In this document: one piece after another, positions 1 to 64,000 of the stretch
How the letters are laid out: each line of letters begins with the position of its first letter
Position numbering within the stretch: the first letter of the stretch is position 1
Assembly (NCBI GenBank): GCA_001792305.1
Contig: MGGH01000023.1
Span: 34,347-98,346 of the forward strand
DNA from: Candidatus Woesebacteria bacterium RIFCSPHIGHO2_01_FULL_39_23
GTDB lineage: Bacteria > Patescibacteriota > Microgenomatia > UBA8517
Direction of reading: 5' to 3'
Length of the DNA: 64,000 nucleotides
Made by a program: the position numbers and the translations under genes
The notes under the pieces: model-generated
Databases searched by the model: none
Told to the model about the DNA's origin: nothing
Seen by the model: only the letters and a program-made list of their open reading frames with translations

Positions 1-792
1 GTCTTTTCCGAGAAAATGATAGGTGTTTAACCAAAATTCTTTGTTGCCATTTATTTCAAGCGATGAAAGGTAGTTTAGAAGAGCTTCTACCCAAACATAA
101 ATAGTTTGATTTTTGTCCCCTGGGAACTCTATACCCCAAGCAACTTTTTCTTTAGGCCTTGAGATACTAATGTCTTCGATTTTAGTCTCTAGTCTTGAGA
201 GAATCTCTGCCCTTTTTCCTTCGGGGATAATTTTGATTTTGTTTTCCGCAATTAACTTTTTGACGGTTGGAGTATATTTGGAAAGTTTAAAAAAATAATT
301 CTCCTCCTCGATTTTCACTACCTGGTCTGGTCTGTGTAGTGGGCAATGTCCCTTTTCATTTAAGTCAGAGAGCGTAAGAAATTTTTCACAACCATTGCAA
401 TACTTTCCATAATATTTAGACTTGTAAACGTCGTTGTTATGGATCAGTTTTTGAATAAACTGTCTGGCAAAATCTTCATGTTTCGAATTAGTGGTTCTTG
501 CAAAGTAGTCGTAGCTAATGTTTGTTTGTTTAAACGCTTTTTCCCATTCAATTGCCCTTTTGTCTACATATTTTTGAAAAGTTTTTAATATATACCCTTC
601 CTTTTTTGCAGCCTGTTCAACTGTGGTTCCATGTTCGTCAAGTCCTGTCGTAAAAAACACGTTGCTCTTTCCAAGTATTAGACGGTATAACCTCGCTATC
701 ACATCAGCTGCCGTGGTGGTTATAAAATGTCCCACATGAGGTGACCCATTAGCATAATAAATTGGTGTAGTAATATAAAATTTCTTGTTCAT
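1..792 (-). CDS. metG: Methionyl-tRNA synthetase, N-terminal ~264 aa; the rest lies beyond the window start
   Basis: Reverse-strand translation from the ATG at 792-790 gives MNKKFYITTPIYYANGSPHVGHFITTTAADVIARLYRL, with the class I HIGH motif (HVGH) and a CPLH..C zinc knuckle. It is absent from the ORF track because it runs off the window edge. Confidence 0.85.
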   Translation of the reverse strand, partial: MNKKFYITTPIYYANGSPHVGHFITTTAADVIARLYRLILGKSNVFFTTGLDEHGTTVEQAAKKEGYILKTFQKYVDKRAIEWEKAFKQTNISYDYFARTTNSKHEDFARQFIQKLIHNNDVYKSKYYGKYCNGCEKFLTLSDLNEKGHCPLHRPDQVVKIEEENYFFKLSKYTPTVKKLIAENKIKIIPEGKRAEILSRLETKIEDISISRPKEKVAWGIEFPGDKNQTIYVWVEALLNYLSSLEINGNKEFWLNTYHFLGKD

Positions 793-823
793 AAGAAACA
801 AACCCCCCAAGAGAGTTCCGCTT

Positions 824-1180
824 TTATTTCAACCTGGTGACCTTTTTTATTCTTTCTGCCCATTTATTGGCCCATTCTTCAGCCTCCATTTTTTTGATTG
901 CGAGCTTGAATCCGGGTTTATTAAGCATTTCAGAAACTACAGCAATAGTTGCGCTTGATACCTTTAAATTGGTTTTAATGTTTTCGTAATTTCTTTTTTT
1001 AGATAACCAATAACCTATTGCAAGTCTTTTGGATAGAAGTGTAAGTTCCGTATCCGTAAAAAAGTCTTTAATAAAAGTGTTTGATTCTTCTGTAGTTTTG
1101 ATATCTGTTATTACTTGAGCAAAAGTTCCCCTAATCTCATCTTCCAAAAACTTACTGAGTTTGATTTTTGCCGTGCGCAT
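824..1180 (-). CDS. TrpR-like YerC/YecD family small DNA-binding protein
   Basis: 118 aa. The segment TDTELTLLSKRLAIGYWLSKKRNYENIKTNLKVSSATIAVVSEM matches the YerC/YecD pattern T..EL..L..RL.IA..L...Y..I....S.ATI..V. Confidence 0.45.
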   Translation of the reverse strand: MRTAKIKLSKFLEDEIRGTFAQVITDIKTTEESNTFIKDFFTDTELTLLSKRLAIGYWLSKKRNYENIKTNLKVSSATIAVVSEMLNKPGFKLAIKKMEAEEWANKWAERIKKVTRLK

Positions 1181-1213
1181 ATTTTTAGTGCTTTAAAAAT
1201 CAAGTGAAGTATA

Positions 1214-1543
1214 TCAGTAAGATTTTCTAAAGTAAAACTCAAGAGCGGTTAATATTCCGACAATTAATATCAAATTCAGCAGGTTTCCGACCCCGACCAG
1301 TCTAAGGATAAGAAAAAAAGTTACAGCAATAGATATCATTAGTCCTCTTCTGGTATTAAGAAGTATGATGGACAGGGTAAATAGCATTGCAAAGAAAAAG
1401 TTAACAATAAAAATAGGGATTGCAAGGTTGTTCTCAGGATTCACAAAGAAAAAAATGTATAAAAGTGAGATCCAGAAGACAACAGTTAATATAAAGCTTA
1501 ACCTTACTTTTTTTTCAGCAACATTTTTACGTCTTAATTTCAT
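1214..1543 (-). CDS. Hypothetical small integral membrane protein
   Basis: 109 aa with about 3 hydrophobic helices and no recognisable family. Confidence 0.35.
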   Translation of the reverse strand: MKLRRKNVAEKKVRLSFILTVVFWISLLYIFFFVNPENNLAIPIFIVNFFFAMLFTLSIILLNTRRGLMISIAVTFFLILRLVGVGNLLNLILIVGILTALEFYFRKSY

Positions 1544-1647
1544 TTCCTTTAATTCTACTTGTTTTGCCGATATAATTTACAAGTGGTTTCAGAACCACTT
1601 GTACAGGCACATATAAAAAAACTGTATAATTAAGTAGCCTGTAAGCA

Positions 1648-2649
1648 ATGAATGAAATTTTTCTTCTGGTATTAATCTTGGTAACATTTTTGGCAGTTGC
1701 ATTTTATATTTCTAAAAAAATTGAAAACTTGAAAGACAACAAAACTCCACCGGAACTGTTGGAAGTAATTAAAATATTGCAGCAATCTTCAGCACAGGAC
1801 AGAAGAGAACTGCTTTCGGCTCTTCAAAAAAATACCAATTCTTTGAATGAAAGACTTGACAGAGCTGCACAGGTAATAAGCGGAGTGCAAAAAAACATCG
1901 GTGAAATGAGTGAAATAGGTCGCTCAATGCGCGAACTTCAAGAATTCTTAAATAGCCCCAAGCTTCGCGGTAACGTAGGTGAACAAGTCTTGAAGGAGCT
2001 TTTAGGTCAGATGTTACCCAAACAGTCATTTCACCTTCAATATACGTTCCGCTCGGGGGAAAAAGTTGACGCTGCGATAAAAACTGCTGCTGGAATAATT
2101 CCGGTCGACAGCAAGTTTCCGATGGAAAACTTCAGAAAGTTTATGGGTGCCAAAGAGGAACAAGAAAAAAAAGATTTCCAAAAGGCATTTGAGAAGGACG
2201 TTAGAAGCCATATTGATTCAATTTCCAAAAAATATATTCTAACAGAAGAGGGTACGATTGATTATGCTTTGATGTATATCCCCAGCGAGGCGGTTTATTA
2301 TGAAGTAGTAAATGATCTATCGCTTTTTGACTACGCGAGCGAAAAACGTGTTTTGCCCGTTTCTCCAACCACATTTTACGCGTACCTTAGAGCAATACTG
2401 ATGAGCTTCGAGGGGCAAAAGATTGAGGATAAAGCAAGGGACATTTTAAGAATGATCAAGGCCATACAAAAAGATTATTCAGGAGTGGAAGACAATTTAA
2501 GTATTCTCCAGAAACACGTAAGTAATTCCTATAACTCCCTTTCAAACGTGCGTGAAGCTTTTTCTCGGCTTGGAGGTAAGATTTCTTCTGTAGCTAAACT
2601 CGATATCAAAGAAAAAAGACTACCATCAAATTCAAATGAAAAGCAATAA
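1648..2649 (+). CDS. rmuC: DNA recombination protein RmuC
   Basis: N-terminal TM helix, coiled-coil region and a C-terminal RmuC-like core (GNVGEQVLKELLGQMLP...). Confidence 0.65.
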   Translation: MNEIFLLVLILVTFLAVAFYISKKIENLKDNKTPPELLEVIKILQQSSAQDRRELLSALQKNTNSLNERLDRAAQVISGVQKNIGEMSEIGRSMRELQEFLNSPKLRGNVGEQVLKELLGQMLPKQSFHLQYTFRSGEKVDAAIKTAAGIIPVDSKFPMENFRKFMGAKEEQEKKDFQKAFEKDVRSHIDSISKKYILTEEGTIDYALMYIPSEAVYYEVVNDLSLFDYASEKRVLPVSPTTFYAYLRAILMSFEGQKIEDKARDILRMIKAIQKDYSGVEDNLSILQKHVSNSYNSLSNVREAFSRLGGKISSVAKLDIKEKRLPSNSNEKQ

Positions 2650-3307
2650 GTATCCTTCTAAATTAATTTTAGTTCCTACACTTTTGATTTTTGTAATCTC
2701 TATACTATTTTTGGCTCTTGCCGGGTTTGATTATGGTAATCTATCGAATTTTGTAACTTCTTACGGAGTTTGGGGGGCAATTGTTTATATTTTGATGGGT
2801 GCCTTAAGCATTGTTGTCGCGCCGACTTCGGTAATTCCGCTTTGGCCTGCAGTTCTTGGTGCATACGGTTTTTGGGGAGCTGTAAGCCTGACTTGGATAA
2901 GCGGGATGATAGGCGCGGCCGCAAATTATTATATTGCAAAGGTTTTTGGTAGACCGGTTGTAAAAAAACTTGTCGGAGAAAAGGCTCTGATAGAAGTCGA
3001 TAGAATTGCCAAAATTGTCGGCTGGAAAGGATTGGTTGTTGTCCGCACAATCGGCAATGCGTCATTTGACTATGCCTCGTATGCTTTTGGTCTAGCAAGG
3101 TTTAATTTCAAAAACTATTTAATTGTTACAGCAGTCACCACGCTATTTTGGGATATGGCTGTTTTTTATTTTTTAAAGAAAGCTATATCTCTGACACTTA
3201 TCCCGTCAATTGCGGTTATGGTAGGAATGTATTTTCTGGCAGTGTTTGTTGGGATAAAAGTCTGGAGGCGTTATATGAATGTTGAGAAAAAGAGCAGAAA
3301 AGAGTAA
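2636..3307 (+). CDS. DedA/TVP38/TMEM64 family membrane protein
   Basis: 223 aa, multi-TM. The glycine-rich segment VAPTSVIPLWPAVLGAYGFWGAVSLTWISGMIGAAANYYIAKVFGRP is typical of the DedA/SNARE-associated family. Confidence 0.55.
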   Translation: MKSNKYPSKLILVPTLLIFVISILFLALAGFDYGNLSNFVTSYGVWGAIVYILMGALSIVVAPTSVIPLWPAVLGAYGFWGAVSLTWISGMIGAAANYYIAKVFGRPVVKKLVGEKALIEVDRIAKIVGWKGLVVVRTIGNASFDYASYAFGLARFNFKNYLIVTAVTTLFWDMAVFYFLKKAISLTLIPSIAVMVGMYFLAVFVGIKVWRRYMNVEKKSRKE

Positions 3308-3376
3308 AAGTTAATCTATATTTATGAAATATAGAGTTTTGGGTAAAACCGGGTTCAAAGTTTCAGAAGTTGGGAT

Positions 3377-4774
3377 GTGGACGCAGTAATTTTTACAATG
3401 ACAAAATTAGTATCTACAAACCCTGCTAAGAATTATGAAGTGATTGGTGCTGTTGATATTTCCACAAAAAGGGAGATAGAAGTAAAAGTGGCCTCCGCAC
3501 AAAAAGCCAAGTTAAAGTGGAAAGAGCTTGGAATTGTAAAAAGGACACAATTTTTAAGACCGGTTTTCAAAGAATTTATGAGGAGACAGAAAGAACTCGC
3601 ACTTCTTATTACCAGAGAAATGGGGAAGCCTATAAGAGAAAGTTTAGATGATATTGATTGGGATAGAGATTATTTCCAGTGGTTTTTGGACAATGGCGAG
3701 AAATATTTATCAGATGAGATAACTCATGAAGACGAGAAATCAGTTCACAAAACAGTATACGAACCTTTAGGTGTTGCGGCAGTAATTGTTCCTTGGAATT
3801 TTCCTTTTGACATGTTTCTTTGGGGAGTAATTCCAAACTTAATTGCCGGTAATACGGTTGTCTTTAAACACTCTGAAGAATGTCCACTAACAGGGAAATT
3901 GATTGAAGAAGTGATGAACAAAAGCGAGTTACCAAGAGGAGTTTTTTCCGAAGTTTATGGCGACGGAAAGGTGGGTGAGATTTTGGTAAACCAAGACATG
4001 GACCTGATCTGGTTTACGGGGAGTACTAAAGTAGGTAGACACATTTACGAGGTTGCCGGCAAGAAATTTATTAAGGCGATTTTGGAGATGGGCGGTTCAA
4101 ATCCGGCAATAGTTTTTGATGATGTAGACATTGATGGAATAATCGACAAAATTTACTCAAAAAGATTTTTGAACTGCGGCCAAACGTGCGACGCATTAAA
4201 AAGATTGATCGTGCACAAGTCGATTTTTGGTAAGGTAGTGGAGAAGTTGAAAAGGCAAGTTGAGTCAAAGGTGGTTGGCGATCCGGAAGATAGAAATACT
4301 GATATGGGAAGCTTGGTAGCCAAAAGGCAGTTGGAATTACTTGAGTCTCAGGTCAAAGACGCGATCCAAAAAGGAGCAAAAATTGTTACTGGTGGAGGAA
4401 GGCCAAAGAATTTAAAGGGTGCTTACTATCTACCCACTATTCTAACTAAAGTTAAAAGAGACATGAGAGTCTGGAAGGAGGAAACTTTTGGTCCGGTATT
4501 GGTTGTAGTTCCTTTTAAAACAGAGAAAGAAGCTATTAGTTTAGCTAACGACACACTTTATGGCTTGGGTGCACAGATTTATTCAAATAATAAAGCACGA
4601 GCAAGAAGAGTTGCTTCAAAAATTGACGCTGGGACAATCGATATCAATAGTGCGAACCACTGGTTGGCTTGTAATCCATTCGGCGGTTTCAAATATTCGG
4701 GAATGGGTCGTGAGCATGGTGAATATGGTTTTCGTGAACTTACTCAAGTAAAAGTTATCGCGGAGGAAAAATGA
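3377..4774 (+). CDS. NAD(P)-dependent aldehyde dehydrogenase family protein. The track start is GTG; the first ATG is at 3398.
   Basis: ALDH hallmarks are present: VPWNFPF, EMGGSNPAIVFDD, and GQTCDALKRL carrying the catalytic Cys. Confidence 0.85.
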   Translation: MDAVIFTMTKLVSTNPAKNYEVIGAVDISTKREIEVKVASAQKAKLKWKELGIVKRTQFLRPVFKEFMRRQKELALLITREMGKPIRESLDDIDWDRDYFQWFLDNGEKYLSDEITHEDEKSVHKTVYEPLGVAAVIVPWNFPFDMFLWGVIPNLIAGNTVVFKHSEECPLTGKLIEEVMNKSELPRGVFSEVYGDGKVGEILVNQDMDLIWFTGSTKVGRHIYEVAGKKFIKAILEMGGSNPAIVFDDVDIDGIIDKIYSKRFLNCGQTCDALKRLIVHKSIFGKVVEKLKRQVESKVVGDPEDRNTDMGSLVAKRQLELLESQVKDAIQKGAKIVTGGGRPKNLKGAYYLPTILTKVKRDMRVWKEETFGPVLVVVPFKTEKEAISLANDTLYGLGAQIYSNNKARARRVASKIDAGTIDINSANHWLACNPFGGFKYSGMGREHGEYGFRELTQVKVIAEEK

Positions 4775-5361
4775 ATAAGGTAAAGGTCCTGGTTGAAGGG
4801 TATGCGAAGATAAATTCTGATGGGACTTGGGATGCGACTTCGAGCACTACGTTTATTGACACTGGAAAGCTCAAAATTGTCGTTGACCCAGGATGTAGTC
4901 GTGAGCTACTTTTGAAAGCTTTGAAAAATGAAAATTTGAAAACAAGCGATATTGACTGCGTGTTTGTAACGCATTATCACCCTGACCACTGTGCTTTGAT
5001 GGGCATATTTGAAAACGCAACAATTTACGATTCTGTCCAATGGCAAAATGGGCCTCTGGGTGGGGATATTGGTGGGCTTCTGCCCGAAACCGATATTGAA
5101 GTCGTTAAGACACCAGGGCATTCGCCTGAACATGCATCACTTGTTGTCAATACCAATGAGGGAAAATATGTTGTAGCTGCGGATGTTTTCTGGTGGAAGG
5201 CGGGTGAAGAGCAGAAGGTAGATATAGAAAAGCCGGATGATTTTGCATCTGATATATCTGCGCTAAAAGAAAATCGCAGGAAAGTTTTGGAAATAGCTGA
5301 CTTTATAATTCCTGGGCACGGAAAGATGTTTAAAGTAGAAAATGAAGGGTTGGGTGAGTAA
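4771..5361 (+). CDS. MBL-fold metallo-hydrolase
   Basis: HxHxDH motif (VTHYHPDHCA). Its start overlaps the ALDH stop (ATGA). Confidence 0.75.
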   Translation: MNKVKVLVEGYAKINSDGTWDATSSTTFIDTGKLKIVVDPGCSRELLLKALKNENLKTSDIDCVFVTHYHPDHCALMGIFENATIYDSVQWQNGPLGGDIGGLLPETDIEVVKTPGHSPEHASLVVNTNEGKYVVAADVFWWKAGEEQKVDIEKPDDFASDISALKENRRKVLEIADFIIPGHGKMFKVENEGLGE

Positions 5362-5401
5362 AGATCTGAATCTAAGAACCCAAAAGGCAACTGTTGGCAG
5401 T

Positions 5402-5899
5402 TTAGGGGCGGGAAGCGATTTTAAGCGCATACTTCGCATAAAACTTCACGTGTTTTTTGAGATTGTACTTTGGATCATCTAAGTCTCTTTCAGTGAACCA
5501 TTTGTGGTTTGTAACAAACTTATCCTTGGAACCTCTAGGGTCAACATCTGTTGTCAAAAAAAATCGATAAGCGACATGCGTATGTTCTTCAGAAACCTGA
5601 TGAATGTCTGTGAAGGTTGGTGTAACTACAGATCTGCTTTTCATGCCTCCCATATCAGAAAAAATATTCTCTTTTGGCAAGCTATTTCTTGGATCTAACA
5701 GTTCTAATTCGCTTTTTTTGATTCCTGTTTCCTCTTCCATTTCTCTGTAAATTGTGGTTTCGGGGTCTTCGTCTTTCTCAATGTGCCCACCAGGCCCAAA
5801 CCACGAATTGTATTTCTTATTAAAAATCAGAAGAACCTTATCATTTTTAATAATGAAACAGTTAATTGTATATTCAAGAACTTTGTTTGTATGAGCCAT
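5402..5899 (-). CDS. NUDIX hydrolase
   Basis: Nudix box GPGGHIEKDEDPETTIYREMEEETGI. Confidence 0.8.
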   Translation of the reverse strand: MAHTNKVLEYTINCFIIKNDKVLLIFNKKYNSWFGPGGHIEKDEDPETTIYREMEEETGIKKSELELLDPRNSLPKENIFSDMGGMKSRSVVTPTFTDIHQVSEEHTHVAYRFFLTTDVDPRGSKDKFVTNHKWFTERDLDDPKYNLKKHVKFYAKYALKIASRP

Positions 5900-5905
5900 G
5901 GATAA

Positions 5906-6160
5906 TTATAATCTAATATTCTTTATATTTGAAACTGCCATCCATGAGGACATTGATCCAAATCCTGATTTGTTAATACTAAATGGTTTTACTTTTTGAG
6001 GATTTTTGAGAAAGACTAGAATGCAGCATTTTTTATCCTTTCGACCACTTTCTATAAGATTCCGGATAAAAAACTTTATTAAGGGCTTTTCAGTTGTATG
6101 TCGAAAATAAACTGGATATTGAGGCCTGTATATTAATTGCTTAAATGGAAAAAGAACATG
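5906..6160 (-). pseudogene. Orphan 3'-terminal fragment paralogous to the ASCH-like gene at 8964..9395, with no start codon
   Basis: The reverse-strand frame is open from the stop at 6163-6161 down to the stop at 5908-5906 without any ATG. It encodes ...KDKKCCILVFLKNPQKVKPFSINKSGFGSMSSWMAVSNIKNIRL*, versus the intact gene's ...KDKKCCILVFLKNPQKVKPFSINKSGFGAMAAWLTVNNINKIKI*. Confidence 0.6.
5964..6040. repeat. Copy 1 of a perfect 77-bp direct repeat (cctgatttgttaatactaaatgg...gcagcattttttatcctt)
   Basis: Identical to 9022..9098 by direct comparison. The flanks show only partial similarity. Confidence 0.9.
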
Positions 6161-6283
6161 TCAAAGATATTTTTTCTTACGATCTAGGATTTGATAAGCT
6201 ATCTGGTATAAACAAGATTGATCCATGATTTTTTTAACAGTTGGCAATTTATTGGTGGCAAATGATGGGCGAATCGGTTCTAA

Positions 6284-7270
6284 TTAATTAGTATTTTTGA
6301 ATAAATCGGGGTTAATTTTCCAATCAGGAGTTGCGTAGTTATCTCCCCAAACCCCTTCACTGTCAACAGAGTTGAAGTAAAAAATAGTCTTTAAAAGTGG
6401 GTATTTTTTACTGCTATTTATTGCGTCAAATAACCAATTTTTCTGGAAATCTTGGTTACCTGTTACACCAAACTCCGCTATTATCACAGATTTATCATAA
6501 TCTTTCACCATGTTGTATCTGTCAGCGAAAATATTATCGAAACTTCTAGCTTTTCCATAATTGTCTATGTCCCACTGGGGATATTCGAAAACTGATAAAC
6601 CAATAAGATCGACGTAATTCCCTCCAGGCCAATAATTGTTGGCGTTAGTATGGCCAACCGGTGACCAAACGAAATAATTTTTCGAATCTATTTGTCTGCA
6701 ACGGTTTACAAAATACCGATATGAAGCGATGTAACTTTCACTATCCTCTTTTGCCCAAGGATACCTTCCTGTCACATTTTCCATTTCGTGACCCCAGCGG
6801 ATAAATACAGGATTTAGTGAGTCTTTGAAATCTAAGCAGACAGCATCAGTAGCTTCATCGTAACTTCCTTTTAGAATATCTTCAAATAAGGTACTAGTTT
6901 GATCAACAGAGCCATCAAAAGTAAACGGCTCCACAGTTACCATAGTCCATCTGTTATTTTTACTTGCCTCATTGAAAAAATTATCTAATTCCCCTTTTTC
7001 GTATTCGTTCCATTTAATAAATTCGTGCACGATTGATATTGTATTGACGGAATCGAAATTGCCGTTCGGGTCATAAACACCGAAATTGATTTTTATGTTT
7101 TTCCAGTCTATGTTGCAGTTCCTTTTTAAAAATTCGAACGGTGAATTACAAAGAATAGATTTATAACCCCAGGTAATACCATTTATTGCGTCGGACCCCC
7201 TAGTAATAATAGCGGATATGGGGAATAAAAAAACTAATAAACTAAAAGTAATAAATAAGTATTTTTTCAT
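6284..7270 (-). CDS. Secreted clan GH-A glycoside hydrolase, GH26-like (beta-mannanase/endo-glycanase type)
   Basis: Signal peptide (MKKYLFITFSLLVFLFPISAI). IRWGHEMEN matches the GH26 acid/base region (R..HEMN), and IIAEFGV is a nucleophile-Glu strand. Overlaps the upstream GT2 gene by 4 nt. Confidence 0.55.
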   Translation of the reverse strand: MKKYLFITFSLLVFLFPISAIITRGSDAINGITWGYKSILCNSPFEFLKRNCNIDWKNIKINFGVYDPNGNFDSVNTISIVHEFIKWNEYEKGELDNFFNEASKNNRWTMVTVEPFTFDGSVDQTSTLFEDILKGSYDEATDAVCLDFKDSLNPVFIRWGHEMENVTGRYPWAKEDSESYIASYRYFVNRCRQIDSKNYFVWSPVGHTNANNYWPGGNYVDLIGLSVFEYPQWDIDNYGKARSFDNIFADRYNMVKDYDKSVIIAEFGVTGNQDFQKNWLFDAINSSKKYPLLKTIFYFNSVDSEGVWGDNYATPDWKINPDLFKNTN

Positions 7271-8853
7271 AATCTGGATTTACGACTAAAAGATTTATTT
7301 TCATTAAAGTGATTTTTTATGATCATAAAGATAGAAATTGTGTAAGTAATAATATTTAATATTACAAAGTACAAATATCCAGAAACCATAGGAGAACCTT
7401 TTGCATATAAGGAAATATATGACAAAAAGATAATAACCAGGTAAGGTGTTAACATGCCTATTTTTAAAGGGCGATTACCAATTTCACCCTTTGAAGTTAC
7501 TTTAAAAGAAACGTCTTTTCTTGAAATACATACAATAATTCCAGAAAGAACACCAAGTAGCACCCAAGGCCATCTAATTAGTTGAAAAACAAACGTTTCC
7601 CACGAGATAAATTTTGAATTGGATGGTCTAAGCCATCCCCTATTTTTGATCCAAATTATTATGCTAAGTGTAATAATGGAAAGGATCCATGTGTAAAAAC
7701 TGAAAGCGATGTAGGTCACATTGACCCATGGCTTGTTTGTAACCAAAGCAATTATAGGTAGGCTGTACGCAAAAACTATTGTTGTAGAAAACAGAGGATA
7801 CCATAATTCAGAGAACAGAAATTGCAGTTTAAAGCGCGAAGGTAGATTTTTAAGGTATTTAGGAGTTACTGTCAGCAATATTATAATTAGACTCCTGGTC
7901 CATTGGAATTCTTGAAACATACTATCTGTAAAACTTTCTGCTCCGTCACCGTGGGCAATTGCATCTGTTGCGTGGATTCCACGCCACTTGTTCGCGTTCA
8001 TCATAAGTGTTGTTGTATGGTCTTCAGCCAATTCAGGCCCCAAACCTCCAATTTCTTTTAAAGCTTTTGTGCGCACGGCGTAGTGCGACCCGATGCAAAG
8101 AGGTGCCCAGCCGGCATTATACCCAGACTGTAGGGGTCCGTGCAGGGTGGCTTCAGCATATAGCCTTGCCCTTGCTGCCCAGCTTTTCTTTGCATTTGCG
8201 TCGCAAATGCTTGGAGCAGATACATATCCTACTGCCGGGTCTGCAAACGGTCTTAGCATCTCTTCTAAATAACCGGCTTCCGGTACGTGGTCGGCATCCA
8301 TTTGGATTACGAATTCGTAGCGGTAATAGCCGTAATTATCGTAAAAGTAGGCAAGATTGCCTTCTTTGCATTTTGTTTTTCTTGGCCACTTTGGGCGATG
8401 ATATTCTACAGCCCCCTTTCTGGTTGAAACAAAAACTCCATTTCGCTTGCACCACTGGTAGACTTCTTCTGTCGGGTCTTCGTCTGCAAGCCAGGTATCG
8501 TGTGCGTATTTCTGGGAAAGCATAGCTGAAAGCGTCTTTTTGACAACTTCAAAAGGTTCGGATGGGGCTTTTGTAACAACCATGGCTACCAATAGCCCTT
8601 TGGGTATAGGTAGTTTGGGATTGGGTTTTTTCATTTTGGCCACAAAGAAGAAAAAATATGCAGGCATCATCATATTCCAGGCAATCAAGGTGCTGTTTAA
8701 CACAAATCCCAGTCTTCCTACAACATGGCTTTCGTCCAGCCACCATATCCAAAAAACAGCTGCGAAGATAAGCCACAGTGCAAATAAAACGTTAAAGAAT
8801 ACCTTTTGTCTTTGTGTCATTATATCGACCAGATATGGGATACTAATATTCAT
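7267..8853 (-). CDS. Processive family-2 glycosyltransferase, cellulose-synthase-like (BcsA/Csl-type), integral membrane
   Basis: N-terminal TM helices, then LADEDP (D,D), KEGNLAYF (KAG-like), QMDADH (DxD), GPELAEDH (TED-like), QEFQWTRS (Q..RW-like), and about 6 C-terminal TM helices. Confidence 0.6.
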   Translation of the reverse strand: MNISIPYLVDIMTQRQKVFFNVLFALWLIFAAVFWIWWLDESHVVGRLGFVLNSTLIAWNMMMPAYFFFFVAKMKKPNPKLPIPKGLLVAMVVTKAPSEPFEVVKKTLSAMLSQKYAHDTWLADEDPTEEVYQWCKRNGVFVSTRKGAVEYHRPKWPRKTKCKEGNLAYFYDNYGYYRYEFVIQMDADHVPEAGYLEEMLRPFADPAVGYVSAPSICDANAKKSWAARARLYAEATLHGPLQSGYNAGWAPLCIGSHYAVRTKALKEIGGLGPELAEDHTTTLMMNANKWRGIHATDAIAHGDGAESFTDSMFQEFQWTRSLIIILLTVTPKYLKNLPSRFKLQFLFSELWYPLFSTTIVFAYSLPIIALVTNKPWVNVTYIAFSFYTWILSIITLSIIIWIKNRGWLRPSNSKFISWETFVFQLIRWPWVLLGVLSGIIVCISRKDVSFKVTSKGEIGNRPLKIGMLTPYLVIIFLSYISLYAKGSPMVSGYLYFVILNIITYTISIFMIIKNHFNENKSFSRKSRL

Positions 8854-8963
8854 AGAGAAGCAAGAATTATAGAGTATTTAGGGAAACTAAGTCAATCGTG
8901 ATAAGTTGATGCTTATCGATTATACGGTGCTACGTTTAGAATATATTTAAGACTATGTTTGGA

Positions 8964-9395
8964 TCATATCTTAATTTTGTTGATGTTGTTGACTGTAAGC
9001 CACGCAGCCATTGCGCCGAAGCCTGATTTGTTAATACTAAATGGTTTTACTTTTTGAGGATTTTTGAGAAAGACTAGAATGCAGCATTTTTTATCCTTAA
9101 ATAATTTGTAGTAATAATCAATCTTATTTTTCTCAATTCCGTCTGGTCTGTGGAATTTGTTTAATAATTCTTCTACTCTTCGCGGATTTAATTTATCAAA
9201 TTGTAAAACTTTGGATACCTTCGCTTTTACAACAATAAGTTCCCCGGAGTTTTTGAAATAAACAGTGTCACTTGCCTTTACTTTGTCCCAAGGAGCAGAC
9301 TTGTTCTTAAGCCAGCGAGACTCGATATTTTTTGTACCATTGAGGATTTTGGGAATGAGGCCCCAAGATTTTTTCATTATTGCCAGATGATCCAT
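8964..9395 (-). CDS. ASCH/PUA-like domain protein
   Basis: 143 aa. MKKSWGLIPKILNGTKNIESRW...DTVYF...GELIVVKAKV resembles ASCH-domain proteins. The last ~45 codons contain repeat copy 2. Confidence 0.4.
   Translation of the reverse strand: MDHLAIMKKSWGLIPKILNGTKNIESRWLKNKSAPWDKVKASDTVYFKNSGELIVVKAKVSKVLQFDKLNPRRVEELLNKFHRPDGIEKNKIDYYYKLFKDKKCCILVFLKNPQKVKPFSINKSGFGAMAAWLTVNNINKIKI
9022..9098. repeat. Copy 2 of the perfect 77-bp direct repeat
   Basis: Identical to 5964..6040. Lies inside the 3' end of the ASCH-like CDS. Confidence 0.9.
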
Positions 9396-9446
9396 GTTTT
9401 ATGATATGTTTTTCCGAGTGAAAAATGAATTCCCCTATAAAATTAC

Positions 9447-10178
9447 TCAAATTAAATCGACATTCATGGCTATAGCCAAAGGTGAAGCGTTCATTATATA
9501 TTTATACCCTGACAAATAATGTGTAAGTTTTTCATCGTCTAAAGACATTTTGCCGCCGTAAGATGGATCCAATACAACCAACCGATGTTTAGGTTCTCTT
9601 ATTAGAGTTATAAAGTGGTCAGTATGTTCCGCATAACCTAAGTAAAAGTAGTCTCCACGAATCGCCAATGGGCCGACTGTTTGGGTATGATTAACTATCC
9701 AATCTACAGTTAATGGTTGGTACACTAATTCGATTTGTCTTTCTTCATTGTATGATCTAGTCAAGTTATGTTGCGTCCTTGTGTCTGTGTAAAAAGTTAA
9801 TCTCGTGTTTGGGAAATGTCGAACGAAGGTTGCAGCAACCTTAAGCGGATAGTAACCTGGATATACACCGTAGGACTCCATGTAAAGTTCTCTTTGAAGG
9901 CGTTCGAGATCAAAGGGTGTTCTGGTTAAATCGCGTAGCATCATTAAAAGGCAAGCGTTACCACACGTTAAGGCATCTCTTTGATGGTGCACCTCAAAAA
10001 AGCCCTTCCTTTCCTTCATTTCATTTAATCCTCCAATATTTAATTTGACCAAAATAAATGCATAAAGAAAATAAAATTGTAACGAAAAGAGTTGTAAATT
10101 CAGTAAAGAAATAGCCAATATCGACAAGTTCCCCATTTCCTGAGATTCTAAGTGTGAACCCAATGATATAGTTGACAA
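9447..10178 (-). CDS. Standalone peptidase C39-like (papain-fold cysteine peptidase) domain protein. Start uncertain: either the upstream TM-containing start at 10178 or the internal Met at 10019.
   Basis: HHQRDALTCGNACLLMM fits the C39 Q..DCG.ACL active-site pattern, and HTDHFITL supplies the His. No ABC transporter domain is attached. Confidence 0.5.
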   Translation of the reverse strand: MSTISLGSHLESQEMGNLSILAISLLNLQLFSLQFYFLYAFILVKLNIGGLNEMKERKGFFEVHHQRDALTCGNACLLMMLRDLTRTPFDLERLQRELYMESYGVYPGYYPLKVAATFVRHFPNTRLTFYTDTRTQHNLTRSYNEERQIELVYQPLTVDWIVNHTQTVGPLAIRGDYFYLGYAEHTDHFITLIREPKHRLVVLDPSYGGKMSLDDEKLTHYLSGYKYIMNASPLAIAMNVDLI

Positions 10179-10381
10179 GAGGAAAGATGAAGATGGCTAG
10201 TTTCCTTAAGTTCAGGCTGAAATCCTTTGCGAAAGACCTGATCAAAAAGACTGATGCGAAAAGGATTATTATCTCGACAAAAATTGCTTTGGACATAACA
10301 AATTTTCCTTTCTGGTTGGTTAGTGTAGCATTTAAAAAATTTATTATCTTTTAAAAATTTAAGCGTGGTAGAATTGAGCTT

Positions 10382-13324
10382 ATGAGTGAGCAGAAGAAGC
10401 TTAATAAGGAGCAAAAGGAAACCGTGGAGTTTGGGAGTGGGCCGCTTTTGATAATCGCAGGAGCGGGTACGGGGAAAACAACTGTCATAACTGAAAGAAT
10501 AAAGCATTTGATATCTTCCGAACTAGCAAAACCCCAAGAGATTCTTGCGTTAACTTTCACTGAAAAAGCCGCGCGGGAAATGGAAACCAGAGTTGATGAA
10601 ATTATGCCTTATGGTTATACGCAAATGTGGATCATGACGTTCCACTCCTTTTGCGATCGGGTCTTGCGAACTGAGGCACTTCATATTGGTCTTGACCCGA
10701 GGTACAAGTTAATGACAGAAGCAGACGCAACGGCTTTAGTCCGGAAGAGCTTGTTTAAATTTGATCTTGACTATTTCAGACCTTTAGGGAATCCGACGAA
10801 ATTTATTAGCGGAATATTACAACACTTCTCTCGATTGCAAGATGAAGACATATCGCCCGCGGAATATTTCCGCTGGGCTCAAAATCACAACTCCCGCCTT
10901 CGCCGAAGTTACGGCGGGCAAGCAAAACTTAAATCTGAAAATAGTGAAGAAATAAAGAAATGGAAAGAATTAGCTGGGGCGTACAGAACTTATGACGAGG
11001 TCAAAGTTAAAGAAAACGTCATGGATTTTGGGGATTTGATAACAAAGACATTAAAACTTTTCAGAGATAGGCCAAATGTATTGAAAGAATATAGAGAAAA
11101 GTTTAAGTATATTTTGGTAGACGAGTACCAGGATACAAACTTTGCCCAAAACGAACTGGTAAAACTTCTTGCGGGTAAGAAGGGAAATGTAACCGTCGTC
11201 GCAGATGATGACCAAAGTATCTATAGGTTTCGCGGGGCCGCTATTTCAAACATAGTCCAGTTTCGAAAAAGTTTTCCCAAAACCCGTGTTATCACTTTAA
11301 TCCAGAACTACCGCTCTACCCAGGAAATTTTGGATAAAGCATATCAATTGATTCAGAATAACAACCCCGATAGATTGGAAGTTGTAGAAAAAGTTGACAA
11401 GAAGCTTGTTTCGCAAGTCGCCAAAGACGGAGAGTCTATTAAATTTATACATGAAGTTAGGGTTGAAAACGAAGCGGAAGCAGTAGCTAAGGAAGTTACT
11501 AAGTTACTAAGTTACAAAGATATTAAGTATCAGTACAAAGATTTTGCGATGCTAGTCCGCGCAAACAACCATGCAGAGCCGTTTATTAGAGCTTTTCAAA
11601 GACACTTAATTCCCTATCAGTTTTTAGGGCCGGGAAGACTTTTTAGACAAAGTGAGATAGTTGATCTTATTTCGTACTTGCGAGTTTTATATAATTTTGA
11701 GGATTCGGTATCCCTCTATAGAGTGTTGTCTATCGAATATTTTGACATTTCGGCTCGTGATTTAGCAAAAATCGGTAACTTTGCGAAGAGATATAACCTT
11801 TCAATGTTTGAGGCATGCGAGAAAATCGACGAATTATTTGTGACAGACGAGACAAAAGAAAAAATAAAAAATATGGTCGGCTTGGTGAATAAACATTTAA
11901 AGCTGGTTCGAAAGGAAACTGCGGGTCAAATCTTGTATTATTTCCTGCGAGATACTGGACTTATTGAAAAGCTGGTAAATCCCAATTCAGCCGAGGCACA
12001 AAAAGAAGCTCTAAACATTTCAAAATTTTTCGATAAATTAAAATCTTATGAAGTAGATCATGAGGATGCGACTGTTACAACTGTCGTTGATTGGCTCGAT
12101 TTGTCTACAGAACTTGGGGAATCGCCGTTGGCGGCTGATAGTGACTGGACAGATATAAATGCGGTTAATATTTTAACTGTACATTCCAGCAAAGGCTTGG
12201 AGTTTCCGGTTGTTTTTTTGGTCAATTTGGTTGGTCAACGATTCCCATCAACGGAGCGAAGCGAGCAAATTCCGATTCCTGAGGATCTTATAAAAGAGAT
12301 TTTGCCGCAAGGTGATTTTCACCTAGAGGAAGAAAGAAGATTGTTTTACGTTGGGATGACCAGAGCCAGGGAAAGGCTTTATTTTACTGCTAGTGATTAT
12401 TATGGAGAGGGTAAACGGGAAAAAAAGCTCAGTCCTTTTATTTTCGAGACGCTTGGAGACGAAGTAATTGCCAGTGAACAGTCAACTATGGGGACCCAGC
12501 AGTTGTCTTTTTTGGACTATCAATCCGTGAAGCAGATTACTGATGCCCGGCAACCGACAACCAAGCTACATGTTGATTATTTGTCCTACAGCCAAATAGA
12601 AACTTTTAGGGTATGCCCCTTGCATTATAAGCTGGGTTATATACTGCGAATTCCGACTCCCCCCTCCGCTTCACAAAGTTTTGGGACATCAATTCACTCG
12701 GCATTAAAGAAATTTTATGATGGGGTCAAAAATGGTGAAAGTCCGACCGAAAAATATATTTTGTCACTTCTAGATAGTAATTGGGTCAAAGAAGGGTATA
12801 CAAGTCGCGATCATGAAAGGAAATTTTTGGAGAAAGGTAAAGATTATTTGAAAGGGTACTTAAATGTAGAGTTTAATCCGAAAGTAATACCTTCGCTTTT
12901 GGAACAGAGATTTACCATTCCGTTATCTAAAGAAGGCGAACGGCCGTTAAAAATGGGCGGAGTAATTGACCGTATTGATGAAGCCTATGACGGCTCAATT
13001 GAAATAATTGACTATAAAACCGGTGCCAATATCCCTTCGCAACCAGAGATTGATAAAAACCTGCAGATGACCTTTTACGCTTTAGCTTCAACAATGATAC
13101 GCGAGCAACCTTTCAACAAAGGCCCGCAGGAGGTAGTTTTGTCTTTGTATTTTTTGGACAACCAACAAAAAATTTCAACCAAAAGGACAAAGGAACAACT
13201 TGAGGAAGCAGTAAAAGAAATTTTTAAAGTACGTCGCCAAATTGAGGAGTCTGATTTTTCTTGCTCCGGCCACATGTTTTGCAAAAACTGCGAATACAAA
13301 TTAATGTGCAATGTGGATAGCTAA
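10382..13324 (+). CDS. UvrD/PcrA-type SF1 helicase fused to a C-terminal PD-(D/E)xK nuclease with a 4-Cys cluster (AddAB/Cas4-like)
   Basis: Walker A AGAGTGKTTV, helicase motifs TFTEKAAREM and VDEYQDTN. C-terminal EIIDYKTG (nuclease motif) and CSGHMFCKNCEYKLMC (Cys cluster). Confidence 0.8.
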   Translation: MSEQKKLNKEQKETVEFGSGPLLIIAGAGTGKTTVITERIKHLISSELAKPQEILALTFTEKAAREMETRVDEIMPYGYTQMWIMTFHSFCDRVLRTEALHIGLDPRYKLMTEADATALVRKSLFKFDLDYFRPLGNPTKFISGILQHFSRLQDEDISPAEYFRWAQNHNSRLRRSYGGQAKLKSENSEEIKKWKELAGAYRTYDEVKVKENVMDFGDLITKTLKLFRDRPNVLKEYREKFKYILVDEYQDTNFAQNELVKLLAGKKGNVTVVADDDQSIYRFRGAAISNIVQFRKSFPKTRVITLIQNYRSTQEILDKAYQLIQNNNPDRLEVVEKVDKKLVSQVAKDGESIKFIHEVRVENEAEAVAKEVTKLLSYKDIKYQYKDFAMLVRANNHAEPFIRAFQRHLIPYQFLGPGRLFRQSEIVDLISYLRVLYNFEDSVSLYRVLSIEYFDISARDLAKIGNFAKRYNLSMFEACEKIDELFVTDETKEKIKNMVGLVNKHLKLVRKETAGQILYYFLRDTGLIEKLVNPNSAEAQKEALNISKFFDKLKSYEVDHEDATVTTVVDWLDLSTELGESPLAADSDWTDINAVNILTVHSSKGLEFPVVFLVNLVGQRFPSTERSEQIPIPEDLIKEILPQGDFHLEEERRLFYVGMTRARERLYFTASDYYGEGKREKKLSPFIFETLGDEVIASEQSTMGTQQLSFLDYQSVKQITDARQPTTKLHVDYLSYSQIETFRVCPLHYKLGYILRIPTPPSASQSFGTSIHSALKKFYDGVKNGESPTEKYILSLLDSNWVKEGYTSRDHERKFLEKGKDYLKGYLNVEFNPKVIPSLLEQRFTIPLSKEGERPLKMGGVIDRIDEAYDGSIEIIDYKTGANIPSQPEIDKNLQMTFYALASTMIREQPFNKGPQEVVLSLYFLDNQQKISTKRTKEQLEEAVKEIFKVRRQIEESDFSCSGHMFCKNCEYKLMCNVDS

Positions 13325-13893
13325 AGAAGTCTACGTGGAAGGAAATAAATATAGATGGCACTTGAGAAGCACAAGCACGCCATAAGTATGAAGAGTGCAT
13401 TAAAACCAAAAAGCGTTACAACTGTTCCTCCAATTATTGCGCCAAAAGACATACTAAAATAATTAATCGATTCCCAAGCACCCCACTGCCTTCCCGCCCT
13501 ATCCACGCTTAAATGTTTAGAATAAACAGCATCGAAGGAGGGGCTATAAAAAGCTTCTGCTGAACCAATTAACGCCTGGATCAACGACAGAAATATAACA
13601 GAATTTACTTGTGTAAAAAGCAAATACCCCAACCCTATTACTGCGTATCCCGCTGCGACGATCAGCTCATTTTGTTTAATTTTGTCTGCAAATTTTCCTG
13701 CGACTATGGTTGTAATACCTGCTGCAAAAGCAAACGCACCCCCCGTAAGGCTGGCATCCAATAAACTTCCACCAACTTTGTCAACGAACAATGCATAAAT
13801 TGGGGCAAGCATGGCACCTGAAATTAAAATGAACGCATTTGTCCCAAGCATGATCTTTAAAGCTTTATTAAGATGAATATTAAAATTTGGCAT
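13321..13893 (-). CDS. MFS-like 6-TM protein (half-size; possible truncated transporter)
   Basis: 190 aa with 6 predicted TM helices and a motif-A-like loop (GKFADKIKQNEL). There is no partner half within 162 bp upstream. Confidence 0.4.
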   Translation of the reverse strand: MPNFNIHLNKALKIMLGTNAFILISGAMLAPIYALFVDKVGGSLLDASLTGGAFAFAAGITTIVAGKFADKIKQNELIVAAGYAVIGLGYLLFTQVNSVIFLSLIQALIGSAEAFYSPSFDAVYSKHLSVDRAGRQWGAWESINYFSMSFGAIIGGTVVTLFGFNALFILMACLCFSSAIYIYFLPRRLL

Positions 13894-14055
13894 TAATTAA
13901 TAAATTCTACTATTTATTTTGCTGAATTTGGGTGCCGATTATATATGTTTTTGTGATTTGAGTTTAGATGCGATCCGACTTACAGCAATGGGAAACCCAT
14001 TATTCTGTCCGCATCGCGATAAGGATTTTCATTGGTTAATTTCATTTTGACATTC

Positions 14056-14730
14056 TTACTTCAAGAGCTCTTTTAAAGCGTCTTTGGCAATCCAGTTGGC
14101 AGTTTTGTTGTCCATCTTTTGGATTTCTCGGGCGAGTATAATTACCGTCTTTTTAAGATTTTGATTTCTTTTACCTATTTGCCTGAGGGCCCAATTGACT
14201 GCCTTTTTAACAAAATTTCTTTTGTCTTTCGAAGCGTTTTTAATAAGAGGGAGGAATTTTAGGAATTTTTTATCAGCTGCGTTTTTGTCATGCCAGGCAA
14301 GACAAGCCATTAACGCAAAACCTGCTCTTTTTTCAAATTCTTTGTGTTTTTTTGACCATTCTGCGGCCTTATCAAATGCAAAGGGAGTTTTGTCAAATAA
14401 GTTCATGCAAATCTGGTCGCACAGGTCCCAGGAGTTAAATTCTTTTATCCAACTATCCATCTGTTTTTGGGTGACAAGTTCAGGCACATCAATCATCGAT
14501 GCTAAGATTCTCACTTCGTGGATTTTGCTACCCCACAGTTTACTAGCCAGTTTGTGTTTTTCTTGCGACTTATTTTTAAGCTCTTTTTCGATATCCGCAG
14601 CGAGCTTTCTCAATACGGGAACATTTACTCCGAGTGCATACTTTGGATTTATCCCGAATCTCGCCATCCCTTCAACATTTTTGGGGTTTGATAACAATTT
14701 AAGTTTCTTGATGACTTTTTCGATATCCAT
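14056..14730 (-). CDS. DNA alkylation repair enzyme (AlkC/AlkD-like HEAT-repeat glycosylase family)
   Basis: MDIEKVIKKLKLLSNPKNVEGMARFGINPKYALGVNVPVLRKLA is typical of the DNA alkylation repair family. Confidence 0.65.
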   Translation of the reverse strand: MDIEKVIKKLKLLSNPKNVEGMARFGINPKYALGVNVPVLRKLAADIEKELKNKSQEKHKLASKLWGSKIHEVRILASMIDVPELVTQKQMDSWIKEFNSWDLCDQICMNLFDKTPFAFDKAAEWSKKHKEFEKRAGFALMACLAWHDKNAADKKFLKFLPLIKNASKDKRNFVKKAVNWALRQIGKRNQNLKKTVIILAREIQKMDNKTANWIAKDALKELLK

Positions 14731-14765
14731 CTCTATCAGTCTATGCCCACTACTAAGTTATTTTA

Positions 14766-15503
14766 TCAATATTCGATAAATTCTAAAATTTCCCTCGCCA
14801 ATCTTTTCGGATACTTTACTGGAATACTGTGGTTACAGGCAAATGAGATAATTTTCGCGTTTTGGAAATGTTTATAAAGCTCTGTGCCATGAGTTCTGAC
14901 AATTGCCTGATCTTTGGTTCCATAGGCAATTAGGGTTTTATTGATTATGCTCTGTGTTTCTTCTGGCCAATTATGAGCCAAAAGGTCTTTGCAACAGAGT
15001 GCAACCGACTTCGCGTCGCTGTTTTTTAGAAACCCTGGATCCATAGGTATTAGATTTTTGATAACCGTTTTAAGATATTGGTGGTTAGAGTTTAGTATTT
15101 TTTTAATCACACGGTCGACAAAATAAAAGTTGACACCGAGCCAGATTAAAAACTTATAAGAAAGTGGAGACCCTGATTTTGGGTTTCGTAAGGGTACCGA
15201 GATAATGATTAACTTTTCCACTTCTTTTGGGAATCTTATGGTGTATTCCAGGGAGATATAACCGCCAAGCGAATGCCCTACCAAAATAAATGGGGGTTTA
15301 ATATTTATCTTTTTAAGCTGATCTTTAAGATAATTTGGATAGGTCTCAAAATTTAAAGGAACACTGTTGTAATAAGTTCCGTATGGATCTATATCTATTG
15401 CATGACAACTGTATTTATTTTTAGGCAAGGATTGAATTAACTTGTCCCAAAGTTGTTTTGTATAGCCTAAACCGGGAATAAAGACGATTGTTTGTTTTTG
15501 CAT
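14766..15503 (-). CDS. Alpha/beta-hydrolase fold protein
   Basis: Nucleophile elbow ILVGHSLGG. Confidence 0.7.
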   Translation of the reverse strand: MQKQTIVFIPGLGYTKQLWDKLIQSLPKNKYSCHAIDIDPYGTYYNSVPLNFETYPNYLKDQLKKINIKPPFILVGHSLGGYISLEYTIRFPKEVEKLIIISVPLRNPKSGSPLSYKFLIWLGVNFYFVDRVIKKILNSNHQYLKTVIKNLIPMDPGFLKNSDAKSVALCCKDLLAHNWPEETQSIINKTLIAYGTKDQAIVRTHGTELYKHFQNAKIISFACNHSIPVKYPKRLAREILEFIEY

Positions 15504-15506
15504 TAC

Positions 15507-16328
15507 CTAAAATGGTAACAGAAATTTAGAATAGGCGCCGGGATATTCAACTTCTAAACCCCCAAAACTTTTTTTGAAGCGGGAGAAACCGAGCCACGAT
15601 TTTAGAGGGAATCTATCGTCGTAAACACCTTCAAAATCAAAAACCTTGCACTTTAGTTTCTTTGCCAATCTTATCACTTCCCAAGTAACCAAGGTTGGGG
15701 CGAATAGTTTTTTCCCTTCCGGAGTTGCGGCAGCATACATATAGTAGGCGACATAACCTGTTTCAGGCATTAAAATTCCGGCGAGAAGTTTGTTGTCTTT
15801 ATAAGCCAATAAAAGGTGTGAATTTTTTCCAAAAGCGTTGTGTATGGCGTGTATTGATTTGCCGAGTTTTAAAAACTTTCTACTTGGTTGCGCATTTAGC
15901 CAAAGGTCTACGAATCTTTCTATATCTTTTGATTTTTTGACTACTACACCCCTTTTTAGTGCAACTTTTATATTGTATCTGGTTTTATAATGCATTTCTT
16001 TTAGTACCTCTTTTTCCGATTTTGTTAAATCAATGTGAACTGTTTTACTTGGTAAATAAGGAGATTTAGTTAGTTTAAATCCATGCTTTATAAGTGGTTT
16101 ACCCTGAGCGAGGTCGAAGGGTTCTATGACAATTTGAAAGGCTCTATATTTTTTCACAACGCGGTTTATTTGATTAAAGTCGGTTATTTTAGGTCTTTGG
16201 ATTTTGACAAATGATCCGATTACTGGAAGCCTTTTTATAAAGTAATTTACACCACCAACTCTTTCCACGATCCAGCCAATACTTTTCATATATTTTGCAT
16301 ATTCCTTGGTTTGTCGAAGATCAGTCAT
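15507..16328 (-). CDS. FemAB-family peptidoglycan cross-bridge peptidyltransferase-like (GNAT fold)
   Basis: Paralog of 17027..17995: KTRYNIKVALKRGVVVK here versus KTRYNIRLAQKHGVKVIE there. The FemAB-like architecture is common in CPR genomes. Confidence 0.55.
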   Translation of the reverse strand: MTDLRQTKEYAKYMKSIGWIVERVGGVNYFIKRLPVIGSFVKIQRPKITDFNQINRVVKKYRAFQIVIEPFDLAQGKPLIKHGFKLTKSPYLPSKTVHIDLTKSEKEVLKEMHYKTRYNIKVALKRGVVVKKSKDIERFVDLWLNAQPSRKFLKLGKSIHAIHNAFGKNSHLLLAYKDNKLLAGILMPETGYVAYYMYAAATPEGKKLFAPTLVTWEVIRLAKKLKCKVFDFEGVYDDRFPLKSWLGFSRFKKSFGGLEVEYPGAYSKFLLPF

Positions 16329-16345
16329 AATTTAAAAGTCAGCGA

Positions 16346-17023
16346 TTAGTGACTTGTGGTTAGTATTTCTTTGATTATCTCAAAGGTTTCTGGTGAGTTT
16401 ATAATATTCAAGTGGCCTGCAACGTCGATTTTAACGTTCTTCGCCCCTTTGAGGACTAAACTACTATTCGGAATGACAACTTCGTCAAGTCTAGGATAAA
16501 GGTTTGTAAACATTTTATTTACTCTAACCTTTCGGTCAAGATTTTTTATAAGCTTTGAAGAAGGGACAATTTCACCAAGGTTAAATATATTTACATAGCC
16601 TGAATAAGTTCCCTTATAGGGAGAGGAAATGCTAATTACTTTGGAAACGCGGTTTGAATACTTCGAATTTATCAGAAAATATTTAGTTATAACACCACCT
16701 TTGCTATGACTTATTATAAGAGAGTCTTTAATTGCATTTTCGTTAATATAGTTTTCAAGTATTTCCGAGCATTTTTTAATTTTGGCGGTGTTATTTCCTA
16801 ACTTTTTTAGAACATGCACCCTGTATCCAAGACCATTAATAAAATTTCCTATTTTGATTAGGTATGACCAGGTTCCACCAAAACCTTGTACTAAAATGAC
16901 ATTGCCTTCCTTTCCATAAGACCATTTTTCTGGTGGTGTTCGAATAATAAAATTACTAAGTTTTGCAATTGGGTGAGTTAGAATATCCAAAATTATTTCC
17001 AAGGTGGTTTTTAAAATTCTCAT
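16346..17023 (-). CDS. Lipase-like alpha/beta hydrolase (DUF676/PGAP1-like)
   Basis: GxSxG elbow ISHSKGG. About 225 aa. Confidence 0.5.
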   Translation of the reverse strand: MRILKTTLEIILDILTHPIAKLSNFIIRTPPEKWSYGKEGNVILVQGFGGTWSYLIKIGNFINGLGYRVHVLKKLGNNTAKIKKCSEILENYINENAIKDSLIISHSKGGVITKYFLINSKYSNRVSKVISISSPYKGTYSGYVNIFNLGEIVPSSKLIKNLDRKVRVNKMFTNLYPRLDEVVIPNSSLVLKGAKNVKIDVAGHLNIINSPETFEIIKEILTTSH

Positions 17024-17026
17024 AGT

Positions 17027-17995
17027 TTATAAAGAAGTCTTAGTAAGACTAAACTTAGCTTTAGTTCTTAAAACTAGCCAACGGATTTTTTCAGCAATTC
17101 TATAAAGATGATAAAGGGGGTGTGCTACTAAATCCCAACTTCCTAAAAACTCAATAACCTGTGGGTTATATCCCTCTTTAAATTTTGTAAATCCCTTTCC
17201 AGGCTCCCTTCCCCAAAGGTCAAAAATCTTATAACCCCGGCGCTTGCCAAATCTAATTGCCTCCCACATCATAAGGTTATTTGTCATGACATTTTTGTAT
17301 TTGTCGGAACTGGCACCGTATGGGTAGTAAAGAATTTTGTCGTAGGTAAACAAAATCCAGGTTGTGATAATTTCACTTTTATATTTAGCAACCAGAAGAT
17401 GAGCTAGGGGTGATCGGTGTTCGGTGATCGGTGTTCGGTGAAGGTGCTTCCACATAAGGCGGTGATATTCTGGTGTGTGAGCATAAAAACCTTGTCTTTT
17501 AGCTGTCTCAAAAGTCAGTTCCAAATATTTTTCAAATGCTTTATTTGAGTTATCCTCAATCACTTTTACTCCGTGTTTTTGGGCAAGACGGATGTTGTAG
17601 CGGGTTTTACCGGAAAAACTTTTCAGGAGTTCGTCTTCTGGTTTTGTTAAGTCGATTCGGAAAGTTGTAGGAGTAAATAAAGTTTTACCAGGGACAGCGT
17701 TGTTTTTTTTGAATAAATGAATTATTGAATTATTGACCTCACTTTTTATAATATTTGGTTCCAATTTTATAAATATTAGATTTTTTTCTTTAGCAATCTT
17801 TTTTAGAAAAACAAGCATTTCTTGTGTTGGTTTTGGCCCTTTGATAAACATGCCAATTTTCCATGGCGTAAAAGGGATTTTATGAAGAGTAATTACGCCA
17901 TATTTGGTTTCCAAAACCTCATTTCCCCATTCTTGTCGAAACTGCGCCCACTCGTGAGATTGTAAGGGGTGTTTTGGCTCTCTTGTTTTTACCAT
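17027..17995 (-). CDS. FemAB-family peptidyltransferase-like protein
   Basis: Homologous to 15507..16328. The N-terminus is MVKTREPKHPLQSHEWAQFRQEWG. Confidence 0.55.
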   Translation of the reverse strand: MVKTREPKHPLQSHEWAQFRQEWGNEVLETKYGVITLHKIPFTPWKIGMFIKGPKPTQEMLVFLKKIAKEKNLIFIKLEPNIIKSEVNNSIIHLFKKNNAVPGKTLFTPTTFRIDLTKPEDELLKSFSGKTRYNIRLAQKHGVKVIEDNSNKAFEKYLELTFETAKRQGFYAHTPEYHRLMWKHLHRTPITEHRSPLAHLLVAKYKSEIITTWILFTYDKILYYPYGASSDKYKNVMTNNLMMWEAIRFGKRRGYKIFDLWGREPGKGFTKFKEGYNPQVIEFLGSWDLVAHPLYHLYRIAEKIRWLVLRTKAKFSLTKTSL

Positions 17996-18409
17996 TTAAA
18001 CAACCTCGATATATTTTGGATAATTAAAAGTTACTTTAAAGTGGTCGAAGAATCCGTTATTTCCTAAAACGTCGAAGGAGTTTTGTGGTATTTCTTTTGA
18101 AAAAATAACGTTGGTTTCATACTCCTTTCCCGCAACTCCAAATAAAATTTTAAGTTGGTAACCTTTTATTTCCTTTCCTCCAATACCTCTTATTTTCCTT
18201 TTTTTACCTGTTGAGAGCTTAATTCCCAGATATGAAGTTACCAGTTCTTCAAATAGGCAATAGTCTGCTCCTGAATCTACTATTGCTTGATATCCCACAA
18301 TTCTCTTTTTGTTAAGTAGAATTACAGGAATCACTGGCCTGTAGATTATTTTTTTTCTGGGTGTGGCAGGTGAGGGAGTAACTTCAAATTCTTGATATTG
18401 ATATTTCAT
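17996..18409 (-). CDS. Retropepsin-like (clan AA) aspartic protease, single-domain
   Basis: Catalytic triad motif IVDSGADY plus flap motif RGIGGKEIKGY. 137 aa. Its stop abuts the FemAB start, and its start overlaps the upstream small ORF. Confidence 0.75.
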   Translation of the reverse strand: MKYQYQEFEVTPSPATPRKKIIYRPVIPVILLNKKRIVGYQAIVDSGADYCLFEELVTSYLGIKLSTGKKRKIRGIGGKEIKGYQLKILFGVAGKEYETNVIFSKEIPQNSFDVLGNNGFFDHFKVTFNYPKYIEVV

Positions 18410-18633
18410 TATGCATGAAGATTGTACCCAACATATGGCAATGATTCTTTGGGTATCTTCATTAAATAGGGTATTTTTGTGCCGGATTTTGTGGCTTTTT
18501 CTGCTGCCTCTTTTAGCGTTTTCCCCACACCAGCGACAGTAACAAGATCTTCTTTAAATGCGACCCATTTTCCGGGGTATTTCCTCTGAACCTCAACTCT
18601 ACTGATCGGTTTCATATTTTTATTATACACCAA
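18409..18633 (-). CDS. Small protein partner of the retropepsin. The likely true start is the ATG at 18615, giving 68 aa (the track starts at a TTG). It resembles the ~70-aa DUF5678-like family recalled from memory; unverified.
   Basis: MKPISRVEVQRKYPGKWVAFKEDLVTVAGVGKTLKEAAEKATKSGTKIPYLMKIP, i.e. the pattern GKWVA..D..V.AG.TL.EA.EKA.K.G. It overlaps the protease gene by 1 nt. Confidence 0.55.
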   Translation of the reverse strand: MVYNKNMKPISRVEVQRKYPGKWVAFKEDLVTVAGVGKTLKEAAEKATKSGTKIPYLMKIPKESLPYVGYNLHA

Positions 18634-18721
18634 CTAAAACTCCACACTTTCCCCACCCCCTTCGAAACTCCGCCCACTCGTGAGATTGAAGTGGATGAGT
18701 TGATGATTCGGTTGATTCCAT
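18632..18721 (-). pseudogene. Duplicated 5' fragment of a FemAB-family gene: start codon plus 31 codons, then a stop
   Basis: Reverse strand from the ATG at 18721-18719 encodes MESTESSTHPLQSHEWAEFRRGWGKCGVLVGV*. The intact gene at 17995 encodes MVKTREPKHPLQSHEWAQFRQEWGNEVL. DNA identity is 26/27 between 18662-18688 and 17936-17962. Confidence 0.65.
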
Positions 18722-18798
18722 GTTTTTATGGTATATGCTAATCATACAATGAAAGTAATTGTACATAAATTTATTTCCGACTTTGGTACAATCTGAGT

Positions 18799-19497
18799 AT
18801 GTCAGGTGAACCGACAGGCGAGGTAAGACCTGAAAATAGCGATGCTTCGATTAAAGTACGGGTAGTTTCTCAAAATGAACTATTTAGAATGAGCAATAGA
18901 GCACTGGATCTGGTTGAAGTAGATATCGAGAAAAACGTATATTGGCTAGAAACAGATGGGAAAACGCCAATTTTGAATAAGGGAGCTGGGCCCTGCTTAA
19001 TAATGTTTGTCAAAAATATTGGTGATGGCACTATAATTTCAGGACACTTTTCGGGTAGAATTGCTGACCATCAACTTAGCCAAGAAATATTAAAAACGCA
19101 TCTTAAAAAAGTACAAAAAGAGATTCCTAACGAGGGAGACGAAATATTAATTCATAGCCAGCAAGAACTTGATAATCTTGCGATTTCAGATAAAGAAATG
19201 TACAGGTCTTATTTGGCTTTGCTTGATAGAATTAAAGAGTTTTGTTCTGAGGCAGGAGAAGCCAGGATTGAAATATATCTTTTTGGTCAAAATTATTGGA
19301 GGTTGGTTTCGGAACCGGACGAAATTGGAGGATTAACGGAAAATATAATTCAAAGGCAAAATGTGGTGACTGATTTGGAGAGGTTAGGTGTTAAACCCCC
19401 AAGAATATTTGATTACAGGGATCTGAAGAGATTGGAGGGAACAGACGACACATTGTTTCTGCCCGAAGAAGATGTAATTTTACACGCTACTGGATAA
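18799..19497 (+). CDS. Hypothetical protein
   Basis: 232 aa with no recognisable motifs. Confidence 0.4.
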   Translation: MSGEPTGEVRPENSDASIKVRVVSQNELFRMSNRALDLVEVDIEKNVYWLETDGKTPILNKGAGPCLIMFVKNIGDGTIISGHFSGRIADHQLSQEILKTHLKKVQKEIPNEGDEILIHSQQELDNLAISDKEMYRSYLALLDRIKEFCSEAGEARIEIYLFGQNYWRLVSEPDEIGGLTENIIQRQNVVTDLERLGVKPPRIFDYRDLKRLEGTDDTLFLPEEDVILHATG

Positions 19498-19505
19498 GAC
19501 TATTT

Positions 19506-21351
19506 TTATTCAAAATTGTACTCTGTTATTCTTTTTTTAATGTAGCCGTTATCAGTTTCGATTAACTCCTCCGGAATATCAGTCAAAAACCGGCTGGGGG
19601 GATTTGAGGACGTTTGGCCGAAATAAAGACGGCGGGAGGCGTAAGTTAGATAAAGAATTTCTTTTGCGCGAGTGATACCTACATATGCGAGCCGCCTTTC
19701 TTCTTCCATCCCGTCTTGTTCCCATAAAGATTGTGCATGTGGGAAAAGTCCCTCTTCCATACCGATAATAAATACAACTTTAAATTCCAGTCCTTTTGAA
19801 GCATGTAATGTCATTAGGGTAACAGCATCTTTATTTTTTTCGCCATTTAATGGATCATCTGGCAGATATTCTTGTTGAACAAGTGCGACGTTTTCCAAAA
19901 AGTCGTGGATTTTGGGAAACTCGCTAGCAACGGACCTGAGCTCTTTGATGTTTTCAAGGCGCGCATAGTCTTCGGTTGATTCAGGATTAAATTTTTCTAA
20001 ATATCTTGTGATACTCACCACTTCGTCCATCAGCTCAAGGGTGGTTTTGGCGTTTAAAGGTTTAATTTTTACAGAGTATTTTTTAAACTCATCAAATCTT
20101 CTTTTACCGATTTTTTCTACCCGCTTGGTTGAAACATGATCTTTGGGGTTAACAAGCAGTCGTAAATAGGAAAGTACGTCCTTTATTTCGGCCCGCTCGT
20201 AAAATTTCACACCACCAACCAGTACGTAAGGAATTCCTGCGTGCAAAAAAGCTTCTTCCAAAACTCGTGATTGGGCATTAGTCCTGTATAAAATTGCTAT
20301 GTCTTTATAGCTTAAATTATTTTTTAAAATTTCATTGATTATATATGTCGCTTCTTCCGACCCGCTTCTGGCAGAATAGATTTTTATTTTTGGTCCGCCC
20401 TTTTTCTTTGTCCAAAGTTTCAAGACCGGGTGAGTTGTATTTTTTGAAATAACACTGTTTGCCGCAAGCAGAATGACTTCTGAAGACCTGTAATTTTCCT
20501 CAAGATTGACAATTTTGATACCTGGAAAGTCATTAATTAAATTTGCAATGTTTCGGAAATCTGCGCCTCTCCATGAATATATTGATTGGCTTGCATCGCC
20601 TACGGCAGTTATATTCTTGTTTTTTGATACAAGCAATTTGGTGAGCAAGTATTGTATTTTGTTTGTATCCTGCCATTCATCCACTAAAACATAAGTGAGC
20701 CTATTTTCCCATTTATTTAAAGTAGGCGGATCATTTTTTAGAAGATCGACTGTGTGCAGTAGAAGGTCATTAAAATCCAGTGCGTCGGCTTTTTTGAGAG
20801 CTTTTTCGTATTCAAGATAAATTTTGAAAGTTTTTTCCTGCATTGGTGTTTTTGCGATCTCCGCATACATAAGGGGGGTCAACATTTGGTTCTTCGCCGA
20901 ATCTATGGAGGAAAGAACCGATCCGGGACTCACGGATTTATCCGAAATATTTAAGACTTTTATAATGTCTTTTATTAAGTCCTTTTGATCTTGTGTGTCA
21001 TATATGATGAAGTTTCTGTTTATTCCTATTTTTTCCCCGTCTATGCGAAGCAGCCGTGCGCAAAAAGAGTGGAAAGTTCCCGTAAAAAATGGAAAGGTGC
21101 CGGTAATTTTTTCTACTCTTTCTTTCATTTCCCCCGCAGCTTTGTTAGTGAAAGTTAGAAGTAACAAGTTTTCTGGTCTTGCCCATTTTTGCGAAAGCAC
21201 ATATGCGGCTCTTTGTGTTAGTACCCTTGTCTTGCCGCTTCCAGCACCAGCGAGGACCAGTAGTGGTCCACTGCCGTAACTTACAGCTTCTTGTTGTGCA
21301 GTATTGAGTTGATCTAAAATAGATTTCGTTATACGTTTTTGATTGTAACAT
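19506..21351 (-). CDS. UvrD/PcrA/Rep-family SF1 helicase. The N-terminal ~50 codons, including Walker A, are reachable only through a 1-nt frameshift in a T5/A5 run at 21336-21340.
   Basis: The track ORF 19506..21200 starts at LLLLTFTNKAAGEM, which is helicase motif Ia. The same frame continues upstream through GPLLVLAGAGSGKTRVLTQRAAYV to a stop at 21360-21362 with no start codon. An ATG at 21351-21349 lies in the +1 frame (MLQSK...). Deleting one A joins them as MLQSKRITKSILDQLNTAQQEAVSYGSGPLLVLAGAGSGKT. Confidence 0.7.
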
Positions 21352-22405
21352 GGCGAGATCTAAATTTTTCTTTACAAAATTCAAGCGAAAATTTTTGAGC
21401 CACTTGTGGTTGGCAAGGATTATAATTATTTTGGGGGTGTTGTGTGTGGTGTTCCTGGGTGTTGTCGGGATTGCCTCGGTTGTTAAGAAGACCCCGCTTT
21501 CAGACTATATCGATATTGTGACTGCTTTTGTGTTTTCACCAAAAGACAAAGTGAAAAATTTTGACGGTAGGACAAATATTTTGATTCTTGGCAAGGGTGG
21601 TGAAGGCCACGAGGCACCAGATCTTACCGACACCTTAGTTTTAGCCTCAGTCGATTTTGATAAAAATGCAGTTTCGTTTCTATCTATTCCTAGAGACATT
21701 TGGATAGAGTCTTTGAGGATTAAGTTGAATAGTGCTTATTATTGGGGAAACGAAAGACAAGAAAATGGAGGACTGATTCTTGCTAAATCATCTGTCGAGG
21801 AAATCATTGGTTCACCAGTGCACTACGCCGTGGTTATTGACTTTGTTTTATTTAAGGATTTGATTGACGAGGTGGGTGGAATAGAAGTGGACGTGGAGGA
21901 TTCGTTTGTGGATCATCGATATCCCATTCCTGGGCGGGAAAATGATGAGTGTGACGATGATCCTAAGTTTTTGTGTAGATATGAAACAATCGAGTTTAGG
22001 AAAGGCTTGCAATTTATGGATGGTGATACTGCTCTAAAATTTGTCCGTTCAAGAAATGCCGAAGGGGACGAGGGGACGGATATTGCAAGATCCAAGAGGC
22101 AGCAGAAGGTGATTTTGTCTTTAAAAAACGAAATTCTAAGCTGGAACATTATTTTCTCATTCAATAAGTTGTCGAACATAAAAGAATTGGTGGGATCAAG
22201 GACGGAAACAGATATGGATACAATTGCGTCGGTAATTGTTGCAAGGAAGATTTTTGACGCGAGAAATAACTTTAGGACTTTAAGCATTCCCGAAGAATTC
22301 TTGGAGGTAGCGCCAAAGTCTCCCGACTTCGACAATCTTTACGTATTCATACCGAGTGCTGGTAATTGGATGGAACTTCAAAGGTGGATAAAAAGCAATA
22401 TCTGA
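21350..22405 (+). CDS. LytR-CpsA-Psr (LCP) family cell-envelope polymer transferase
   Basis: N-terminal TM helix, then DTLVLASVD...SIPRD, the LCP signature. Confidence 0.75.
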   Translation: MARSKFFFTKFKRKFLSHLWLARIIIILGVLCVVFLGVVGIASVVKKTPLSDYIDIVTAFVFSPKDKVKNFDGRTNILILGKGGEGHEAPDLTDTLVLASVDFDKNAVSFLSIPRDIWIESLRIKLNSAYYWGNERQENGGLILAKSSVEEIIGSPVHYAVVIDFVLFKDLIDEVGGIEVDVEDSFVDHRYPIPGRENDECDDDPKFLCRYETIEFRKGLQFMDGDTALKFVRSRNAEGDEGTDIARSKRQQKVILSLKNEILSWNIIFSFNKLSNIKELVGSRTETDMDTIASVIVARKIFDARNNFRTLSIPEEFLEVAPKSPDFDNLYVFIPSAGNWMELQRWIKSNI

Positions 22406-23880
22406 TTTTAGCAGTAGTTTGTTTACTTTACCTTATTTTCCGATTAGGGTGGCAAGATACTATTGAGTTTGGATATGACCAGCCGCTGTTGGCTTCTAAG
22501 GTTATTGAATTTTTTAAAAACCCTAACTGGATTGAAAGTTATGAATTTGTTGGGACAAATCCCTGGGGGTTTCCATCTTGGGGGCCGATGCAACTCTTTT
22601 TCTGGGTCCCTTTTATTTTGATGTCCCGAGACCCAATAATTCTTTCCTTGTCGGCTGCGGTTTTTAATATGTTAAGTATTATCCTTATTTTCATAATCGG
22701 GAAAAGATATTTTTCTTTGAAAGTTGCTGTTTTTTCCTCACTTTTTCTGGCTATTCACCCTTGGTGGGTGGTTTTCTCGAGAATGATTTATGAACCTACG
22801 CCCGTGCCCACTATTATTGCTTTTTCAATACTCTTAAGTTTTTATGTTTTTGAGAAAAAGAAAACTTCAGTGGTTGTGTTGCTTATTATTTCATGGGCAG
22901 CTCTTATACAAATATATATTCATACGTTTTCTTTTGTGGTGACAAGTGTTTTGTTTTTACTCGCCAGCATAAAGAAAACTTCCAAAAAGTACATGGTCCT
23001 TGGATTTTTATTATCACTCCTCCTTTTTCTGCCTGTTTTTCATTACTACGTCAAATATCCTGATCGTAGTCTTGATCTATTAAAGGTTTTGGAAGAATTT
23101 AACAAGGGGGATTTGGAGTCAGGGCATTCCACTCGAGACGTTTTACCCGAATTTTTAAAGACAATTTCAGGAGATGGATTCGAATGGCAACTTGGCTATG
23201 CATATCCCGAGTTTCAGAAAGAATTGAAAATTGCTGCCCCTGCTATTTTAGCCACAATTACAACATTGGCCGTATTAATCTATGGTTTTATCAGCGTTTT
23301 CGAAAAAGGTTACGGAAAACATAAAACAATACTTCTTTTATTGTGGACTCTGGCTCCGGTCTGGTTTCTCTTTTTGATAAATACGCCCATTGCACTTCCG
23401 CGCTACTTTTTAATGAGTTTGCCACCTTTATCAATTCTTTTTGGCTTAGCAGTCGAGAAGTTTTATACCAAAGTAAAATATTTTACTTTGATTGCCGCTC
23501 TTTTTGTGTTATTTTGGTGGCTGGTGTTTAATGCTATTTATTTATCGTTTATAGGGAATTACAAATACCCGAGCGGCTTTTTGAGTCATTATTCGGATGT
23601 CCCTTATCTGTTTTTAAAAGATGCGGTATTGTGGATTATTGAGGATTCAGCAAAGAAAGGATACATTGAGTTTACCATTAGTAACGATATTAATAAACCC
23701 TACGAGTTCAGCCTAAATGCAGCAACAGAATATGTTTTGAAGTATGTTTACGAAATAGAATTTAGAGATGCTGGAAGTATGAATATTGGACATTATTTGT
23801 TGATTTATTCGAACGAATCTATTGACGTAACTGTTCTAAAACAATTTGGTCCTTATATAGTAGCTTACCCAAAAATATAG
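22366..23880 (+). CDS. GT-C fold membrane glycosyltransferase (ArnT/PMT_2-like)
   Basis: 504 aa, polytopic, with the general ArnT/PMT_2 architecture. Confidence 0.45.
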   Translation: MDGTSKVDKKQYLILAVVCLLYLIFRLGWQDTIEFGYDQPLLASKVIEFFKNPNWIESYEFVGTNPWGFPSWGPMQLFFWVPFILMSRDPIILSLSAAVFNMLSIILIFIIGKRYFSLKVAVFSSLFLAIHPWWVVFSRMIYEPTPVPTIIAFSILLSFYVFEKKKTSVVVLLIISWAALIQIYIHTFSFVVTSVLFLLASIKKTSKKYMVLGFLLSLLLFLPVFHYYVKYPDRSLDLLKVLEEFNKGDLESGHSTRDVLPEFLKTISGDGFEWQLGYAYPEFQKELKIAAPAILATITTLAVLIYGFISVFEKGYGKHKTILLLLWTLAPVWFLFLINTPIALPRYFLMSLPPLSILFGLAVEKFYTKVKYFTLIAALFVLFWWLVFNAIYLSFIGNYKYPSGFLSHYSDVPYLFLKDAVLWIIEDSAKKGYIEFTISNDINKPYEFSLNAATEYVLKYVYEIEFRDAGSMNIGHYLLIYSNESIDVTVLKQFGPYIVAYPKI

Positions 23881-23881
23881 T

Positions 23882-24943
23882 TTAGAAAGCCCATCTTCCA
23901 AGGTAGAAAGCGTTGGTATAAAAAATTAGAAGGATAGAGGACAATAATACCCAAACGACTTTAAATAGCTTATATTTCAAAAGTAACTGGAGAATTATAA
24001 GGAAGGGAAACATAGATAAAATATATCTCGGGGCACTTAGTATAAATCCCGTGGAGGTAAAAAGCAGAGTACTCAAAAACATAAAAATAAAATAAGCAAA
24101 GTTAATATTGGATCTTTTAAATAGTGTTAATAGACTAAAAATCCAAGCTAAGAAAGACGAAAGACCCTCGAAAAGACCTGCTGTGACCCTTTGATAGGTA
24201 TCCCAGTCGAAGTGGGTCATTAGTTTAAAGCTTTTAGTAATTCCTTCCCAGGGCAATGCAAAAGACTTTTGCCAGTAGTTTTTAAGAAAAAGTGAGAAGG
24301 AAAAAGGATCCTGGTTCAATTTGAAATTTAAGTATAAATAATAAATCGGGAAAATTAATCCCGGCAAGACATAAATCAATTTACTAATATTTTTTGTCTT
24401 AAGAAGGAGATAAAGAATTGCCGGAAAGATAAATATTCCCGTTGGTCTTGTAATCGATGCCAAGCCTGCAAATAAAAAACCCAACAAAAAATTACTTTTT
24501 CTGGCAAAATAAAAAGAAACCGCTGTCAAAAACAAAAAAAGTGATTCCGGATACCCGGCTGAAAAAAAGTATGAGGTGGGAAAAAGCGAAATTAAGATTA
24601 CAACTTCTTTTGAAAACTTCTCTTCGTAATCAATTTTAAGTAACTTATATAAAATTAGACTACCTAGGATAAAGAAAATGTTTGATACAAAAAAGGCGAT
24701 GGTCTCCGTTTGCAGTCCCAAAAAACTAAAAAATCTCAAAATAGTTGGAAACAAAGGTAGAAAAACTATAAACTCGCTACCGACGAGGTTTTGTGGGACA
24801 TAACCGTTTTCGGCTATAAATCTATAGCTATTTCCGTCCCATCTCTCACCCAGAGTCGATATTACAAACTCACCATTTATGAAAAATAGCGAGACAAAGA
24901 GCACAAGCCTTGTTGATATTAAAAATATTAATAACTTACCCAT
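23882..24943 (-). CDS. GT-C membrane mannosyltransferase-like protein (PIG-V/GT87-like)
   Basis: GERWDGNSYRFIAENGY matches the WD..Y..IA..GY motif of PIG-V-type GT-C enzymes. Polytopic. Confidence 0.45.
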   Translation of the reverse strand: MGKLLIFLISTRLVLFVSLFFINGEFVISTLGERWDGNSYRFIAENGYVPQNLVGSEFIVFLPLFPTILRFFSFLGLQTETIAFFVSNIFFILGSLILYKLLKIDYEEKFSKEVVILISLFPTSYFFSAGYPESLFLFLTAVSFYFARKSNFLLGFLFAGLASITRPTGIFIFPAILYLLLKTKNISKLIYVLPGLIFPIYYLYLNFKLNQDPFSFSLFLKNYWQKSFALPWEGITKSFKLMTHFDWDTYQRVTAGLFEGLSSFLAWIFSLLTLFKRSNINFAYFIFMFLSTLLFTSTGFILSAPRYILSMFPFLIILQLLLKYKLFKVVWVLLSSILLIFYTNAFYLGRWAF

Positions 24944-26082
24944 CCGAATTTATTTATCCAAAGAACTCCCCAAAAGTTAACTCCAACCGAAATGAAAAGT
25001 AGTAGCCAATGGTGCCACTTAAGGTCAGTCTTTGTAACATTTTTAATTATTAGAAAGATTAGGAAAGGGTAAAAGTCTACCGCAAAACGGTAGCCGAATT
25101 GAGCAAAGCCTGTGGTGCCGTGCATAAAAACAACAGATGCTATTGCCAAAATTGTCAGCCAGAAAGGCACGGCCCATTTTTGTCTAATAGTTTTTATTGA
25201 ATAAATGAAAGCGGGTGTGGTGATCCAGATGGCCATACCTGACCAGGACGGTTGAATGTAGGGGAAAGTGTTTTTAATAACAGGGAGTCCTTTAAATATA
25301 ACTTCCAAATGCCTGCCAATGTATGAGGGGTGAAATAAACCGTTTTGGTACCATGGTTCCTCGAAAATTTCAGGGATAAGTAGATATCCTTTATCCCAAA
25401 TGACTCCAAACCGGGCATAGTTATACAAAGAATTAAACATTAGAAACGGCAGAAAGCCAACTACAATCTGAAAAACATCTTTAAGAAAGGAACTCTTTCT
25501 GTCCTTTGCGATAAGATAAATAAATAAAGGCAGTGCGAGGACTGTGTGGATTCTTGATAGATACGAGGCACCAAGAAATGTTCCAATTATTAGCCCTCTT
25601 TTTTTACCCGCTACCTCAAGGAGTGCAAACAACATGAAAAACATCGCGGATATTTGTCCCAGATACCACGACGATCCAACTGATGAAAGAAACCAAACAA
25701 CACTTCCAAGCCCAACTAAAGTACCTGACCAAAAGGCAACTTTGTAGTTGCTTTTGATTCTCAATGCAAGCTTGACTGTTAATAAGACTATACCTGCACC
25801 CATCAGGTGGGCTAGAATTTGCTGAGGAAAATCCTTTCCAAAAATGGCGACAAAGGGAAGAGAAGCTATAGCTGGCATTGGCGGATAAACGATGTAAAAT
25901 TTGTTTGAGCCGCCTGGAACCAATTCGGACAGCCAGGGTGGATTTTCGGCTATCCAAAACTGTCCATTTAGAAAAGCAGCTGAAAGTCTCGTAAAATAGT
26001 TATAGGGAGTGTTACCTACTGGTCCGAACAATTTATAAATGACAAAAGTAAGTATAAAAATCGGCAAGAAAAGTTTTTTCAT
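24928..26082 (-). CDS. GT-C fold membrane glycosyltransferase (ArnT-like)
   Basis: 384 aa, polytopic. Its start overlaps the start of the divergent gene at 26039 by 44 nt. Confidence 0.4.
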   Translation of the reverse strand: MKKLFLPIFILTFVIYKLFGPVGNTPYNYFTRLSAAFLNGQFWIAENPPWLSELVPGGSNKFYIVYPPMPAIASLPFVAIFGKDFPQQILAHLMGAGIVLLTVKLALRIKSNYKVAFWSGTLVGLGSVVWFLSSVGSSWYLGQISAMFFMLFALLEVAGKKRGLIIGTFLGASYLSRIHTVLALPLFIYLIAKDRKSSFLKDVFQIVVGFLPFLMFNSLYNYARFGVIWDKGYLLIPEIFEEPWYQNGLFHPSYIGRHLEVIFKGLPVIKNTFPYIQPSWSGMAIWITTPAFIYSIKTIRQKWAVPFWLTILAIASVVFMHGTTGFAQFGYRFAVDFYPFLIFLIIKNVTKTDLKWHHWLLLFISVGVNFWGVLWINKFGWVSY

Positions 26083-28537
26083 TAGTAATATTTTACTATT
26101 AATTTTTGCTGCGTTTATAATCCGGATTTTATTATCACCATTTGGTACCTTGGATCTTGACCAAAATACATTTATTGCCTGGAGTAATATTTTAACCGAA
26201 GGTGGTTTTAAAAGCTTTTATAATAGCTGGTCGGATTATCTTCCAGGATACCTTTATGTTTTGTGGTTTTTGGCTAAAATTGGAAATCTCCTGCCCATTC
26301 CAACGGAAGTGCTGTTTAAACTTCCCGCGCTTATTTCCGATCTTGCCACAGGCTACTTAATTTACCATATTGTAATGAGATTAAAAGGTGAAAAGCTAGG
26401 GTTTGTTGCCGCGTCAATTTTTTTGTTTAACCCTGCAGTATTGTCTAATTCTAGCCTCTGGGGTCAGATAGATAGTCTTACCTCTTTATTTTCTCTTCTT
26501 TCGATTTTATTTTTTGGAAAAAATATTTACCTTTCGGCTTTTTTCTTGTCGTTTGGGTTTATGGTTAAACCCCAAGCTGCATTAGCAGCACCTGTTATTT
26601 TGTTTTTAATGGCTAAAAATAGGTTTGCTGCGAAAAATTTTTTTCTTTTTTCAGCTTTAGTTTTAATATTTTTGACTCTGGGATTTTTGCCCTTTTTCTC
26701 GGGCGGGAACTTAGCTGAATTTATTATTCAAAGGGTAAAGATGACTTTGGGTCAATATCCGTATAGTTCGATTAATGCTTTCAACTTTTGGGGTTTGCGT
26801 GGTTTTTGGAAAAGCGAAGGTGAGGGGATATTCACAACAGGTTTTTGGGGCTTGCTTTTTTCGGGTTTTGTCGGTTTGGTCTCCATTTTCAAGCTTGTGC
26901 GATCTAAAAAACCAGGAGGAGAGTACTACTTAGCTGCGATACTTTTTATATCTAATTTTTTGTTTTTCAGCCGAATGCACGAGAGGCATCTTATGCCCTC
27001 ATTTGCCTATCTTGCTATTGTCTCCGTTCTTGACTGGAGAATTGTTTTTTCATACATCGCTCTTTCTTTTACCTATATTATGAATACAATATATTCTTAT
27101 ACATGGATAGTCGAAGACTTTAAGGAAATTTTTACAGGTGATTTAGTAAAAGTTTTTATTATTGGAAACCTGCTGGTTTTTGGTAACCTGATTCTGCAAG
27201 GTTTTAAGAAAAAAAGCGATCAATTTCCAAGTTTTAATATATCTACTCCCTTCCGGAAAAAACCAGTTGATATTAAATTTGGCGATATAGCCAAAAATAC
27301 GGCTTCAAAGCTGGTGCTTCTTATTCTTTTGTTTTCCGCCATAACAAGAATATTTTATCTTCACCAACCGCAAAAAGAGTATTTTGATGAAGTCTATCAC
27401 GCCTTTACGGCGAGGCAGATGCTCTCTGGTAATACTTTTGCCTGGGAGTGGTGGAATCCTCATCCCGAAGGCTTTGCTTACGAGTGGACACATCCGCCTA
27501 TGGCAAAGCTAATTATGGCAGCCGGGATGTACATTTTTGGCGTGAATCAGCTTGGTTGGAGATTGCCTGGAGCGATCTTTGGTGTGCTTGCAACACTTCT
27601 AATTTTTTTGATCTCAAAGTCAATTTTTAGAAACAGGAGTATTGCAGTACTTAGTGCATTCATTTTTTCACTGGAGGGCCTACCTCTGGTCATGAGCAGA
27701 ATAGGGATGAATGATATTTACTTTCTTACTTTTATGTTGCTCTCAATTTACCTTTTCATTAAGACCAAAAATTTTGCGTCAAGTATTTCTTTGGGGCTCG
27801 CTGCCGCCTCAAAATGGAGCACACTGTGGGCTTTACCTATTTTTCTAATCATACACTTTGCCTTGAAGAAAAAAATTAGGCTGTCTTACTTGTGGTTTTT
27901 GGTGATGCCGGTTTTGGTTTATCTGTTATCTTATTCGCCAATATTTTTAAGTCCAAAAATTCAGAGAGAATATGTTGAAAACACTGGTTACCAAAGAAAC
28001 ATTGACGAAAAGATCGGAATTATTCCTTTGGATATGTTTATTGATACACAGAAGCAAATGTGGTGGTATCACACTAATTTAAAAGCAACTCATCCTTTCA
28101 CTTCTCCATGGTGGAGCTGGCCGTTTTTAAGCCGTCCAGTGTGGGTTTATACTGGAAGCGAAGAGGGTGGTGTAGTAAGTAATATTTATATAATGGGTGA
28201 TCCTCTTGTGTTTTGGTTTGGTATTGTTTCTATTATCGCATGTGGATATTACGCTTTGAGTGAAAGAAATAAAAAGCTCGGGCTAATTGTTTTTTCGTAC
28301 GTTATCTTTTTTGCTCCCTGGGCAGCATCCCCTAGAATTATGTTTTTGTACCATTATCTTCCATCTGTACCGTTTATGGTAATTGCCATAAGCTATGTAC
28401 TTAAAAGAAATTCAAAGTATTTAGTCCCTGTTTTAATAGTATTTGTTTTAAGTTTTATCTATTTTTACCCGCGTTTCTCCGGTATCCCAGTACCACCCCA
28501 ACTAAATGAATCATACAGATGGTTTGATGGTTGGTAA
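26039..28537 (+). CDS. Two-module GT-C protein: an N-terminal GT-C (DUF2029-like) domain fused to a C-terminal PMT/GT39-like protein O-mannosyltransferase domain
   Basis: The C-terminal half has YFDEVYHAFTARQ...WTHPPMAKLIMAAGM, the PMT/GT39 DE..H / HPP.AK signature. The N-terminal half is a separate 10+ TM GT-C-like module. Confidence 0.55.
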   Translation: MTKVSIKIGKKSFFISNILLLIFAAFIIRILLSPFGTLDLDQNTFIAWSNILTEGGFKSFYNSWSDYLPGYLYVLWFLAKIGNLLPIPTEVLFKLPALISDLATGYLIYHIVMRLKGEKLGFVAASIFLFNPAVLSNSSLWGQIDSLTSLFSLLSILFFGKNIYLSAFFLSFGFMVKPQAALAAPVILFLMAKNRFAAKNFFLFSALVLIFLTLGFLPFFSGGNLAEFIIQRVKMTLGQYPYSSINAFNFWGLRGFWKSEGEGIFTTGFWGLLFSGFVGLVSIFKLVRSKKPGGEYYLAAILFISNFLFFSRMHERHLMPSFAYLAIVSVLDWRIVFSYIALSFTYIMNTIYSYTWIVEDFKEIFTGDLVKVFIIGNLLVFGNLILQGFKKKSDQFPSFNISTPFRKKPVDIKFGDIAKNTASKLVLLILLFSAITRIFYLHQPQKEYFDEVYHAFTARQMLSGNTFAWEWWNPHPEGFAYEWTHPPMAKLIMAAGMYIFGVNQLGWRLPGAIFGVLATLLIFLISKSIFRNRSIAVLSAFIFSLEGLPLVMSRIGMNDIYFLTFMLLSIYLFIKTKNFASSISLGLAAASKWSTLWALPIFLIIHFALKKKIRLSYLWFLVMPVLVYLLSYSPIFLSPKIQREYVENTGYQRNIDEKIGIIPLDMFIDTQKQMWWYHTNLKATHPFTSPWWSWPFLSRPVWVYTGSEEGGVVSNIYIMGDPLVFWFGIVSIIACGYYALSERNKKLGLIVFSYVIFFAPWAASPRIMFLYHYLPSVPFMVIAISYVLKRNSKYLVPVLIVFVLSFIYFYPRFSGIPVPPQLNESYRWFDGW

Positions 28538-28541
28538 AAGT

Positions 28542-29063
28542 TTACAAGACTAGTGCAATTGCAAAGATGAGAAGTAATCCTCCAAGGCCTATGCCGACCA
28601 AGGTTGGTAAACCGACTCCCGCTTGAGGCAATTCTGGTTGACTGGTTGGGCTTTGGGATGGCGCACTTGTACTCGGTGTTGATGTCGAGCTACTTGTAGG
28701 AGTTGATGTTGACGAACTCGTTGGTGTTGCGGTTGATGAACCGGTGGGTGTACTTGTTGGTGTGTCTGTAGGTGTACTCGTCGGCGTGCCAGTTGGTGTC
28801 GCAGTTGGCGAACTGGTGGATGTACCTGTCGGTGTAGGAGTAGCAATTGTAAATGTCAATTTTGTACAAGATCCGTATTCACACGGAGTTGATGTTGGCG
28901 AGCCTGTTTCCGCATGGGGCTCGCTGGATGGTGCAGTGGGTGCAACAGGCACGCTACGGAGTTGATAAAGCCTTATAGCAGTAAAAATTGCAACACCAGC
29001 CAAGACAATAGTTGCAATTGTGATCGCGAAAGTCAATCCGTTTTTCTTTATAAAGTCCTTCAT
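28542..29063 (-). CDS. Pro/Thr/Ser-rich (mucin-like) cell-surface protein with an N-terminal TM helix and a C-terminal LPQAG-plus-hydrophobic tail
   Basis: About 100 aa of (S/T)PT repeats (TPTGTSTSSPTATPTGTPTSTPTDTPTSTPT...), then ELPQAGVGLPTLVGIGLGGLLLIFAIALVL. Confidence 0.6.
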   Translation of the reverse strand: MKDFIKKNGLTFAITIATIVLAGVAIFTAIRLYQLRSVPVAPTAPSSEPHAETGSPTSTPCEYGSCTKLTFTIATPTPTGTSTSSPTATPTGTPTSTPTDTPTSTPTGSSTATPTSSSTSTPTSSSTSTPSTSAPSQSPTSQPELPQAGVGLPTLVGIGLGGLLLIFAIALVL

Positions 29064-29084
29064 TTTATATCAAAATTCTCTCAA

Positions 29085-30764
29085 CTACATCCACTGATCT
29101 AATTCATTATGATGAACTTGTGCGTTAACTTCAAAGCTATATGTATTGTCTGGCACTTCATATGAATAGTAAAATTCCTCGCTTCCGGGCTTTTTACTGG
29201 TTACTTCTGTATCCCAAGTGTTTGAATTTACTCTAAATCTGGCTTTATCTATAGTTCCCGAAGATGTGGTGCCCAAAACAGTGAAGTACACTTTATCTCC
29301 TTTTTTAAGATTCGAAAGATCAGCGCTTGTCAGAGCTTCCCAATTTGAAGGATCAGTTACACTTCCCGTAACCGAGTAAGCTTTGATGTCCACACATTGA
29401 GCGTTAATGCAGGTAATTGGGGTAGCCGTAGGTGTTGGAGTCGCTTCCTGCTTTTTAACACAAACATTGAAATTCGAACTGTCTCCGCCGTTATCAAAAA
29501 TCATCTGGGTTGCAGTTTTATCCAACTTCTGGGAAGCCCATTTATTACCACCCGTTACTGTTAAACTTATGCCGTTTATTGACCACGGTTGCTCTCCTGA
29601 TTTGGGGTCGTTATCAAAAATCAAAGCTGTGTCGAGAAGCACAGAACTTGGAAAGTCGACAGTGATCTTTTTACAATATTGTGCCAAGAGTACCCCGTTT
29701 TTGGAGATTACAGTACATGATCCTTGCTGTGAACTTATTGTGCCTCCCTGGGCAACAGTACCCCCAACACGCAGTTGTTGTCCTAAATTAGAGAATAACA
29801 ATTCAGTACCAGATGGGCAGGAAAGATTTGGAGTCGAAGTTGGAGTCGGTGACGGTGTACCACAGTTGGATGGGTAATGCTCTCCTTTTATTCTACCTTG
29901 GCCTGACACATCTATATACATAAGTGTTACATTGGGCGTTAGATCTCCTTGCCAGTTCTGACTTGCAGATTCACCTGGGCCAAGACTAAATTCCTTTTTA
30001 AAGTAGGGGTCAAACTGTTCAAATATACCGCTTATTTTATGATTATCATTGTCATCATTGTCATTATTATTATCATCATCGTCATCATCCGATGTGTTTT
30101 TAATAAAAGCTCCGCTGCAATCTATCCGCGTCTCGTATTTAGGAGGTTTTGGAGTTTCTTTCGGTCCGTAAGTTCCACTGTCGCTGCAATCTTTAGAGCC
30201 AATTACTTGCCAGCTAAAACCGTTGTCAGGGACAGAAACGTTACCTAAAGTTGATTCTTCGTCTGATTTCAAATTTGGTACATCAAAAGTAGCGACCTCA
30301 ACTGAATTTATAAAAACTTTAGCTTTTTGCAGTGGCTCGTCCATACTAGAGTCATTTTTGACAGTAACAACCCCGTCTTGACTGACCCTGAAATTATATT
30401 TTTCGCAGTCCCAGGCGCTTGTGCGAAACTGGGTGGGCTGGCGTACAAGAACAACCCCAGCGCCAACACCAAGGACCAATAGTGCTATTCCAAGAATTGT
30501 CGCAATTATCCTTCCACTTGAACTACGACTACGCCCACCGGAGGTGGAGCCTGAGCCCTCGGCAATTACTGTGTGATTGTCAATAAGTGGAGGCGACTCT
30601 TCAATTGGGATATTGGGTTTAGACAAAGGTGTTACCGTACCTTGGCTTTGGCTTAAGGTTTTGTCAGCTGGTTGGGTCGGGTTACTTTGGGGTAGTGGGG
30701 GTGGAGCCATAAAATCAGCGCCATTCTGATTCTGATCACTTGGACTTGTTATTTTTGGGTCCAT
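29085..30764 (-). CDS. Large surface-anchored hypothetical protein with an Asp/Asn-rich tract
   Basis: Pro-rich N-terminus, one TM helix (IIATILGIALLVLGVGAGVVLV), an extracellular body, and DDDDDNNNDNDDNDN. Confidence 0.5.
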   Translation of the reverse strand: MDPKITSPSDQNQNGADFMAPPPLPQSNPTQPADKTLSQSQGTVTPLSKPNIPIEESPPLIDNHTVIAEGSGSTSGGRSRSSSGRIIATILGIALLVLGVGAGVVLVRQPTQFRTSAWDCEKYNFRVSQDGVVTVKNDSSMDEPLQKAKVFINSVEVATFDVPNLKSDEESTLGNVSVPDNGFSWQVIGSKDCSDSGTYGPKETPKPPKYETRIDCSGAFIKNTSDDDDDDNNNDNDDNDNHKISGIFEQFDPYFKKEFSLGPGESASQNWQGDLTPNVTLMYIDVSGQGRIKGEHYPSNCGTPSPTPTSTPNLSCPSGTELLFSNLGQQLRVGGTVAQGGTISSQQGSCTVISKNGVLLAQYCKKITVDFPSSVLLDTALIFDNDPKSGEQPWSINGISLTVTGGNKWASQKLDKTATQMIFDNGGDSSNFNVCVKKQEATPTPTATPITCINAQCVDIKAYSVTGSVTDPSNWEALTSADLSNLKKGDKVYFTVLGTTSSGTIDKARFRVNSNTWDTEVTSKKPGSEEFYYSYEVPDNTYSFEVNAQVHHNELDQWM

Positions 30765-31816
30765 TATTCTCTTATCTTTCTACCCACATAAACACCTATT
30801 AAAAATAGGCTTACTCCCATGATAGGGGCGACAAAAACTGGTGTCAAGTCGCTTAAAGTTTTATTTTTACTACTGGAATCTGTTTTTGAGGGTGTTATTA
30901 ATGTATAAGAGTTATCGCTGGTTGTAAGCTTTTCGAAAACAGGCTCTGTTGTGGGAGTTGTTGTTGACTCGGGTATCTCCAAAGTCTCAATTTCGTTGTC
31001 CGAGTTCTCGACGGAAAACCCTGAAGGTTGGGTTTCATTTTTTGAAAGATCAATTTTTGCTCTTGTGATTTCGAGTGTTGGCGAAGTCGATTTGTCCCTA
31101 AAATCTTGTGCTTTACCAATGACAATGGGTGGAATTGGGTTTGCATTGCCGGTGTAGAAAACGGCTGAGGCAATTCCATCGCTACCTGTGTGGACAAAGA
31201 CTTCAAGTGTCCTTCTGGAACCGATGTCAAAATATGAAAGTAGATCTTGTTTTCTTGATATAGATAAGGGAATAAACCAGTTACCATTATCGGTGGTAAT
31301 AGTCGAAAGAGGGCTAATATTTTCTCCAGACAAAAGAACCAAGGCCTTTGATACTGGAGCGCCGTTTTCGTTAATGACAGATCCCGATATTATCTCGGTA
31401 TGTTTGGGTGGGGGAAGCGGGGGGGCAGTTTTTACTTCCCAAGATTTCCCGGCGCTATCGAATTCAATGTCTCCTGAAACTATTTTAAATGAGTACATGG
31501 TGTCTGGCGACAAATTGTTGATGGTGATAAAATGCACCATTTCAAATGTAGGAGGGTTGTTTCCTGTTACATTTTCCAACGTATTTTCTTTTCCCCAAAC
31601 CAAAAACCCGCTGGTTTTTGCGTTAGTTAACCATGACACTGTGAAAGAGCTGTCTGTGATGTTTGTGATCCTTATATCTTGTGCGGTGACACCCTCGCCT
31701 ACTTTAGTAGTATAGCCTTGAAGATATTTAATAAGGAGCGCTATCCCTACAAAAGTAACGAACATGATTGGTAACGCCAAAATAGTTGGGATTTTAAATG
31801 GCCCTTTCTTTTTCAT
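30764..31816 (-). CDS. Surface protein with FN3-like and carboxypeptidase-regulatory-like domains, TM helices at both ends
   Basis: ITDSSFTVSWLT is FN3-like. ISGSVINENGAPVSKALVLL is CarbPepD_reg-like. N- and C-terminal hydrophobic helices. Confidence 0.45.
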   Translation of the reverse strand: MKKKGPFKIPTILALPIMFVTFVGIALLIKYLQGYTTKVGEGVTAQDIRITNITDSSFTVSWLTNAKTSGFLVWGKENTLENVTGNNPPTFEMVHFITINNLSPDTMYSFKIVSGDIEFDSAGKSWEVKTAPPLPPPKHTEIISGSVINENGAPVSKALVLLSGENISPLSTITTDNGNWFIPLSISRKQDLLSYFDIGSRRTLEVFVHTGSDGIASAVFYTGNANPIPPIVIGKAQDFRDKSTSPTLEITRAKIDLSKNETQPSGFSVENSDNEIETLEIPESTTTPTTEPVFEKLTTSDNSYTLITPSKTDSSSKNKTLSDLTPVFVAPIMGVSLFLIGVYVGRKIRE

Positions 31817-31822
31817 TAGTAG

Positions 31823-32116
31823 TTAGGATACCTCCGTGTTTTCCTGCTCTTCTGTTGTTGGTGGTTCAGGAGTTGGTTTTGGTTGTGGTTTGAAGACATT
31901 AAGCTCATCTTCGTTTAGGTAAACTCTTTTTTCAAGCTTGTCAAGTAATAAGGTATCTAAAGTCGGATTAAGTGACTCGAGAACCTGGGGCGGTACATCC
32001 GGCTCCGGCTTGGATATTACAATTCTAACAACTTCGAATCCCACCCAAAGAATTGTTGTGATAAGCGTTAGTGCCATAATTGTGACAAGCCCTGGCACTT
32101 TTATTCTTTTTCTCAT
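31823..32116 (-). CDS. Small bitopic membrane protein with a Pro-rich tail
   Basis: 97 aa with one TM helix. Overlaps the upstream PilO-like gene by 4 nt. Confidence 0.35.
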   Translation of the reverse strand: MRKRIKVPGLVTIMALTLITTILWVGFEVVRIVISKPEPDVPPQVLESLNPTLDTLLLDKLEKRVYLNEDELNVFKPQPKPTPEPPTTEEQENTEVS

Positions 32117-32784
32117 TCTTTTACCCCTTCTCCCTCAAATGCTACGCGGCCTTTTAGCATCAAAGATCTTGTGCTACCCTCGTCAGTTTCGATCAGAATT
32201 AAATTTGTTTCGTCTATCCAGATTGGTCTTCGAAGATTTTCGATATTCTCAAGAAAAGCGATTAGTTGGGAATAGTTACCATTAGCTGAGCTTGAGAATG
32301 AAAATCCACTAGACCCGGGTGGAAGTTCTTCAAGCTCTTCGGTTTTTGATTTCTGGACCGGCTTCTGGGCCCCTTTTATTGTGGTTTCCTCGATTTTGAG
32401 GTTGGTGAGAAGCACATTGCTTTTTAACGATATTGATTCGATTTGTCTCACATATTTTTCAACCTCTGTGTTTTTAGGAACACTGTCATCGAGAAGCAGA
32501 ATCCTGTCGATTTGTTGATTATAAAGATTTTGCGCCTGGTCAAGGTTATCTCTTTTTCTTTTGAGAGTTTCTAAAGTTTCTTCTTTGGTGCTGATATCTT
32601 TAAGTATATGGGTGATGGTAATAATTGTTGGTCTTAAAGCAAAGGCCACAAAAAAAGTTATTGTTGCCAGAGATAGGATTATTTCTAAGAATGCTTTAAC
32701 ATCGTCTCTGTTTTTGTATACTGCAAAGAGATTCGAGAAATAGCGCTGGTATCTTACGTAGTCCTTTCGCCAGCCTACAGCCAT
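32113..32784 (-). CDS. pilO: Type IV pilus assembly protein PilO-like
   Basis: Bitopic with a coiled-coil periplasmic domain. Immediately follows pilN with adjacent stop and start. Confidence 0.45.
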   Translation of the reverse strand: MAVGWRKDYVRYQRYFSNLFAVYKNRDDVKAFLEIILSLATITFFVAFALRPTIITITHILKDISTKEETLETLKRKRDNLDQAQNLYNQQIDRILLLDDSVPKNTEVEKYVRQIESISLKSNVLLTNLKIEETTIKGAQKPVQKSKTEELEELPPGSSGFSFSSSANGNYSQLIAFLENIENLRRPIWIDETNLILIETDEGSTRSLMLKGRVAFEGEGVKE

Positions 32785-33345
32785 TTAAATGTTTTCCTCC
32801 TTTTTAATTTTTGAACTGATTGAAAAATCTATAAATGGAGACTCTTGCTTGGATGATATTTGTGTAAGGTTAATCTCTGTTAATTTGCTTGTGGAGTTCA
32901 GATTTGAAATAAACTGGGCGATTGATTGCTCTGTAAAACTTGAGCCCTGGATGTCGATTTCCCCTCTTGATATTGAAATACTTTTAAGCAGAATATCTGA
33001 TGGGAGGTATGGTGTAATATAGTTCTTGATTGTATCGGAATGTAGGGGACTTGTGGTAAATTGTGCAAACACTCCCAGTCTTTTTTGTGTATTCCTGAAA
33101 ACCGCTTCGAAATCACTGTAGGATTCAACTATTTCTCTTTCGTTATCTACCTCGTCTGTTAAGTCGTTTGATTTTATATCAAGCCAAAACCTAGATAAAA
33201 AAGCAATGATGACTATCATTTCGGTCAGGATAACAATCATTCTGAAGGTAGAAAGCACCCAAGCTAGAACACGGCCGGTTGTTGATGCGGCAAATTGTTC
33301 TTGGGGGAGTAAGTTTATTTCTTTGTTTTTTTTACGAGCAGCCAT
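32785..33345 (-). CDS. pilN: Type IV pilus assembly protein PilN
   Basis: Conserved N-terminal INLLP motif (KEINLLPQE) followed by a TM helix. Confidence 0.55.
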   Translation of the reverse strand: MAARKKNKEINLLPQEQFAASTTGRVLAWVLSTFRMIVILTEMIVIIAFLSRFWLDIKSNDLTDEVDNEREIVESYSDFEAVFRNTQKRLGVFAQFTTSPLHSDTIKNYITPYLPSDILLKSISISRGEIDIQGSSFTEQSIAQFISNLNSTSKLTEINLTQISSKQESPFIDFSISSKIKKEENI

Positions 33346-33485
33346 ACTCTAGATCTCAATATAACACATGGTAGATCAGGAAATATACTCTTCTTACTCG
33401 AGTTTACAACTCTCGTAAGAGATTATGATCCCCAATTTTACTATTATTAACTTCAAGTTAAGGTAAAATTGGTATAAATGAAGAG

Positions 33486-33776
33486 TTATTTCTTTTTGGA
33501 ATTTTTAGTTTTTTGGGGAAGAGATTTTTTAACCCTCGGCTTTCTGGGTAGTAGTCTGGACAAAGAAGATTTCATACGTGCTGCCTTATTTTTGTGAATA
33601 ATATGTTTTTTTGCTGTGCGGTCGATCGTCGACACCGCAGCGATAATATCCTTTTCTTTCTTACTCTTTTGCGCAACCCGCAGTAAGACTTCAAGTTTTG
33701 TGACTAATTTTTTGTTAATGTTTTCTTTTCTTTTACTGGATCGCTGCGCCCTTTTGGCCGTTTTAGTTACAGGCAT
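33486..33776 (-). CDS. rpsT: 30S ribosomal protein S20. The track ORF extends to 33842; the true start is the internal Met.
   Basis: MPVTKTAKRAQRSSKRKE...HIIHKNKAARMKSSLSRLL. Confidence 0.8.
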   Translation of the reverse strand: MPVTKTAKRAQRSSKRKENINKKLVTKLEVLLRVAQKSKKEKDIIAAVSTIDRTAKKHIIHKNKAARMKSSLSRLLPRKPRVKKSLPQKTKNSKKK

Positions 33777-33812
33777 GAGTGAAGTATAATTCAAGGAAGG
33801 TTTTATTTCAAT

Positions 33813-35540
33813 ATGAACACGATACTTAAAAAAGGAAAGCAAATTCTTCTCTCACAGCAGTCCAGTGTGATCTCTGCTGCCAGTGTTATCATGCTGATGG
33901 TTGTCGCCTCAAGAATATTGGGTTTAGTTCGCCAAAGAGTTCTGGCACACTTCTTCTTGCCCGAGGAACTTTCATTGTTTTTTGCTGCATTTAGACTTCC
34001 TGATCTTCTTTTTGAAGTGTTGGTTTTTGGGACATTCTCCTCAGCGTTTATTCCAGTTTTTACCAAGTCGTTAAAAAAAGGAGACACCCTTGCTTGGGAC
34101 ATAGCGGGACGAGTGGTTAATATTGGTCTGGTTATCTTCATCCCGATAGCTATTATTTTTTCTTTTAACGCAGAGGCAATATATTCATATGTTGCTCCGG
34201 GATTTTCAGTTGAAGAGATACAAATAATAGCATCCATTGCCAGAGTATTGTTCGCTGCACAAGCCTTTTTTGTGGTTAGCTACGTATTAACTGGGGTACT
34301 CGAGTCTCTAAGAATTTTTTTAGTACCTGCTTTGGCGCCGGTTTTTTATAATCTTGGGATAATAGCTGGAACTGTGCTTTTTACCAATAGTTTGGGGCTT
34401 TTTGCTCCGGCAGTTGGTGTGCTTCTTGGAGCAGCCTCACATTTTTTTGTCCAGCTTCCAGCCTCAGTTAAGTTAGGTTTTCGATTTAGTAATCAAGTGC
34501 GACCAAATGATGAAGTCAGAAAAATCGGGCGGCTTGCTTTACCTCGTGTAGTCGATCTTTCTTTCCAGCAAGTAGCCAAAACTGTTGAGCTTTATTTTGC
34601 GTCGCTTATCTCAACAGCTTCCTACACTTATTTTACTTTTGCAAATACTTTACAGCTACTGCCTGTTGGACTTTTTGGAATATCAATTGCAAAGGCAGCG
34701 CTCCCTACCCTTTCAAGAATAGAAAATGATAGTGCGGAGTTTAAAAAGACTTTGTTTTCAATATTTAACCAAATGATATTTTTGATCACCCCTTTTGCCA
34801 CAATGTTAATAATAATAAGGATTCCTTTTGTTCGCTTAGTTTATGGTACAGATATTTTCGGTTGGGAGGCTACAGTGCAGACCGGAATGGTTCTGTCGTC
34901 TTTTGGTGTGGGGGTGGTTTTTCAAGCAGCTGTTGCCCTTTTGTCAAGAGCTTTCTATGCACTCCATGACACGAAGACTCCTGTGGTTGCTTCAGTTATT
35001 AGTATTTTTTTTAATGTTTTTGCAAGTTTTTATTTTATTAAAATCTTAAAATTTGAAGTCTGGTCGTTAGCCTTGTCATTCTCGCTCTCAATGATATTGC
35101 AGACCGTTTTACTCTTTTACCTTTTGGTAAAAAAGGTTAATCATACAGACTGGAAAAAGCTTTTTATACCTTTATCTAAAATTTTTGCCGCCGCGTCTAT
35201 TTCCGGATTTGTAATGTATTTTCTGCTCAAGTTTTTTGACCGTTACACTTGGGTAAAAAGGCTTTCATTTTTGGAAAGAATTGATGCGGAGTCTATTGCT
35301 TTTGAAAAGTTCGTTTTGGATACCCGTTACACGTTAAATCTTTTATTTTTGACGGTAGCGGTTGGGCTTATAGGATTTATTGTTTATATTTTTGTTTCCT
35401 GGATTTTGAAATCTCAAGAACTTAAAGTCTTTGTTAGCCTGGCTAGAAAGTTCACACTCAAAAGTACTGCTTTTTTGTCAGGTGCTTCAATGCCTCCCAA
35501 GGAACAGGAACCTATTACAAGTACAGATAGTGACTCTTGA
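33813..35540 (+). CDS. murJ: Lipid II flippase MurJ (MviN)
   Basis: ASRILGLVRQRVLAHFFLPEELSLFFAAFRLPDLLFEVLVFGTFSSAFIPVF is the MurJ N-terminal signature. 14 TM helices. Confidence 0.85.
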   Translation: MNTILKKGKQILLSQQSSVISAASVIMLMVVASRILGLVRQRVLAHFFLPEELSLFFAAFRLPDLLFEVLVFGTFSSAFIPVFTKSLKKGDTLAWDIAGRVVNIGLVIFIPIAIIFSFNAEAIYSYVAPGFSVEEIQIIASIARVLFAAQAFFVVSYVLTGVLESLRIFLVPALAPVFYNLGIIAGTVLFTNSLGLFAPAVGVLLGAASHFFVQLPASVKLGFRFSNQVRPNDEVRKIGRLALPRVVDLSFQQVAKTVELYFASLISTASYTYFTFANTLQLLPVGLFGISIAKAALPTLSRIENDSAEFKKTLFSIFNQMIFLITPFATMLIIIRIPFVRLVYGTDIFGWEATVQTGMVLSSFGVGVVFQAAVALLSRAFYALHDTKTPVVASVISIFFNVFASFYFIKILKFEVWSLALSFSLSMILQTVLLFYLLVKKVNHTDWKKLFIPLSKIFAAASISGFVMYFLLKFFDRYTWVKRLSFLERIDAESIAFEKFVLDTRYTLNLLFLTVAVGLIGFIVYIFVSWILKSQELKVFVSLARKFTLKSTAFLSGASMPPKEQEPITSTDSDS

Positions 35541-35547
35541 CAACTAG

Positions 35548-35574
35548 TTAGCACTCGTGATATATAAGTGCTAA
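35548..35574 (+). promoter_or_regulatory. CIRCE operator (HrcA binding site) upstream of hrcA
   Basis: TTAGCACTC-gtgatatat-AAGTGCTAA, one mismatch from the consensus TTAGCACTC-N9-GAGTGCTAA. Confidence 0.85.
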
Positions 35575-35611
35575 CCCTTCGGCTAACGCTCAGGGTAAAT
35601 TATATAATCAT

Positions 35612-36340
35612 ATGAAGGATAACCTGACGGTGAGGCAATTACAATTGCTTAAAGTTTTGATAGATGAGTATATCGAAACAGCTGAGCCTGTTGGTTCTCA
35701 AGTACTTGAAAAAAAGTACTCCCTTGGGATTTCTTCAGCCACAATCAGAAATGAGATGGCGGCTTTGATAGACAAAGGTTTCCTAAAGCAGCCTCACACA
35801 TCAGCGGGCCGCGTGCCGACTCCTAAAGCCATGAAGTTTTACATAGATCAGCTTATGGAAGAGAAACACTTGAGCCTGACAGACGAGGTCAGGGCAAAAG
35901 AAGAAATAGCTACCCACAAAGGTGATATTGAGGGGATAATTGATGAGGCTACGCATGGTTTGGCCAAGCGAACTCATACACTAGCTGTTTCCGCACTAAA
36001 CGATGGGAGTACTTGGCATGCGGGTTATGCCAGTTTATTTGGAAACCCCGGATTTTCAGATCTATCAGTTTGCAGGAGCGTCTTTGGACTGATTGAAGAA
36101 ACTAAAAAGATGCACGAGCTTTTCTTTGAAAGGCTTGAGTTTGAGTCTCCTGTTGAAGTTTTGTTTGGTGAGGAACTGGGGTGGAGATTTTTTGAGCCGG
36201 TGGGCGTAGTCGCCAGAAGGTTTAACGCAGGAGGAAAAACTGGCGCAATTGGAGTTATTGGCCCACTTGGGTTTGATTATCCGTATATAATACCGACTGT
36301 CAGATATTTTGGCGATCTGATTGAAGAGTTGTCCGTGTGA
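35612..36340 (+). CDS. hrcA: Heat-inducible transcription repressor HrcA
   Basis: RQLQLLKVLIDEYIETAEPVGSQVLEKKY...SSATIRNEMAALIDKGFLKQPHTSAGRVPT. Confidence 0.85.
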   Translation: MKDNLTVRQLQLLKVLIDEYIETAEPVGSQVLEKKYSLGISSATIRNEMAALIDKGFLKQPHTSAGRVPTPKAMKFYIDQLMEEKHLSLTDEVRAKEEIATHKGDIEGIIDEATHGLAKRTHTLAVSALNDGSTWHAGYASLFGNPGFSDLSVCRSVFGLIEETKKMHELFFERLEFESPVEVLFGEELGWRFFEPVGVVARRFNAGGKTGAIGVIGPLGFDYPYIIPTVRYFGDLIEELSV

Positions 36341-36825
36341 TGAAAAAAGACAAGATAAAAAACAAAGAAATAGTAGCGGAACTTAAGGGGCAACTAGCAA
36401 GAGCACTAGCAGATTACGACAACTTAAGAAAAAGGACTGAGGAAGAACGCCAGGCACTTTACAAGTATTCTAGCCAGAGAATAATAGCCAGGTTTTTGCC
36501 GCTTTTTGATATGTTTGAGGCTGCCCAGAATCACATTAACGATTCCGGATTAGCAATTGCGATTAAGGAATGTAGAGACCTGCTTAAAGAGGAAGGTGTT
36601 AATGAAATTCAGGCAGGAGAAGGAGAGCAATTTGATGAAAATACTCAAGATGTGGTAGAGGTTGTAGAAGGTGGTCAAAAGGGTAAAATTAAGGAAGTTG
36701 TTTTAAAAGGTTACAAATATAGCGACGGCTACATAATAAGGCATGCTAAAGTAAAAGTATATGGAGGTTTGACAGAAAAGCAAAAAGACGAGAATATAAA
36801 AAAGGAGGAAAAAAATAATGGGTAA
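36337..36825 (+). CDS. grpE: Nucleotide exchange factor GrpE
   Basis: [13 protein letters not shown]...[14 protein letters not shown]. Confidence 0.85.
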
Positions 36826-38740
36826 AATAATTGGTATTGATCTCGGAACTACAAATAGTGTTGTTGCCGTGATGGAAGGCGGCAGACCAAAAGTTATTGC
36901 AGCGGCGGATACTGGACGAAACATTACACCATCTGTTGTCGAGCCTGTCAAAAACCTGGTCGGAGATGTGGCTAAAAGACAAATGATCTTAAACCCCAAA
37001 AATACAATTTATTCGATTAAAAGACTAATGGGAAGAAGGAAGGGAGACGACGAGGTAAAGAGGACAGAGAAAATGGTTCCCTACACAATTACTTCAGGCA
37101 AAGATAGCATGGCGGCGGTTGAAGTGGAAGGAAAGACTTACACTCCCCAGGAAATTTCGGCAATGATTTTGGCTAAGCTTAAGAAAGACGCCGAAACTCA
37201 TCTTGGAGAAAAAGTTGAGCAGGCAGTAATTACAGTCCCCGCCTATTTTGACGACAGCCAGCGCCAGGCAACAAAACAAGCAGGAGAGATTGCGGGCCTT
37301 AAAGTTGAGAGGATAATTAATGAGCCTACAGCAGCTGCTTTAGCATACGGGCTTGATAAGGGAAAATCGGAAAAAATTGCAGTGTATGATCTTGGGGGTG
37401 GAACTTTTGATATTTCAGTCCTTGAGCTGGGTGACGGGGTTTTTGAGGTTAAAGCAACAAATGGAGACACTCATCTTGGTGGAGATGACTTCGACGCAGT
37501 GATTGTTGACTATATAGTAACGGAATTTAAGAAAGAAAACGCGGTTGACCTAAAGGCCGATAAACAAGCGTTGCAAAGAGTCAGAGATGCTGCTGAGAAA
37601 GCAAAGATTGAGCTTTCCGCGGCCTCCGAAATCGAAATAAACCAGCCTTACATTACTCAAAAAGACGGCAACCCCCTTCATTTAACAATGAAGCTAACTC
37701 GTGCCAAGCTCGAGAGCTTGGTTGAAGAGTTAATTGAGAAGACCTTTAAACCAGTTGAATCTTGTCTTAAGGACGCAAAACTTGACCCCCATGACATAAA
37801 CGAAGTGATCTTGGTTGGTGGTATGACCAGGATGCCAAAGGTAATTGAAAGAGTAAAGGAATATTTCGGCAAAGAGGCCAATAAATCAGTCAATCCGGAT
37901 GAAGTAGTTGCAGTGGGTGCAGCGATTCAAGCAGGGGTTTTGGCTGGGGATGTGAAAGATATATTACTTTTGGATGTGACACCATTGACTTTGGGAATAG
38001 AGACTTTGGGGGGAGTTGCGACTCCGATGATAACTAGAAACACGACAATTCCGGCTTCTAAGACTGAAACATTCTCAACTGCTGCTGATAATCAAACTCA
38101 AGTTGAGATTCATGTAACTCAGGGTGAGCGTCCGATGTCGGCCGATAATAAATCATTGGGAAGATTTATTTTGGACGGAATTCCGCCTTCGCCTAGGGGA
38201 GTACCTCAAGTCGAGGTCACATTTGATATCGATGCATCTGGGATACTCAAAGTTACTGCAAAAGATAAAGCGACAGGTAAGAGCCAAAACATTACGATAA
38301 CAGGTGCTGTTGGTTTATCTGATGACGAAGTCAAAAGGATGCAGGAAGAAGCGGAGAAGCACAAAGACGAAGACACTAAAAAGTCGGAACTAATTACTGC
38401 CAGGAATCATGCTGATGCAATGGTAGCTACAGCTGAAAAAGCCTTGAAAGATGCTGGGGATAAAGTCGCCAAAGAAATTAGAGAAAAAGTTGAGGAGAAA
38501 ATTAAAGCAGTTAAGGATGTAAAAGATTCTGATAAGAAAGACGAGATTGAGTCTAAAACAAAAGATCTTTCCGAAACTCTTTCACAAATTGGTCAAGCGA
38601 TGTATTCCTCCACAGCTAAAGCTACGGAGGACAAGGGGGCTACAAAGGGGAAAACCAACGGTCCTGAGCCAGCCGAAGGAAAGAAAGCTCCAAAAGACGG
38701 CGACAAAGCCGAAGCGGAAGAAGGGGAGGTAGTATCATAG
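36818..38740 (+). CDS. dnaK: Chaperone DnaK (Hsp70)
   Basis: [26 protein letters not shown] and the C-terminal lid. Confidence 0.95.
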
Positions 38741-38741
38741 T

Positions 38742-39620
38742 GTGGCAGCAGCGAAAGCAGACTACTACGATATCCTTGGAGTATCAAAAAACTCTTCTCA
38801 GGACGAGATAAAGAAAGCCTATAGAAAGCAGGCTCTGGAATGGCACCCGGACCGCCATAAGGACGACAAAGAGGCAGCAGAGAAGCGCTTCAAAGAAATT
38901 AACGAGGCTTATCAGGTATTATCTGATTCCAAGAAACGTCAGACTTATGACCAATTTGGTCATAGTGCATTTTCTCCTGGAGGTGGATTCGCTGGTCAAG
39001 AAAGTCCTTTTGGACAAGGCGGACAGTATGGGCCATTTACCTATACTTATTATTCAAGTGACGGCGGAAAGGGTTCGCCTTTTGCAAGTTTTGATTTTGG
39101 CGATCCGTTTGACATTTTCGAACAATTCTTCGGAGGATCGCCTTTTAGGCGTGCCCGCGCAAAACCCCGTTATAGTATGACGATTGCTTTTGATGACGCG
39201 GTACGTGGGGCAACAAAGGAAGTTCAGATAGAAGGCAAGAAAAGAAAAATTAAAGTCCCCGCAGGAGTTGATGATGGTTCAAGAATAGAATTTGATGATT
39301 TTATTCTTTCAATAAACGTTAAACCAGATCCGAAATTTGAGCGAGACGGAGCAGATATTTATTTTAGAGAGAATATCAGTTTTACGACAGCCGCATTGGG
39401 CGGAGAGGTCGAAGTGCCAACTGTTGATGACAGGGTGAAACTTCGAATCCGCCCAGGGACAAAGTCGGGTACGATGATTCGTCTTCGGGAAAAAGGGATG
39501 CCTAATCTTCGCGGGTCTGGTCGTGGCGACCAATATGTTCGAATTACAGTCGACGTCCCCGAAAGACTCACTGGTGGCCAAAAACGCCTTTTGGAAGAAT
39601 TGAGAAGGGAAGGAATATAA
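38742..39620 (+). CDS. dnaJ: J-domain co-chaperone (DnaJ/CbpA-type) without the Cys-rich zinc-finger domain; GTG start
   Basis: DYYDILGV...HPD, a G/F-rich region and C-terminal domains. There are no CxxCxGxG repeats. Confidence 0.8.
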
Positions 39621-39685
39621 TTTTAAATTGACTTGTGTAATTAAACGATTTAAACTATAGCAGGTTTTGTGGATCAGGAATAATT

Positions 39686-39707
39686 GGTGGGGTGACCCAC
39701 CTTTTTT
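39686..39707 (+). terminator. Rho-independent terminator-like hairpin between dnaJ and nusA
   Basis: GGTGGG-gtga-CCCACC followed by TTTTTT. It ends 8 nt before the nusA ATG. Confidence 0.5.
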
Positions 39708-39715
39708 AATAATTT

Positions 39716-40765
39716 ATGGTAGCGCAAACAGCCAGAACAGAATTTGCTCAGGCTCTCAAAGCAGTTGCTACAGAGCGTGGGCTTGACGTGGAAGTGATCT
39801 TGGAAACAATCAGGCAGGCGATTATTGCTGCTTATAAAAGAGACGCTCGGGAGCAAGGAGAGGAAGGAGAGGAAGCAGAAGAGCTTCAGTACGAAGTAGA
39901 GATTGATCCGGTTAGCGGCGAGGCAAAAATATATTCTTATGAGGAAGGAAAGCATAATAAAAAGAAGGATATTACACCTCCTGGATTCGGGCGGATTGCG
40001 GCCCAAACCGCAAAGCAGGTCATTCACCAGAAAATCAGGGAAGCTGAGAAAGACGCTGTTCTCGAGGAATTTTCCGACAGAGTTGGCTCCTTAATTTCCG
40101 GCATGATCCTTCGTTTTGATGGGCCTAATGTGAGAGTTGATATGGGTAGGACCGAAGGTCTGATGCCAGCCGAGGAGCGAGTACCTAATGAGAGACTTTC
40201 CTTAAGCCAAAGATTGACGTTTTTACTTAAAAATATTGTTGAAGGTCCAAGGGGAAAAGAAGTTATTTTGTCACGCGCGGACCCTGAGTTTGTCAAAAAG
40301 CTTTTTAGCCGGGAAGTGCCGGAGTTGTCATCTGGAAGCATAGAAATAAAGGCAATTGTCAGAGAACCTGGAACCAGGACCAAAATTGCTGTTGTTTCCA
40401 AGCAATCTGGGGTTGACCCCGTTGGCTCTTGTGTCGGCCAAAAAGGTGTGCGGGTGCAGGCAGTTACCAATGAGCTAAACGGTGAGAGAGTAGACATTAT
40501 TCCCTGGACTGATGATCAAAAGGAATTGATTAAGGTAGCCTTGTCCCCCGCCGAAATAGACTCAATCAGTATCATTAAGAGTACTAACACTGCCAAGGTA
40601 GTAGTGCCTGAAGATCAACTTTCAATAGTAATTGGTAAAGAAGGTCAGAATGTGCGCCTGGCAAGTAAACTTGCTGGCGTTAAAATTGATGTAATTTCGT
40701 CAGGAAAGGTTTCGAACAAAAAGCCTGTTAAAGAGAAGCAAGAAGAAAAGCGGAGAGCTAGATAA
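39716..40765 (+). CDS. nusA: Transcription termination/antitermination factor NusA
   Basis: N-terminal EFAQALKAVATERGLDVEVILETIRQAIIAAYKR, then S1 and two KH domains. Confidence 0.85.
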   Translation: MVAQTARTEFAQALKAVATERGLDVEVILETIRQAIIAAYKRDAREQGEEGEEAEELQYEVEIDPVSGEAKIYSYEEGKHNKKKDITPPGFGRIAAQTAKQVIHQKIREAEKDAVLEEFSDRVGSLISGMILRFDGPNVRVDMGRTEGLMPAEERVPNERLSLSQRLTFLLKNIVEGPRGKEVILSRADPEFVKKLFSREVPELSSGSIEIKAIVREPGTRTKIAVVSKQSGVDPVGSCVGQKGVRVQAVTNELNGERVDIIPWTDDQKELIKVALSPAEIDSISIIKSTNTAKVVVPEDQLSIVIGKEGQNVRLASKLAGVKIDVISSGKVSNKKPVKEKQEEKRRAR

Positions 40766-40780
40766 AGAACATGTATCTAG

Positions 40781-42205
40781 GTGCAGAAAGAAATTACTTT
40801 AAATATGAAAAGACCAAGACCACCAATTGTGACTGTTTTAGGCCATGTAGACCATGGAAAGACCACTCTTCTTGACTACATCCGAAAGACATCTCTTGCC
40901 AAAAAGGAAGCCGGTGGAATAACTCAAAATATTGGTGCTTCAGTTATAACTACCCAAAAAGGTCTGCCTCAAGGGGTAGGTAAAGAAATAACTTTTATAG
41001 ATACCCCCGGCCACGCTGCATTTTCGAACATGAGGTCGCGGGGGGTAAAATTGGCTGACATAGCAATTTTAGTTGTCGCTTCAGATGCTGGGGTGAAACC
41101 CCAGACAGAAGAAGCGCTAAATTACATAACAGAAGTTAATGCCCCGTTTATAGTTGCTTTAACAAAAGTAGATTTGCCAAGTGCAGAGATAGAAAAAGTT
41201 AAAGGTGAACTTGAAAAGTTGGGAGTATTATTTGAAGGACGTGGTGGGAATGTTCCGTTAATTGCTGTTTCGGCAAAAACTGGTCAGGGAGTGAATGAAC
41301 TATTGGAAACTATTAGTTTAATGGCTGATGTTGGAGAAATATCTGGAGACGATAAGGCTTCCTTGGAAGCGGTAGTGATTGAAACTTTAAAAGATAACCG
41401 CGGGGTGCTGGTTTCGGTAGTTGTTAAAAACGGCTTGCTTAGAGTTTCAGATACTGTATTTTGCACTGATATCAAGGCTAAAGTAAGGGGTTTATTTAAT
41501 TTTCAAGGGAAAAGCGTTCGAGAAGTTTTTCCCGGGTTTCCCTGCCAAATTTTGGGTTTTTCCCACCTTCCCGAAGTTGGGAGTTTAATAACGACCGAGG
41601 CAACAAAAGTCGAAAAGAAACAATTAGATACTTTTACAGAAGGAACTTTAAACGAAGGTCTACCGATGATTATTAAAGCTGACAATAGCGGCAGTTTAGA
41701 GGCAGTCGTCTCAAATCTTCCCTCAGGAGTGCACGTCGTCTCAAAAGGTGTGGGTGATGTAAATGAGGGTGATATTTTTTTAGCTAAAACCTCAAAAGCG
41801 AATATTTTTACATTTGAAGCCAAAGCAAATAGTAGTGTTCGGAAACTCGGTGAAACAGAAGGGGTTAAAATTTTTGAATTCAAGATCATTTATGAGCTTT
41901 TTGAAGCGTTAGAGAAATTAATTGAAGAAGGAATAGAAAAGATTCTGGGTAAAGCTCGGATTTCGGCAAGCTTCCCTTATGAAAGGAAAAAAGTAGCTGG
42001 TTGCAAGGTATTGGAAGGGAAAATATCAAAAGCGAGTAAGTTAAGGCTTTTTCGTGATGATAATGCTTTGGGGAATGTAAGGGTGATTTCTCTCAAAAAG
42101 GGCAAACTTGACGTTGATGAGGTTGGCCAGGGGGAAGAATTCGGAGTAATTTTTGAGCCCCAGCTTGAATTTAAACCTGGTGATGTGTTACTATCGGTGC
42201 AATAA
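40781..42205 (+). CDS. infB: Translation initiation factor IF-2, compact form
   Basis: [30 protein letters not shown]. Only 474 aa, with no long N-terminal extension. Confidence 0.85.
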
Positions 42206-42207
42206 CT

Positions 42208-43062
42208 ATGGGTGGTCAACTTAAGCCAATTATTGATGGGAGTAAATCGGTATTGCTTCTTTTGCCGGTTAATCCCACTTTTGATACTGTTGCCGGAGGA
42301 CTTGGGATGTATTTGGCCTTGCAATCTCAAAAAGAAGTAAGCATCGCCTGCGAAACGCCCATGACTGTCGAACATAATCGTCTGGTTGGGGTAAATAAGA
42401 TATCCTCGGAAGCTGGCGATAAGAACTTAGTGATAAGATTTAAAAATTACCACGCAAACAATATCGAAAGGGTTAGCTACGATATTGAAAACGGAGAGTT
42501 TCGTTTAACAGTGATACCAAAACCCCGTAACAGCGCCCCTCAAAGAGAACACGTTCATTTGACGTACTCCGGGGTGGCTGCCTCTACACTGTTTCTTATT
42601 GGTGGATCTCACGAGGAACACTTTCCCATGCTTAAGTCTTCGGACGCGGCTAATCTTAAGAAAGTTCATATAGGTGTTCGAAGTTTAAATGTTACAGGTG
42701 GTCAAAATATTATGTCTCTAGCCAGACCCGCTTCATCTGTGTCAGAGCTTGTTGTTCACTTGCTTCGCGAAGCCGAATTTGGCTTGGAGGCGGATGTCGC
42801 GACGAATTTACTCATGGGAATTGAAGAGGAAACTAATAGTTTTACAACACAAGAGGTAACATCCGAGACTTTTGAGATAGTTTCGTATCTTTTGAAATCG
42901 GGTGGACAGAGAAAACCCAAAAATCTTCCGGATTCTAGATTTTTCCCGCCAGGTGCGATTCCCGGAGAGAAACTCCATCCATTGGAGGAAGCGGAAAAAG
43001 GAGATATCCCCAAAGCCTGGATGGAAAAACCCGCGGTTTATAAAGGAACGAGTATCAGTTAG
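42208..43062 (+). CDS. Hypothetical protein, possibly a degenerate DHH/DHHA1 (NrnA/CnpB-like) phosphoesterase
   Basis: Positional analog of the DHH gene that follows infB/rbfA in other bacteria. Motifs are weak (FDTVAGG, GGSHEEH, LKSGGQ). Confidence 0.3.
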   Translation: MGGQLKPIIDGSKSVLLLLPVNPTFDTVAGGLGMYLALQSQKEVSIACETPMTVEHNRLVGVNKISSEAGDKNLVIRFKNYHANNIERVSYDIENGEFRLTVIPKPRNSAPQREHVHLTYSGVAASTLFLIGGSHEEHFPMLKSSDAANLKKVHIGVRSLNVTGGQNIMSLARPASSVSELVVHLLREAEFGLEADVATNLLMGIEEETNSFTTQEVTSETFEIVSYLLKSGGQRKPKNLPDSRFFPPGAIPGEKLHPLEEAEKGDIPKAWMEKPAVYKGTSIS

Positions 43063-43104
43063 TTTGAATTTAACTTAATCTGGGAAAATCTCTCAACTAT
43101 ACAA

Positions 43105-43437
43105 CTATAAAAGCGACGATAGTTTTCTTGTGTCTTTCAAGTTATCGCAATAGCTTTCGTAACGCTTAATTGCTTTATCGCTTTTTTCAATAATCCGGCT
43201 TACTTTATCCGCAATATTATCTCTTCTTTGTTTCAAAGCCTGCATTTCTTGAACGCTGAAAGCTTTGTATTCAGTTTCGCCTGAAACCTCATCCAGTAAA
43301 AAATTAAATGAGCGCTCCGCCGTACGAAGTTGGGCAACGAATTTCGGTTCCGGCGCGTTTTCGGCCTTATCGACCAATCTTTCGAGAAGAGAAATGTAGT
43401 TTTCCAAAAATTTCCGATAAGAGTCTATTTTATCCAT
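43105..43437 (-). CDS. Hypothetical alpha-helical protein (island ORF 1)
   Basis: 110 aa, no recognisable family. Confidence 0.4.
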   Translation of the reverse strand: MDKIDSYRKFLENYISLLERLVDKAENAPEPKFVAQLRTAERSFNFLLDEVSGETEYKAFSVQEMQALKQRRDNIADKVSRIIEKSDKAIKRYESYCDNLKDTRKLSSLL

Positions 43438-43520
43438 GCAGCAACATAATAAAGTTTTACGGGGTGGAAATCAATATTGATATGCTTTAAAATTTAGTCA
43501 ATTGTTTAGCGTAGACGGCT

Positions 43521-44276
43521 ATGAGTTCAAAATACGTTCAGTTTGTTTTTCCCCAATTTCCCAAACGCTCACTGGGTGGAAAACATGGTTCCGAATTTAT
43601 CGACTCATTAAAAAAACTACTTCCCAAAAAAGCTAAAACAAGTTTATTTCTACCTTTCCCTAAAAACTCCTCAACACCTGTATTTCAAGAAAGTCCAACC
43701 ACGGCCGAGATTTCCCCAGCGATTATCAGTAGCGAGCTTGGTTATGTCCAAGTTAGTGTTGGCTTAGATAAAAACGATTTATTTGGAAGAGTATTTTCGG
43801 TCAGAGATGGAGTTTCCGACGGCCTGCACCGTCTTAATTTTTATCTTATTTTCTCGTTTAATGATATCGTTCATTATTCCAGTCAGACCAACCCACGGTT
43901 CTTTGACAAAGGGGGCATGAGTCCCTTAAGAATAAATCCGCCAGTTCGGGAGTATGCAGTAATTTCAGACAAGGTTAACAATAAGGATTATCATTTTCCA
44001 CCCGTTCCCGGCTTGGCAGAATTCTCCGATTCCACATTCGACGCCGAAGCTTACAGTTTGGAATATATGGATGCCAGATACGGCACATCATCAATAATGC
44101 ATGAAACTATCAAGTCGGGATTATATTGTTTAACTGTCGAACTGGATTTTTCCCCCAAAAGTCAGCTCCTAGCCTACTCCAAGCAATTTGAAGAAATTTT
44201 AATACCCCTGTTTGGAGATGATTACGTTCTGGTTCCCAAACCCCCCCAATCCGAGTTTTCTAAAATCACTCCCTAA
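43521..44276 (+). CDS. Hypothetical protein (island ORF 2)
   Basis: 251 aa, no recognisable motifs. Confidence 0.4.
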   Translation: MSSKYVQFVFPQFPKRSLGGKHGSEFIDSLKKLLPKKAKTSLFLPFPKNSSTPVFQESPTTAEISPAIISSELGYVQVSVGLDKNDLFGRVFSVRDGVSDGLHRLNFYLIFSFNDIVHYSSQTNPRFFDKGGMSPLRINPPVREYAVISDKVNNKDYHFPPVPGLAEFSDSTFDAEAYSLEYMDARYGTSSIMHETIKSGLYCLTVELDFSPKSQLLAYSKQFEEILIPLFGDDYVLVPKPPQSEFSKITP

Positions 44277-44327
44277 GTGCCACCCTAGTTGTTTTATAAC
44301 ATAAGTAGTGAAATAATTTGATAGGGA

Positions 44328-44591
44328 GTGAAAGTGATGGAAGGAGGAGACGCGGGAGTTAGGGAAGGTTTGGGGAGTGGTCAAGAAACTGCTCGTGAAA
44401 CTCGGGCGAGGGTTGACGCTGGAGCGAGGTTGAGAGATGCCGCGGATTTTGATCTCAGTCGGGCTCAAGCACGGCTCGCTAAACCTGACTTGAATGCGAC
44501 AATTAGAGTTGGCCGAACGCCAACTGAAACGGGTAAACTGCAAAGATTATCTCAAGCTCTTAAGATGTTGGTTCAAGGAAATAGAGGCTAG
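44328..44591 (+). CDS. Hypothetical Arg/Ala-rich low-complexity ORF in a locally GC-rich segment. Coding status is uncertain; it could be a structured RNA.
   Basis: 87 aa. MKVMEGGDAGVREGLGSGQETARETRARVDAGARLRDAADFDLSRAQARLAK. Local GC is roughly 55-58%. Confidence 0.25.
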   Translation: MKVMEGGDAGVREGLGSGQETARETRARVDAGARLRDAADFDLSRAQARLAKPDLNATIRVGRTPTETGKLQRLSQALKMLVQGNRG

Positions 44592-44638
44592 GATTTTGTT
44601 CGTGATCTTTAAGCAGCGGGCTATACTTTAAAATGTAA

Positions 44639-44983
44639 ATGGCTTACGATATCCATATCACTCGCAGAAATAATTGGTTTGACAAAGAAGGGCCGGTTAT
44701 TTCTGAAGAAGAATGGAAAAGGCTAGTCGGTGAGGATTCTGAATTAAAACTTACAGATTATGCCGAGTCCTCACTGAAAAATAAACCGTTTGAAATAGTA
44801 AGACTAAAAAAACACCTCATGGGGCTGTTGAGTGACCCAATAACAAAAAAAGACTTTTATTTTGTATATTCTCCAGAGAAAATAACTGTGTCGGATGCTG
44901 AAAGGAATGTCGTTGAAAAAATGAAGCAGGTTGCTCAAAAGTTGGATGCAAAAGTACAGGGAGATGAAGGAGAACTCTATTAA
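44639..44983 (+). CDS. Hypothetical protein (island ORF 4)
   Basis: 114 aa. MAYDIHITRRNNWFDKEGPVISEEEWKRLVGEDSEL. Confidence 0.4.
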   Translation: MAYDIHITRRNNWFDKEGPVISEEEWKRLVGEDSELKLTDYAESSLKNKPFEIVRLKKHLMGLLSDPITKKDFYFVYSPEKITVSDAERNVVEKMKQVAQKLDAKVQGDEGELY

Positions 44984-45068
44984 AGATCTGATTTGATACG
45001 ACCTGGAAAATTTTAGCCGAAAGGTTGGGTCGGTGTGAAAGTGCGGAGTAAGGTTGATATTTAAGGCA

Positions 45069-45548
45069 CTAGAATTTATAAACAACTCGCATCAGGTGAG
45101 TTGGCGTATCTTCAGCTTGCGAACCGATAATTCTTCTTAAGGCTCTGCGAGCCGGGTTTGTTTCAGGATTTTTGTCGCTGTGTTCACCGTCAATTGTTCC
45201 GTGATTTCGTAAAGCTAGAGTGGTTATCTCTCCTGAAGCTTCTATAATCAGATTGAAATCATCTCCATACAGTTGTACTTCTCTGCGTGCTATTCCCTGC
45301 ATTTTATCTCTTTGAATACCTGTAAGTATCTGTTCGCTGGCCATTGCACCTACTATGTCTCCTTCTCTAAATTCGTCTTCCTGAATGCCTTGATACAATT
45401 CTGCTTCGTCTGGGTCATGAATTTGGATTTCGGCCCCTTTTTCTCTCCACTCCGGAATAATTCCAACCACGGCACTCTCAAAAGTAACTGCGTTTTGCTG
45501 GCTCTCAACGTGAGGTAAACTGAATTCTCCCGACGAATCTAGATTCAT
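45069..45548 (-). CDS. Hypothetical protein (island ORF 5)
   Basis: 159 aa. Overlaps the upstream ORF 6 by 4 nt, so probably an operon. Confidence 0.4.
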   Translation of the reverse strand: MNLDSSGEFSLPHVESQQNAVTFESAVVGIIPEWREKGAEIQIHDPDEAELYQGIQEDEFREGDIVGAMASEQILTGIQRDKMQGIARREVQLYGDDFNLIIEASGEITTLALRNHGTIDGEHSDKNPETNPARRALRRIIGSQAEDTPTHLMRVVYKF

Positions 45549-46339
45549 TGTAGTGAAGATTTTAGTGTCTCAAGACTTTTGATTCTGACATCTGTCGTGT
45601 TGATGGTGTGCATTAACCTACCCCGTTCTGTTGTCGATTGCAGAGCTTTTAGCCGTAGGATTTCAGCGTTAATTGTTAAAATTTGTCCTGTTTCAGTCAT
45701 ACCTTGTTTTGATGCCTTAAGCCTTGCGATTTCTTGTTTTAACCTTTTGTATTCGTCATCTCCGGGTAGTTTTCCGATTGGTTTTAGGCTACCCCTTGCC
45801 GCATCAAATCTTGCTTTTAATTCCCCAATCTCTCTTTCAATCTCCAGTTTTACTGGTTCACGATTTCCCATTCTGAGGTTTGATGCCATATTGGTTAATC
45901 GTGCAAGTTCTGTTTTTGCGGCACGATCATTTGGGTCCATTACCGAGTCCGCCAAGGCTTGAAGCCGTCTTTGTTCCAAATAACTTTCCGGGGTAGATAA
46001 ATTAGGAAGAGGTCTGCGTTCTGATGCTCTAGGCTGTGATACTTCCGGCTGTCTGCTTAAATCGACCACATGTCTTTCTCCACCTTCATAATAGTAGCCC
46101 TTCCCTCTTCTCTCGTCGTCATCAAAGGGAGTTACATTTACTCGTTTCCCGCCGATTACCATCTCGACTCTTTCTGTTGGTATTGAACCAGCGGCTGATG
46201 GGGCACCCGATCTTGGGGATTCAACCACTGAAGGTCGGGGAGTTACTTCTCTTATTTGATCGCCTCTGACCTCGACTGTTATAGGTCTGGGTGGGCCTTT
46301 TGTTGGGTCCCATTCTGTTTGAGAATCGATCGTCGACAT
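45545..46339 (-). CDS. Hypothetical Pro/Arg/Glu-rich coiled-coil protein (island ORF 6)
   Basis: 264 aa. Higher GC than the window background. Confidence 0.4.
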   Translation of the reverse strand: MSTIDSQTEWDPTKGPPRPITVEVRGDQIREVTPRPSVVESPRSGAPSAAGSIPTERVEMVIGGKRVNVTPFDDDERRGKGYYYEGGERHVVDLSRQPEVSQPRASERRPLPNLSTPESYLEQRRLQALADSVMDPNDRAAKTELARLTNMASNLRMGNREPVKLEIEREIGELKARFDAARGSLKPIGKLPGDDEYKRLKQEIARLKASKQGMTETGQILTINAEILRLKALQSTTERGRLMHTINTTDVRIKSLETLKSSLQ

Positions 46340-46487
46340 ATTTTATGCTTTATAAGCGACTGTACCAATTGGTTGATTAGAATTATAAACTATTTTGTAT
46401 TTTTAAAAAAGTGTGATATCATTCCAAGTGTTGTTTGACTAGGGATACGGACTGTCCGACCTACTACTTGGTTTTACAACAATAAAA

Positions 46488-46754
46488 ATGGCATTATCAA
46501 AGGACGAAAAGCTTGATATTATAAAAAAGTTTGCTATTGAAAAAGGCGACACTGGTTCTCCTGAAGTACAAGTGGCTCTTCTTTCGGCTCAGATAGAAAA
46601 GCTTGCCAAGCATTTGAAAGATCACGCTAAAGATGTACACTCAAGAAGAGGACTTTTGTCGATGGTCGCCAAAAGAAGGAGGCTTCTTAATTACCTTCTT
46701 AAAAAAGACGAGGCTCGCTACAAAGAGCTTGTCAAGAAGCTTAAATTGAAGTAA
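46488..46754 (+). CDS. rpsO: 30S ribosomal protein S15
   Basis: [57 protein letters not shown]. Confidence 0.9.
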
Positions 46755-46762
46755 TAATTTTT

Positions 46763-49024
46763 TTGATGAAAGAATTAAAAGAAAGTATTGAAATTGGAGG
46801 GAAAACGCTCACCCTCTCTACAGGAAAATTGGCGGGTCAGTCAAATGGTGCTGTAGTTGTTTCTATTGGTGAGACAGTAGTACTATGCACAGCTGTTTCC
46901 TCGGTTATGGATACTGACCGCGACTATTTTCCCTTGACTGTTGACTACATGGAGAGGCTTTATGCAGGGGGTAGAATTAAGGGAAGCCGTTGGATAAAAA
47001 GGGAAGGCAGGCCCACCGATGAAGAAATATTGACCTCAAGGCTTATTGACCGCTCCATAAGGCCGCTCTTCCCCTACGCTTATAAAAAAGAAGTGCAAGT
47101 GACTGCAACTGTTTTATCAGTCGATTTGGTCAACAGTCCTGACATTGCAGCCTGTATAGGTGCCTCAACGGCTATAGTGATTTCTGATATTCCGTTTAAA
47201 GAGCCAGTTGTGACCGTAAGAGTTGGCAAGGTCAACGACAACCTTACTCTTTTCCCGACGGTTGAAGAAATAAACAAGGGAGAATTGGATGTAACTGTTA
47301 GTGTTACTAAAAATGCTGTTGTGATGATCGAGGCTGGAGCCAAAGAGGTCGACGAAAAGACTATTGCGAAGGCAATCGACTTAGCCGTTAGCGAAGGCGG
47401 AAAAGTTATTGACCTTATCGAAAAGTTTGCCAAAAAAGCAGGGAGTGCCAAACAGAAGTACTCCAACGATAAAGTTGACTTGGAAACTAAAAAAAGAATC
47501 GAGAAAGTGGTTGGCAACAAACTTGCCTCCCTTGTGACCAAAATGGCGACAAAAGAAGGGAGTTTTGCTGATTATGAACAACTAAGAAATGCGGTTGTAG
47601 ACGAGTTTGGAAATGAAGAAAAAAGTAAAGCAATTGAGGGTTTTGAAGATCTTTTTAAAGAAAGGGTTAGGCAAATGATTTTAGCTGGAAAGCGGCCTGA
47701 CGGCCGTAACCACGACCAAATTAGAGATTTAACCAGCGAAGTGTCAATTTTGCCAAGGACTCATGGCTCGGCAGTTTTTGCCAGAGGCCAGACACAAGTC
47801 TTAAGTGTTACTACTCTTGGATCGCATACTTTCGAGCAGTTGCTGGAAAGCGCTGAGGGTGAGGAGTCCAAACGCTACATTCATCATTACTCTATGCCTC
47901 CTTACGCAACGGGAGAAGTGGGAAAGGTTGGTTATCCGAATAGGCGGGAAATTGGCCACGGAGCACTTGCTGAGCGCGCCTTGATACCTGTGATTCCATC
48001 AGAAGAAGACTTTCCCTACACAATTAGAGTGGTTTCGGAAGTAACAAGCTCTAACGGCTCAACTTCAATGGCCTCGGTTAGTGGTAGCACGTTGTCATTG
48101 ATGGATGCGGGAGTTCCAATAACTAACCCCGTATCTGGGATCGCAATGGGGCTTGTTATCGAAAACGACAAAAAATACGCCGTCCTGACTGATATTGTGG
48201 GAATTGAAGATATTAGTGGTGACATGGATTTTAAAGTAGCGGGCACCAAAAACGGAATTACTGCGCTGCAATTGGATGTGAAAACTTTAAAGTTGACATT
48301 ACCGATTCTCGAGGCCGCTTTAAAACAAGCAAGGAAAGCAAGAGAGAAGATTTTGGAAGCGATGCTTGCGACTTTAGCTGAGCCAAGAAAGCAGGTTTCT
48401 AAGTTTGCACCCAAGATAAAAGTCATAAAGATCGATCCTTTCAAAATTGGAGAGCTTATTGGCCCTGGTGGAAAGACTATCAAAGGCATAATCGCGAGAA
48501 CAGGTGCTGATGTGGATGTTGAGGATGACGGCACAGTGCATGTAACTGCAGTTGATGAATCTGCAATGCTTAAAGCAATTGATGAAGTAAATAAGCTTAC
48601 CAAAGAAATTTTGCCAAACGAAATTTATGAAGGCCAGGTCAAAAGAGTGGAAAATTATGGAGCGTTTGTGGAGATTCTGCCGGGAAGAGAAGGATTGGTT
48701 CATGTTTCAGATATGTCGGAAGCTTTTGTTAAGGATCCCTCAACCCTGGTTAAAGTTGGCGACAAAGTAAGCGTGCGAGTCAAAGGGATTGATAATTTAG
48801 GGAGGCTTAATCTTTCAATGGTGATGGATCCCTCGTTTGATAAGCAGAAAGAAGAAAGGGATCACGACAGAAGCCGAGGTAGGAGTGGAATGGACAGGGG
48901 AAGGGGTCGCGAGGAGAGGTTTGGAAGAAGAAGGGATGGTGGTTTCAGGGACCGTACTGGGGGACCACATTTTCCCGCCAGTAACCTACTCGAACCCAAA
49001 GAGCGCAGAAACTTCCGAGAATAA
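46763..49024 (+). CDS. pnp: Polyribonucleotide nucleotidyltransferase (PNPase)
   Basis: Two RNase PH domains, KH (GPGGKTIKGI) and S1 domains, and an Arg/Gly-rich tail. Confidence 0.9.
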   Translation: MMKELKESIEIGGKTLTLSTGKLAGQSNGAVVVSIGETVVLCTAVSSVMDTDRDYFPLTVDYMERLYAGGRIKGSRWIKREGRPTDEEILTSRLIDRSIRPLFPYAYKKEVQVTATVLSVDLVNSPDIAACIGASTAIVISDIPFKEPVVTVRVGKVNDNLTLFPTVEEINKGELDVTVSVTKNAVVMIEAGAKEVDEKTIAKAIDLAVSEGGKVIDLIEKFAKKAGSAKQKYSNDKVDLETKKRIEKVVGNKLASLVTKMATKEGSFADYEQLRNAVVDEFGNEEKSKAIEGFEDLFKERVRQMILAGKRPDGRNHDQIRDLTSEVSILPRTHGSAVFARGQTQVLSVTTLGSHTFEQLLESAEGEESKRYIHHYSMPPYATGEVGKVGYPNRREIGHGALAERALIPVIPSEEDFPYTIRVVSEVTSSNGSTSMASVSGSTLSLMDAGVPITNPVSGIAMGLVIENDKKYAVLTDIVGIEDISGDMDFKVAGTKNGITALQLDVKTLKLTLPILEAALKQARKAREKILEAMLATLAEPRKQVSKFAPKIKVIKIDPFKIGELIGPGGKTIKGIIARTGADVDVEDDGTVHVTAVDESAMLKAIDEVNKLTKEILPNEIYEGQVKRVENYGAFVEILPGREGLVHVSDMSEAFVKDPSTLVKVGDKVSVRVKGIDNLGRLNLSMVMDPSFDKQKEERDHDRSRGRSGMDRGRGREERFGRRRDGGFRDRTGGPHFPASNLLEPKERRNFRE

Positions 49025-49050
49025 ACTTCTTTGTGTTAATATAATTTGAA

Positions 49051-50097
49051 GTGGCATCAAACGTACTTAGTGAACTGAATAAAATTGGTGAAAGTGTAAA
49101 GTCAGCTGATATTCCGCAGGGGCTTCAAGATGACATTTTGACCAGAATCAGCCAGCTTGGCAATCTTGTCGAGTCGTCGACTTTTCTGCCGGAGTTTGAT
49201 CGCTTGAATAGTTATATTGACTGGGTAGTAAATCTTCCCTGGAATAAAAAAAGCGAGGAAGTGCTTGATTTGGTCCGCGCCAGAGAGATTTTGGACAAAA
49301 ACCACTACGGTTTAGACGAAATTAAAGATAGAGTTTTGGAATATATGTCCGTAATGAAGCTAAATCAGGAAAACAAAGAAAATATTGCTCATGCACCCAT
49401 TTTGTGTTTTGTGGGCTTGGTCGGAACTGGTAAAACTACAATAGCCAAATCAATAGCCGAGGCAATGGGTAGGCGCTTTGTGAGAATTCCTTTCGGAGGA
49501 ATGGGGGACCCTCTCGACCTTCGCGGGCAGTCTCGGATGCACCCGGAGGCAGAACCTGGAAAAGTTATAAAAGCAGTAAGGTCTGCTGGGACTAGAAATC
49601 CAGTGATACTTTTAGATGAAATTGACAGAGTTACAGATGAAGGAAGATCGTCGATTATGGGTGTTTTGGTTGAGCTTCTTGATCCCCAGCAGAATTATGC
49701 GTTTGTTGATCATTATATGGATTATCCTTTTGACCTCTCCGATGCTTTGTTTATAGCTACAGCCAACAACACGACAAAAATTTCGACTGCAGTCTTGGAC
49801 AGGCTTGAGCCTCTGATGATGCCGTCCTACACAGATAATGAAAAAATGACAATAGGCCAAAAGTACATTTTTCCAAGGGTAATGAAGGAATCTGGAGTTC
49901 CAGAAAACGCTTTGACAATTGCGGATGATATATGGCCAAATATTGTTCGGCCTCTTGGATTTGATGCGGGGATCCGGACATTACAGCGAACAATTGAAGG
50001 AATTGTCAGGAAAGCCGCAAAAGAAATTGTTGAAGGTAGAAAAGAGAGGATTGAAGTAAAAAAAGATAACGTCAAATATTATCTACCACCGTTGTAA
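49051..50097 (+). CDS. Lon-like AAA+ ATPase module lacking the S16 peptidase domain and most of the Lon N-domain
   Basis: DKNHYGLDEIKDRVLEYM...ILCFVGLVGTGKTTIAKSIAEAMGRRFVRI...VILLDEIDRV...FIATANN...LDRLEP aligns with the Lon AAA+ core. The ORF ends at 348 aa and the next gene begins 8 nt later. Confidence 0.65.
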   Translation: MASNVLSELNKIGESVKSADIPQGLQDDILTRISQLGNLVESSTFLPEFDRLNSYIDWVVNLPWNKKSEEVLDLVRAREILDKNHYGLDEIKDRVLEYMSVMKLNQENKENIAHAPILCFVGLVGTGKTTIAKSIAEAMGRRFVRIPFGGMGDPLDLRGQSRMHPEAEPGKVIKAVRSAGTRNPVILLDEIDRVTDEGRSSIMGVLVELLDPQQNYAFVDHYMDYPFDLSDALFIATANNTTKISTAVLDRLEPLMMPSYTDNEKMTIGQKYIFPRVMKESGVPENALTIADDIWPNIVRPLGFDAGIRTLQRTIEGIVRKAAKEIVEGRKERIEVKKDNVKYYLPPL

Positions 50098-50105
50098 TTT
50101 AACAA

Positions 50106-50618
50106 ATGAAAGTAGCGGTATTGTCAGACATACACGATCATATTTGGAACTTGGAAAAAGCAAAAAAAATTATTAAAAAAGAAGGCTCGGGAGCTGTAAT
50201 TTTCTGTGGTGATATGTGTGCTCCCTTTACGACAAGTTTACTATCCGAAACTGGGCTCCCTACGTATACTGTTTGGGGTAATGTTGACGAAGATCACTGG
50301 GCGATGGTTCAAAAAGGAGGGGAGAACCTTATAGCTGTCCCCCTTACACAAGAGTTTCATGAAGTGGAGCTGAATGAGCGTAAAATTGCATTTTGTCACT
50401 ATCCAATGCTTGGAAAGTTGTTGGCTGAAACTAGGTATTACGATGCAGTTTTCCATGGCCATACGCATATGCAGTATCACAAGATGGTTGGAAATACATT
50501 AGTTGCAAACCCAGGAGCGGTTTGTGGAATTGTCAAAGGCCGCGAGGGTTTGGCTAGTTTCATGATTTATGACACCGATAATAACACTGTTCAATTATTT
50601 AAACTAGGCAATGGGTAA
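50106..50618 (+). CDS. Metallophosphoesterase (YfcE/MPP family)
   Basis: VLSDIHDH...FCGDMC...GHTH. Confidence 0.7.
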   Translation: MKVAVLSDIHDHIWNLEKAKKIIKKEGSGAVIFCGDMCAPFTTSLLSETGLPTYTVWGNVDEDHWAMVQKGGENLIAVPLTQEFHEVELNERKIAFCHYPMLGKLLAETRYYDAVFHGHTHMQYHKMVGNTLVANPGAVCGIVKGREGLASFMIYDTDNNTVQLFKLGNG

Positions 50619-51243
50619 AAAAGAAAAACTTGACGAGATAAGAAAAAGAATGAATGAGGATAAAAGTTTGCCTCTGCGGTCAGGTGCCACCCAGCTTGTT
50701 TTCGGTGACGGAAATCCGGAAACTGACATTTTATGTGTTGGTGAAGGACCGGGTTACTTCGAGGATCAAAAGGGTTTGCCTTTTGTGGGGAATGCAGGGA
50801 AATTATTAGATCAGCTGCTTGAGGGAGCCGGGATGACAAGAAAAAATGATGTTTATATAACAAATGTAGTTCACCACCGGCCACCCGAGAACCGTGACCC
50901 TCACCCACAAGAAATAGCCTCATACGGCGTTTATCTGGATGAAATTATTGAGACAATTGATCCCGAAGTTATAATTACTTTGGGTAGATTTTCAATGAAC
51001 AAGTTCCTGCCGAGTGCAAAAATAAGCAGGATTCACGGCCAGGAGCAGGTTTGTAGTTTCAAAGGAAGAGAGGTAATCGTTGTCCCGATGTACCATCCTG
51101 CAGCAGCTCTTCGAAGCAGTGAAGTAATGCTTCAGGAAAGGGAAGATTTCGCTAATTTGCCAAATATCTTGGCTAAGATCAGAAATAAAAAAGACGCTAG
51201 CGATGAACAAAAGAGTGTCGGTGAGCAAATGCAGCTAGTTTAG
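50611..51243 (+). CDS. Uracil-DNA glycosylase, family 4/5 type
   Basis: GEGPGYFEDQKGLPFVGNAGKLLDQLL. Confidence 0.75.
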   Translation: MGKKEKLDEIRKRMNEDKSLPLRSGATQLVFGDGNPETDILCVGEGPGYFEDQKGLPFVGNAGKLLDQLLEGAGMTRKNDVYITNVVHHRPPENRDPHPQEIASYGVYLDEIIETIDPEVIITLGRFSMNKFLPSAKISRIHGQEQVCSFKGREVIVVPMYHPAAALRSSEVMLQEREDFANLPNILAKIRNKKDASDEQKSVGEQMQLV

Positions 51244-51253
51244 AAATTAATAT

Positions 51254-52903
51254 ATGTTACGTTTTATTGTAATATCTGGGACAACCGGGGTAACTGAGAA
51301 TTGTTTTATTTACGAGTGGAACGGTCAAATGCTGATTGTGGATTGTGGAGTGGGATTTCCCGACCCCGAGATGCTTGGGGTGGATCTTGTGATCCCAGAC
51401 TTTACTTATATAAAGAAAAACAAAGAAAAATTAAAAGGTATCCTTATTTCCCACGCCCATGAAGACCACTTAGGGTCATTACCGTTTCTTTTTAAAGAAG
51501 TGGAAGCTCCTATTTACTCGACAAAATTAGTTGCGGGTTTCATTGAAGACAAGTTTGCTGATTACGGTATGAAAATTCCCAAAATAAACGTATTTAATCC
51601 TGAAAGAGACTCCTTTACTGTTGGGCCTTTTAAAATAAATCCTTTTAGAGTTTCTCACTCTGTTCCTGATGGAGTAGGATATTCAATTGACACACCGGTA
51701 GGCAGAATTTTCCATGTCCCTGACTATAAATTTGACTGGACACCTGTCGATGGTAGACCTTTTGATATTTCAAAAGCAGCAGTACTTGCAAGTGGTGGTG
51801 TTTTAGCCTTAGCCTCGGACTGCTTGGGATCAACGACGGAAGGTTATACAAAGTCGGAGAAAGAAATCGAAACAAAAGTTGAAATTATTGCGAAGTCTGC
51901 CTCAAAAAAAATCCTTTTCACGACAATATCCTCCAACATTTCAAGGATTAAACAAGCCTTTAACGTCGCGGCAAAACTTGGTAGAAAAGTAGTAATTGTT
52001 GGCAGATCCATCGAAAAGAAAGTGGAAATTGCTCGAAGGTTAGGTTATTTGGACTATCCGAAAGACTTGATTATTTCACCAAAAGACGCGAAAAGACTTC
52101 CCGAAAATGGTGTGTTTTATGTGATATCGGGTAGCTATGGACAAATTGGTAGTGCTTTGTATAGGGTCGCGATTTCAGATCATCAATTTATTAGTGTTAA
52201 CGCAAATGATGTAGTAATTTTTTCAGGCGATCCTGCTCCTCCCGGATCGAAAGACAATGTGGATTTTGTGGTAGACAGGTTAATTGAGCTTGGGGTCGAC
52301 GTGCATTATTATGATACCCAGGATGATCTTCATGTCTCCGGTCACGGCTCGCAGGAGGACATAAAAACTCTTTTTGGAATTGTTAGGCCAAAATACTTTA
52401 TACCAATAGGGGGTACAATTAGGCACATGCGAGCCTACAAAAGCATAACTCACGATTTCGGGTCTCCTCGAGATAATGTTTTTGAACTAAAAGACGGCGA
52501 AGTACTTGGGATTGACAGTAAGGGTGCGAGACTTCTACCTGAAAAGGTTCCTTCAAAAAGCGTAATGGTTGACGGGCTTGGGGTTGGAGATGTAGGTAAC
52601 ATAGTGCTCCGGGACAGAAATGTTCTTGCCAATGAAGGAGTTGTAATTGTTGTTATAGGGGTTGCTAAAGACACTAAAAAGTTAAATACGACCCCAGATA
52701 TTATTAGTCGTGGATTTGTTTTCAAAGGCGCAAAAGAGTCGCTACTGCGGGATGCCAGCTTTGGTCTAAAAAAAGAGCTTGAGAGAATGAAAGATTTAGA
52801 CGCAAAACTTGCAAGAAATGTAACAATCGATTTTTTGGAAAAGTTTTTCCACAAAAAAATTGCCCGCCACCCCATGATTTTACCAGTCGTAGTTGAAGTT
52901 TAA
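51254..52903 (+). CDS. rnj: Ribonuclease J (MBL/beta-CASP)
   Basis: ISHAHEDHLGSLPFL, a beta-CASP region and a C-terminal domain. 549 aa. Confidence 0.8.
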   Translation: MLRFIVISGTTGVTENCFIYEWNGQMLIVDCGVGFPDPEMLGVDLVIPDFTYIKKNKEKLKGILISHAHEDHLGSLPFLFKEVEAPIYSTKLVAGFIEDKFADYGMKIPKINVFNPERDSFTVGPFKINPFRVSHSVPDGVGYSIDTPVGRIFHVPDYKFDWTPVDGRPFDISKAAVLASGGVLALASDCLGSTTEGYTKSEKEIETKVEIIAKSASKKILFTTISSNISRIKQAFNVAAKLGRKVVIVGRSIEKKVEIARRLGYLDYPKDLIISPKDAKRLPENGVFYVISGSYGQIGSALYRVAISDHQFISVNANDVVIFSGDPAPPGSKDNVDFVVDRLIELGVDVHYYDTQDDLHVSGHGSQEDIKTLFGIVRPKYFIPIGGTIRHMRAYKSITHDFGSPRDNVFELKDGEVLGIDSKGARLLPEKVPSKSVMVDGLGVGDVGNIVLRDRNVLANEGVVIVVIGVAKDTKKLNTTPDIISRGFVFKGAKESLLRDASFGLKKELERMKDLDAKLARNVTIDFLEKFFHKKIARHPMILPVVVEV

Positions 52904-52940
52904 AGATTTTACCTTCAGAGCAGGTAGGCTATAATAGCCC

Positions 52941-53720
52941 TTGATGAAAGTCAAAAGAGCCACTAAAAAACTGGTAATTGTTGCTGACGATTTTGGGTTG
53001 GCCAAGGAAATTAACGAGGGGATACTTCGGGCATGTCGTGAAGGTTTTGTTACCGAATTTTCGTTGATGCTTAAGTCTCCGTCTACCCAACACGCCGTCG
53101 ATATTATTAAAAAATGTAAGCTAAGAGATGTAGGTATTCATCTTCTTTTAGTGGGTTTTGACGATATCAAAAGGATGTTTAGACGAAGTGATTATGTTGA
53201 ACTTTTTAAAAACAAAAACTATCAAGAAATTCAGAAACTGGCAGAATTGGAGTTACGGCTTTTTGAAAAGCTGATAGGCAAAAAACCAACACATATCATA
53301 CCGCAGTATGGTATCCACGGTAATCTAAAACTACTCGATTTTTTGTTGGGATACGCAAAGAAATACGATATACCCATGCGGCTGCCTCGGACAACTTTGG
53401 GAGAAAAATTTGGAGAAAATTATGCAGCAGAGATAATGCTTAGAAGAAGTGGAGTAAGAACGACAAAATATCTTTTTGGACATGTTTTGGGTAGTAATTT
53501 GTTGAGAATTGAGAGAGAGTTTATTGACGAACTTGCCAGAGTAAAAGGTGGTGAAAGCGCCGAGGTTCTTACTCACCCGGGGTATTTTGATGAAGAAGTG
53601 CTTAAGCTCACCTCTTTGAATTATGAACGTGCTCGCGATTTAGCCATGTGTTTAGATAAAAAATTTGAAGAGAAGATATTAAATTTAGGATATCATTTGG
53701 TTAGTTTCAGCCAAATATGA
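52941..53720 (+). CDS. YdjC/ChbG-family carbohydrate deacetylase-like protein (paralog 1)
   Basis: LVIVADDFGLAKEINEGILRACREGFVTEFSLM. Confidence 0.6.
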   Translation: MMKVKRATKKLVIVADDFGLAKEINEGILRACREGFVTEFSLMLKSPSTQHAVDIIKKCKLRDVGIHLLLVGFDDIKRMFRRSDYVELFKNKNYQEIQKLAELELRLFEKLIGKKPTHIIPQYGIHGNLKLLDFLLGYAKKYDIPMRLPRTTLGEKFGENYAAEIMLRRSGVRTTKYLFGHVLGSNLLRIEREFIDELARVKGGESAEVLTHPGYFDEEVLKLTSLNYERARDLAMCLDKKFEEKILNLGYHLVSFSQI

Positions 53721-54520
53721 AGAAGAAATTAATTATAACGGCACATGACTTTGGATACTTTGATTCAATAAACAGAGGAATAATTTACTCTTTGAAACAT
53801 AAGAATAACATAATAACGGAGTTGTCCTTGCTCGCAAACACGCCTGGAAGTTTGGAAGCTGCCAAGTTCTCTAGAAGTACAAAAATCTCAGTAAGTTTGA
53901 ATACTAACTTTACATCTCAAAAACCCCTGTCAAGGGGTGTCCCTTCTCTGGTTGGTAAAGACGGCAACTTTTTGAAAGTAGACACTAAAACATGGGACTT
54001 TTCGGTAATTGATCGATTTAATGAAAAAGACGTTACTAGGGAGCTAGATGCCCAATGGGATTGGTTTACCGAAAATGTTGGCAGGAAACCAAGCGCTATT
54101 TTATCTAAAAAAAACGAGTACGGAGACCCAAAAATACTTATGCCTGTTGTATCGAAAGCAAAAAAAGAGGGTGTACCTATTCGGGTTCCCGTTTGGATGT
54201 GGAAGGAGAATTACGGAGCCCAGTCTTATGTGGAACAGGAAGGGGTTAAATCTACCCAAAACATTTTTCTAGGACTTAAAGAGTGGAAAGGAAAATTTGG
54301 CTATGATTTGATAGAAGATATTGACCAGTTAATTGCTGACATCAAGACTAAAGAAGGTGTATCTGAATTGCTGGTATTTCCAGGATTTGTAGACAAAGAG
54401 CTGATGGATAAAAGTACTTTGAATTGGCAGAGAGGACAATTTTTGCAAGTATTGGACAACAATGAGGTTATTAGTAAAATCAAAGATAACTTCGAACTAA
54501 TTAGTTTTAGGGATTTGTAA
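53717..54520 (+). CDS. YdjC/ChbG-family protein (paralog 2)
   Basis: LIITAHDFGYFDSINRGIIYSLKHKNNIITELSLL. Overlaps paralog 1 by 4 nt. Confidence 0.55.
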   Translation: MKKKLIITAHDFGYFDSINRGIIYSLKHKNNIITELSLLANTPGSLEAAKFSRSTKISVSLNTNFTSQKPLSRGVPSLVGKDGNFLKVDTKTWDFSVIDRFNEKDVTRELDAQWDWFTENVGRKPSAILSKKNEYGDPKILMPVVSKAKKEGVPIRVPVWMWKENYGAQSYVEQEGVKSTQNIFLGLKEWKGKFGYDLIEDIDQLIADIKTKEGVSELLVFPGFVDKELMDKSTLNWQRGQFLQVLDNNEVISKIKDNFELISFRDL

Positions 54521-54605
54521 TTAAGGTCTGGTGCATACTCCTTCTCCTTTTTGGGTAAACAAGGATATAGCAACTTCCCTGACAAGTTGGGTATAATGGT
54601 GTGGT

Positions 54606-56726
54606 ATGGCTAATTTTAAGAGGAAGAAAAGGGGGCGAGTTCCCAAAAAAAGTTTTAAGATACGGCTTAAAAAAGCTACGGTTTATTCAATTGCCCAAGT
54701 TGTCTTTTTTTCCATAGCGATTCTTTTAATTGTTTCATTTTCTAGACAGGGGTTGATATTGGTCAAGATTAATGATGCCTTGGTCGAACTTTTTTCTTGG
54801 ACTGCAATATTTTTGCCTTTTATCTTTTTGTCCTTTGGCTTCATGATCTCAAAATTTAAAATTCCTTTGTCCCAGCCCAATGTGGTCGTGGGGGGAATTC
54901 TGTTTTTACTCTCCATCGCAAGTGTGGCCAAAGCTGGGTTTGTAGGAAGATATATTTGGGATGGGATAGAGACTTTAGTTACTCCGGGAGGTGCATATGT
55001 CATAATGCTTGGTGCAGCATTCGTTGGAATAGTCGTACTGTTTAACACCTCTGTTGACCGAATTTTATTTTTAGTAACTACGTTTCTGATCCAAGTACGA
55101 AGGTATTTGGTCGGCGAAAAATCGCAACTTCTAAGTATTAGAAAAAACTTTTCCAAAGATAAGTTACTACCCCGCCGCGAAATAAAAGTTACAGGCTCGG
55201 GTGATCAAGCCAACCAACAACTTACAAGGAAGCCAGAACTGGGGAGTAAGGGAGGCACTTTTTCCCAACAGCTGGTGAGTAACATCCCCGGACAAGACAA
55301 ACTTTGGGAGTATCCACCTCTTTCACTTTTATCAGAAGACGGTGTGGGTAAAGCAGATAGAGGAGACATTAAGAGAAATGCCGATGTCATTGAAAAAACT
55401 CTTGAGTCTTTTGGAATAACTGCGAGGGTAGTAGAGGTCAATCTTGGTCCCGCTGTGACGCAGTACGCATTGGAAGTGGCGCTTGGTACGAAACTTTCCA
55501 AAATCACCGCTTTAGAGAGGGATCTTGCGTTAGCACTGGCTGCTCCGACCGGAACAATCAGAATTGAGGCGCCAATTCCTGGAAGGTCTTTAGTTGGGAT
55601 AGAGCTTCCAAACAGGATTCCTGAATTTGTGCCTTTAAAGAAAATGCTTGATTCCGATATTATGAAAAATTCAAAGTCAAAGCTTACTTTGTCGTTGGGG
55701 CTTGATGTTTCGGGTAAACCTCTTGTGGCTGATCTTTCCCGCATGCCTCATGTTTTAATTGCTGGCCAAACTGGTTCCGGCAAAAGTGTTTGCATTAATG
55801 CGTTTTTGACATCAATGCTGTTTCGTGCATCGCCAAGTGAGGTTAAATTTATATTGGTTGATCCTAAACGTGTGGAGTTAACGATCTATAATGGAATTCC
55901 TCACCTTTTATCTCCTGTGATAGTTGATCCTGATAAAGTCGTGTCAGCTCTTCGTTGGATCTTAAGCGAGATGGACAGTCGTTATAAACTGTTTGCTCAG
56001 GCGGGTGCAAGAAATATCGAGAGTTACAATGAAATGAGCGGGTTTCAGGCACTTCCGTATATAGTTCTCATTATTGACGAGCTTGCTGATATTATTCTCT
56101 TTTCACCAACTGAGGTCGAGGATTCGATAACTAGAATTGCCCAAATGAGCAGGGCAACTGGAATACATATGATTCTTGCTACACAGCGCCCCTCAGTTGA
56201 TGTGATAACAGGCCTTATTAAAGCAAACGTCCCTTCGCGTATCGCTTTTGCAGTTTCTTCGTTGGTTGATTCCAGAGTAATTCTTGATACTGGGGGCGCA
56301 GAAAAATTACTTGGAAGAGGGGATATGCTATTTTTGCCTCCCGAGCAAGCTAAACCAGTCCGGATTCAAGGAGCGTTTCTTTCCGACAAAGAAATAAACT
56401 CTCTTATTTCATATTTAAAGGGAAGAGGTGTCAATCCTCAATATACTGAGGAGGTAACCCAGATGCCTAAGTCTTTTATAGCAGGAGGTGCTTTAGGTGA
56501 TACGGATGAGCTTTTTGAGGATTCGGTGCGTTTGGTTTGTCAATTTGGCAAGGCTTCGGCGTCACTACTTCAAAGAAGATTGTCAGTTGGTTATGCCAGG
56601 GCAGCAAGAATTATTGATCAGTTGGAAGCGGCGGGGGTAGTGGGGCCAACGGATGGGACTTCAAAACCCAGGGAACTCTTGATCCGAGATGCAGAGAGCT
56701 TTTTAGCTTCTCGAAAAAGTGAGTAG
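54606..56726 (+). CDS. ftsK: DNA translocase FtsK/SpoIIIE
   Basis: N-terminal TM helices, AGQTGSGKSVCINAFLTSML, and a C-terminal gamma winged-helix domain. Confidence 0.9.
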   Translation: MANFKRKKRGRVPKKSFKIRLKKATVYSIAQVVFFSIAILLIVSFSRQGLILVKINDALVELFSWTAIFLPFIFLSFGFMISKFKIPLSQPNVVVGGILFLLSIASVAKAGFVGRYIWDGIETLVTPGGAYVIMLGAAFVGIVVLFNTSVDRILFLVTTFLIQVRRYLVGEKSQLLSIRKNFSKDKLLPRREIKVTGSGDQANQQLTRKPELGSKGGTFSQQLVSNIPGQDKLWEYPPLSLLSEDGVGKADRGDIKRNADVIEKTLESFGITARVVEVNLGPAVTQYALEVALGTKLSKITALERDLALALAAPTGTIRIEAPIPGRSLVGIELPNRIPEFVPLKKMLDSDIMKNSKSKLTLSLGLDVSGKPLVADLSRMPHVLIAGQTGSGKSVCINAFLTSMLFRASPSEVKFILVDPKRVELTIYNGIPHLLSPVIVDPDKVVSALRWILSEMDSRYKLFAQAGARNIESYNEMSGFQALPYIVLIIDELADIILFSPTEVEDSITRIAQMSRATGIHMILATQRPSVDVITGLIKANVPSRIAFAVSSLVDSRVILDTGGAEKLLGRGDMLFLPPEQAKPVRIQGAFLSDKEINSLISYLKGRGVNPQYTEEVTQMPKSFIAGGALGDTDELFEDSVRLVCQFGKASASLLQRRLSVGYARAARIIDQLEAAGVVGPTDGTSKPRELLIRDAESFLASRKSE

Positions 56727-56739
56727 TCAGAAATAATAT

Positions 56740-57363
56740 ATGAGAACAATAGGCAAGACATTAAAAGACGCGAGAATCCAAAAAGGAATAGTTCTTACGG
56801 ATTTGGCGAAGATAACCAAGATTAAAAAAGATTTTTTGGTGGCCCTTGAAAAAGAAGATTGGAGTAAGCTTCCGGAATATCCAGTGGTCGCTGGTTTTGT
56901 AAAAACTCTGGGGAATTTTTTTGGACTTGGGGAAAAGCAGGCAATGGCACTTTTACGTCGTGATTATCCGCCTAAAACTTTGTCAGTTAACCCTAAACCT
57001 GACGTTGAAAATAAATTCATTTGGAGTCCGAGAAAATCGTTTTTCACTGGGATTATGATCGTATTTGTTTTTGTTGCGGGATACCTCCTTTTCCAATACA
57101 CGAGGTTTGTTAGTCCACCGGTTCTTCGAGTTTCGGAACCACTTGAAAATTATTCAACTAAGGAAACAGTAGTGAGGGTTATAGGGGTGACAAATCCTTC
57201 AAGTGCTGTTAGAGTCAATAATCAACCTGTAACTGTTGACGACAATGGCAATTTTGAGACAGAGCTTGAAGTTCTACCGGGGGAATTTAGAATAATGGTA
57301 AAATCTGTTTCCAGATCTGGCAAAGAAACTGTGGTTGAAAGGACTATTAAAGTGGAGGAGTAA
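56740..57363 (+). CDS. rodZ: RodZ-like HTH cytoskeleton protein
   Basis: N-terminal HTH (IGKTLKDARIQKGIVLTDLAKITKI), a TM helix and a C-terminal beta domain. Confidence 0.55.
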   Translation: MRTIGKTLKDARIQKGIVLTDLAKITKIKKDFLVALEKEDWSKLPEYPVVAGFVKTLGNFFGLGEKQAMALLRRDYPPKTLSVNPKPDVENKFIWSPRKSFFTGIMIVFVFVAGYLLFQYTRFVSPPVLRVSEPLENYSTKETVVRVIGVTNPSSAVRVNNQPVTVDDNGNFETELEVLPGEFRIMVKSVSRSGKETVVERTIKVEE

Positions 57364-57605
57364 TGGAAAGTGTGCAGGTAATACTGGTTATAGTTGTGGT
57401 TTCGTTAACAATTTTACTTCTTGCTGTCGGTGTAGAGGTGTTTCTTATAATGCTTGATCTAAAGCGAGCGGTCAAAAGACTGAATTCATTACTTGAAGAT
57501 TCCATTATTGGTGGTGGACTTCTTCGCCCTGAAAAGCTGACGAGCATTCTTGAAATCTTCAAAAGAAAAAAAGTCTCCGACACCCGCTCTAAAGGAGAAA
57601 GTTAA
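57363..57605 (+). CDS. Small membrane protein, hypothetical
   Basis: 80 aa with one TM helix. Confidence 0.3.
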   Translation: MESVQVILVIVVVSLTILLLAVGVEVFLIMLDLKRAVKRLNSLLEDSIIGGGLLRPEKLTSILEIFKRKKVSDTRSKGES

Positions 57606-57976
57606 TCTTTGTACTTTGAATAAGTTTTTAAAAGCTTCTTATCAAAACTTCTAAGTTGGGATTCTGAGTTTAGAACTTCGGCCACTAGTAGAGAATCATA
57701 AAAACTTATATTTTCGCTTTTGTATATATTTAGTGCCAAATGCACGAAGGAAGAAGTTGAAATGTTAGACTGTTTTACCAGTGAAATTAAAATGTCACAC
57801 AGCTCGTTCTTGTTTGCTTTGTAGTGTGTCTCAAGAATATAAACCGTTTCAGCCAGCACAATATTAGCTATGTATATCTTATCTTTTTCAATAATTTTCT
57901 TTGCGATTTGTGCCTGGACTTTTATATCTTCGGTTAGAAAGCGTACGATATAGTTTGTGTCCAAGTAGGTAGCCAT
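57602..57976 (-). CDS. vapC: PIN-domain toxin VapC
   Basis: YLDTNYIV carries the first acidic residue; further acidic residues in LAETVY and FYDSL. Confidence 0.65.
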   Translation of the reverse strand: MATYLDTNYIVRFLTEDIKVQAQIAKKIIEKDKIYIANIVLAETVYILETHYKANKNELCDILISLVKQSNISTSSFVHLALNIYKSENISFYDSLLVAEVLNSESQLRSFDKKLLKTYSKYKD

Positions 57977-58025
57977 TTTATACCAAAAATACCTTAATCT
58001 GCATTAGAAATAGCATTTTTGGGGA

Positions 58026-58307
58026 TCATAATCTCTTGCGAGAGTTATAAACTCGAGTAAGAGGAGTATATCTATCTGAAAATAGACCTTTATTTATTAA
58101 ATCGCCCATTTTCTTGGATGAAATCGGCTTAACTTTTGTGTTTTTTAGCGATCCATAGAGTTGATCGATTGATAGAAGTTTTTCAATAACGAATTTACCT
58201 CCGACTTTATTAAAAATGATCCTGTCGGAAGGTTTAACGTTTAGCTCTTTCCTTATATTAATCGGAAGAGTAACCTGTCCTTTAACAGTTAAGGTGGATG
58301 TTAACAT
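58026..58307 (-). CDS. vapB: AbrB/MazE-type antitoxin (VapB-like)
   Basis: TLTVKGQVTLPINIRKELNVKPSDRIIF is a SpoVT/AbrB swapped-hairpin fold. Confidence 0.6.
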   Translation of the reverse strand: MLTSTLTVKGQVTLPINIRKELNVKPSDRIIFNKVGGKFVIEKLLSIDQLYGSLKNTKVKPISSKKMGDLINKGLFSDRYTPLTRVYNSRKRL

Positions 58308-58418
58308 ATACTGACATATTACAATAAGTATTACTTTTTGTCAATAGTAATACCTGAAATGAAATTAAAAGAGAGATTGTTTTGGGAGAAAGTTAAAACA
58401 GTGTGTTAGAATTCCTAT

Positions 58419-59249
58419 ATGAGTAGTGAACCTGGAGTCGGAGAGTTTTCTCTAACTGTTGACACGAAATTCAGGTTTAAGAATGGTGAACCATTAGAAA
58501 CTAAATCAGGACCTCTTTCGAATTTATTTGCTGAAATTACACAAAGAGCTCTTGAAGTTTTAGAAGTAAAGTCTGTTGTTTTAGTAGCCGGACCTTCGGG
58601 GATAGGTAAAACAGAGTTGTTTTTGGGTAATTTAGGAATAGGTGCTTCTCCAATTGAAGCAGGAGGGATTGCAACAGCATTATCGAGAAAAGGAGTTACT
58701 TGGTGGTACGAAAATTTGCAAACGAGAGATGAATATCTTCAATGCGCTGCGTTTGGTAGACCTGTGGATAGTGAAGGTGAAGAGATAATTAGAAATATTA
58801 GACGAGCACAAATTTTACTTTTGGACGAAGGTGGATTGTTGGCAGTTAGTGAGGAGCTGTCGGCTGCGGTTGTAAAATTTGTTGGTGATGGTAAAAAGTT
58901 TGTTATTGTAGGTGGAAGTACGGCGTCTTCAAGTGAACAACTGGATGCTATGAGTCAATCATTGGTTGGAGTTGGATTGGAGATTGGTGAGGATCAAAGA
59001 ATTAAACTTGTTCCGAACCTTTTGACTCCCAGTCAGGCTGAAGAATTACTGATGGCCAGGGGAGGAAGAATGAATCAAGAAGCCGCTCGAGCAATAGTGC
59101 AAAGGTATGGGGAGTTGGGAGTGCCATTAATGTTTAGAACTGTATGGTATGCACAATATCTGTTACCGGACATGTCTATACAGCACGCAGTAAAACTTAT
59201 TGACAAATATAGTCTACTTGAAGTGGTTAGACACGTAGAAAAGATTTAA
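58419..59249 (+). CDS. Uncharacterised P-loop NTPase
   Basis: Walker A VLVAGPSGIGKTE and Walker B ILLLDEGG. 276 aa with no further family assignment. Confidence 0.45.
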   Translation: MSSEPGVGEFSLTVDTKFRFKNGEPLETKSGPLSNLFAEITQRALEVLEVKSVVLVAGPSGIGKTELFLGNLGIGASPIEAGGIATALSRKGVTWWYENLQTRDEYLQCAAFGRPVDSEGEEIIRNIRRAQILLLDEGGLLAVSEELSAAVVKFVGDGKKFVIVGGSTASSSEQLDAMSQSLVGVGLEIGEDQRIKLVPNLLTPSQAEELLMARGGRMNQEAARAIVQRYGELGVPLMFRTVWYAQYLLPDMSIQHAVKLIDKYSLLEVVRHVEKI

Positions 59250-59273
59250 ATTTAAAGCTATAATTGCTTCACA

Positions 59274-61031
59274 ATGACTTCAAACGAAGTTCGGAAAAAA
59301 TATATTGATTTTTTTGTAAAAAGGGGGCATGTAGAGATTCCACCAGCGCCCTTGGTTTTGGAAAATGATCCAACCACACTTTTCACCTCAAGTGGTATGC
59401 AACCATTGGTCCCGTATCTTATGGGCGAGCCTCATCCAAAAGGGAAAAGATTAGTAAATTCCCAACCTTCGATTCGAGTGCAGGATATTGAAGAAGTCGG
59501 TGACAATCGGCACATGACATTTTTCGAGATGTTAGGTAATTGGAGCTTGGGTGATTATTTCAAAGCCGAGCAATTGCCTTGGATCTGGGAATTTTTAACC
59601 AAAGAATTAGTTCTTCCCAAAGATCGGCTTTGGGTGAGCATCTTTGAGGGGTCAAAGGAAGTTCCGCGCGACGAAGAATCTGCGAATATCTGGAAAAAAC
59701 TTGGTGTTCCAGAGAGTAAGATATTTTATTATCCCGCAGAGAAAAATTGGTGGAGCAGGTCAGGAACACCAGAAGAAATGCCGACAGGCGAAATCGGTGG
59801 TCCCGATTCGGAGGTGTTTTATGAATTTGCGCAGGTAAAGCATGATCTGAGATTCGGCGACAAGTGCCACCCAAATTGTGACTGCGGAAGGTTTTTGGAG
59901 ATAGCTAACTCCGTCTTTATTCAATACAGAAAAGGTAAAGATGGAAAGCTTGAGGATTTGCCCCAAAAAAATGTTGATTTTGGCGGAGGGTTGGAGAGAA
60001 TAGTTACTGCAGTTAATAATGATCCGGACAATTTTAATATCGATCTGTTTCAAGGTTTTATCAAAGAGGTTGAGAAGGTAAGTGATATACCCTATGGTAA
60101 AAATCCCGGCGGTGACAGAAGCTATAGAATTGTAGCAGATCACCTACGAGCTTCAGTGATGTTAATATCAAGTGGTGTTTTACCGTCAAACAAAGGTCAG
60201 GGATACGTTTTAAGAAGGTTAGTTAGAAGATGTGTTTTTCACATTTCAAAAATAAAGGGATCTACAAAGCTGCCAGTGATTCGAAATTTAGATAAGTTTG
60301 AATACCCCTTGAAGCTGAAAAGCTGGTCAGAGATATCAAGTGTTATTGATGACGAAGCAAATAAATTTTCGAAAACAATAGACAGAGGGTTAAGGTTAGT
60401 TGGTAAAATAAGTCCGTTTGGTTTGTTCCAGACTTATGGTTTTCCACTTGAATTAATAGAGGAAGCTTTAGCTGAAAAGGGACAAAAAGTTGATAAAAAC
60501 GTATTCAAAAAAGAATTTGAGAAGCATCAAGAAAGGTCAAGAACCGCCTCGAAAGGGATGTTTAAAGGCGGGCTTGGGGGACATTCGGAAACCGAAATTA
60601 AATATCACACGGCGACTCATCTTTTACACCAAGCTCTTCGAAACGTTTTGGGAGAGCACATTCATCAAGCAGGAAGTAATATTACAGCCGAAAGGCTGCG
60701 GTTCGATTTTACTCACCCCTCTAAATTGACAGACGAAGAAATAGAAAAAGTTGAGGGTGAAATAAATAAGAAAATAGACGAAAATTTGAAAGTAACTCGG
60801 GAAAAAATGCCGAAAGAAAAAGCATTAAAAGAAGGTGCTTTGGCCTTTTTTCCGGAAAGATATCCAGATATAACCTCTGTGTATACAATTGGCCCTTTGG
60901 ATAATTCGTACAGCAAAGAACTATGTGGTGGGCCGCATGTCGCCTACACCAGGGAGTTGGGTCGTGTTAAGATAGAGAGGCAAGAATCTGTTGCTCAAGG
61001 GGTGCGCCGGATTTATGCAGTATTAGAATAA
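59274..61031 (+). CDS. alaS: Alanyl-tRNA synthetase, compact form (catalytic plus editing domains; no long C-terminal extension)
   Basis: LFTSSGMQPLVPY, FFEMLGNWSLGDYFK, editing HTATHLLHQAL and CGGPHV motifs. 585 aa. Confidence 0.85.
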   Translation: MTSNEVRKKYIDFFVKRGHVEIPPAPLVLENDPTTLFTSSGMQPLVPYLMGEPHPKGKRLVNSQPSIRVQDIEEVGDNRHMTFFEMLGNWSLGDYFKAEQLPWIWEFLTKELVLPKDRLWVSIFEGSKEVPRDEESANIWKKLGVPESKIFYYPAEKNWWSRSGTPEEMPTGEIGGPDSEVFYEFAQVKHDLRFGDKCHPNCDCGRFLEIANSVFIQYRKGKDGKLEDLPQKNVDFGGGLERIVTAVNNDPDNFNIDLFQGFIKEVEKVSDIPYGKNPGGDRSYRIVADHLRASVMLISSGVLPSNKGQGYVLRRLVRRCVFHISKIKGSTKLPVIRNLDKFEYPLKLKSWSEISSVIDDEANKFSKTIDRGLRLVGKISPFGLFQTYGFPLELIEEALAEKGQKVDKNVFKKEFEKHQERSRTASKGMFKGGLGGHSETEIKYHTATHLLHQALRNVLGEHIHQAGSNITAERLRFDFTHPSKLTDEEIEKVEGEINKKIDENLKVTREKMPKEKALKEGALAFFPERYPDITSVYTIGPLDNSYSKELCGGPHVAYTRELGRVKIERQESVAQGVRRIYAVLE

Positions 61032-61041
61032 AAACCTGTCC

Positions 61042-63213
61042 ATGACTTTGATTAAGTTTGGTTTAGATAGTAAAAACCAAGAGTATTATTGGACCCTGAT
61101 CATTGAAGAGGGCTGGGTTCAAAGTGCCATTTGGAAAATAAACGAGGAAAAAGAAGAGTCTGTTGTAGTTGCAACAAGCTCTCCAGTGCGATGGGAAAAC
61201 GATGAAAATCTGATTGAAACCTCGGACACTTCACTTTCGGCAACGATTCAAAATTTGCCTGAAGGCGTACCTGAACCTTCAAAGACTGTATTTGGCGTTC
61301 CTTCGTCGTGGGTAACTGAAGGTCAAATTAGCCCGGGATACTTGGAGAAAATAAGGCACATCTGCTCAAAACTGTCGTTGGAACCGACCGGTTTTGTAGT
61401 TCTTTCTGAAGCTATAGCGTTTTTAGTTAAGACAAAAGAAGAGTCGTCGTTAAACGCTGTTGTTATAGGTTTGTCAGCGAACCACTTAGAGTTGAGCGTT
61501 TTTAAATTCGGTAAACTTGTCGGTAGCACTAAAGTAGCCCGAAGTGTGTCTTTATTTGATGATACGGTAGAAGGCCTTTCAAGATTTGCCGATGGAAGTC
61601 CAATACCATCTCGCTTCTTGATTTACGACGGGAAAGAAGGAGAGCTCGATGAAGCTAAAGAGGCACTCGTTTCTGCTGATTGGTTGGATGGCTTACCTGA
61701 AAATATCAAATTTGTACACTCTCCAAAGGTAGAAACAATTGATCCTAATGATAAGGTTTTAGCAGTGTCCCTTGCCGGGTCATCCGAAATAGGAAAAGTA
61801 AAAAGTGTGGTAATGGGCGCAAAAAGCGAATTTAATGACGAAGAAAAGGATGGTGAAAAAGTAAAAGTTGTGGAAGTTGTAAGTAACATTAAGGAGCCTG
61901 AAGATGAAGTAAGTCCAGAGGAATTTGGATTTGTACGGGACGGTGATGTAAGTGCGAATGTAGACGAAGAAAGGATTAAGGTTTTTGAAAAAAATAAGGC
62001 CTCGATTGTTTCCAGACTTATCGGTTTAAAAGATTTGCTTTCGTTACCTGGGTTTAAGATCAACGCACCAGGTTCGAGAGGAAAAAAGACTTTGGTTTTT
62101 GGTTTTTCTGCATTTTTTGTGATTGTTTTAACCTTTTTGGTTGTTTGGTGGTTTCTTCCCAAAGCTACAGTTAATATATTTATTTCACCCCGCATCTTGC
62201 AGGAAAAAGACACGATTTCAGTTGACATAAATGCAGTGAAAAGCGACCTTGATGCAAAAGTTATTCCTGGTAATGTTAAAAAGGTAAATGTAGACGCTAG
62301 TAAAACGAAATCAACAACTGGCACAAAGGTGATAGGAGACAAAGCAAAAGGAGTAGTAAAACTTCGAAATGGCACGCCTACAGACGTCAGTTTTTCAGCA
62401 GGGACTGTATTGGAAGGGTCCAATGGTCTCAAATTTAGTCTAGATGAATCTGTATCTGTTTCAGCTGCAATTTCCCCTACCTCTCCAGGTAATTCTAGTG
62501 TACCAGTAACTGCCGAAGCTATTGGTTCCGAATATAACTTGGCTAAAGATGAGACTTTTAAAGTAAGCAATTATCCTAAAAGCGAAATTGACGCTATTTC
62601 CGAATCTGATTTCTCAGGTGGAACCAGCCGTGAGATAGCAGCGGTATCTGAGAAAGATGTCAATATTCTTAAAGAAGAGTTGACAGAAGAGTTGAAAAAT
62701 GAGGCGGAAGAGAAAATTAAAAGTATCCTTTTGGCTAACGAAATATTTATCGAGGGAGCAGTTACGTCAAATGTTTTAAAGAGCGATTTTAGCAATAAAG
62801 TTGGAGACGAAGCTTCTACTTTGGAACTTTCCTTGTCTTTGGAGTTTGGTGGTTTGGTTGTTGATGAATTAGAGTTGGATAACCTTGCCTCAAAACTTCT
62901 GGAAGATGAAACCCCACAAGGATTTTTATATAGGAGAGAACAAATAGATAAAACTTTTAAACTCGAAAGTCAAAAAGACAGTATTTATCAAATTACTGTG
63001 AGTTTTGTTGCCAATCTATTGCCGGATTTAGATATCGACGATATAACGTCCAAAATTGTCGGGAAAACACCGAGTGTCGCAAGTGAATTTCTTCAAACTA
63101 TTCCCGGTTTCAAAAGGGCAGAGATACATATAACCCCCAGATTTCCTGGTAAACTTGGTACTTTACCTAAAGTCAAAAATAATATATCTATAGAAGTCTC
63201 AGCGGTAAAATAG
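61042..63213 (+). CDS. Hypothetical bitopic protein: cytoplasmic N-domain, one mid-protein TM helix, large extracellular C-domain (PilM/N- or GspL-like topology?)
   Basis: 723 aa. FGLDSKNQEYYWTLIIEEGWVQSAIWKI, then a TM helix LVFGFSAFFVIVLTFLVVWWFL around residue 360. Confidence 0.35.
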   Translation: MTLIKFGLDSKNQEYYWTLIIEEGWVQSAIWKINEEKEESVVVATSSPVRWENDENLIETSDTSLSATIQNLPEGVPEPSKTVFGVPSSWVTEGQISPGYLEKIRHICSKLSLEPTGFVVLSEAIAFLVKTKEESSLNAVVIGLSANHLELSVFKFGKLVGSTKVARSVSLFDDTVEGLSRFADGSPIPSRFLIYDGKEGELDEAKEALVSADWLDGLPENIKFVHSPKVETIDPNDKVLAVSLAGSSEIGKVKSVVMGAKSEFNDEEKDGEKVKVVEVVSNIKEPEDEVSPEEFGFVRDGDVSANVDEERIKVFEKNKASIVSRLIGLKDLLSLPGFKINAPGSRGKKTLVFGFSAFFVIVLTFLVVWWFLPKATVNIFISPRILQEKDTISVDINAVKSDLDAKVIPGNVKKVNVDASKTKSTTGTKVIGDKAKGVVKLRNGTPTDVSFSAGTVLEGSNGLKFSLDESVSVSAAISPTSPGNSSVPVTAEAIGSEYNLAKDETFKVSNYPKSEIDAISESDFSGGTSREIAAVSEKDVNILKEELTEELKNEAEEKIKSILLANEIFIEGAVTSNVLKSDFSNKVGDEASTLELSLSLEFGGLVVDELELDNLASKLLEDETPQGFLYRREQIDKTFKLESQKDSIYQITVSFVANLLPDLDIDDITSKIVGKTPSVASEFLQTIPGFKRAEIHITPRFPGKLGTLPKVKNNISIEVSAVK

Positions 63214-63216
63214 AAA

Positions 63217-63906
63217 ATGCGTAAAACACTCTCGAGGATTACATCTTTCGTAATGGGTATTGTAGGGATTTTTATTCTAACTTCCACGCTATTTCCTATT
63301 CTTTCTTATGAATTTTCCTCGTTGGATTCTTTTTCCAACTACCTGTCACCAGTGCCAGAAAAGGACCTAACCGTAATTGAAAAAAGTGGCGATGACCTGA
63401 CTCTTGCTAGTAACTGGTTTGAAGGAGGAGCTAAAAAGGAAGATTTTACTAAGTTGGGCAACATTGACTATTATACATTGTCAATTCCCAAGTTTAAAAT
63501 CGAAAATGCCAAGGTATCGGTTGGAGGAGAGGACTTATCGGAGAATCTCATTCAATACCCAGGCACCGCCTTGCCTGGGAGAATGGGTAATACCGTCATT
63601 TTTGGCCATTCTATCTTACCGCAATTTTTCAACCCTAAAAACTATTTGTCGATCTTTTCTCGCTTGCCAGAGTTAAAAAAGAATGACGAGATAGAGATTT
63701 ATTATGACGGAATATCATATCTTTACAGGGTTGTTGACTTGGTTGAGGTTTACCCAGATGACATTGAAGTACTGGAGCAGCGATGGGGAGATTCTTATTT
63801 AAGCCTTGTTACTTGTGTCCCGCCTGGAGATCCCAGAAAGCCAAGAAGGTTAGTGGTTCGGGCAAAAATTGTCCCACCAGGCGAGGAAACTTTAAGCAAA
63901 ATTTAA
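63217..63906 (+). CDS. Sortase (class E-like transpeptidase)
   Basis: N-terminal TM helix, catalytic His in VIFGHS, catalytic Cys in LSLVTCVPPG (TLxTC-type), and a downstream Arg. Confidence 0.75.
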   Translation: MRKTLSRITSFVMGIVGIFILTSTLFPILSYEFSSLDSFSNYLSPVPEKDLTVIEKSGDDLTLASNWFEGGAKKEDFTKLGNIDYYTLSIPKFKIENAKVSVGGEDLSENLIQYPGTALPGRMGNTVIFGHSILPQFFNPKNYLSIFSRLPELKKNDEIEIYYDGISYLYRVVDLVEVYPDDIEVLEQRWGDSYLSLVTCVPPGDPRKPRRLVVRAKIVPPGEETLSKI

Positions 63907-64000
63907 ATGAAGCTTCTAGGAGTTGACTTTGGACGCAAAAAAATCGGGATTGCCTTTTCAGAGACGAAAATTGCAAAGCCATTGGTTGTCTTGAAAGGCG
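63907..64000 (+). CDS. ruvX: Holliday junction resolvase-like RuvX/YqgF, N-terminal fragment; continues beyond the window
   Basis: MKLLGVDFGRKKIGIAFSETKIAKPLVVLKG. Confidence 0.75.
   Translation, partial: MKLLGVDFGRKKIGIAFSETKIAKPLVVLKG

What the first reader, a model, noticed from the sequence alone, without database searches (positions are those of the whole stretch)
17912..18721. The protease cassette is bracketed by a duplicated 5' end of the FemAB-family gene
Forward 18662-18688 matches 17936-17962 at 26 of 27 positions. Indel-containing homology extends to about 60 bp on either side (roughly 17912-17962 versus 18631-18688). On the reverse strand the upstream copy carries its own ATG (18721-18719) and encodes MESTESSTHPLQSHEWAEFRRGWGKCGVLVGV*. 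The intact FemAB-like gene starts MVKTREPKHPLQSHEWAQFRQEWGNEVL. The fragment's stop sits 8 nt before the small gene's ATG, and the protease stop abuts the intact gene's ATG with no intergenic space. The roughly 640-bp two-gene unit therefore sits exactly between an orphan 5' fragment and the intact gene. This is the mirror image of the 3'-end duplication at the glycan cassette.
Basis: seen in the sequence. Interest (0 to 1): 0.55.

Follow-up and report, generated by a model that had tools for sequence, protein, structure and literature searches.

The report
Orphan gene start left by cassette insertion
A small two-gene module sits directly in front of a cell-wall (FemAB-family) gene in a Woesebacteria (candidate phyla radiation) genome and has pushed an older copy of that gene's start upstream; similar stranded starts with other cargo in related genomes mark this gene start as a recurrent recombination hot spot.

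Summary
A 32-codon orphan copy of the 5' end of the FemAB-family gene (18721-18623, minus strand) lies 726 bp upstream of the intact gene's start (17995). Between them is a DUF5678 gene plus a retropepsin-like protease gene.

It is an insertion or displacement scar, not the remnant of a third paralog. Eighty related genomes show uvrD followed by fem322, with no cassette, no fragment and no third paralog. In the close relative L171 the gap is 4 nt.

The two copies are 78% alike. Each has a closer match in another genome than in its neighbour. The intact gene is mosaic, with a breakpoint at nt 141-153. So the repeat is not a transposon target-site duplication. It joins two diverged alleles.

The cassette abuts a fem322 ATG (intact gene or orphan) in six other lineages, and its similarities are incongruent with those of fem322. 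Four other loci carry orphan fem322 starts, with HicBA, DUF2283/DUF4258, a nucleotidyltransferase or the same cassette as cargo. No integrase, transposase or terminal inverted repeat was found.

Best reading: recombination anchored in fem322, of the homology-facilitated illegitimate or single-crossover type, at a uvrD-fem322 hot spot. This mirrors C-terminal displacement in Rhs and T6SS loci. Cassette function is unknown.

The parts
18623..18721 (-). Orphan 5' fragment of the FemAB-family gene fem322. It has an ATG, an 8-codon N-terminal extension and the conserved HPLQSHEWAEFR..WG motif. Homology is lost after codon 25-28. The stop TAA is at 18625-18623.
   Evidence: Sequence and translation. 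Alignment to the intact 5' end with a shuffle test. tblastn of the fragment hits the fem322 start in nearly all orthologous loci. The 48-nt core matches L001 and L002 at 42/48, against 38/48 to its own neighbour.
17911..17995 (-). The 5' end of the intact fem322, which is the second repeat copy. It is of a different allele type from the orphan (AQFRQE rather than AEFRRG).
   Evidence: Its closest match is L171: 41/48 in the core and 88% over nt 25-96.
18622..18627 (-). TATAAT box lying 6 nt upstream of the DUF5678 ATG. It is the inferred promoter of a leaderless cassette transcript. It marks the left boundary of the horizontally shared unit and contains the orphan's stop codon.
   Evidence: GTATAAT-N6-ATG is conserved in the window, L086, L087, L091, L173, L174 and L175; L082 has a 7-nt spacer. 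Of 56 distinct cassette upstream regions, 35 have a -10-like hexamer ending 5-8 nt before the ATG, against 4.9% at random positions. Nucleotide similarity to L086/L087 starts here. Promoter function is inferred, not shown.
18409..18615 (-). DUF5678 gene (68 aa), the first gene of the cassette.
   Evidence: Pfam PF18929, E 1.3e-7, 31.7 bits against a cutoff of 23.2. It is 85% identical to the L086/L087 copies. The AlphaFold model (pLDDT 77) has an alpha-beta-beta-alpha-beta order with no significant PDB match.
17996..18409 (-). Retropepsin-like aspartic protease gene (137 aa), the second gene of the cassette. Its start overlaps the DUF5678 stop as TAATG. Its stop TAA abuts the fem322 ATG. A GAGG Shine-Dalgarno sequence for fem322 lies in its last codons.
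   Evidence: Weak Pfam hits to Asp_protease_2 and RVP, both below the curated cutoffs. D45-S46-G47 is invariant in 13 homologs. A PDB profile search hits FIV protease and DDI1. The AlphaFold model (pLDDT 77) matches HIV-2, HIV-1 and EIAV proteases at TM 0.72-0.74, and the Rickettsia retropepsin-like protease.
17027..17995 (-). Intact FemAB-family gene fem322 (322 aa), a mosaic of alleles.
   Evidence: Pfam FemAB E 2e-26. There are 5517 homologs, the best non-self match at 73-77% identity. Mosaic pattern: nt 25-96 are closest to L171 (88%); nt 97-150 are closest to L002 (78%, against 59% to L001 and L171); nt 151-400 are closest to L001 (79%).
17843..17855 (-). Inferred recombination crossover inside fem322, at gene nt 141-153.
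   Evidence: Informative sites for window versus L001 versus L002: 21 of the first 27 favour L002, and 151-152 of the remaining 217-218 favour L001. Fisher p = 2e-6. None of 300 permutations reached this value.
18722..18798 (.). A 77-nt divergent intergenic region between the orphan ATG and the hyp232 ATG. It has no residual homology to the uvrD 3' end.
   Evidence: local scores 13-16, against shuffles of about 15.5.
18799..19497 (+). hyp232, an uncharacterised accessory gene lying between uvrD and the orphan. It is absent from all related loci, so it is a further insertion in the same hot spot.
   Evidence: No tblastn hit in any of the fetched loci searched. No Pfam, NCBIfam, PADLOC or PHROGs family. 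Only 57 distant relatives among 1.8 billion representative proteins.
19506..21200 (-). UvrD/PcrA-type helicase gene, the conserved left flank of the hot spot.
   Evidence: tblastn shows uvrD directly upstream of fem322 in most of 79 loci. The median distance from the end of the uvrD match to the His codon is 174 nt.

Best explanation
**What it is.** The orphan is the displaced start of fem322. The gap between uvrD and fem322 is a gene-gain hot spot in Woesebacteria.

**How the structure arose (inferred).** DNA from a related lineage arrived carrying the DUF5678-protease cassette already abutting its own fem322 start. It recombined with the resident chromosome, using fem322 as the homologous anchor.
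- The right crossover lies inside fem322, at about nt 141-153.
- The left joint fell inside the resident fem322 5' end, after codon 25-28.
- The left joint was either an illegitimate joint (homology-facilitated illegitimate recombination) or a single crossover with a circular or fragment-bearing donor (Campbell-like).
- The result is two non-identical copies of the gene start that bracket the cargo. One of them heads the working gene.

**Which copy is which.** The protease stop abuts a fem ATG in seven lineages. This suggests that the downstream copy travelled with the cassette and the upstream orphan is the resident's old start. This assignment is tentative.

**How it probably works now (inferred).**
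- The cassette is transcribed from its own -10 box as a leaderless mRNA.
- The protease gene is coupled to DUF5678 through the TAATG overlap.
- fem322 is translated as the third gene of the unit, through TAA|ATG coupling and a GAGG Shine-Dalgarno sequence embedded in the protease's last codons.

**Loss.** Recombination between the two copies would delete the cassette and restore a single fem322.

**Shown versus inferred.** Shown: the anatomy, the absence from relatives, the mosaic gene, the recurrence, and the lack of mobility genes. Inferred: the recombination pathway, the direction of transfer, and the expression scheme.
For: 1. **Relatives lack it.** Eighty related loci have uvrD then fem322 without cassette, fragment or third paralog. 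L171/L172 have a 4-nt uvrD-fem gap.
2. **The two copies are diverged alleles.**
   - The orphan core matches L001 and L002 at 42/48.
   - The intact copy matches L171 at 41/48.
   - The two copies match each other at 38/48.
   - In the N-terminal extension the orphan matches L001 at 14/24, against 9/24 for the intact copy.
3. **fem322 is mosaic.** The breakpoint is at nt 141-153, with Fisher p = 2e-6 and 0 of 300 permutations reaching it. Segment identities switch between L171, L002 and L001.
4. **The cassette moves horizontally.**
   - DUF5678 is 85% and the protease 68-71% identical to L086/L087.
   - The fem322 genes of L086/L087 are only 51-56% identical to the window's.
   - L082 has a closer fem322 (60-64%) but a more distant cassette (67% and 58%).
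   - Nucleotide similarity to L086/L087 runs from the -10 box to the protease stop and drops on both sides.
5. **The abutment recurs.** The protease stop abuts a fem ATG in the window, L086, L087/88, L091, L173 and L174, and abuts an orphan in L175/176.
6. **Other orphan fem322 starts exist at the same site.**
   - L087/88: the cargo is the same cassette.
   - L175/176: the cargo is a 121-aa gene plus DUF2283 and DUF4258. The orphan is 89% identical to the L091 fem322 but unlike its own neighbour.
   - L082: the cargo is HicB-HicA.
   - L024: the cargo is an ANT(2'')-like nucleotidyltransferase fused to the first 8 fem codons.
   - The L024 and L082 repeats were matched by 0 of 200 shuffles.
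7. **No mobility genes.** No integrase or transposase is present among the hot-spot cargo scanned with Pfam. No terminal inverted repeats or Rfam elements are present.
8. **Literature precedent.**
   - Single-homology substrates give either illegitimate joints or, more often, single-crossover duplications of 109-950 bp of the homologous segment (PMC3240628).
   - Homology-facilitated illegitimate recombination was proposed for orphan-leaving displacement at T6SS and Rhs loci (PMC5361080).
   - Hot spots between core genes turn over by flanking recombination (PMC5635113, abstract listed).
Against: - **Breakpoint clustering.** Four of the five orphans end at the same codon, the His of HPLQ. Random illegitimate joints would not predict this, although selection against damaging uvrD could narrow the range.
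- **Sharp cassette boundaries.** The boundaries shared with L086/L087 are sharp to within a few nucleotides on both sides. Plain flank-mediated exchange would be expected to carry flanking sequence along.
- **Native-looking gene start.** The fem322 start abutting the cassette in the window is of the window's own clade type, with 8 codons before HPLQ. It is not the 19-codon type of L086/L087. An intermediate donor or later overwriting must therefore be assumed.
- **Crossover beyond the orphan.** The mosaic crossover (nt 141-153) lies beyond the end of the orphan (nt 75-85). A minimal Campbell model does not predict this without a later deletion.
- **Small comparisons.** Allele comparisons rest on 48-72 nt. 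L001's own 5' end has been rearranged.
- **Donor unknown.** No donor and no cassette-free sister strain of this species was available.
- **Competence unknown.** DNA uptake and RecA-dependent recombination in Woesebacteria are assumed, not shown.
Confidence: 0.68

Rival explanations
1. Site-specific integration. The conserved start of fem322 is an attachment site. Integrase-less mini-elements, each carrying a replacement gene start, are inserted there by a recombinase supplied in trans. The recombinase could be a host Xer-type enzyme or one from a helper element, as with IMEX or cis-mobilizable elements.
For: - Four different cargos use the same gene start.
- Four of five orphan breakpoints fall at the His codon that opens the HPLQ motif.
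- The boundaries of the shared cassette are sharp.
- The protease stop abuts a fem ATG in seven lineages.
- No orphan uvrD 3' ends were found, so only the fem side is active.
Against: - No recombinase gene was found in any of the roughly 90 loci examined.
- The window's breakpoint (codon 25-28) differs from the others.
- Repeat lengths and extents differ: -25 to +26 in L024, +1 to about +85 in the window.
- The repeat copies are 78-81% identical, and each resembles alleles of other genomes. No common identical core was seen.
- The mosaic structure continues well inside the gene, as expected for general recombination.
Confidence: 0.14
2. An old in-place duplication. A single ancestral event duplicated the fem322 start around the cassette within this lineage, for example by replication slippage or unequal crossing-over. 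The two copies have since simply diverged to 78%. The cassette and orphan are inherited vertically, with losses elsewhere.
For: - Both copies share the rare S-H-E codons (TCTCACGAG), seen in only one of 80 other orthologs.
- Both have an 8-codon extension typical of the window's clade.
- The cassette lies in the same gap in eight lineages.
Against: - A three-taxon calculation on the counts puts about 1.5-3 changes on the orphan branch and about 7-8.5 on the functional copy. This is the reverse of what is expected for a pseudogene beside a constrained gene.
- The intact 5' end matches L171 better than it matches the orphan.
- Cassette and fem322 similarities are incongruent.
- The closest relatives L001 and L171/172 lack the cassette.
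- The L176 orphan is 89% identical to the fem322 of a different lineage and unlike its own neighbour.
Confidence: 0.1
3. A deletion remnant. The fragment is what is left of a third full-length FemAB paralog that once stood upstream of the cassette.
For: The genome has two FemAB-family genes in this operon (fem322 and fem273), so gene-family expansion is plausible.
Against: - None of 80 genomes, and none of the metagenome loci, has a third paralog at this site.
- The fragment is orthologous in type to fem322: 87.5% nucleotide identity to the L001 and L002 fem322 cores.
- It is in register with the fem322 ATG.
Confidence: 0.03
4. Transposition with target-site duplication, or an assembly artefact.
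For: Direct repeats bracket a compact unit. The source is a metagenome-assembled genome.
Against: - There is no transposase and there are no terminal inverted repeats.
- The repeats are 55-85 nt long, contain indels and are 78% identical.
- The protease-fem junction is reproduced in an independent assembly, L081, whose fem322 is 97% identical.
- The cassette proteins occur on 25-26 contigs.
- The same architecture is seen in unrelated samples.
Confidence: 0.03

Closest known systems
Displacement that leaves orphan gene ends at Rhs, CDI and T6SS effector-immunity loci ('C-terminal displacement'; proposed to occur by homology-facilitated illegitimate recombination; PMC5361080 and the references it cites)
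   Same: - Incoming DNA is anchored by the conserved part of a resident gene.
- The new variable part plus cargo is added next to the conserved gene.
- The old gene end is pushed aside and survives as an orphan.
- Alleles within one genome are closer to alleles of other strains than to each other.
- Successive events build arrays, as in L082 and L175/176 here.
   Different: - Here the 5' end (N-terminus) is displaced, and it is pushed upstream.
- The anchor is a housekeeping cell-wall gene, not a polymorphic toxin.
- The cargo is unrelated small modules rather than matching toxin and immunity pairs.
- The organisms are uncultivated candidate phyla radiation bacteria.
Homology-facilitated illegitimate recombination and single-crossover (Campbell-type) insertion-duplication in transformation or conjugation (de Vries and Wackernagel 2002 and Prudhomme et al. 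2002, as cited in PMC5361080; PMC3240628)
   Same: - One homologous anchor is used and no dedicated recombinase is needed.
- The outcome is either an illegitimate joint or a duplication of part of the homologous segment flanking the insert. Duplications of 109-950 bp were found in PMC3240628.
- The mosaic crossover inside the anchor gene matches this pattern.
   Different: - Those are laboratory events with identical homology. Here the arms are 20-40% diverged.
- The joints cluster at one codon in four lineages.
- Microhomology at the joint could not be established.
Genomic islands and integrative elements that duplicate the end of their target gene (tRNA or tmRNA 3' ends, or ends of protein genes), including integrase-less derivatives such as CIMEs and IMEX (from my own knowledge)
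   Same: - The element sits at a gene end.
- It is bracketed by a partial copy of that end.
- The gene remains intact.
- The same target is reused by different cargos.
   Different: - No integrase is present anywhere.
- The repeats are not identical cores.
- Breakpoints and repeat lengths vary.
- The cargo is only 0.55-1 kb.
Integration hot spots between core genes that turn over by recombination in the flanking core genes (PMC5635113)
   Same: The uvrD-fem322 interval is empty in most genomes. It holds varied accessory genes in about 17 of 79, including TA-like modules, and no mobility genes.
   Different: The hot-spot model predicts clean replacement without scars. Here only the fem322 side carries partial duplications.
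Type II toxin-antitoxin and candidate defence two-gene modules
   Same: - A small first gene overlaps a larger second gene.
- The module has its own promoter and probably a leaderless transcript.
- Its distribution across unrelated contexts is patchy.
- It sits beside HicAB and DUF2283/DUF4258 modules.
- There is a weak PADLOC hit to candidate system PDC-M08B (E 0.004).
   Different: - It belongs to no known toxin or antitoxin family.
- The second gene is a retropepsin-like protease.
- No literature on DUF5678 function was found.
- Toxicity is untested.

Membership tests
FemAB family (PF02388), for the intact gene and the orphan | Significant match to the FemAB and Acetyltransf_6 profiles over the catalytic region | tested here: met
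   Intact gene: FemAB E 2.2e-26 (93 bits, cutoff 24) and Acetyltransf_6 E 4e-11. The orphan has no Pfam hit because it is only 32 codons long.
FemAB family (PF02388), for the intact gene and the orphan | The orphan corresponds to the N-terminal HPLQxxxWxxFRxxWG motif of the fem322 orthogroup, in register with the start codon | tested here: met
   The motif is present in all 81 orthologs aligned (with I, V or M in place of L in a few). The orphan carries it after an 8-codon extension, as do L001 and L171.
DUF5678 (PF18929) | Score above the Pfam gathering threshold | tested here: met
   31.7 bits against a cutoff of 23.2, E 1.3e-7, covering the full profile 1-49.
Retropepsin-like aspartic proteases (clan AA: RVP, Asp_protease_2, DDI1) | Sequence match above the curated family thresholds | tested here: not met
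   Asp_protease_2 scores 19.5 bits against a cutoff of 24.3. RVP scores 18.3 against 20.7. The PDB profile search gives E 0.003-0.009 to FIV protease and DDI1.
Retropepsin-like aspartic proteases (clan AA: RVP, Asp_protease_2, DDI1) | Catalytic Asp-Ser/Thr-Gly triad and the retropepsin half-barrel fold | tested here: met
   D45-S46-G47 is invariant in 13 homologs. The AlphaFold model (pLDDT 77, pTM 0.72) matches HIV-2, HIV-1 and EIAV proteases at target TM-score 0.72-0.75 and rmsd about 3 A, and matches Rickettsia APRc. Activity and dimerisation are not testable here.
Transposable element with target-site duplication | Transposase gene, terminal inverted repeats, and short identical direct repeats of fixed length | tested here: not met
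   No transposase domain. No inverted repeats pair the two ends. The repeats are 55-85 nt, 78% identical, contain indels, and differ in extent between lineages.
Integrase-mediated island (attL/attR around the element) | A tyrosine or serine recombinase in or next to the element | tested here: not met
   None in the window region. None among the hot-spot cargo scanned with Pfam, or in the precomputed Pfam annotations of the metagenome loci. A recombinase acting in trans cannot be excluded.
Integrase-mediated island (attL/attR around the element) | An identical core sequence at both junctions, at a fixed position in the target | tested here: inconclusive
   Four breakpoints coincide at the His codon, but the window's differs. 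The longest identical runs are 18 nt (window), 14 nt (L024) and 7-8 nt (L082, L087). No common core is evident.
Homology-facilitated illegitimate or single-crossover recombination product | A crossover inside a homologous anchor gene, visible as mosaic ancestry | tested here: met
   Breakpoint at fem322 nt 141-153, p = 2e-6, 0 of 300 permutations. Further ancestry switches occur along the gene.
Homology-facilitated illegitimate or single-crossover recombination product | The bracketing copies derive from different genomes (donor and recipient alleles) | tested here: met
   - Orphan: 42/48 to L001 and L002.
- Intact copy: 41/48 to L171.
- The two copies to each other: 38/48.
- L176 orphan: 50/56 to the L091 fem322, and only local score 30 to its own neighbour.
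- L087 orphan: closer to the L091 fem322 (score 42) than to its own (32).
Homology-facilitated illegitimate or single-crossover recombination product | Microhomology of a few bases at the illegitimate joint | tested here: inconclusive
   A possible AAAG overlap exists between the fem sequence GGGGAAA and the cassette-upstream sequence AAAGTT seen in L087 and L091. Without donor and recipient sequences the joint cannot be placed more precisely than codon 25-28.
Type II toxin-antitoxin module | Membership of a known toxin or antitoxin family, or demonstrated toxicity and neutralisation | tested here: not met
   No TA family in Pfam, NCBIfam or PADLOC; there is only a weak hit to PDC-M08B at E 0.004. 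The DUF5678 fold has no significant PDB match. Toxicity is not testable with these tools.

The most novel reading that the evidence does not exclude
The start of fem322 is a dedicated docking site for a class of integrase-less mini-cassettes in candidate phyla radiation bacteria.
- Each cassette travels with a replacement gene start.
- After insertion it is bracketed by two copies of the target's 5' end, and these serve as the two homology arms for invading any naive fem322.
- The structure would therefore be a self-propagating, precisely excisable element.
- It would use only host recombination and would hitch its own expression to an important cell-wall gene.

The features that point beyond accidental recombination scars are the clustering of breakpoints at one codon, the sharp cassette boundaries, and the stop|ATG abutment in seven lineages.
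Probability: 0.15. Interest if true: 0.75.

Novelty: new variant of a known kind. Interest (0 to 1): 0.55.

Why it matters
**Gene gain in uncultivated bacteria.**
- Candidate phyla radiation bacteria are uncultivated, and how they gain genes is known only from sequence footprints.
- This locus gives a clear, repeated footprint. Small accessory modules are added at the start of a conserved peptidoglycan-bridge gene by recombination between diverged genomes.
- The additions need no integrase or transposase, and they leave a trail of stranded gene starts.
- This is the upstream mirror of the displacement process known from Rhs and T6SS toxin loci, now seen at a housekeeping gene.

**Practical consequences.**
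- Short orphan reading frames next to accessory cassettes are useful markers of such events.
- They also mislead start-codon annotation. L001's fem322 is called from an internal GTG (289 aa), although the HPLQ motif is encoded upstream with no canonical start codon.
- The inserted cassette has probably become the promoter and translation-coupling partner of fem322. This could make the cassette hard to lose.
- The DUF5678 plus retropepsin-like protease pair is widespread. It has no assigned function.

Tried and rejected
- **First metagenome scan.** The scan with the single protease sequence found nothing. The alignment-based scan worked.
- **Orphan remnants in L086, L082 and L091.** I suspected remnants directly upstream of the cassette in these loci. 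Local alignment against shuffles did not support this (scores 13-25, against shuffle maxima of 27-40). L082 does have an orphan, but it lies further downstream, next to HicBA.
- **hyp232 versus the L082 239-aa gene.** The two sit in the same relative position but are not homologous (BLASTP E 1.9).
- **uvrD remnant upstream of the orphan.** None was found.
- **Orphan uvrD 3' ends in the hot-spot gaps.** None was found, apart from a borderline score of 34 in L046.
- **A simple donor/recipient reading.** I first read the intact gene as L002-like at its 5' end and L001-like elsewhere. This had to be relaxed once L171 was added, because the gene is a multi-way mosaic.
- **A coding error.** One comparison used a wrong L001 offset and was ignored. 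The values are the ones used.
- **Function searches.** PHROGs, NCBIfam and PADLOC gave nothing useful for the cassette or for hyp232. A literature search for DUF5678 found no functional study. A search combining 'retropepsin-like' with 'toxin-antitoxin' found no paper. The DUF5678 fold search gave no significant match.
- **Other searches.** Rfam found no RNA family in 15000-22000. The sigma-70 scan found no full promoter on the minus strand. Exact look-up showed that the orphan ORF is not called as a gene in the protein collection.

Full report
**1. The observation**

All relevant genes lie on the minus strand.
- uvrD-type helicase: 21200-19506.
- hyp232, on the opposite strand: 18799-19497.
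- A 32-codon ORF: 18721-18623.
- DUF5678 gene: 18615-18409.
- A 137-aa protease gene: 18409-17996.
- FemAB-family gene of 322 aa, here called fem322: 17995-17027.
- A lipase-like gene, a second FemAB-family gene (fem273), a hydrolase gene and an alkylation-repair gene follow.

- The core matches at 26 of 27 positions.
- There is an ungapped 55-nt repeat at 78% identity with spacing 726.
- The gapped alignment covers 57-59 nt and scores 55. Shuffles gave 16 +/- 2.3, with a maximum of 30 in 2000.
- It is the second-largest direct repeat in the window.

The short ORF reads MESTESSTHPLQSHEWAEFRRGWGKCGVLVGV*. Fem322 starts MVKTREPKHPLQSHEWAQFRQEWGNEVL. Both have 8 codons before HPLQ.

The orphan has a 3-nt insertion but no frameshift. 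It loses homology after codon 25-28. It ends at a TAA that lies inside a TATAAT box, 7 nt before the DUF5678 ATG. The DUF5678 stop overlaps the protease start as TAATG. The protease stop abuts the fem322 ATG.

**2. What the genes are**
- **Fem322** is a clear FemAB-family protein. It has thousands of homologs in Woesebacteria and other Microgenomates.
- **The genome** is Candidatus Woesebacteria RIFCSPLOWO2_01_FULL_39_21.
- **The small gene** passes the DUF5678 threshold.
- **The protease** falls below the Pfam thresholds.
  - It has an invariant Asp-Ser-Gly.
  - Its model matches retroviral and Rickettsia retropepsins at TM about 0.74.
- **DUF5678** has a small alpha/beta fold with no significant structural match.
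- **The pair** is a strictly linked two-gene module.
  - It occurs in many unrelated contexts.
  - In 35 of 56 distinct copies a -10-like box ends 5-8 nt before the ATG, against 4.9% at random positions.
  - This suggests its own promoter and a leaderless transcript.
- **Function** is unknown. A toxin-antitoxin-like or defence-like role is only a guess.

**3. Related genomes**

Eighty orthologous loci from distinct species show a conserved order of lytR(-), uvrD, fem322, fem273. None has the cassette, hyp232, an orphan of this kind upstream of the cassette position, or a third FemAB paralog.

The median distance from the end of the uvrD match to the His codon of fem322 is 174 nt. About 17 of 79 loci hold 0.5-3.5 kb of varied cargo there.
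- The cargo includes methyltransferases, a transglutaminase-like protein, sugar kinases, an ABC transporter and HicB.
- No integrase or transposase is among it.

In the window's own clade:
- L171/L172 has the uvrD stop 4 nt from the fem322 ATG.
- L001 has three inserted genes. The last of them ends 16 nt before the His codon, leaving fem322 without a canonical start.

The deletion-remnant reading is therefore rejected. The interval is a gene-gain hot spot.

**4. The two copies are different alleles**

| Comparison | Core (48 nt) | N-terminal extension (24 nt) |
|---|---|---|
| Orphan vs L001 | 42 | 14 |
| Orphan vs L002 | 42 | 7 |
| Orphan vs L171 | 35 | 15 |
| Orphan vs intact copy | 38 | 12 |
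| Intact copy vs L171 | 41 | 14 |
| Intact copy vs L001 | 35 | 9 |

On a simple tree the orphan has changed less than the functional copy. This is the reverse of what an in-place duplication followed by decay predicts.

The intact gene is mosaic.
- Of the first 27 informative sites, 21 favour L002 over L001. Of the remaining 217-218 sites, 151-152 favour L001.
- Fisher p = 2e-6, the breakpoint is at nt 141-153, and 0 of 300 permutations reach this value.
- With L171 added, nt 25-96 are closest to L171 (88%).
- Nt 97-150 are closest to L002 (78%, against 59% to L001 and L171).
- Nt 151-400 are closest to L001 (79%).

Fem322 has therefore been repeatedly recombined between lineages, and the repeat joins two such alleles.

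**5. The cassette elsewhere**

Close relatives of the cassette lie in the same gap in seven other lineages.
- The protease stop abuts the ATG of an intact fem322 in L086, L087/88, L091 and L174, and of a possibly disrupted fem322 in L173.
- In L175/176 it abuts an orphan fem322 start.
- In L082 four genes intervene.

Cassette and fem322 similarities are incongruent.

| Compared with the window | DUF5678 | Protease | fem322 |
|---|---|---|---|
| L086/L087 | 85% | 68-71% | 51-56% |
| L082 | 67% | 58% | 60-64% |

Nucleotide similarity to L086/L087 is 70-90%. It begins at the -10 box and ends at the protease stop. The cassette has therefore moved between lineages.

**6. More orphans**
- **L087/88.** An orphan (..FNKAAGH|LMLS*) lies upstream of the cassette. 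It is closer to the L091 fem322 than to its own.
- **L175/176.**
  - The cassette is followed by an orphan (MIKKVTEREKEAFNKMAGH|LMLS*).
  - Next come three reverse-strand genes, including DUF2283 and DUF4258.
  - Last comes an intact fem322 with a different start.
  - The orphan is 50/56 identical to the L091 fem322.
  - It shares its terminal lesion with the L087 orphan.
- **L082.** An orphan lies between an inositol-phosphatase gene and HicB-HicA-fem322.
- **L024.** An ANT(2'')-like nucleotidyltransferase gene begins with the first 8 fem322 codons plus about 25 nt of its leader. The intact fem322 overlaps the end of that gene.

Four of the five breakpoints fall at the His codon where inter-lineage homology begins. 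No orphan uvrD 3' ends were found.

**7. Mechanism**

The pattern has these features:
- a conserved anchor gene;
- cargo added next to it;
- the old gene end stranded;
- bracketing copies that derive from different genomes;
- mosaic ancestry in the anchor;
- no recombinase.

This pattern matches recombination anchored on one side by homology.
- In the laboratory such substrates give illegitimate joints or, more often, single-crossover duplications of part of the homologous segment (PMC3240628).
- The same logic was proposed for orphan arrays at T6SS and Rhs loci (PMC5361080).
- Hot spots between core genes are a general feature of bacterial genomes (PMC5635113).

I therefore read the window as an 'N-terminal displacement'. 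The cassette and an attached fem322 start were joined to the resident gene by a crossover near nt 141-153. The other fem322 start was left upstream.

Which copy is resident is only tentatively assigned. The specific pathway, whether illegitimate joint or single crossover, is not resolved.

The clustering of breakpoints and the sharp cassette boundaries are not fully explained. They keep a site-specific alternative alive at about 0.14.

**8. Present function (inferred)**
- The -10 box drives a leaderless DUF5678-protease-fem322 transcript.
- Fem322 is translationally coupled through TAA|ATG, with a GAGG eight bases upstream inside the protease's conserved C-terminal codons.
- The orphan ORF may be translated if there is read-through from upstream.
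- Recombination between the two copies would remove the cassette cleanly.

**9. Verdict**

The finding is real and the insertion reading is supported. The kind of process is known, but this form of it appears not to have been described. Its distinguishing features are:
- a gene start, not a gene end, is displaced;
- the anchor is a housekeeping gene;
- the cargo is small modules;
- the same site is reused across candidate phyla radiation lineages.

Interest is moderate.

Noticed in passing
window 5905-6040 and 8963-9098 (cassette 6284-8853): A second bracketed cassette in the same window. The 3' end of the 143-aa gene 8964-9395(-) is repeated as an orphan at 5905-6040 (136 nt, 83%). The orphan translates to ..KDKKCCILVFLKNPQKVKPFSINKSGFGSMSSWMAVSNIKNIRL*. 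Between the two copies lie a GT2/GT21-like glycosyltransferase (528 aa) and a GH26-like gene (328 aa). A NUDIX gene follows. This is the same architecture at a gene 3' end and suggests the process is general in this genome.
   Followed up: partly
L001 5976-6080: In the closest sequenced relative, an inserted ABC-transporter gene ends 16 nt before the His codon of fem322. The codon at the position of the fem322 ATG is AAG, and no ATG, GTG or TTG precedes the conserved HPLQ motif. The gene is annotated from an internal GTG (289 aa), which omits the motif. It may be N-terminally disabled or may start unconventionally.
   Followed up: partly
L082 7398-8013; L001 3793-4104; L175 3413-4328: The uvrD-fem322 gap collects toxin-antitoxin-type modules. 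L082 has HicB-HicA. L001 has a closely similar HicB-like gene. L175/176 have DUF2283 and DUF4258.
   Followed up: partly
window 18799-19497 (+): hyp232 has no hit in Pfam, NCBIfam, PADLOC or PHROGs. It has only 57 distant relatives (24-45% identity, most 200-290 aa) among 1.8 billion representative proteins. Copies at 90% identity or more form a single 8-member cluster, with NCBI records from two Woesebacteria assemblies.
   Followed up: partly
window 17409-17436: An exact 14-nt tandem duplication (GGTGATCGGTGTTC x2) lies inside fem322 and encodes HRTPITEHRSP. Many orthologs carry a similar repeated peptide (HQSPITNHQSPIA), so the internal repeat is old.
   Followed up: no
L173 4336-5554: The fem322 copy abutting the cassette in L173 matches the window's protein only to residue 276, and no gene was called there. 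It may be disrupted.
   Followed up: no
window 16346-17023 (-): The lipase-like gene between the two FemAB-family genes is present only in the window's clade (L001, L031, L171/172). It is far more diverged (38-58%) than its neighbours (72-76%). In L171 it appears split.
   Followed up: no

Follow-up and report, generated by a model that had tools for sequence, protein, structure and literature searches.

In a 64,000-nucleotide stretch of DNA from Candidatus Woesebacteria bacterium RIFCSPHIGHO2_01_FULL_39_23 (herein the window), a gene for a small DUF5678 protein directly precedes a gene for a single-domain aspartic protease of the retropepsin type. Comparison with other loci shows that the genes are inherited together as a self-contained cassette and excludes a chance pairing. 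Stand-alone retropepsin-like proteins make up a large prokaryotic family, and an obligate small partner gives a handle on their function. To our knowledge, a function has been established for no more than a few bacterial retropepsin-like proteases, and our literature searches for such proteins found APRc alone.

The gene pair and its probable insertion at a FemAB-family gene

The two open reading frames (ORFs) described in a first-pass annotation of the window are both present in the ORF list (Table 1). They lie on the minus strand, a point left unstated in that annotation. In its longest form the small ORF encodes 74 aa from an alternative upstream TTG at 18633; the 68-aa form, starting from the ATG at 18615, corresponds to the annotated start and is conserved among homologs. 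The overlap of one nucleotide between the genes that had been claimed earlier is seen directly as TAATG, with one base common to the DUF5678 stop codon (TAA, 18409 through 18411) and the protease start codon (ATG, 18407 through 18409); judged from the sequence, this overlap is a translational coupling of the DUF5678 gene and the protease gene. NCBI names the pair A2961_03050 and A2961_03055, both “hypothetical protein,” in Candidatus Woesebacteria bacterium RIFCSPLOWO2_01_FULL_39_21. A spurious-ORF reading is ruled out by the many homologs, conserved motifs, and conserved arrangement of both genes.

Table 1. Features of the cassette and its surroundings, in window coordinates
Feature	Position	Strand	Remark
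Intact FemAB-family gene	17027-17995	-	ATG directly after protease stop (TAA-ATG, 17993-17998)
55-nt direct repeat, right copy	17922-17976		Inside 5' end of intact fem gene
Protease gene	17996-18409	-	137-aa ORF
L115-G-N-N-G-F-F121	18047-18067	-	Read from sequence
Flap tip G75-I-G-G78	18176-18187	-	Within RGIGGKE
Catalytic motif D45-S-G-A-D49	18263-18277	-	Reverse complement GAT TCA GGA GCA GAC
TAATG junction	18407-18411	-	DUF5678 stop and protease start, 1-nt overlap; read from sequence
DUF5678 partner gene	18409-18615	-	68 aa from ATG 18615
FemAB-family gene 5'-end remnant	18623-18721	-	Begins MESTESSTHPLQSHEWAEFRRGWGK; directly upstream of pair
55-nt direct repeat, left copy	18648-18702		Inside fem remnant

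The pair is bracketed by two versions of the same gene start. The upstream remnant aligns with the 5' end of the intact FemAB-family (fem) gene, of which it is the only second copy in the window (motif search), and a repeat search places the two copies of a 55-nt direct repeat within them (78% identical, spacing 726 nt). The left boundary of the inserted unit lies at this remnant, which is also the probable source of the promoter for the pair; a duplicated fem 5' end on either side fits the earlier proposal that the pair was inserted as a unit. The cassette may have entered together with a new fem 5' end, recombining into the 5' end of the FemAB-family gene, and cassette and fem gene are now probably cotranscribed from the old fem promoter. 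No compositional anomaly was seen in the insert. A divergent 232-aa neighbor (18799 through 19497), considered as a further component, has no family matches, is not homologous to the gene found there in the related locus L001, and was rejected.

The protease and its small partner

The catalytic motif (in the context AIVDSGADY) and the GIGG flap, which had been read as retropepsin hallmarks, are both present in the 137-aa protein. Across 115 homologs, conservation is complete at D45 and G47 and at least 90% at S46, A48, and D49. G75 of the flap is nearly invariant, G116 varies little if at all, and L115 and F121 are also conserved. The last three belong to LGNNGFF, a third retropepsin motif absent from the first-pass annotation, which we take to be equivalent to the retropepsin I-G-R-N/D motif (G86-R87-N88 in HIV-1 protease). 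By sequence alone the retropepsin assignment of the window protease would be borderline, with subthreshold Pfam scores for Asp_protease_2 (19.5 bits; gathering score 24.3) and RVP (18.3 bits; gathering score 20.7). The family comprises 3805 representatives at 50% identity; homologs reach down to about 25 to 30% identity, and many have precomputed PF13650 or PF13975 matches.

The AF2 model (pLDDT 94.3, pTM 0.86) shows a predicted retropepsin fold with an intact D-S-G-A active-site motif, and places GIGG between strands E69-74 and E80-92. Foldseek matches the model with probability 1.00 to APRc (PDB: 5c9f) and to the HIV-1, HIV-2, SIV, and EIAV proteases, with TM scores of 0.72 to 0.77 against the solved viral retropepsins (normalized by target length), bearing out the fold that the two motifs had suggested. 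With these viral enzymes and with Rickettsia conorii APRc (PMC4140852) the window protease has in common the fold, a D-S/T-G-A-D motif, a Gly-rich flap, a G-x-N/D motif preceding the C-terminal strands, and a single Asp per chain, implying a homodimer; by this analogy the protein, a single domain with one catalytic Asp, would need to homodimerize. It differs from them in having ∼20 to 25 extra N-terminal residues, which form additional strands and have a conserved M-x-F-x-Y start, and in being encoded outside any polyprotein, together with a small partner. APRc is a membrane-embedded protein, whereas the window protease has no membrane anchor. Two NCBIfam models of prokaryotic stand-alone clan AA proteins, TIGR03698 (clan_AA_DTGF) and TIGR02281 (clan_AA_DTGA), match 8 and 3 of 25 relatives weakly (best E = 4.6e-6), and neither matches the window protease at an E value of 1 or better.

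For the small ORF, a likeness to DUF5678 had been proposed, and a lack of homologs had been named as a sign that it might be spurious. It is indeed a DUF5678 protein, matching PF18929 above the gathering score over the full profile (positions 1 through 49 of 49; E = 1.7e-7, 31.4 bits; gathering score 23.2), and homologs were found, the 11 close ones all being PF18929. The AF2 model (pLDDT 75) predicts a beta-beta-alpha-beta core (residues 17 through 53), followed by residues 54 through 68 without secondary structure and at lower confidence (65 through 68 below pLDDT 50). This C-terminal tail is predicted to be disordered yet is conserved in sequence (..VP.ESLPYVG..), and DUF5678 partners have in common a tail pattern P-I/L-L-x-V-P...Y-V/I. 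The partner has no PDB match by fold or by sequence, and comparison with the PDB revealed no known antitoxin or DNA-binding fold; an operator was looked for at the pair and none was seen. Our literature search turned up no work on the function of DUF5678 or of any retropepsin-like toxin.

Co-inheritance across unrelated genomic contexts

Conserved co-occurrence of the two families had been proposed as a check on the pairing, and it holds across several phyla. Searches with the protease alone yielded 39 loci (about 30 distinct pairs), and at 38 of them the ORF immediately upstream, in the same orientation, is a DUF5678 ORF. Represented among these loci are Patescibacteria, Chloroflexota, Omnitrophota, Planctomycetales, and Acidimicrobiia, as well as a Micrarchaeon and viral contigs. 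By type of search, a DUF5678-like ORF is directly upstream on the same strand at all 21 genome loci retrieved with the protease profile, exact-sequence lookups of protease proteins show DUF5678 directly upstream in all 8 cases, and DUF5678 is upstream in 2 of the 3 IMG/VR viral contigs with protease relatives. Nearly all of the upstream ORFs compared with Pfam match DUF5678 (24/25). A metagenome scan anchored on DUF5678 returned five loci, all close relatives, and a tblastn search of plasmids with DUF5678 had no meaningful result.

The architecture is similarly constant. Junctions at the other loci are mostly −4 (ATGA/GTGA) or −1, within a range of −26 to +20, and lengths vary little (DUF5678, ∼54 to 72 aa; protease, ∼130 to 150 aa). 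Pairwise identities of protease and DUF5678 correlate across loci (Spearman 0.56 over 190 nonindependent locus pairs). One locus (L015) carries tandem copies, and another (L042) has two DUF5678 genes ahead of one protease gene. The protease gene is frameshifted in L017 and truncated in L023, defects that could be assembly errors, and in both the adjoining DUF5678 gene is intact. No DUF5678–protease (Rosetta-stone) fusion was seen among the proteins listed; the two long proteins that we inspected are other fusions, with zinc ribbons (P0216) and with a P-loop NTPase (P0183). Opposite charge of the partners was considered and proved uninformative (median pI 9.7 and 9.5).

The cassette occupies unrelated genomic places in many lineages. 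Its contexts include rpsI-trmD, rpsG-fusA, and GNAT-HIT, and positions beside MNT/HepT and beside HicA; several insertions sit in translation-related operons, including ribosomal-protein operons, and one locus adjoins PrgI/TraC-like (type IV secretion system [T4SS]-like) genes. No third conserved gene was found within about 2.5 kb on either side. A search with the window protease against plasmids gave no match.

Related cassettes and possible function

Elsewhere in the wider protease family, the small protein encoded upstream is a different one. On cyanobacterial plasmids, distant relatives of the protease pair with another small protein, of 72 aa, and this pair is PADLOC PDC-M52 (as a positive control, the Rippkaea pair matched B at 2.2e-47 and A at 2.6e-8). 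PDC-M52 is a candidate phage defense system that was delineated in RefSeq genomes by its being embedded in BREX, DISARM, or type I RM systems (Payne et al., bioRxiv, 10.1101/2024.01.29.577857). Like the window pair, it consists of two co-directional, overlapping genes, the upstream one for a protein of ∼70 aa and the other for a single-domain retropepsin-like protease of ∼130 aa, and it occupies mobile contexts, the cyanobacterial copies lying on plasmids among IS elements and HicAB. The proteases belong to the same broad family; the window-family HMM scores Rippkaea and Pseudanabaena PDC-M52B at about 1e-18 and 21 of 25 window-family proteases match PDC-M52B weakly. The small proteins, in contrast, are unrelated: PDC-M52A, helical as read from its sequence, has no DUF5678 match, and its model is matched by 0 of 25 DUF5678 partners. 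PDC-M52 is defined by A and B together, and the window protease itself has no PDC-M52B match at an E value of 0.1 or better. Unlike PDC-M52, known from RefSeq genomes, the DUF5678 form came up in our searches chiefly among uncultured groups such as Patescibacteria and Chloroflexota.

The sole PADLOC match of the window protease is weak and partial, to PDC-M08B (E = 0.0039, 15.2 bits, residues 32 through 81), the protein of the candidate two-gene cassette PDC-M08 (FAM_03167>>FAM_00414) that has the DSGAD region in common with it. Weak matches to PDC-M08B extend to 17 of 25 family proteases, and the A model, also needed to define PDC-M08, is matched by no DUF5678 partner; the window DUF5678 protein has no PADLOC match. 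The first-pass annotation had regarded the pair as an uncharacterized system. That stands insofar as we found no published characterization, but the general architecture has not gone entirely unnoticed, because a sister cassette is already catalogued as candidate PDC-M52; the DUF5678–retropepsin pair is a new variant of an already catalogued candidate cassette type.

Type II toxin–antitoxin systems resemble the pair in several respects: a small upstream gene is translationally coupled to a larger downstream gene, the units are autonomous and patchy, in unrelated contexts that include conserved operons and plasmids, partners are swapped, and the downstream gene is sometimes decayed while the upstream one is kept. 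Two such systems, HicAB and MNT/HepT, adjoin some copies of the pair. One difference is that the effector here would, by analogy, be an aspartic protease, and we know of no described toxin family of this kind. As to the role of DUF5678, the choice among inhibitor, antitoxin, and substrate is one that we infer. We give somewhat less than an even chance to the pair being a mobile toxin–antitoxin or abortive-infection-like cassette, with DUF5678 holding a dimeric aspartic protease in check. The cassette would then act like a type II toxin–antitoxin or abortive-infection module: the protease, as effector, would homodimerize to form the two-Asp active site, and DUF5678 would bind it stoichiometrically and hold it inactive, most likely by placing its disordered C-terminal tail in the substrate cleft or by blocking dimerization. 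Were the partner lost, degraded, or displaced (by element loss, phage infection, or stress), the protease would cleave cellular or viral proteins. Consistent with a toxin–antitoxin role are the co-occurrence, coupled junctions, correlated identities, autonomy, and varied contexts of the pair, the partner swapping with PDC-M52, the invariant D45 and G47 within a predicted retropepsin fold (a putatively active enzyme), the decay pattern at L017 and L023, and the DUF5678 tail, conserved though predicted to be disordered. Against it stands the stronger conservation of DUF5678 than of the protease in close Woesebacteria relatives (81% and 56% identity, respectively, versus locus L004), which is unusual for an antitoxin; in the Woesebacteria lineage, moreover, the pair holds a stable syntenic position fused to the fem operon, as would equally be expected of a domesticated pair with a housekeeping role.

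Should the protease prove to be a toxin or defense effector, toxin–antitoxin or anti-phage biology would gain a first effector of the aspartic-protease type, a role would be assigned to DUF5678, and the candidates PDC-M52 and PDC-M08 would be supported. More tentatively, a new class of conflict modules may exist, of which the pair is the founding and most widespread form. Its toxin or abortive-infection effector would be a homodimeric aspartic protease, and small, interchangeable partners of an undescribed fold, such as DUF5678 in the window and PDC-M52A in cyanobacteria, would serve as cognate inhibitors or as sensors of infection. Aspartic proteases would thereby join the chemistries known for toxins and defense effectors; Patescibacteria and DPANN archaea, with their small genomes, would then have their own family of such modules. 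The cassette bears on the biology of these groups, whose small genomes still keep it, even inside ribosomal-protein operons.

A protease with a dedicated substrate or adaptor, forming a housekeeping or stress-response unit with no role in conflict, is a rather unlikely alternative, in which the protease would mature or degrade DUF5678 (for example by trimming its tail) or DUF5678 would recruit substrates or activate the enzyme. Tight coupling and co-inheritance fit any obligate two-protein unit, and the strong conservation of DUF5678, its lack of a DNA-binding fold, and the insertions in translation-related operons all agree with such a unit. Retropepsins favor hydrophobic and aromatic residues around scissile bonds, and the conserved tail contains such residues (PYVG, YIL, YIV). 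However, the alignment shows that the tail ends 0 to 3 residues past the Y-I/V motif in many members, and therefore cleavage would free nothing substantial. The patchy distribution, the unrelated contexts, and the plasmid, viral, and T4SS-like copies argue against a core cellular function, as do the replacement of DUF5678 by an unrelated small protein in relatives and the embedding of related cassettes in defense systems against a substrate or adaptor role. Even a substrate–protease maturation pair would represent a novel, small regulatory circuit.

Retropepsins are classically enzymes of viruses and retroelements, and the pair might be a relic or cargo of a virus or mobile element, with a maturation protease for element proteins and DUF5678 as an accessory. 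The three IMG/VR contigs, whose neighboring ORFs are almost without Pfam matches, a DUF5678 protein annotated in Pandoravirus, and the PrgI/TraC-like genes beside one locus point that way. We nevertheless consider this origin improbable: ordinary chromosomal genes usually flank the pair, no neighbor gene is common to unrelated loci, and among Pfam-annotated neighbors most of the 39 loci have no adjoining virion or retroelement gene (capsid, portal, reverse transcriptase, or integrase). Moreover, tblastn of the window protease against 50,697 GenBank phage records gave no match, and the PHROG families gave no meaningful match for either protein and none for the protease. A lineage-specific cell-wall role, exercised with the downstream FemAB-family peptidoglycan-bridge transferases of the same operon, is very improbable. 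In its favor are the fem ATG directly following the protease stop in both the window and L004, and L001, where two FemAB-family genes are still found downstream of the pair. Outside the Woesebacteria group, however, no FemAB-family gene was found among the Pfam-annotated neighbors, nor does the pair have any conserved neighbor, and in L001 the pair is separated from the fem genes by a gene of the inositol-phosphatase family and one for a HicA toxin.

The DUF5678 gene and its protease

The pair is encoded on the minus strand. The stop codon of the small ORF overlaps the protease start by one base, as the first-pass annotation had read it, and the junction is TAATG. An annotated ATG at 18615 gives the small ORF the 68-aa form that is kept in homologues. 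The first-pass annotation had likened this ORF to DUF5678 and read retropepsin hallmarks in the 137-aa ORF. Both assignments stand: Pfam DUF5678 (PF18929) matches the small ORF over the full profile at 31.4 bits (gathering score 23.2), and the DSGAD and GIGG motifs are in place. NCBI lists both as hypothetical proteins (A2961_03050 and A2961_03055; Candidatus Woesebacteria bacterium RIFCSPLOWO2_01_FULL_39_21).

Features of the window and of related loci (positions without a locus are those of the window)
Feature	Position	Strand	Description
Intact fem gene	17027-17995	minus	FemAB E=2.2e-26; 5' end is the right repeat copy
Protease ORF	17996-18409	minus	137 aa
Protease motifs	residues 45-49; 75-78; 115-121		DSGAD; GIGG; LGNNGFF
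Small ORF (DUF5678)	end at 18409; longest form from TTG 18633	minus	74 aa in longest form
fem remnant (MESTESSTHPLQSHEWAEFRRGWGK...)	18623-18721	minus	FemAB-family 5' end holding the left repeat copy
55-nt direct repeat	17922-17976; 18648-18702		78% identity; spacing 726 nt
232-aa ORF	18799-19497	plus	divergent from the pair
UvrD-like helicase ORF	19506-21200	minus	GTG start; 564 aa
Tandem pairs, L015	3792-4420; 4688-5406		Omnitrophota MAG
DUF5678-DUF5678-protease, L042	2581-3393		
172-aa flanking genes, L031	3113-3631; 5335-5853		580-kb contig
PDC-M52 cassette, L039	15945-16554		Rippkaea orientalis PCC 8801 plasmid pP880101
PDC-M52 cassette, L040			Pseudanabaena galeata plasmid pPg_02

Pfam matches of the protease to Asp_protease_2 and RVP are sub-threshold only. 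Its AlphaFold2 model has high confidence (pLDDT 94.3, pTM 0.86), and a Foldseek search of the PDB matches it at probability 1.00 to Rickettsia APRc and to the proteases of HIV-1, HIV-2, SIV and EIAV, with TM-scores of 0.72-0.77 on the viral enzymes when normalised by target length; as modelled, the window protease is a genuine retropepsin-fold protein. It differs from the 99-residue viral retropepsins in an N-terminal extension of ~20-25 residues that forms extra strands in the model, the start of which (M-x-F-x-Y) is conserved. D45 and G47 do not vary in an alignment of 115 sequences, where S46, A48, D49, G75, G116 and F121 show conservation of at least 90%. Since each chain has one catalytic Asp, established retropepsin biochemistry implies that activity would require a homodimer, as in retropepsins. 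A profile built from 13 close homologues matches 3805 representatives of 50%-identity clusters at E ≤1e-3 and 1059 at E ≤1e-10; nearly all of the 150 matches listed have a single domain and a length of ~100-155 aa. Rare fusions place the retropepsin domain ahead of a large P-loop NTPase with GKAGSGKT (P0183, 745 aa) or behind several zinc-ribbon-like CxxC repeats (P0216, 262 aa).

The AlphaFold2 model of the DUF5678 protein, built with 11 sequences, has a pLDDT of 75 and a beta-beta-alpha-beta core at residues 17-53. Residues 54-68 are predicted to lack secondary structure at lower confidence (below pLDDT 50 at 65-68); despite this, the tail sequence is conserved (P-I/L-L-x-V-P ... Y-V/I). A guess at a HicB/UPF0150-like identity was unsupported. 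Separately, Pandoravirus neocaledonia A0A2U7UD66 (BFVD) is annotated as a 'DUF5678 domain-containing protein' and resembles the window model weakly in structure (E 0.32).

Conservation and genomic context

The two families, proposed as a two-gene system from the window, do co-occur elsewhere. In a scan that took one genome for each GTDB species, the protease profile matched 21 loci; at every one, HMMs from our own alignments identify a DUF5678-like ORF immediately upstream in the same orientation. Of 25 upstream ORFs tested, the window's own included, 24 independently match Pfam DUF5678. Record titles place the hosts in Patescibacteria (Woesebacteria, Blackburnbacteria, Curtissbacteria, Vogelbacteria, Peribacteria and others), Chloroflexota/Anaerolineales, Omnitrophota, Syntrophorhabdaceae, Planctomycetales, Acidimicrobiaceae and a Micrarchaeon; we do not trust the labels 'Gammaproteobacteria' or 'Pseudomonadales' that a few MAGs bear. 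Eight further proteases found by exact-sequence look-up all follow an ORF of 54-71 aa that is DUF5678 by precomputed Pfam match or our own HMM, and the partner accompanies two of three protease relatives on IMG/VR viral contigs, L038 being the one without it. In total the partner is present at 38/39 protease-anchored loci, or ~30 distinct pairs, a pairing conserved far beyond chance. At most junctions the genes overlap by 4 nt (ATGA/GTGA) or 1 nt (range -26 to +20). Across non-independent locus pairs, the identity between two DUF5678 proteins correlates with that between the proteases (rho 0.56), as expected if the pair is inherited and transferred as one unit. The pair is an obligate, translationally coupled, co-inherited two-gene unit of mobile, patchy distribution.

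Within ~2.5 kb on either side, no third gene was found to be common to unrelated loci. Individual pairs sit between rpsI and trmD, between rpsG and fusA, after rpsI and a methyltransferase gene and before grpE, between GNAT and HIT genes, next to an MNT/HepT pair, and, in the Woesebacteria relative L001, upstream of a HicA-family toxin gene. The cassette, which is autonomous and mobile, can also be multiplied: L015 has two tandem partner-protease pairs, the second with a longer partner (102 aa as called, matched by our own HMM), and in L042 a single protease gene follows two DUF5678 genes in tandem, adjoining PrgI/TraC-like type IV secretion genes. At two loci DUF5678 is intact and the adjacent protease gene is frameshifted (L017) or truncated (L023), which may be assembly errors; a protease kept without an intact partner was not seen among these small numbers of loci apart from L038. 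At L031, the pair, with two small ORFs, lies between two 172-aa genes that share weak Pfam matches (CPT/AAA_33), echoing the flanking duplication at the window pair; an MNT/HepT pair lies ~2.5 kb upstream.

Partner exchange and possible functions

Plasmids of the cyanobacteria Rippkaea orientalis PCC 8801 and Pseudanabaena galeata carry relatives, detected by tblastn with a member of the family from Chloroflexi. Here the protease (window-family HMM E ~1e-18) overlaps an upstream 72-aa protein by 8 nt; this partner is not DUF5678, and the pair is PADLOC PDC-M52 (B 2.2e-47, A 2.6e-8). In Rippkaea the cassette sits between the transposase genes of IS701 and IS4, with HicAB and ParA nearby. The 145 PDC systems are 'phage defence candidates', all untested, that were nominated through guilt-by-embedding at loci of BREX, DISARM and type I RM (10.1101/2024.01.29.577857), among them PDC-M52 (cassette CAS_00170, listed count 55) and PDC-M08 (CAS_00054, 381). 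Window-family proteases weakly match PDC-M52B in 21/25 cases and PDC-M08B in 17/25, and none of the 25 DUF5678 partners tested matches an A model. The window pair falls outside both systems because its partner has no A match and its protease matches PDC-M08B only (E=0.0039, its sole PADLOC match). The architecture is the same and the protease related, whereas the partner differs; in the wider protease family, partners are interchangeable. The architecture class is already catalogued, as the untested candidates PDC-M52 and PDC-M08. The DUF5678 form, absent from PADLOC and from the literature searched, is the one sampled in Patescibacteria, Chloroflexota, Omnitrophota and a DPANN archaeon. Our literature search found neither a functional study of DUF5678 nor one linking retropepsin-like or aspartyl proteases to toxins, antitoxins or defence, and APRc (PMC4140852) was the only bacterial retropepsin-like paper returned. 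Cultured cyanobacteria with PDC-M52 offer a tractable experimental source.

The enzyme of the pair has a retropepsin fold and is apparently active. A toxin-antitoxin or abortive-infection-like module has, in our judgement, slightly less than an even chance: DUF5678 would restrain the protease, probably via its conserved flexible tail, and the released dimer would cleave host or phage proteins. Against this reading stand the partner, in which no DNA-binding fold was found, the lack of a visible operator at the pair, the better conservation of DUF5678 than of the protease in the Woesebacteria group (81% vs 56%), and the stable operonic position in the window lineage. A dedicated protease-substrate or protease-adaptor pair is a rather unlikely alternative to the restraint of a protease by DUF5678, and it is improbable that a virus or mobile element left the pair behind or carries it, with the enzyme as its maturation protease. 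A lineage-specific cell-wall role together with Fem, encoded directly downstream in the window, seems very improbable.

The fem neighbourhood and the proposed arrival of the pair

The direct repeat that flanks the pair lies in a duplication of the first ~28 codons of the FemAB-family gene, one copy on each side. The protease stop codon is followed directly by the ATG of the intact fem gene, and the upstream remnant, a dead end 8 nt before the DUF5678 ATG, occurs in the window only. The Woesebacteria relative L004 has the same stop-ATG fusion without the remnant (protease 56% and Fem 54% identical to the window proteins), and L001 holds the pair in the same interval between uvrD and fem, with extra genes between. 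Each genome has a different gene between uvrD and the pair, marking a variable spot among related Woesebacteria; the window's 232-aa ORF has no match in Pfam, NCBIfam, PADLOC or PHROGs and is not homologous to its positional counterpart in L001. No GC anomaly was found at the insert.

The duplicated fem start suggests one-sided homologous recombination, which would have brought in the pair and a new fem 5' end together. In this model a related Woesebacterium would have supplied a pair-fem segment that took the place of the resident fem start; this would require a single homologous crossover within fem and an illegitimate join after ~codon 28 (homology-facilitated illegitimate recombination), and would leave the old promoter and first ~28 fem codons upstream.

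Within the intact fem ORF, a 14-nt unit (GGTGATCGGTGTTC) is perfectly duplicated in tandem at 17409-17436; the window Fem reads ...RTPITEHRSP... where the L004 orthologue has ...TRLVKQGEKP..., with the reading frame kept on both sides. The UvrD-like ORF is without the usual N-terminal Walker A region and shorter than its counterparts in L001 and L004 (611-624 aa), and a GxGKT-like stretch seemingly lies upstream in another frame (~21145-21384), so that the frame is apparently broken near 21200 by a frameshift or an assembly error.

Follow-up and report, generated by a model that had tools for sequence, protein, structure and literature searches.

Organization of the locus

The window analysed is a 64 kb stretch of DNA from a groundwater member of the Woesebacteria, which belong to the candidate phyla radiation (CPR). 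Positions 21350-29063 hold an LCP gene, three separate GT-C glycosyltransferase genes, the gene of an 832-aa two-module GT-C fusion and the gene of a 173-aa PT-rich protein, and all six genes were confirmed at these positions. The features discussed here are as follows.

21350..22405, + strand: LCP (LytR-CpsA-Psr) phosphotransferase, 351 aa (PF03816, E = 2.9e-29; TIGR00350, 94.6 bits, cut-off 62.3)
22366..23880, + strand: GTCA, accessory GT-C of PMT_2 (ArnT/PMT superfamily) type, 504 aa (PF13231, 33.8 bits, cut-off 26.1)
23882..24943, - strand: GTCB, accessory GT-C, PIG-V/Gpi18-like, 353 aa (PF04188, 24.4 bits, cut-off 22.4)
24928..26082, - strand: GTCC, Pfam-less membrane protein with GT-C_A fold, 384 aa
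26039-28537, + strand: fusion gene, 832 aa
26039..27205, + strand: fusion N-module, aa 1-389, GT-C_B-class glycosyltransferase, ALG3/ALG6/PIG-M/PimE-like
27257..28537, + strand: fusion C-module, aa ~407-832, PMT-family (GT39-type) protein O-mannosyltransferase-like, without MIR
28542..29063, - strand: PT-rich surface protein, 173 aa (N-terminal TM, ~110 aa of (S/T)PT repeats, C-terminal motif and TM)
29085..30764, - strand: g559, membrane-anchored surface protein (TM aa 89-107; PT linkers; conserved C-terminal domain of ~95 aa)
30764..31816, - strand: fn3-domain membrane protein of the same operon, 350 aa (PF00041, 30.4 bits, cut-off 25)
31823-32116, - strand: 97-aa TM protein, forming the operon head (31823..33345) with pilN and the pilO-like gene
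32113-32784, - strand: pilO-like gene (PF04350, 22.3 bits, cut-off 22)
32785-33345, - strand: pilN (PF05137, 43.4 bits, cut-off 22.8)
63217..63906, + strand: sortase, 229 aa (PF04203; TIGR01076, 46.7 bits, cut-off 39.35)

The original prediction described a run of consecutive genes. All of them are present, but they do not all run in one direction and fall into four transcription units: LCP-GTCA (+), GTCC-GTCB (-), the fusion alone (+) and pilN to the PT-rich gene (-). GTCC and the fusion gene are divergent, and their 5' coding ends overlap by 44 nt. The clustering is not due to chance: over 70 species-level genomes share the arrangement. The neighbourhood has a peptidoglycan theme, with two FemAB genes and MurJ. 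For comparison, 77 related Woesebacteria/Microgenomates loci were used, in which neighbours were counted over 61 loci and the state of the fusion over 76.

The C-module of the fusion protein

The C-module scores above the cut-offs of the PMT-specific Pfam domains PMT (PF02366, 53.2 bits, cut-off 22.7) and PMT_4TMC (PF16192, 71.1 bits, cut-off 32.4), as well as that of PMT_2 (PF13231, 55.4 bits). Both PF02366 and PF16192 are also matched by all 40 of the 40 fusion homologues, and a 41-sequence profile of the module, compared with the PDB, retrieved PMTs only (9i5k with an E-value of 6e-16, 6p25 and 9e61). The PMT/GT39-like domain claimed earlier is thereby borne out, as are the DE..H and HPPMAK motifs, which occur as FDEVYH (aa 449-454) and THPPMAK (aa 484-490). 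The DE motif, F449-D450-E451-V452, aligns to FDEV of ScPmt1 (D77/E78; D74/E75 in MtPMT) in the first external loop, D559 aligns to the EL2 Asp, D189 of ScPmt1 (D176 in MtPMT), and R766/F769 align to the EL5 Rx2[Y/F] motif, R649/F652 of ScPmt1 (R441/Y444 in MtPMT). In addition, R508 aligns to ScPmt1 R138, and each of D450/E451, R508, D559 and R766/F769 is at least 90% conserved among the 41 homologues. In the Mycobacterium tuberculosis enzyme, D74, D176 and R441/Y444 have been demonstrated to be essential (PMC12331936). The C-terminal half is thus a genuine PMT-family (GT39-type) module, in which all four MtPMT-essential residues have their counterparts.

Against the actinobacterial Pmt equivalog NF058602 the module scores 86 bits, far below the cut-off of 800, and it is best classified as a distant member of the PMT family, not as an ortholog of actinobacterial Pmt. 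No MIR match was found in the C-module by the Pfam search, and the loop between the predicted TM segments 613-631 and 716-734 has a length of ~84 aa, as in bacterial PMTs. An assignment of the fusion as ArnT, the GT83 lipid A Ara4N transferase, was rejected, with 22.8 bits on the ArnT equivalog against a cut-off of 567. Assignment to lipid A/LPS or arabinan-type families had been named as evidence against the original prediction, and none of the modules in Woesebacteria falls into a lipid A or arabinan family.

The N-module and its coupling to the C-module

The N-module has a GT-C_B membrane fold. The window copy has zero Pfam matches, even at E-values up to 1; among the N-halves of 40 homologues, eight match GT87 (PF09594) and 13 match Mannosyl_trans4 (PF15971), and a stand-alone paralogue of the module in locus L069 scores 29.1 bits against GT87 with a cut-off of 25. 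Mannosyl_trans4, annotated as 'DolP-mannose mannosyltransferase', is presumably the Pfam family built around AglS. As candidates for the catalytic acidic residue of the first external loop, the homologue alignment offers D66 (in WSDY), which is invariant, and D41, which is nearly so, both following TM1. An ArnT-like assignment was rejected, as the module is of the GT-C_B class and has structural matches better than ArnT; the earlier description of this half as a GT-C module is accordingly narrowed to an ALG3/ALG6/PIG-M/PimE-like fold.

The two modules form one ORF in 74 of the 76 loci, and they occur as adjoining separate genes in locus L076 and in 13 loci of a second lineage, in which the GT-C cluster is kept in another genome context with its modules unfused. 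That the modules are fused in nearly all loci and lie side by side in these others is counted in favour of their functional coupling. The linker (aa 383-416) is K/R-rich, with seven K+R, which suggests that it is cytoplasmic and that the PMT module hence starts in the cytoplasm.

The LCP gene and the accessory glycosyltransferases

Besides its domain, the LCP protein has a membrane anchor, a single predicted N-terminal TM at aa 24-42. Its gene lies upstream of the fusion in 57 of the 61 loci, and in several it directly adjoins the fusion, with no genes between. The interval between the two is a variable cassette of 0-3 genes across the related Woesebacteria/Microgenomates loci, mostly encoding GT-Cs, of YfhO, PMT_2, PIG-V and GT87 types. 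GTCA is a member of this variable cassette; its type is found in three cassette ORFs, and outside its own organism only two cassette ORFs of other loci cluster with it. The GTCB type is found in 14 cassette ORFs; 13 cluster with GTCB, which was found by tblastn in 23 loci. GTCB bears the motif WDGNSYRFIAENGY and, as claimed for a PIG-V-like GT-C, scores above the Mannosyl_trans2/PIG-V cut-off, although the match is marginal and covers only profile positions 60-214 of 443. It also matches weakly the AZOBR_p60025 and LA_3751/2 families of NCBIfam. Both GTCB and GTCC weakly match NCBIfam 'cell surface glycopolymer formation' families. GTCC had been claimed as a second ArnT-like GT-C; this was rejected by sequence, and other structural matches are better than ArnT.

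These genes can also be read as a machinery for wall-glycopolymer synthesis, in which the GT-Cs use polyprenol-P-sugars to build or decorate an extramembrane non-protein polymer (mannan, lipomannan or teichoic-acid-like), the LCP ligates it to peptidoglycan and the PT-rich gene is a syntenic bystander. Mycobacterial GT-Cs use polyprenol-P-sugar donors for LM/LAM and arabinogalactan, and characterized relatives of the YfhO- and PMT_2-type GT-Cs of the cassette (as with Bacillus CsbB/YfhO) glycosylate teichoic acids. The frequent LCP neighbour, the peptidoglycan-themed surroundings, the cassette types and the weak glycopolymer matches of GTCB and GTCC all agree with such a role, as does the use of lipid-linked, not protein-bound, acceptors by every relative of the N-module with a solved structure (ALG3, ALG6, PIG-M and PimE). 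The GT-C cluster of the second lineage, without a PT-rich neighbour, would fit as well; however, the LCP is also missing there (neither an LCP nor a PT-rich ORF lies within 8 kb of the cluster in any of 14 loci), so that the LCP is tied to the GT-Cs no more tightly than the PT-rich gene. Moreover, TagO/WecA-like primer genes for a lipid-PP-linked polymer, or exporter genes, were not found in the window, and a C-module with the PMT-specific 4TMC domain, the full set of PMT catalytic residues and PDB matches to protein O-mannosyltransferases only argues against a non-protein acceptor. Wall-glycopolymer synthesis is thus possible, but we regard it as rather unlikely.

The PT-rich protein, its operon and the sortase

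The PT-rich protein contains 64 Ser/Thr and 22 Pro; residues 41-150 consist of 71% Pro/Thr/Ser, with a peak of 96% in a 25-residue window. As described originally, this mucin-like gene adjoins the fusion, but it is convergent with it and is the last gene of an operon containing pilN and pilO, in which the intergene spacing from pilN down to the PT-rich gene is -4 to +22 nt. The gene before it in this operon, g559, has the C-terminal consensus ...EFYDEYTIPxGxTxFxIxAQIHHxxLGWF and invariably forms a pair with the PT-rich gene; loci L040, L044, L048, L050 and L058 carry this pair twice. The fn3 protein has TMs at both ends and is syntenic in 62 loci.

Near the C-terminus of the PT-rich protein lies LPQAG-x3-PT (window 28617-28631), followed by a TM without a basic tail. 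The family motif L-P-x-[AS]-G-x3-P-T is found 29 residues from the C-terminus in 53 of the 59 PT-rich members. The sorting-signal parts present in the family are the LPx[AS]G pentapeptide (59 members) and a hydrophobic segment; K/R in the last six residues, sought as a basic tail, occurs in 0 of 59, and the PT-rich protein matches no NCBIfam anchor model. The protein is a candidate glycosylation acceptor and a candidate sortase-type substrate. The sortase encoded 34 kb from the locus has the His, Cys and Arg motifs GHSI, LVTCVP and RLVVR, and may possibly process the LPx[AS]G signal, a link that we infer.

The presence of an LCP, a sorting-signal protein and a sortase in one window, and the co-occurrence of the LCP and PT-rich genes around the fusion in most Woesebacteria loci, would also suit a system centred on the LCP, which would move a lipid-PP-linked glycan onto the LPx[AS]G PT-rich protein before sortase anchoring, with the GT-Cs only remodelling the glycan. 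In Actinomyces oris, LcpA glycosylates a sortase substrate (PMC6381275). However, this leaves an intact PMT catalytic module unexplained, the canonical basic tail is lacking throughout the PT-rich family, the sortase gene is distant and cytoplasmic glycan-assembly genes were not found nearby, and we consider a system of this kind improbable.

Conservation of the gene neighbourhood

A PT-rich sorted-type protein is encoded downstream of the fusion in 58 of the 61 loci, with a median distance of 43 nt from the fusion stop. Its conservation beside the cluster, on which the original prediction had been made to depend, is thus found within Woesebacteria. PcrA, MurJ and HrcA are, however, as syntenic as the PT-rich gene, and colinearity across Woesebacteria extends over the entire PcrA..HrcA block, so the adjacency of the fusion and the PT-rich gene may reflect general colinearity. 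The adjacency could then be coincidental, with the fusion being a general O-glycosyltransferase of the secretome or modifying pilus/PilN-PilO-associated components, and the PT-rich protein being an unrelated structural stalk. The convergent orientation and the lack of the PT-rich neighbour in the second lineage are in line with coincidence, as is an inversion in L053, in which the PT-rich gene remains with the pilN/pilO operon and is parted from the fusion. Conversely, L047 has gained a second PT-rich pair upstream of the fusion by insertion, the PT-rich neighbour is kept in the divergent loci L067, L131 and L149, and Pro-rich S/T sequence is exactly what bacterial PMT favours (PMC12331936). 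Coincidence is judged unlikely, and the link of the glycosyltransferases to their PT-rich neighbours is only circumstantial. The original idea of a dedicated pathway with its acceptor next door is only partly supported: the PT-rich gene is kept, but the grouping of the LCP and four GT-Cs as one pathway is weakened by the variability of GTCA and GTCB, and the second lineage has neither LCP nor PT-rich neighbours.

Proposed function

Protein O-glycosylation is the best-supported reading of the locus, and we give it about an even chance of being correct. Building on the observed domain families, folds, conserved catalytic residues and conserved gene order, we infer which donor is used, what the sugar and the acceptor are, how the two modules share the work and what the LCP does. 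The locus would carry out extracytoplasmic glycosylation with polyprenol-phosphate-sugar donors, most likely attaching O-glycans to secreted and surface proteins where these are rich in Pro/Thr/Ser. For the first step, the PMT-type C-module (GT-C_A) would move a hexose, probably mannose, from polyprenol-P-hexose onto Ser/Thr while the protein is being translocated, in the manner of actinobacterial Pmt, and the GT-C_B N-module would add the next sugar or sugars, as suggested by its fold, that of ALG3, PIG-M and PimE, which are all glycan extenders using Dol-P or polyprenol-P sugars. In mycobacteria the first mannose is elongated by PimE (PMC12331936); the fusion would bring together, within a single chain, the initiator role of Pmt and the elongator role of PimE, which are there played by separate proteins. 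Further extension or branching of the glycan may fall to GTCC and to the GT-Cs that vary between lineages (GTCA and GTCB in this genome), so that glycan structure would vary from lineage to lineage. Among the proteins likely to be modified are g559, the fn3 protein and the PT-rich protein with the LPx[AS]G signal. The LCP may have a separate role in attaching a wall glycopolymer to peptidoglycan; alternatively, the sorted protein may be its substrate, as in A. oris.

Genes for donor synthesis were sought in the window. The proposed check for a polyprenol-phosphate-mannose synthase (ppm1/dpm1) found none there: among the Pfam matches of genes within the window and flanking it there was no PF00535-type GT2 (ppm1/dpm1/GtrB-like), and the only two large membrane GT2s, of Glyco_trans_2_3 type, lie at window 7267-8853 and just beyond the window start. 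GDP-mannose genes and a flippase were likewise not found within the window. A literature search returned no biochemical evidence for any CPR organism.

A broader proposal is offered tentatively. Woesebacteria and related Microgenomates may share a lineage-wide O-glycosylation machine of an undescribed kind, with a fusion of PMT initiator and GT-C_B elongator and a fast-evolving GT-C cassette through which the glycan would differ from species to species; the substrates of the machine would be PT-rich stalk proteins of a PilN/PilO-associated envelope apparatus, bearing an undescribed sorting signal (LPx[AS]G-x3-PT-TM, without a basic tail). In that case, the surface that these ultra-small, probably host-dependent cells show to hosts and phages would be determined in large part by the glycan coat.

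Comparison with known systems

The closest parallel is the actinobacterial system of Ppm1, Pmt (Rv1002c/MtPMT) and PimE, which shares with the present locus a GT-C of the PMT family that lacks a MIR domain, the catalytic set of DE in EL1, Asp in EL2 and Rx2[Y/F] in EL5, Pro-rich S/T segments as likely acceptors and an associated PimE-class (GT-C_B) enzyme. Here, in contrast, the predicted initiator and elongator modules are fused in 832 aa and accompanied by a variable cassette of further GT-Cs, a Ppm1 was not found in the window, the fusion is distant in sequence from actinobacterial Pmt (86 bits against the equivalog cut-off of 800), and the host is a CPR bacterium. Compared with ALG3, ALG6, PIG-M (GPI-MT-I) and PimE (GT87), the N-module has an identity of only 12-19%, without a Pfam match in the window copy, and whereas those enzymes act on lipid-linked acceptors, the N-module is tethered to a PMT.

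GtrA/GtrB/Gtr* and CsbB/YfhO are three-component systems, in which extracytoplasmic GT-Cs with a polyprenol-P-sugar donor decorate O-antigen or teichoic acids and a GT2 and a flippase are encoded beside the GT-C. The locus resembles them in the predicted use of polyprenol-P-sugar donors by extracytoplasmic GT-Cs and in its lineage-varying GT-C repertoire, with YfhO and PMT_2 members in the cassette, but has no GT2 or flippase genes beside its GT-Cs.

With A. oris LcpA-GspA-SrtA (PMC6381275) it has in common an LCP, a protein whose C-terminus bears an LPXTG-like signal and a sortase, all within one organism, whereas here the signal is LPx[AS]G-x3-PT without a basic tail, GT-C/PMT enzymes dominate and the sortase is distant. 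Finally, Haloferax volcanii AglS is a Dol-P-mannose mannosyltransferase that extends a protein-bound glycan (PMC3871713). Although AglS, unlike the fusion, is an archaeal enzyme that stands alone and modifies an N-glycan, it provides a precedent for a lipid-P-mannose-dependent membrane enzyme of this kind, and Mannosyl_trans4 is matched by the N-halves of 13 of the 40 homologues.

Organization of the locus

The open reading frames of the original prediction were all borne out in the window at exactly the positions proposed:

21350–22405 (+), LCP transferase (PF03816, E = 2.9e-29)
22366–23880 (+), GTCA, a GT-C glycosyltransferase (PMT_2, 33.8 bits)
23882–24943 (−), GTCB, a GT-C glycosyltransferase (Mannosyl_trans2/PIG-V, 24.4 bits against a cut-off of 22.4)
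24928–26082 (−), GTCC, a GT-C glycosyltransferase (without a Pfam match)
26039–28537 (+), 832-aa fusion protein (PMT, PMT_2 and PMT_4TMC across residues ~407–832)
28542–29063 (−), PT-rich protein (173 residues, including 64 Ser/Thr and 22 Pro)

The genes had been described as a single run, and although their order stands, the run does not: LCP and GTCA are read rightwards, GTCC and GTCB leftwards, the fusion rightwards and the PT-rich gene leftwards, the last ending 4 nt from the stop codon of the convergent fusion gene. The fusion gene (+) and GTCC (−) share their first 44 nt, at 26039–26082 of the window, each using one strand of this segment (MTKVSIKIGKKSFFI versus MKKLFLPIFILTFVI). Of the 29 loci in which GTCC borders the fusion, 13 show an overlap of 38–44 nt in alignments that extend to residues 1–3 of both proteins, so that this head-to-head sharing of 5′ coding sequence on opposite strands appears to be conserved. 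Elsewhere, the window holds two YdjC-family genes in tandem at 52941–54520 (+) and a PIN/MazE-type toxin–antitoxin pair at 57602–58307 (−).

On either side of the locus, at 15507–17995 (−) and 33813–35540 (+), lie two FemAB-family paralogues and a MurJ equivalog (241.6 bits against 235.55), and these flanks make the neighbourhood peptidoglycan-themed, a setting that is kept across Woesebacteria. This setting favours the main rival explanation, in which the GT-Cs make or decorate a wall glycopolymer that LCP attaches to peptidoglycan, as does the use of lipid-linked acceptors by solved enzymes of the GT-C_B class, to which the N-terminal module of the fusion belongs; what speaks against it is that the PMT-specific features of the fusion are intact.

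The two modules of the fusion protein

A profile built from 41 homologues of the C-terminal half of the fusion matches only protein O-mannosyltransferases in the PDB, with 9i5k (E = 6e-16) followed by Pmt1 (6p25) and Pmt4 (9e61), and the two motifs first read from the sequence were confirmed as FDEVYH (residues 449–454) and THPPMAK (residues 484–490). In pairwise alignment, D450/E451 of the fusion correspond to D77/E78 of ScPmt1, R508 to R138, D559 to D189 and R766/F769 to R649/F652. A study of MtPMT showed D74, D176, R441 and Y444 to be individually essential and equated them with the corresponding residues of yeast ScPmt1 (PMC12331936); each of the residues matching this set is conserved in 90% or more of the 41 aligned fusion homologues. 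The MIR domain is absent from the C-terminal half, as it is from bacterial PMTs. Since the fusion scores only 86 bits on the NCBI actinobacterial Pmt equivalog, for which the cut-off is 800, its C-terminal half is a distant member of the PMT family and not an ortholog of actinobacterial Pmt. An ArnT/lipid A or arabinan identity was rejected, because PMT-specific domains and PDB matches dominate and ArnT scores fall far under the cut-off.

The N-terminal module also occurs as a stand-alone protein: one related locus, L069, carries two paralogues, one of which was scanned against Pfam and matched GT87 (29.1 bits), and in another, L076, the N-module and the PMT module are encoded by separate genes, the former immediately upstream of the latter. 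The linker joining the two modules of the fusion is rich in Lys and Arg, which suggests that it is cytoplasmic and would thus give the C-terminal module a cytoplasmic N-terminus, as PMTs have.

The fusion has more than 1000 homologues, and the same arrangement is present in more than 70 species-level genomes. Its relatives are found in Candidatus Woesebacteria/Microgenomates MAGs, the closest, with 70% identity, in Woesebacteria RIFCSPHIGHO2_02_FULL_42_20, which places the window in a CPR (Patescibacteria) genome, and the identical 832-aa protein is encoded on JGI contig 3300002502 C687J35174_10000312 and on several further metagenome contigs. Complete Woesebacteria genomes encoding the fusion include CP011214.1, CP066693.1, CP055308.1 and OZ246419.1. 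The full Woesebacteria-type syntenic block also occurs in L006, L008, L009 and many more TPA MAG records that bear the name 'uncultured Gammaproteobacteria' or 'Pseudomonadales', and the taxonomic labels of these records are therefore evidently wrong.

Conservation of the locus and its variable cassette

Gene order was surveyed in 78 genome loci by tblastn with the proteins of the window. The order, which is highly conserved, is FemAB–FemAB–PcrA–LCP(+)–cassette–fusion(+)–PT-rich(−)–g559(−)–fn3(−)–g97–PilO-like–PilN(−)–S20–MurJ(+)–HrcA–GrpE–DnaK, where the cassette is the variable stretch between LCP and the fusion and g97 is a 97-aa TM protein. The fusion is one ORF in 74 of 76 loci, and LCP lies at most 5.5 kb upstream of it in 57 of the 61 loci with enough flank. 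The expected conservation of the cluster with its PT-rich neighbour was found as well, a minus-strand ORF with the C-terminal motif of the PT-rich family lying within 4 kb downstream of the fusion in 58 of 61 (median gap 43 nt). The cassette comprises 0–3 genes per locus.

Gene families of the cassette (number of ORFs)
GTCC-like: 42
Unassigned membrane proteins of ~630 aa, with a sub-threshold DUF2298 match only: 15
GTCB-like: 13
Small response-regulator genes: 7
TMEM260-like/PMT_2: 4
GTCA-like: 2
YfhO: 1
Further PMT_2 proteins

The response-regulator receiver genes (130–155 aa, PF00072, E = 8e-19) are those of L035 (6388–6837), L039, L048, L050, L057, L063 and L068. Because the make-up of the cassette varies, the conserved core consists of LCP and the fusion (with GTCC), and of the set of LCP and GT-Cs originally taken as one, GTCA and GTCB prove to be accessory. 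The hypervariability of this GT-C cassette suggests that the surface glycan differs between lineages. The structure of GTCC was predicted from database homologues, and a sequence search of the PDB with its profile gave no match.

In the tblastn loci, the synteny of the PT-rich gene is matched by that of PcrA (a DNA helicase), MurJ and HrcA, so Woesebacteria are simply colinear in this region. When the split PMT gene of L076 was used to scan metagenome contigs, 14 loci emerged that form a second lineage, set in a different genome context; judged by visual inspection of C-terminal sequences alone, their neighbours resemble HU, RecA, RecX and a permease. These loci retain the GT-C cluster, the two fusion modules being adjacent separate genes accompanied by other multi-TM genes and, in half of the loci, by a divergent GTCC-like gene. 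An LCP match or a PT-rich or motif-bearing ORF within 8 kb was found in none of the 14. For both of these reasons, synteny was downgraded as functional evidence. Retention in divergent loci points towards functional adjacency: L131 and L149, a third, more divergent group with a stand-alone PMT module and PcrA/PilN synteny, still have LCP upstream and, immediately past the PMT gene, a convergent PT-rich protein bearing a C-terminal TM, and L067 (38% identity) retains the same neighbours. In L053, the segment from HrcA/DnaK to the pilN operon (L053:10412–18412) is inverted, with a break falling precisely where the fusion meets the PT-rich pair; the pair is parted from the fusion and stays with pilN. 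The lineage comparison thus identifies the GT-C cluster itself as the robust functional unit, and its tie to LCP and to the PT-rich gene is suggestive.

The PT-rich protein and its C-terminal signal

The PT-rich protein is a member of a real family, in which an N-terminal TM and a PT-rich region, often with a small Cys motif, precede a strongly conserved C-terminus of the form L-P-x-[A/S]-G-[T/V/I]-x-x-P-T-[I/L/V]-x-G; a hydrophobic helix then closes the protein. Among 59 members (homologues in L006–L083), 53 have the motif 29 residues before the end, and a basic tail is found in none; NCBIfam and Pfam models gave only low-complexity noise for this C-terminus, without an anchor-model match. 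From these three features, it may represent an undescribed Microgenomates sorting signal. A sortase with an intact His/Cys/Arg triad (GHSI, LVTCVP, RLVVR) is encoded in the window at 63217–63906 (+) (PF04203; TIGR01076, 46.7 bits), and the C-terminus is plausible as a sortase-type signal, though a non-canonical one. The 723-aa gene just upstream of the sortase (61042–63213) was rejected as a sortase substrate, having no recognisable C-terminal sorting signal.

The partner of the PT-rich gene is in every case a g559-like gene, the product of which has a conserved C-terminal domain of ~95 aa; five loci (L040, L044, L048, L050 and L058) carry a tandem duplication of the pair, and in L047 an extra pair lies upstream of the fusion (5796–7858). 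Spacings of −4 to +22 nt between pilN (43.4 bits), pilO-like (22.3 against 22), g97, fn3, g559 and the PT-rich gene indicate one operon. The candidacy of g97 as a type IV pilin was dropped, as it carries no G/FTLxE prepilin motif.

Discussion

In the reaction catalysed by MtPMT, polyprenol-P-mannose donates mannose to Ser/Thr residues of proteins undergoing Sec translocation, with a preference for Pro-rich sites (PMC12331936). The most economical reading of the Woesebacteria fusion is that it would act as a bifunctional initiator–elongator, with GTCC and the GT-Cs of the cassette adding further sugars, a scheme in which we infer the donor, the acceptor and the role of LCP. AglS, a mannosyltransferase that depends on lipid-P-mannose and works on a glycan bound to protein, provides a precedent (PMC3871713). 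The search for a polyprenol-phosphate-mannose synthase, proposed originally as a check, found no ppm1/dpm1-like GT2 in the precomputed Pfam annotation of the window and the adjoining contig, which lists two large membrane GT2s only. One of these, a GT2 of 528 aa (Glyco_tranf_2_3, with a weak CelA-like match), is directly followed by a GH26-like gene (mannanase family); together the two occupy 6284–8853 (−) of the window, and this pairing of a synthase with a hydrolase recalls exopolysaccharide synthase operons. Protein glycosylation is uncertain as a hypothesis, as it is synteny that ties the candidate acceptor to the enzymes and the window yielded no gene for donor synthesis.

Public records call the fusion a 'glycosyltransferase family 39 protein' or 'dolichyl-phosphate-mannose-protein mannosyltransferase', so its PMT domain is already auto-annotated. 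A literature search on PMT/GT-C enzymes in Patescibacteria or Woesebacteria found nothing relevant, and with that scope it did not bring up the GT-C_B–PMT fusion, the variable GT-C cassette or the LPx[AS]G-x3-PT signal. To our knowledge, bacterial protein O-mannosylation by PMT is experimentally established for Actinobacteria only, and we know of essentially no exploration of glycosylation in candidate-phyla-radiation bacteria. A 2024 study of a Saccharibacteria pilus likewise calls the latter "unexplored" (PMC11623550).

The locus is a concrete, widely conserved target with named catalytic residues open to mutation (D450, D559 and R766) and a defined candidate acceptor bearing an unusual sorting signal, and the protein-glycosylation hypothesis is open to test by heterologous expression. 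Should the adjacency reflect synteny alone, with the enzymes decorating a wall polymer, the significance would be smaller, that of an ordinary, still uncharacterised envelope locus. A natural initiator–elongator fusion could reveal how PMT and GT-C_B enzymes cooperate. The first mannose on MtPMT products is extended by other transferases, PimE among them (PMC12331936), whereas in the Woesebacteria fusion the PMT module is joined to a module of PimE's fold class.
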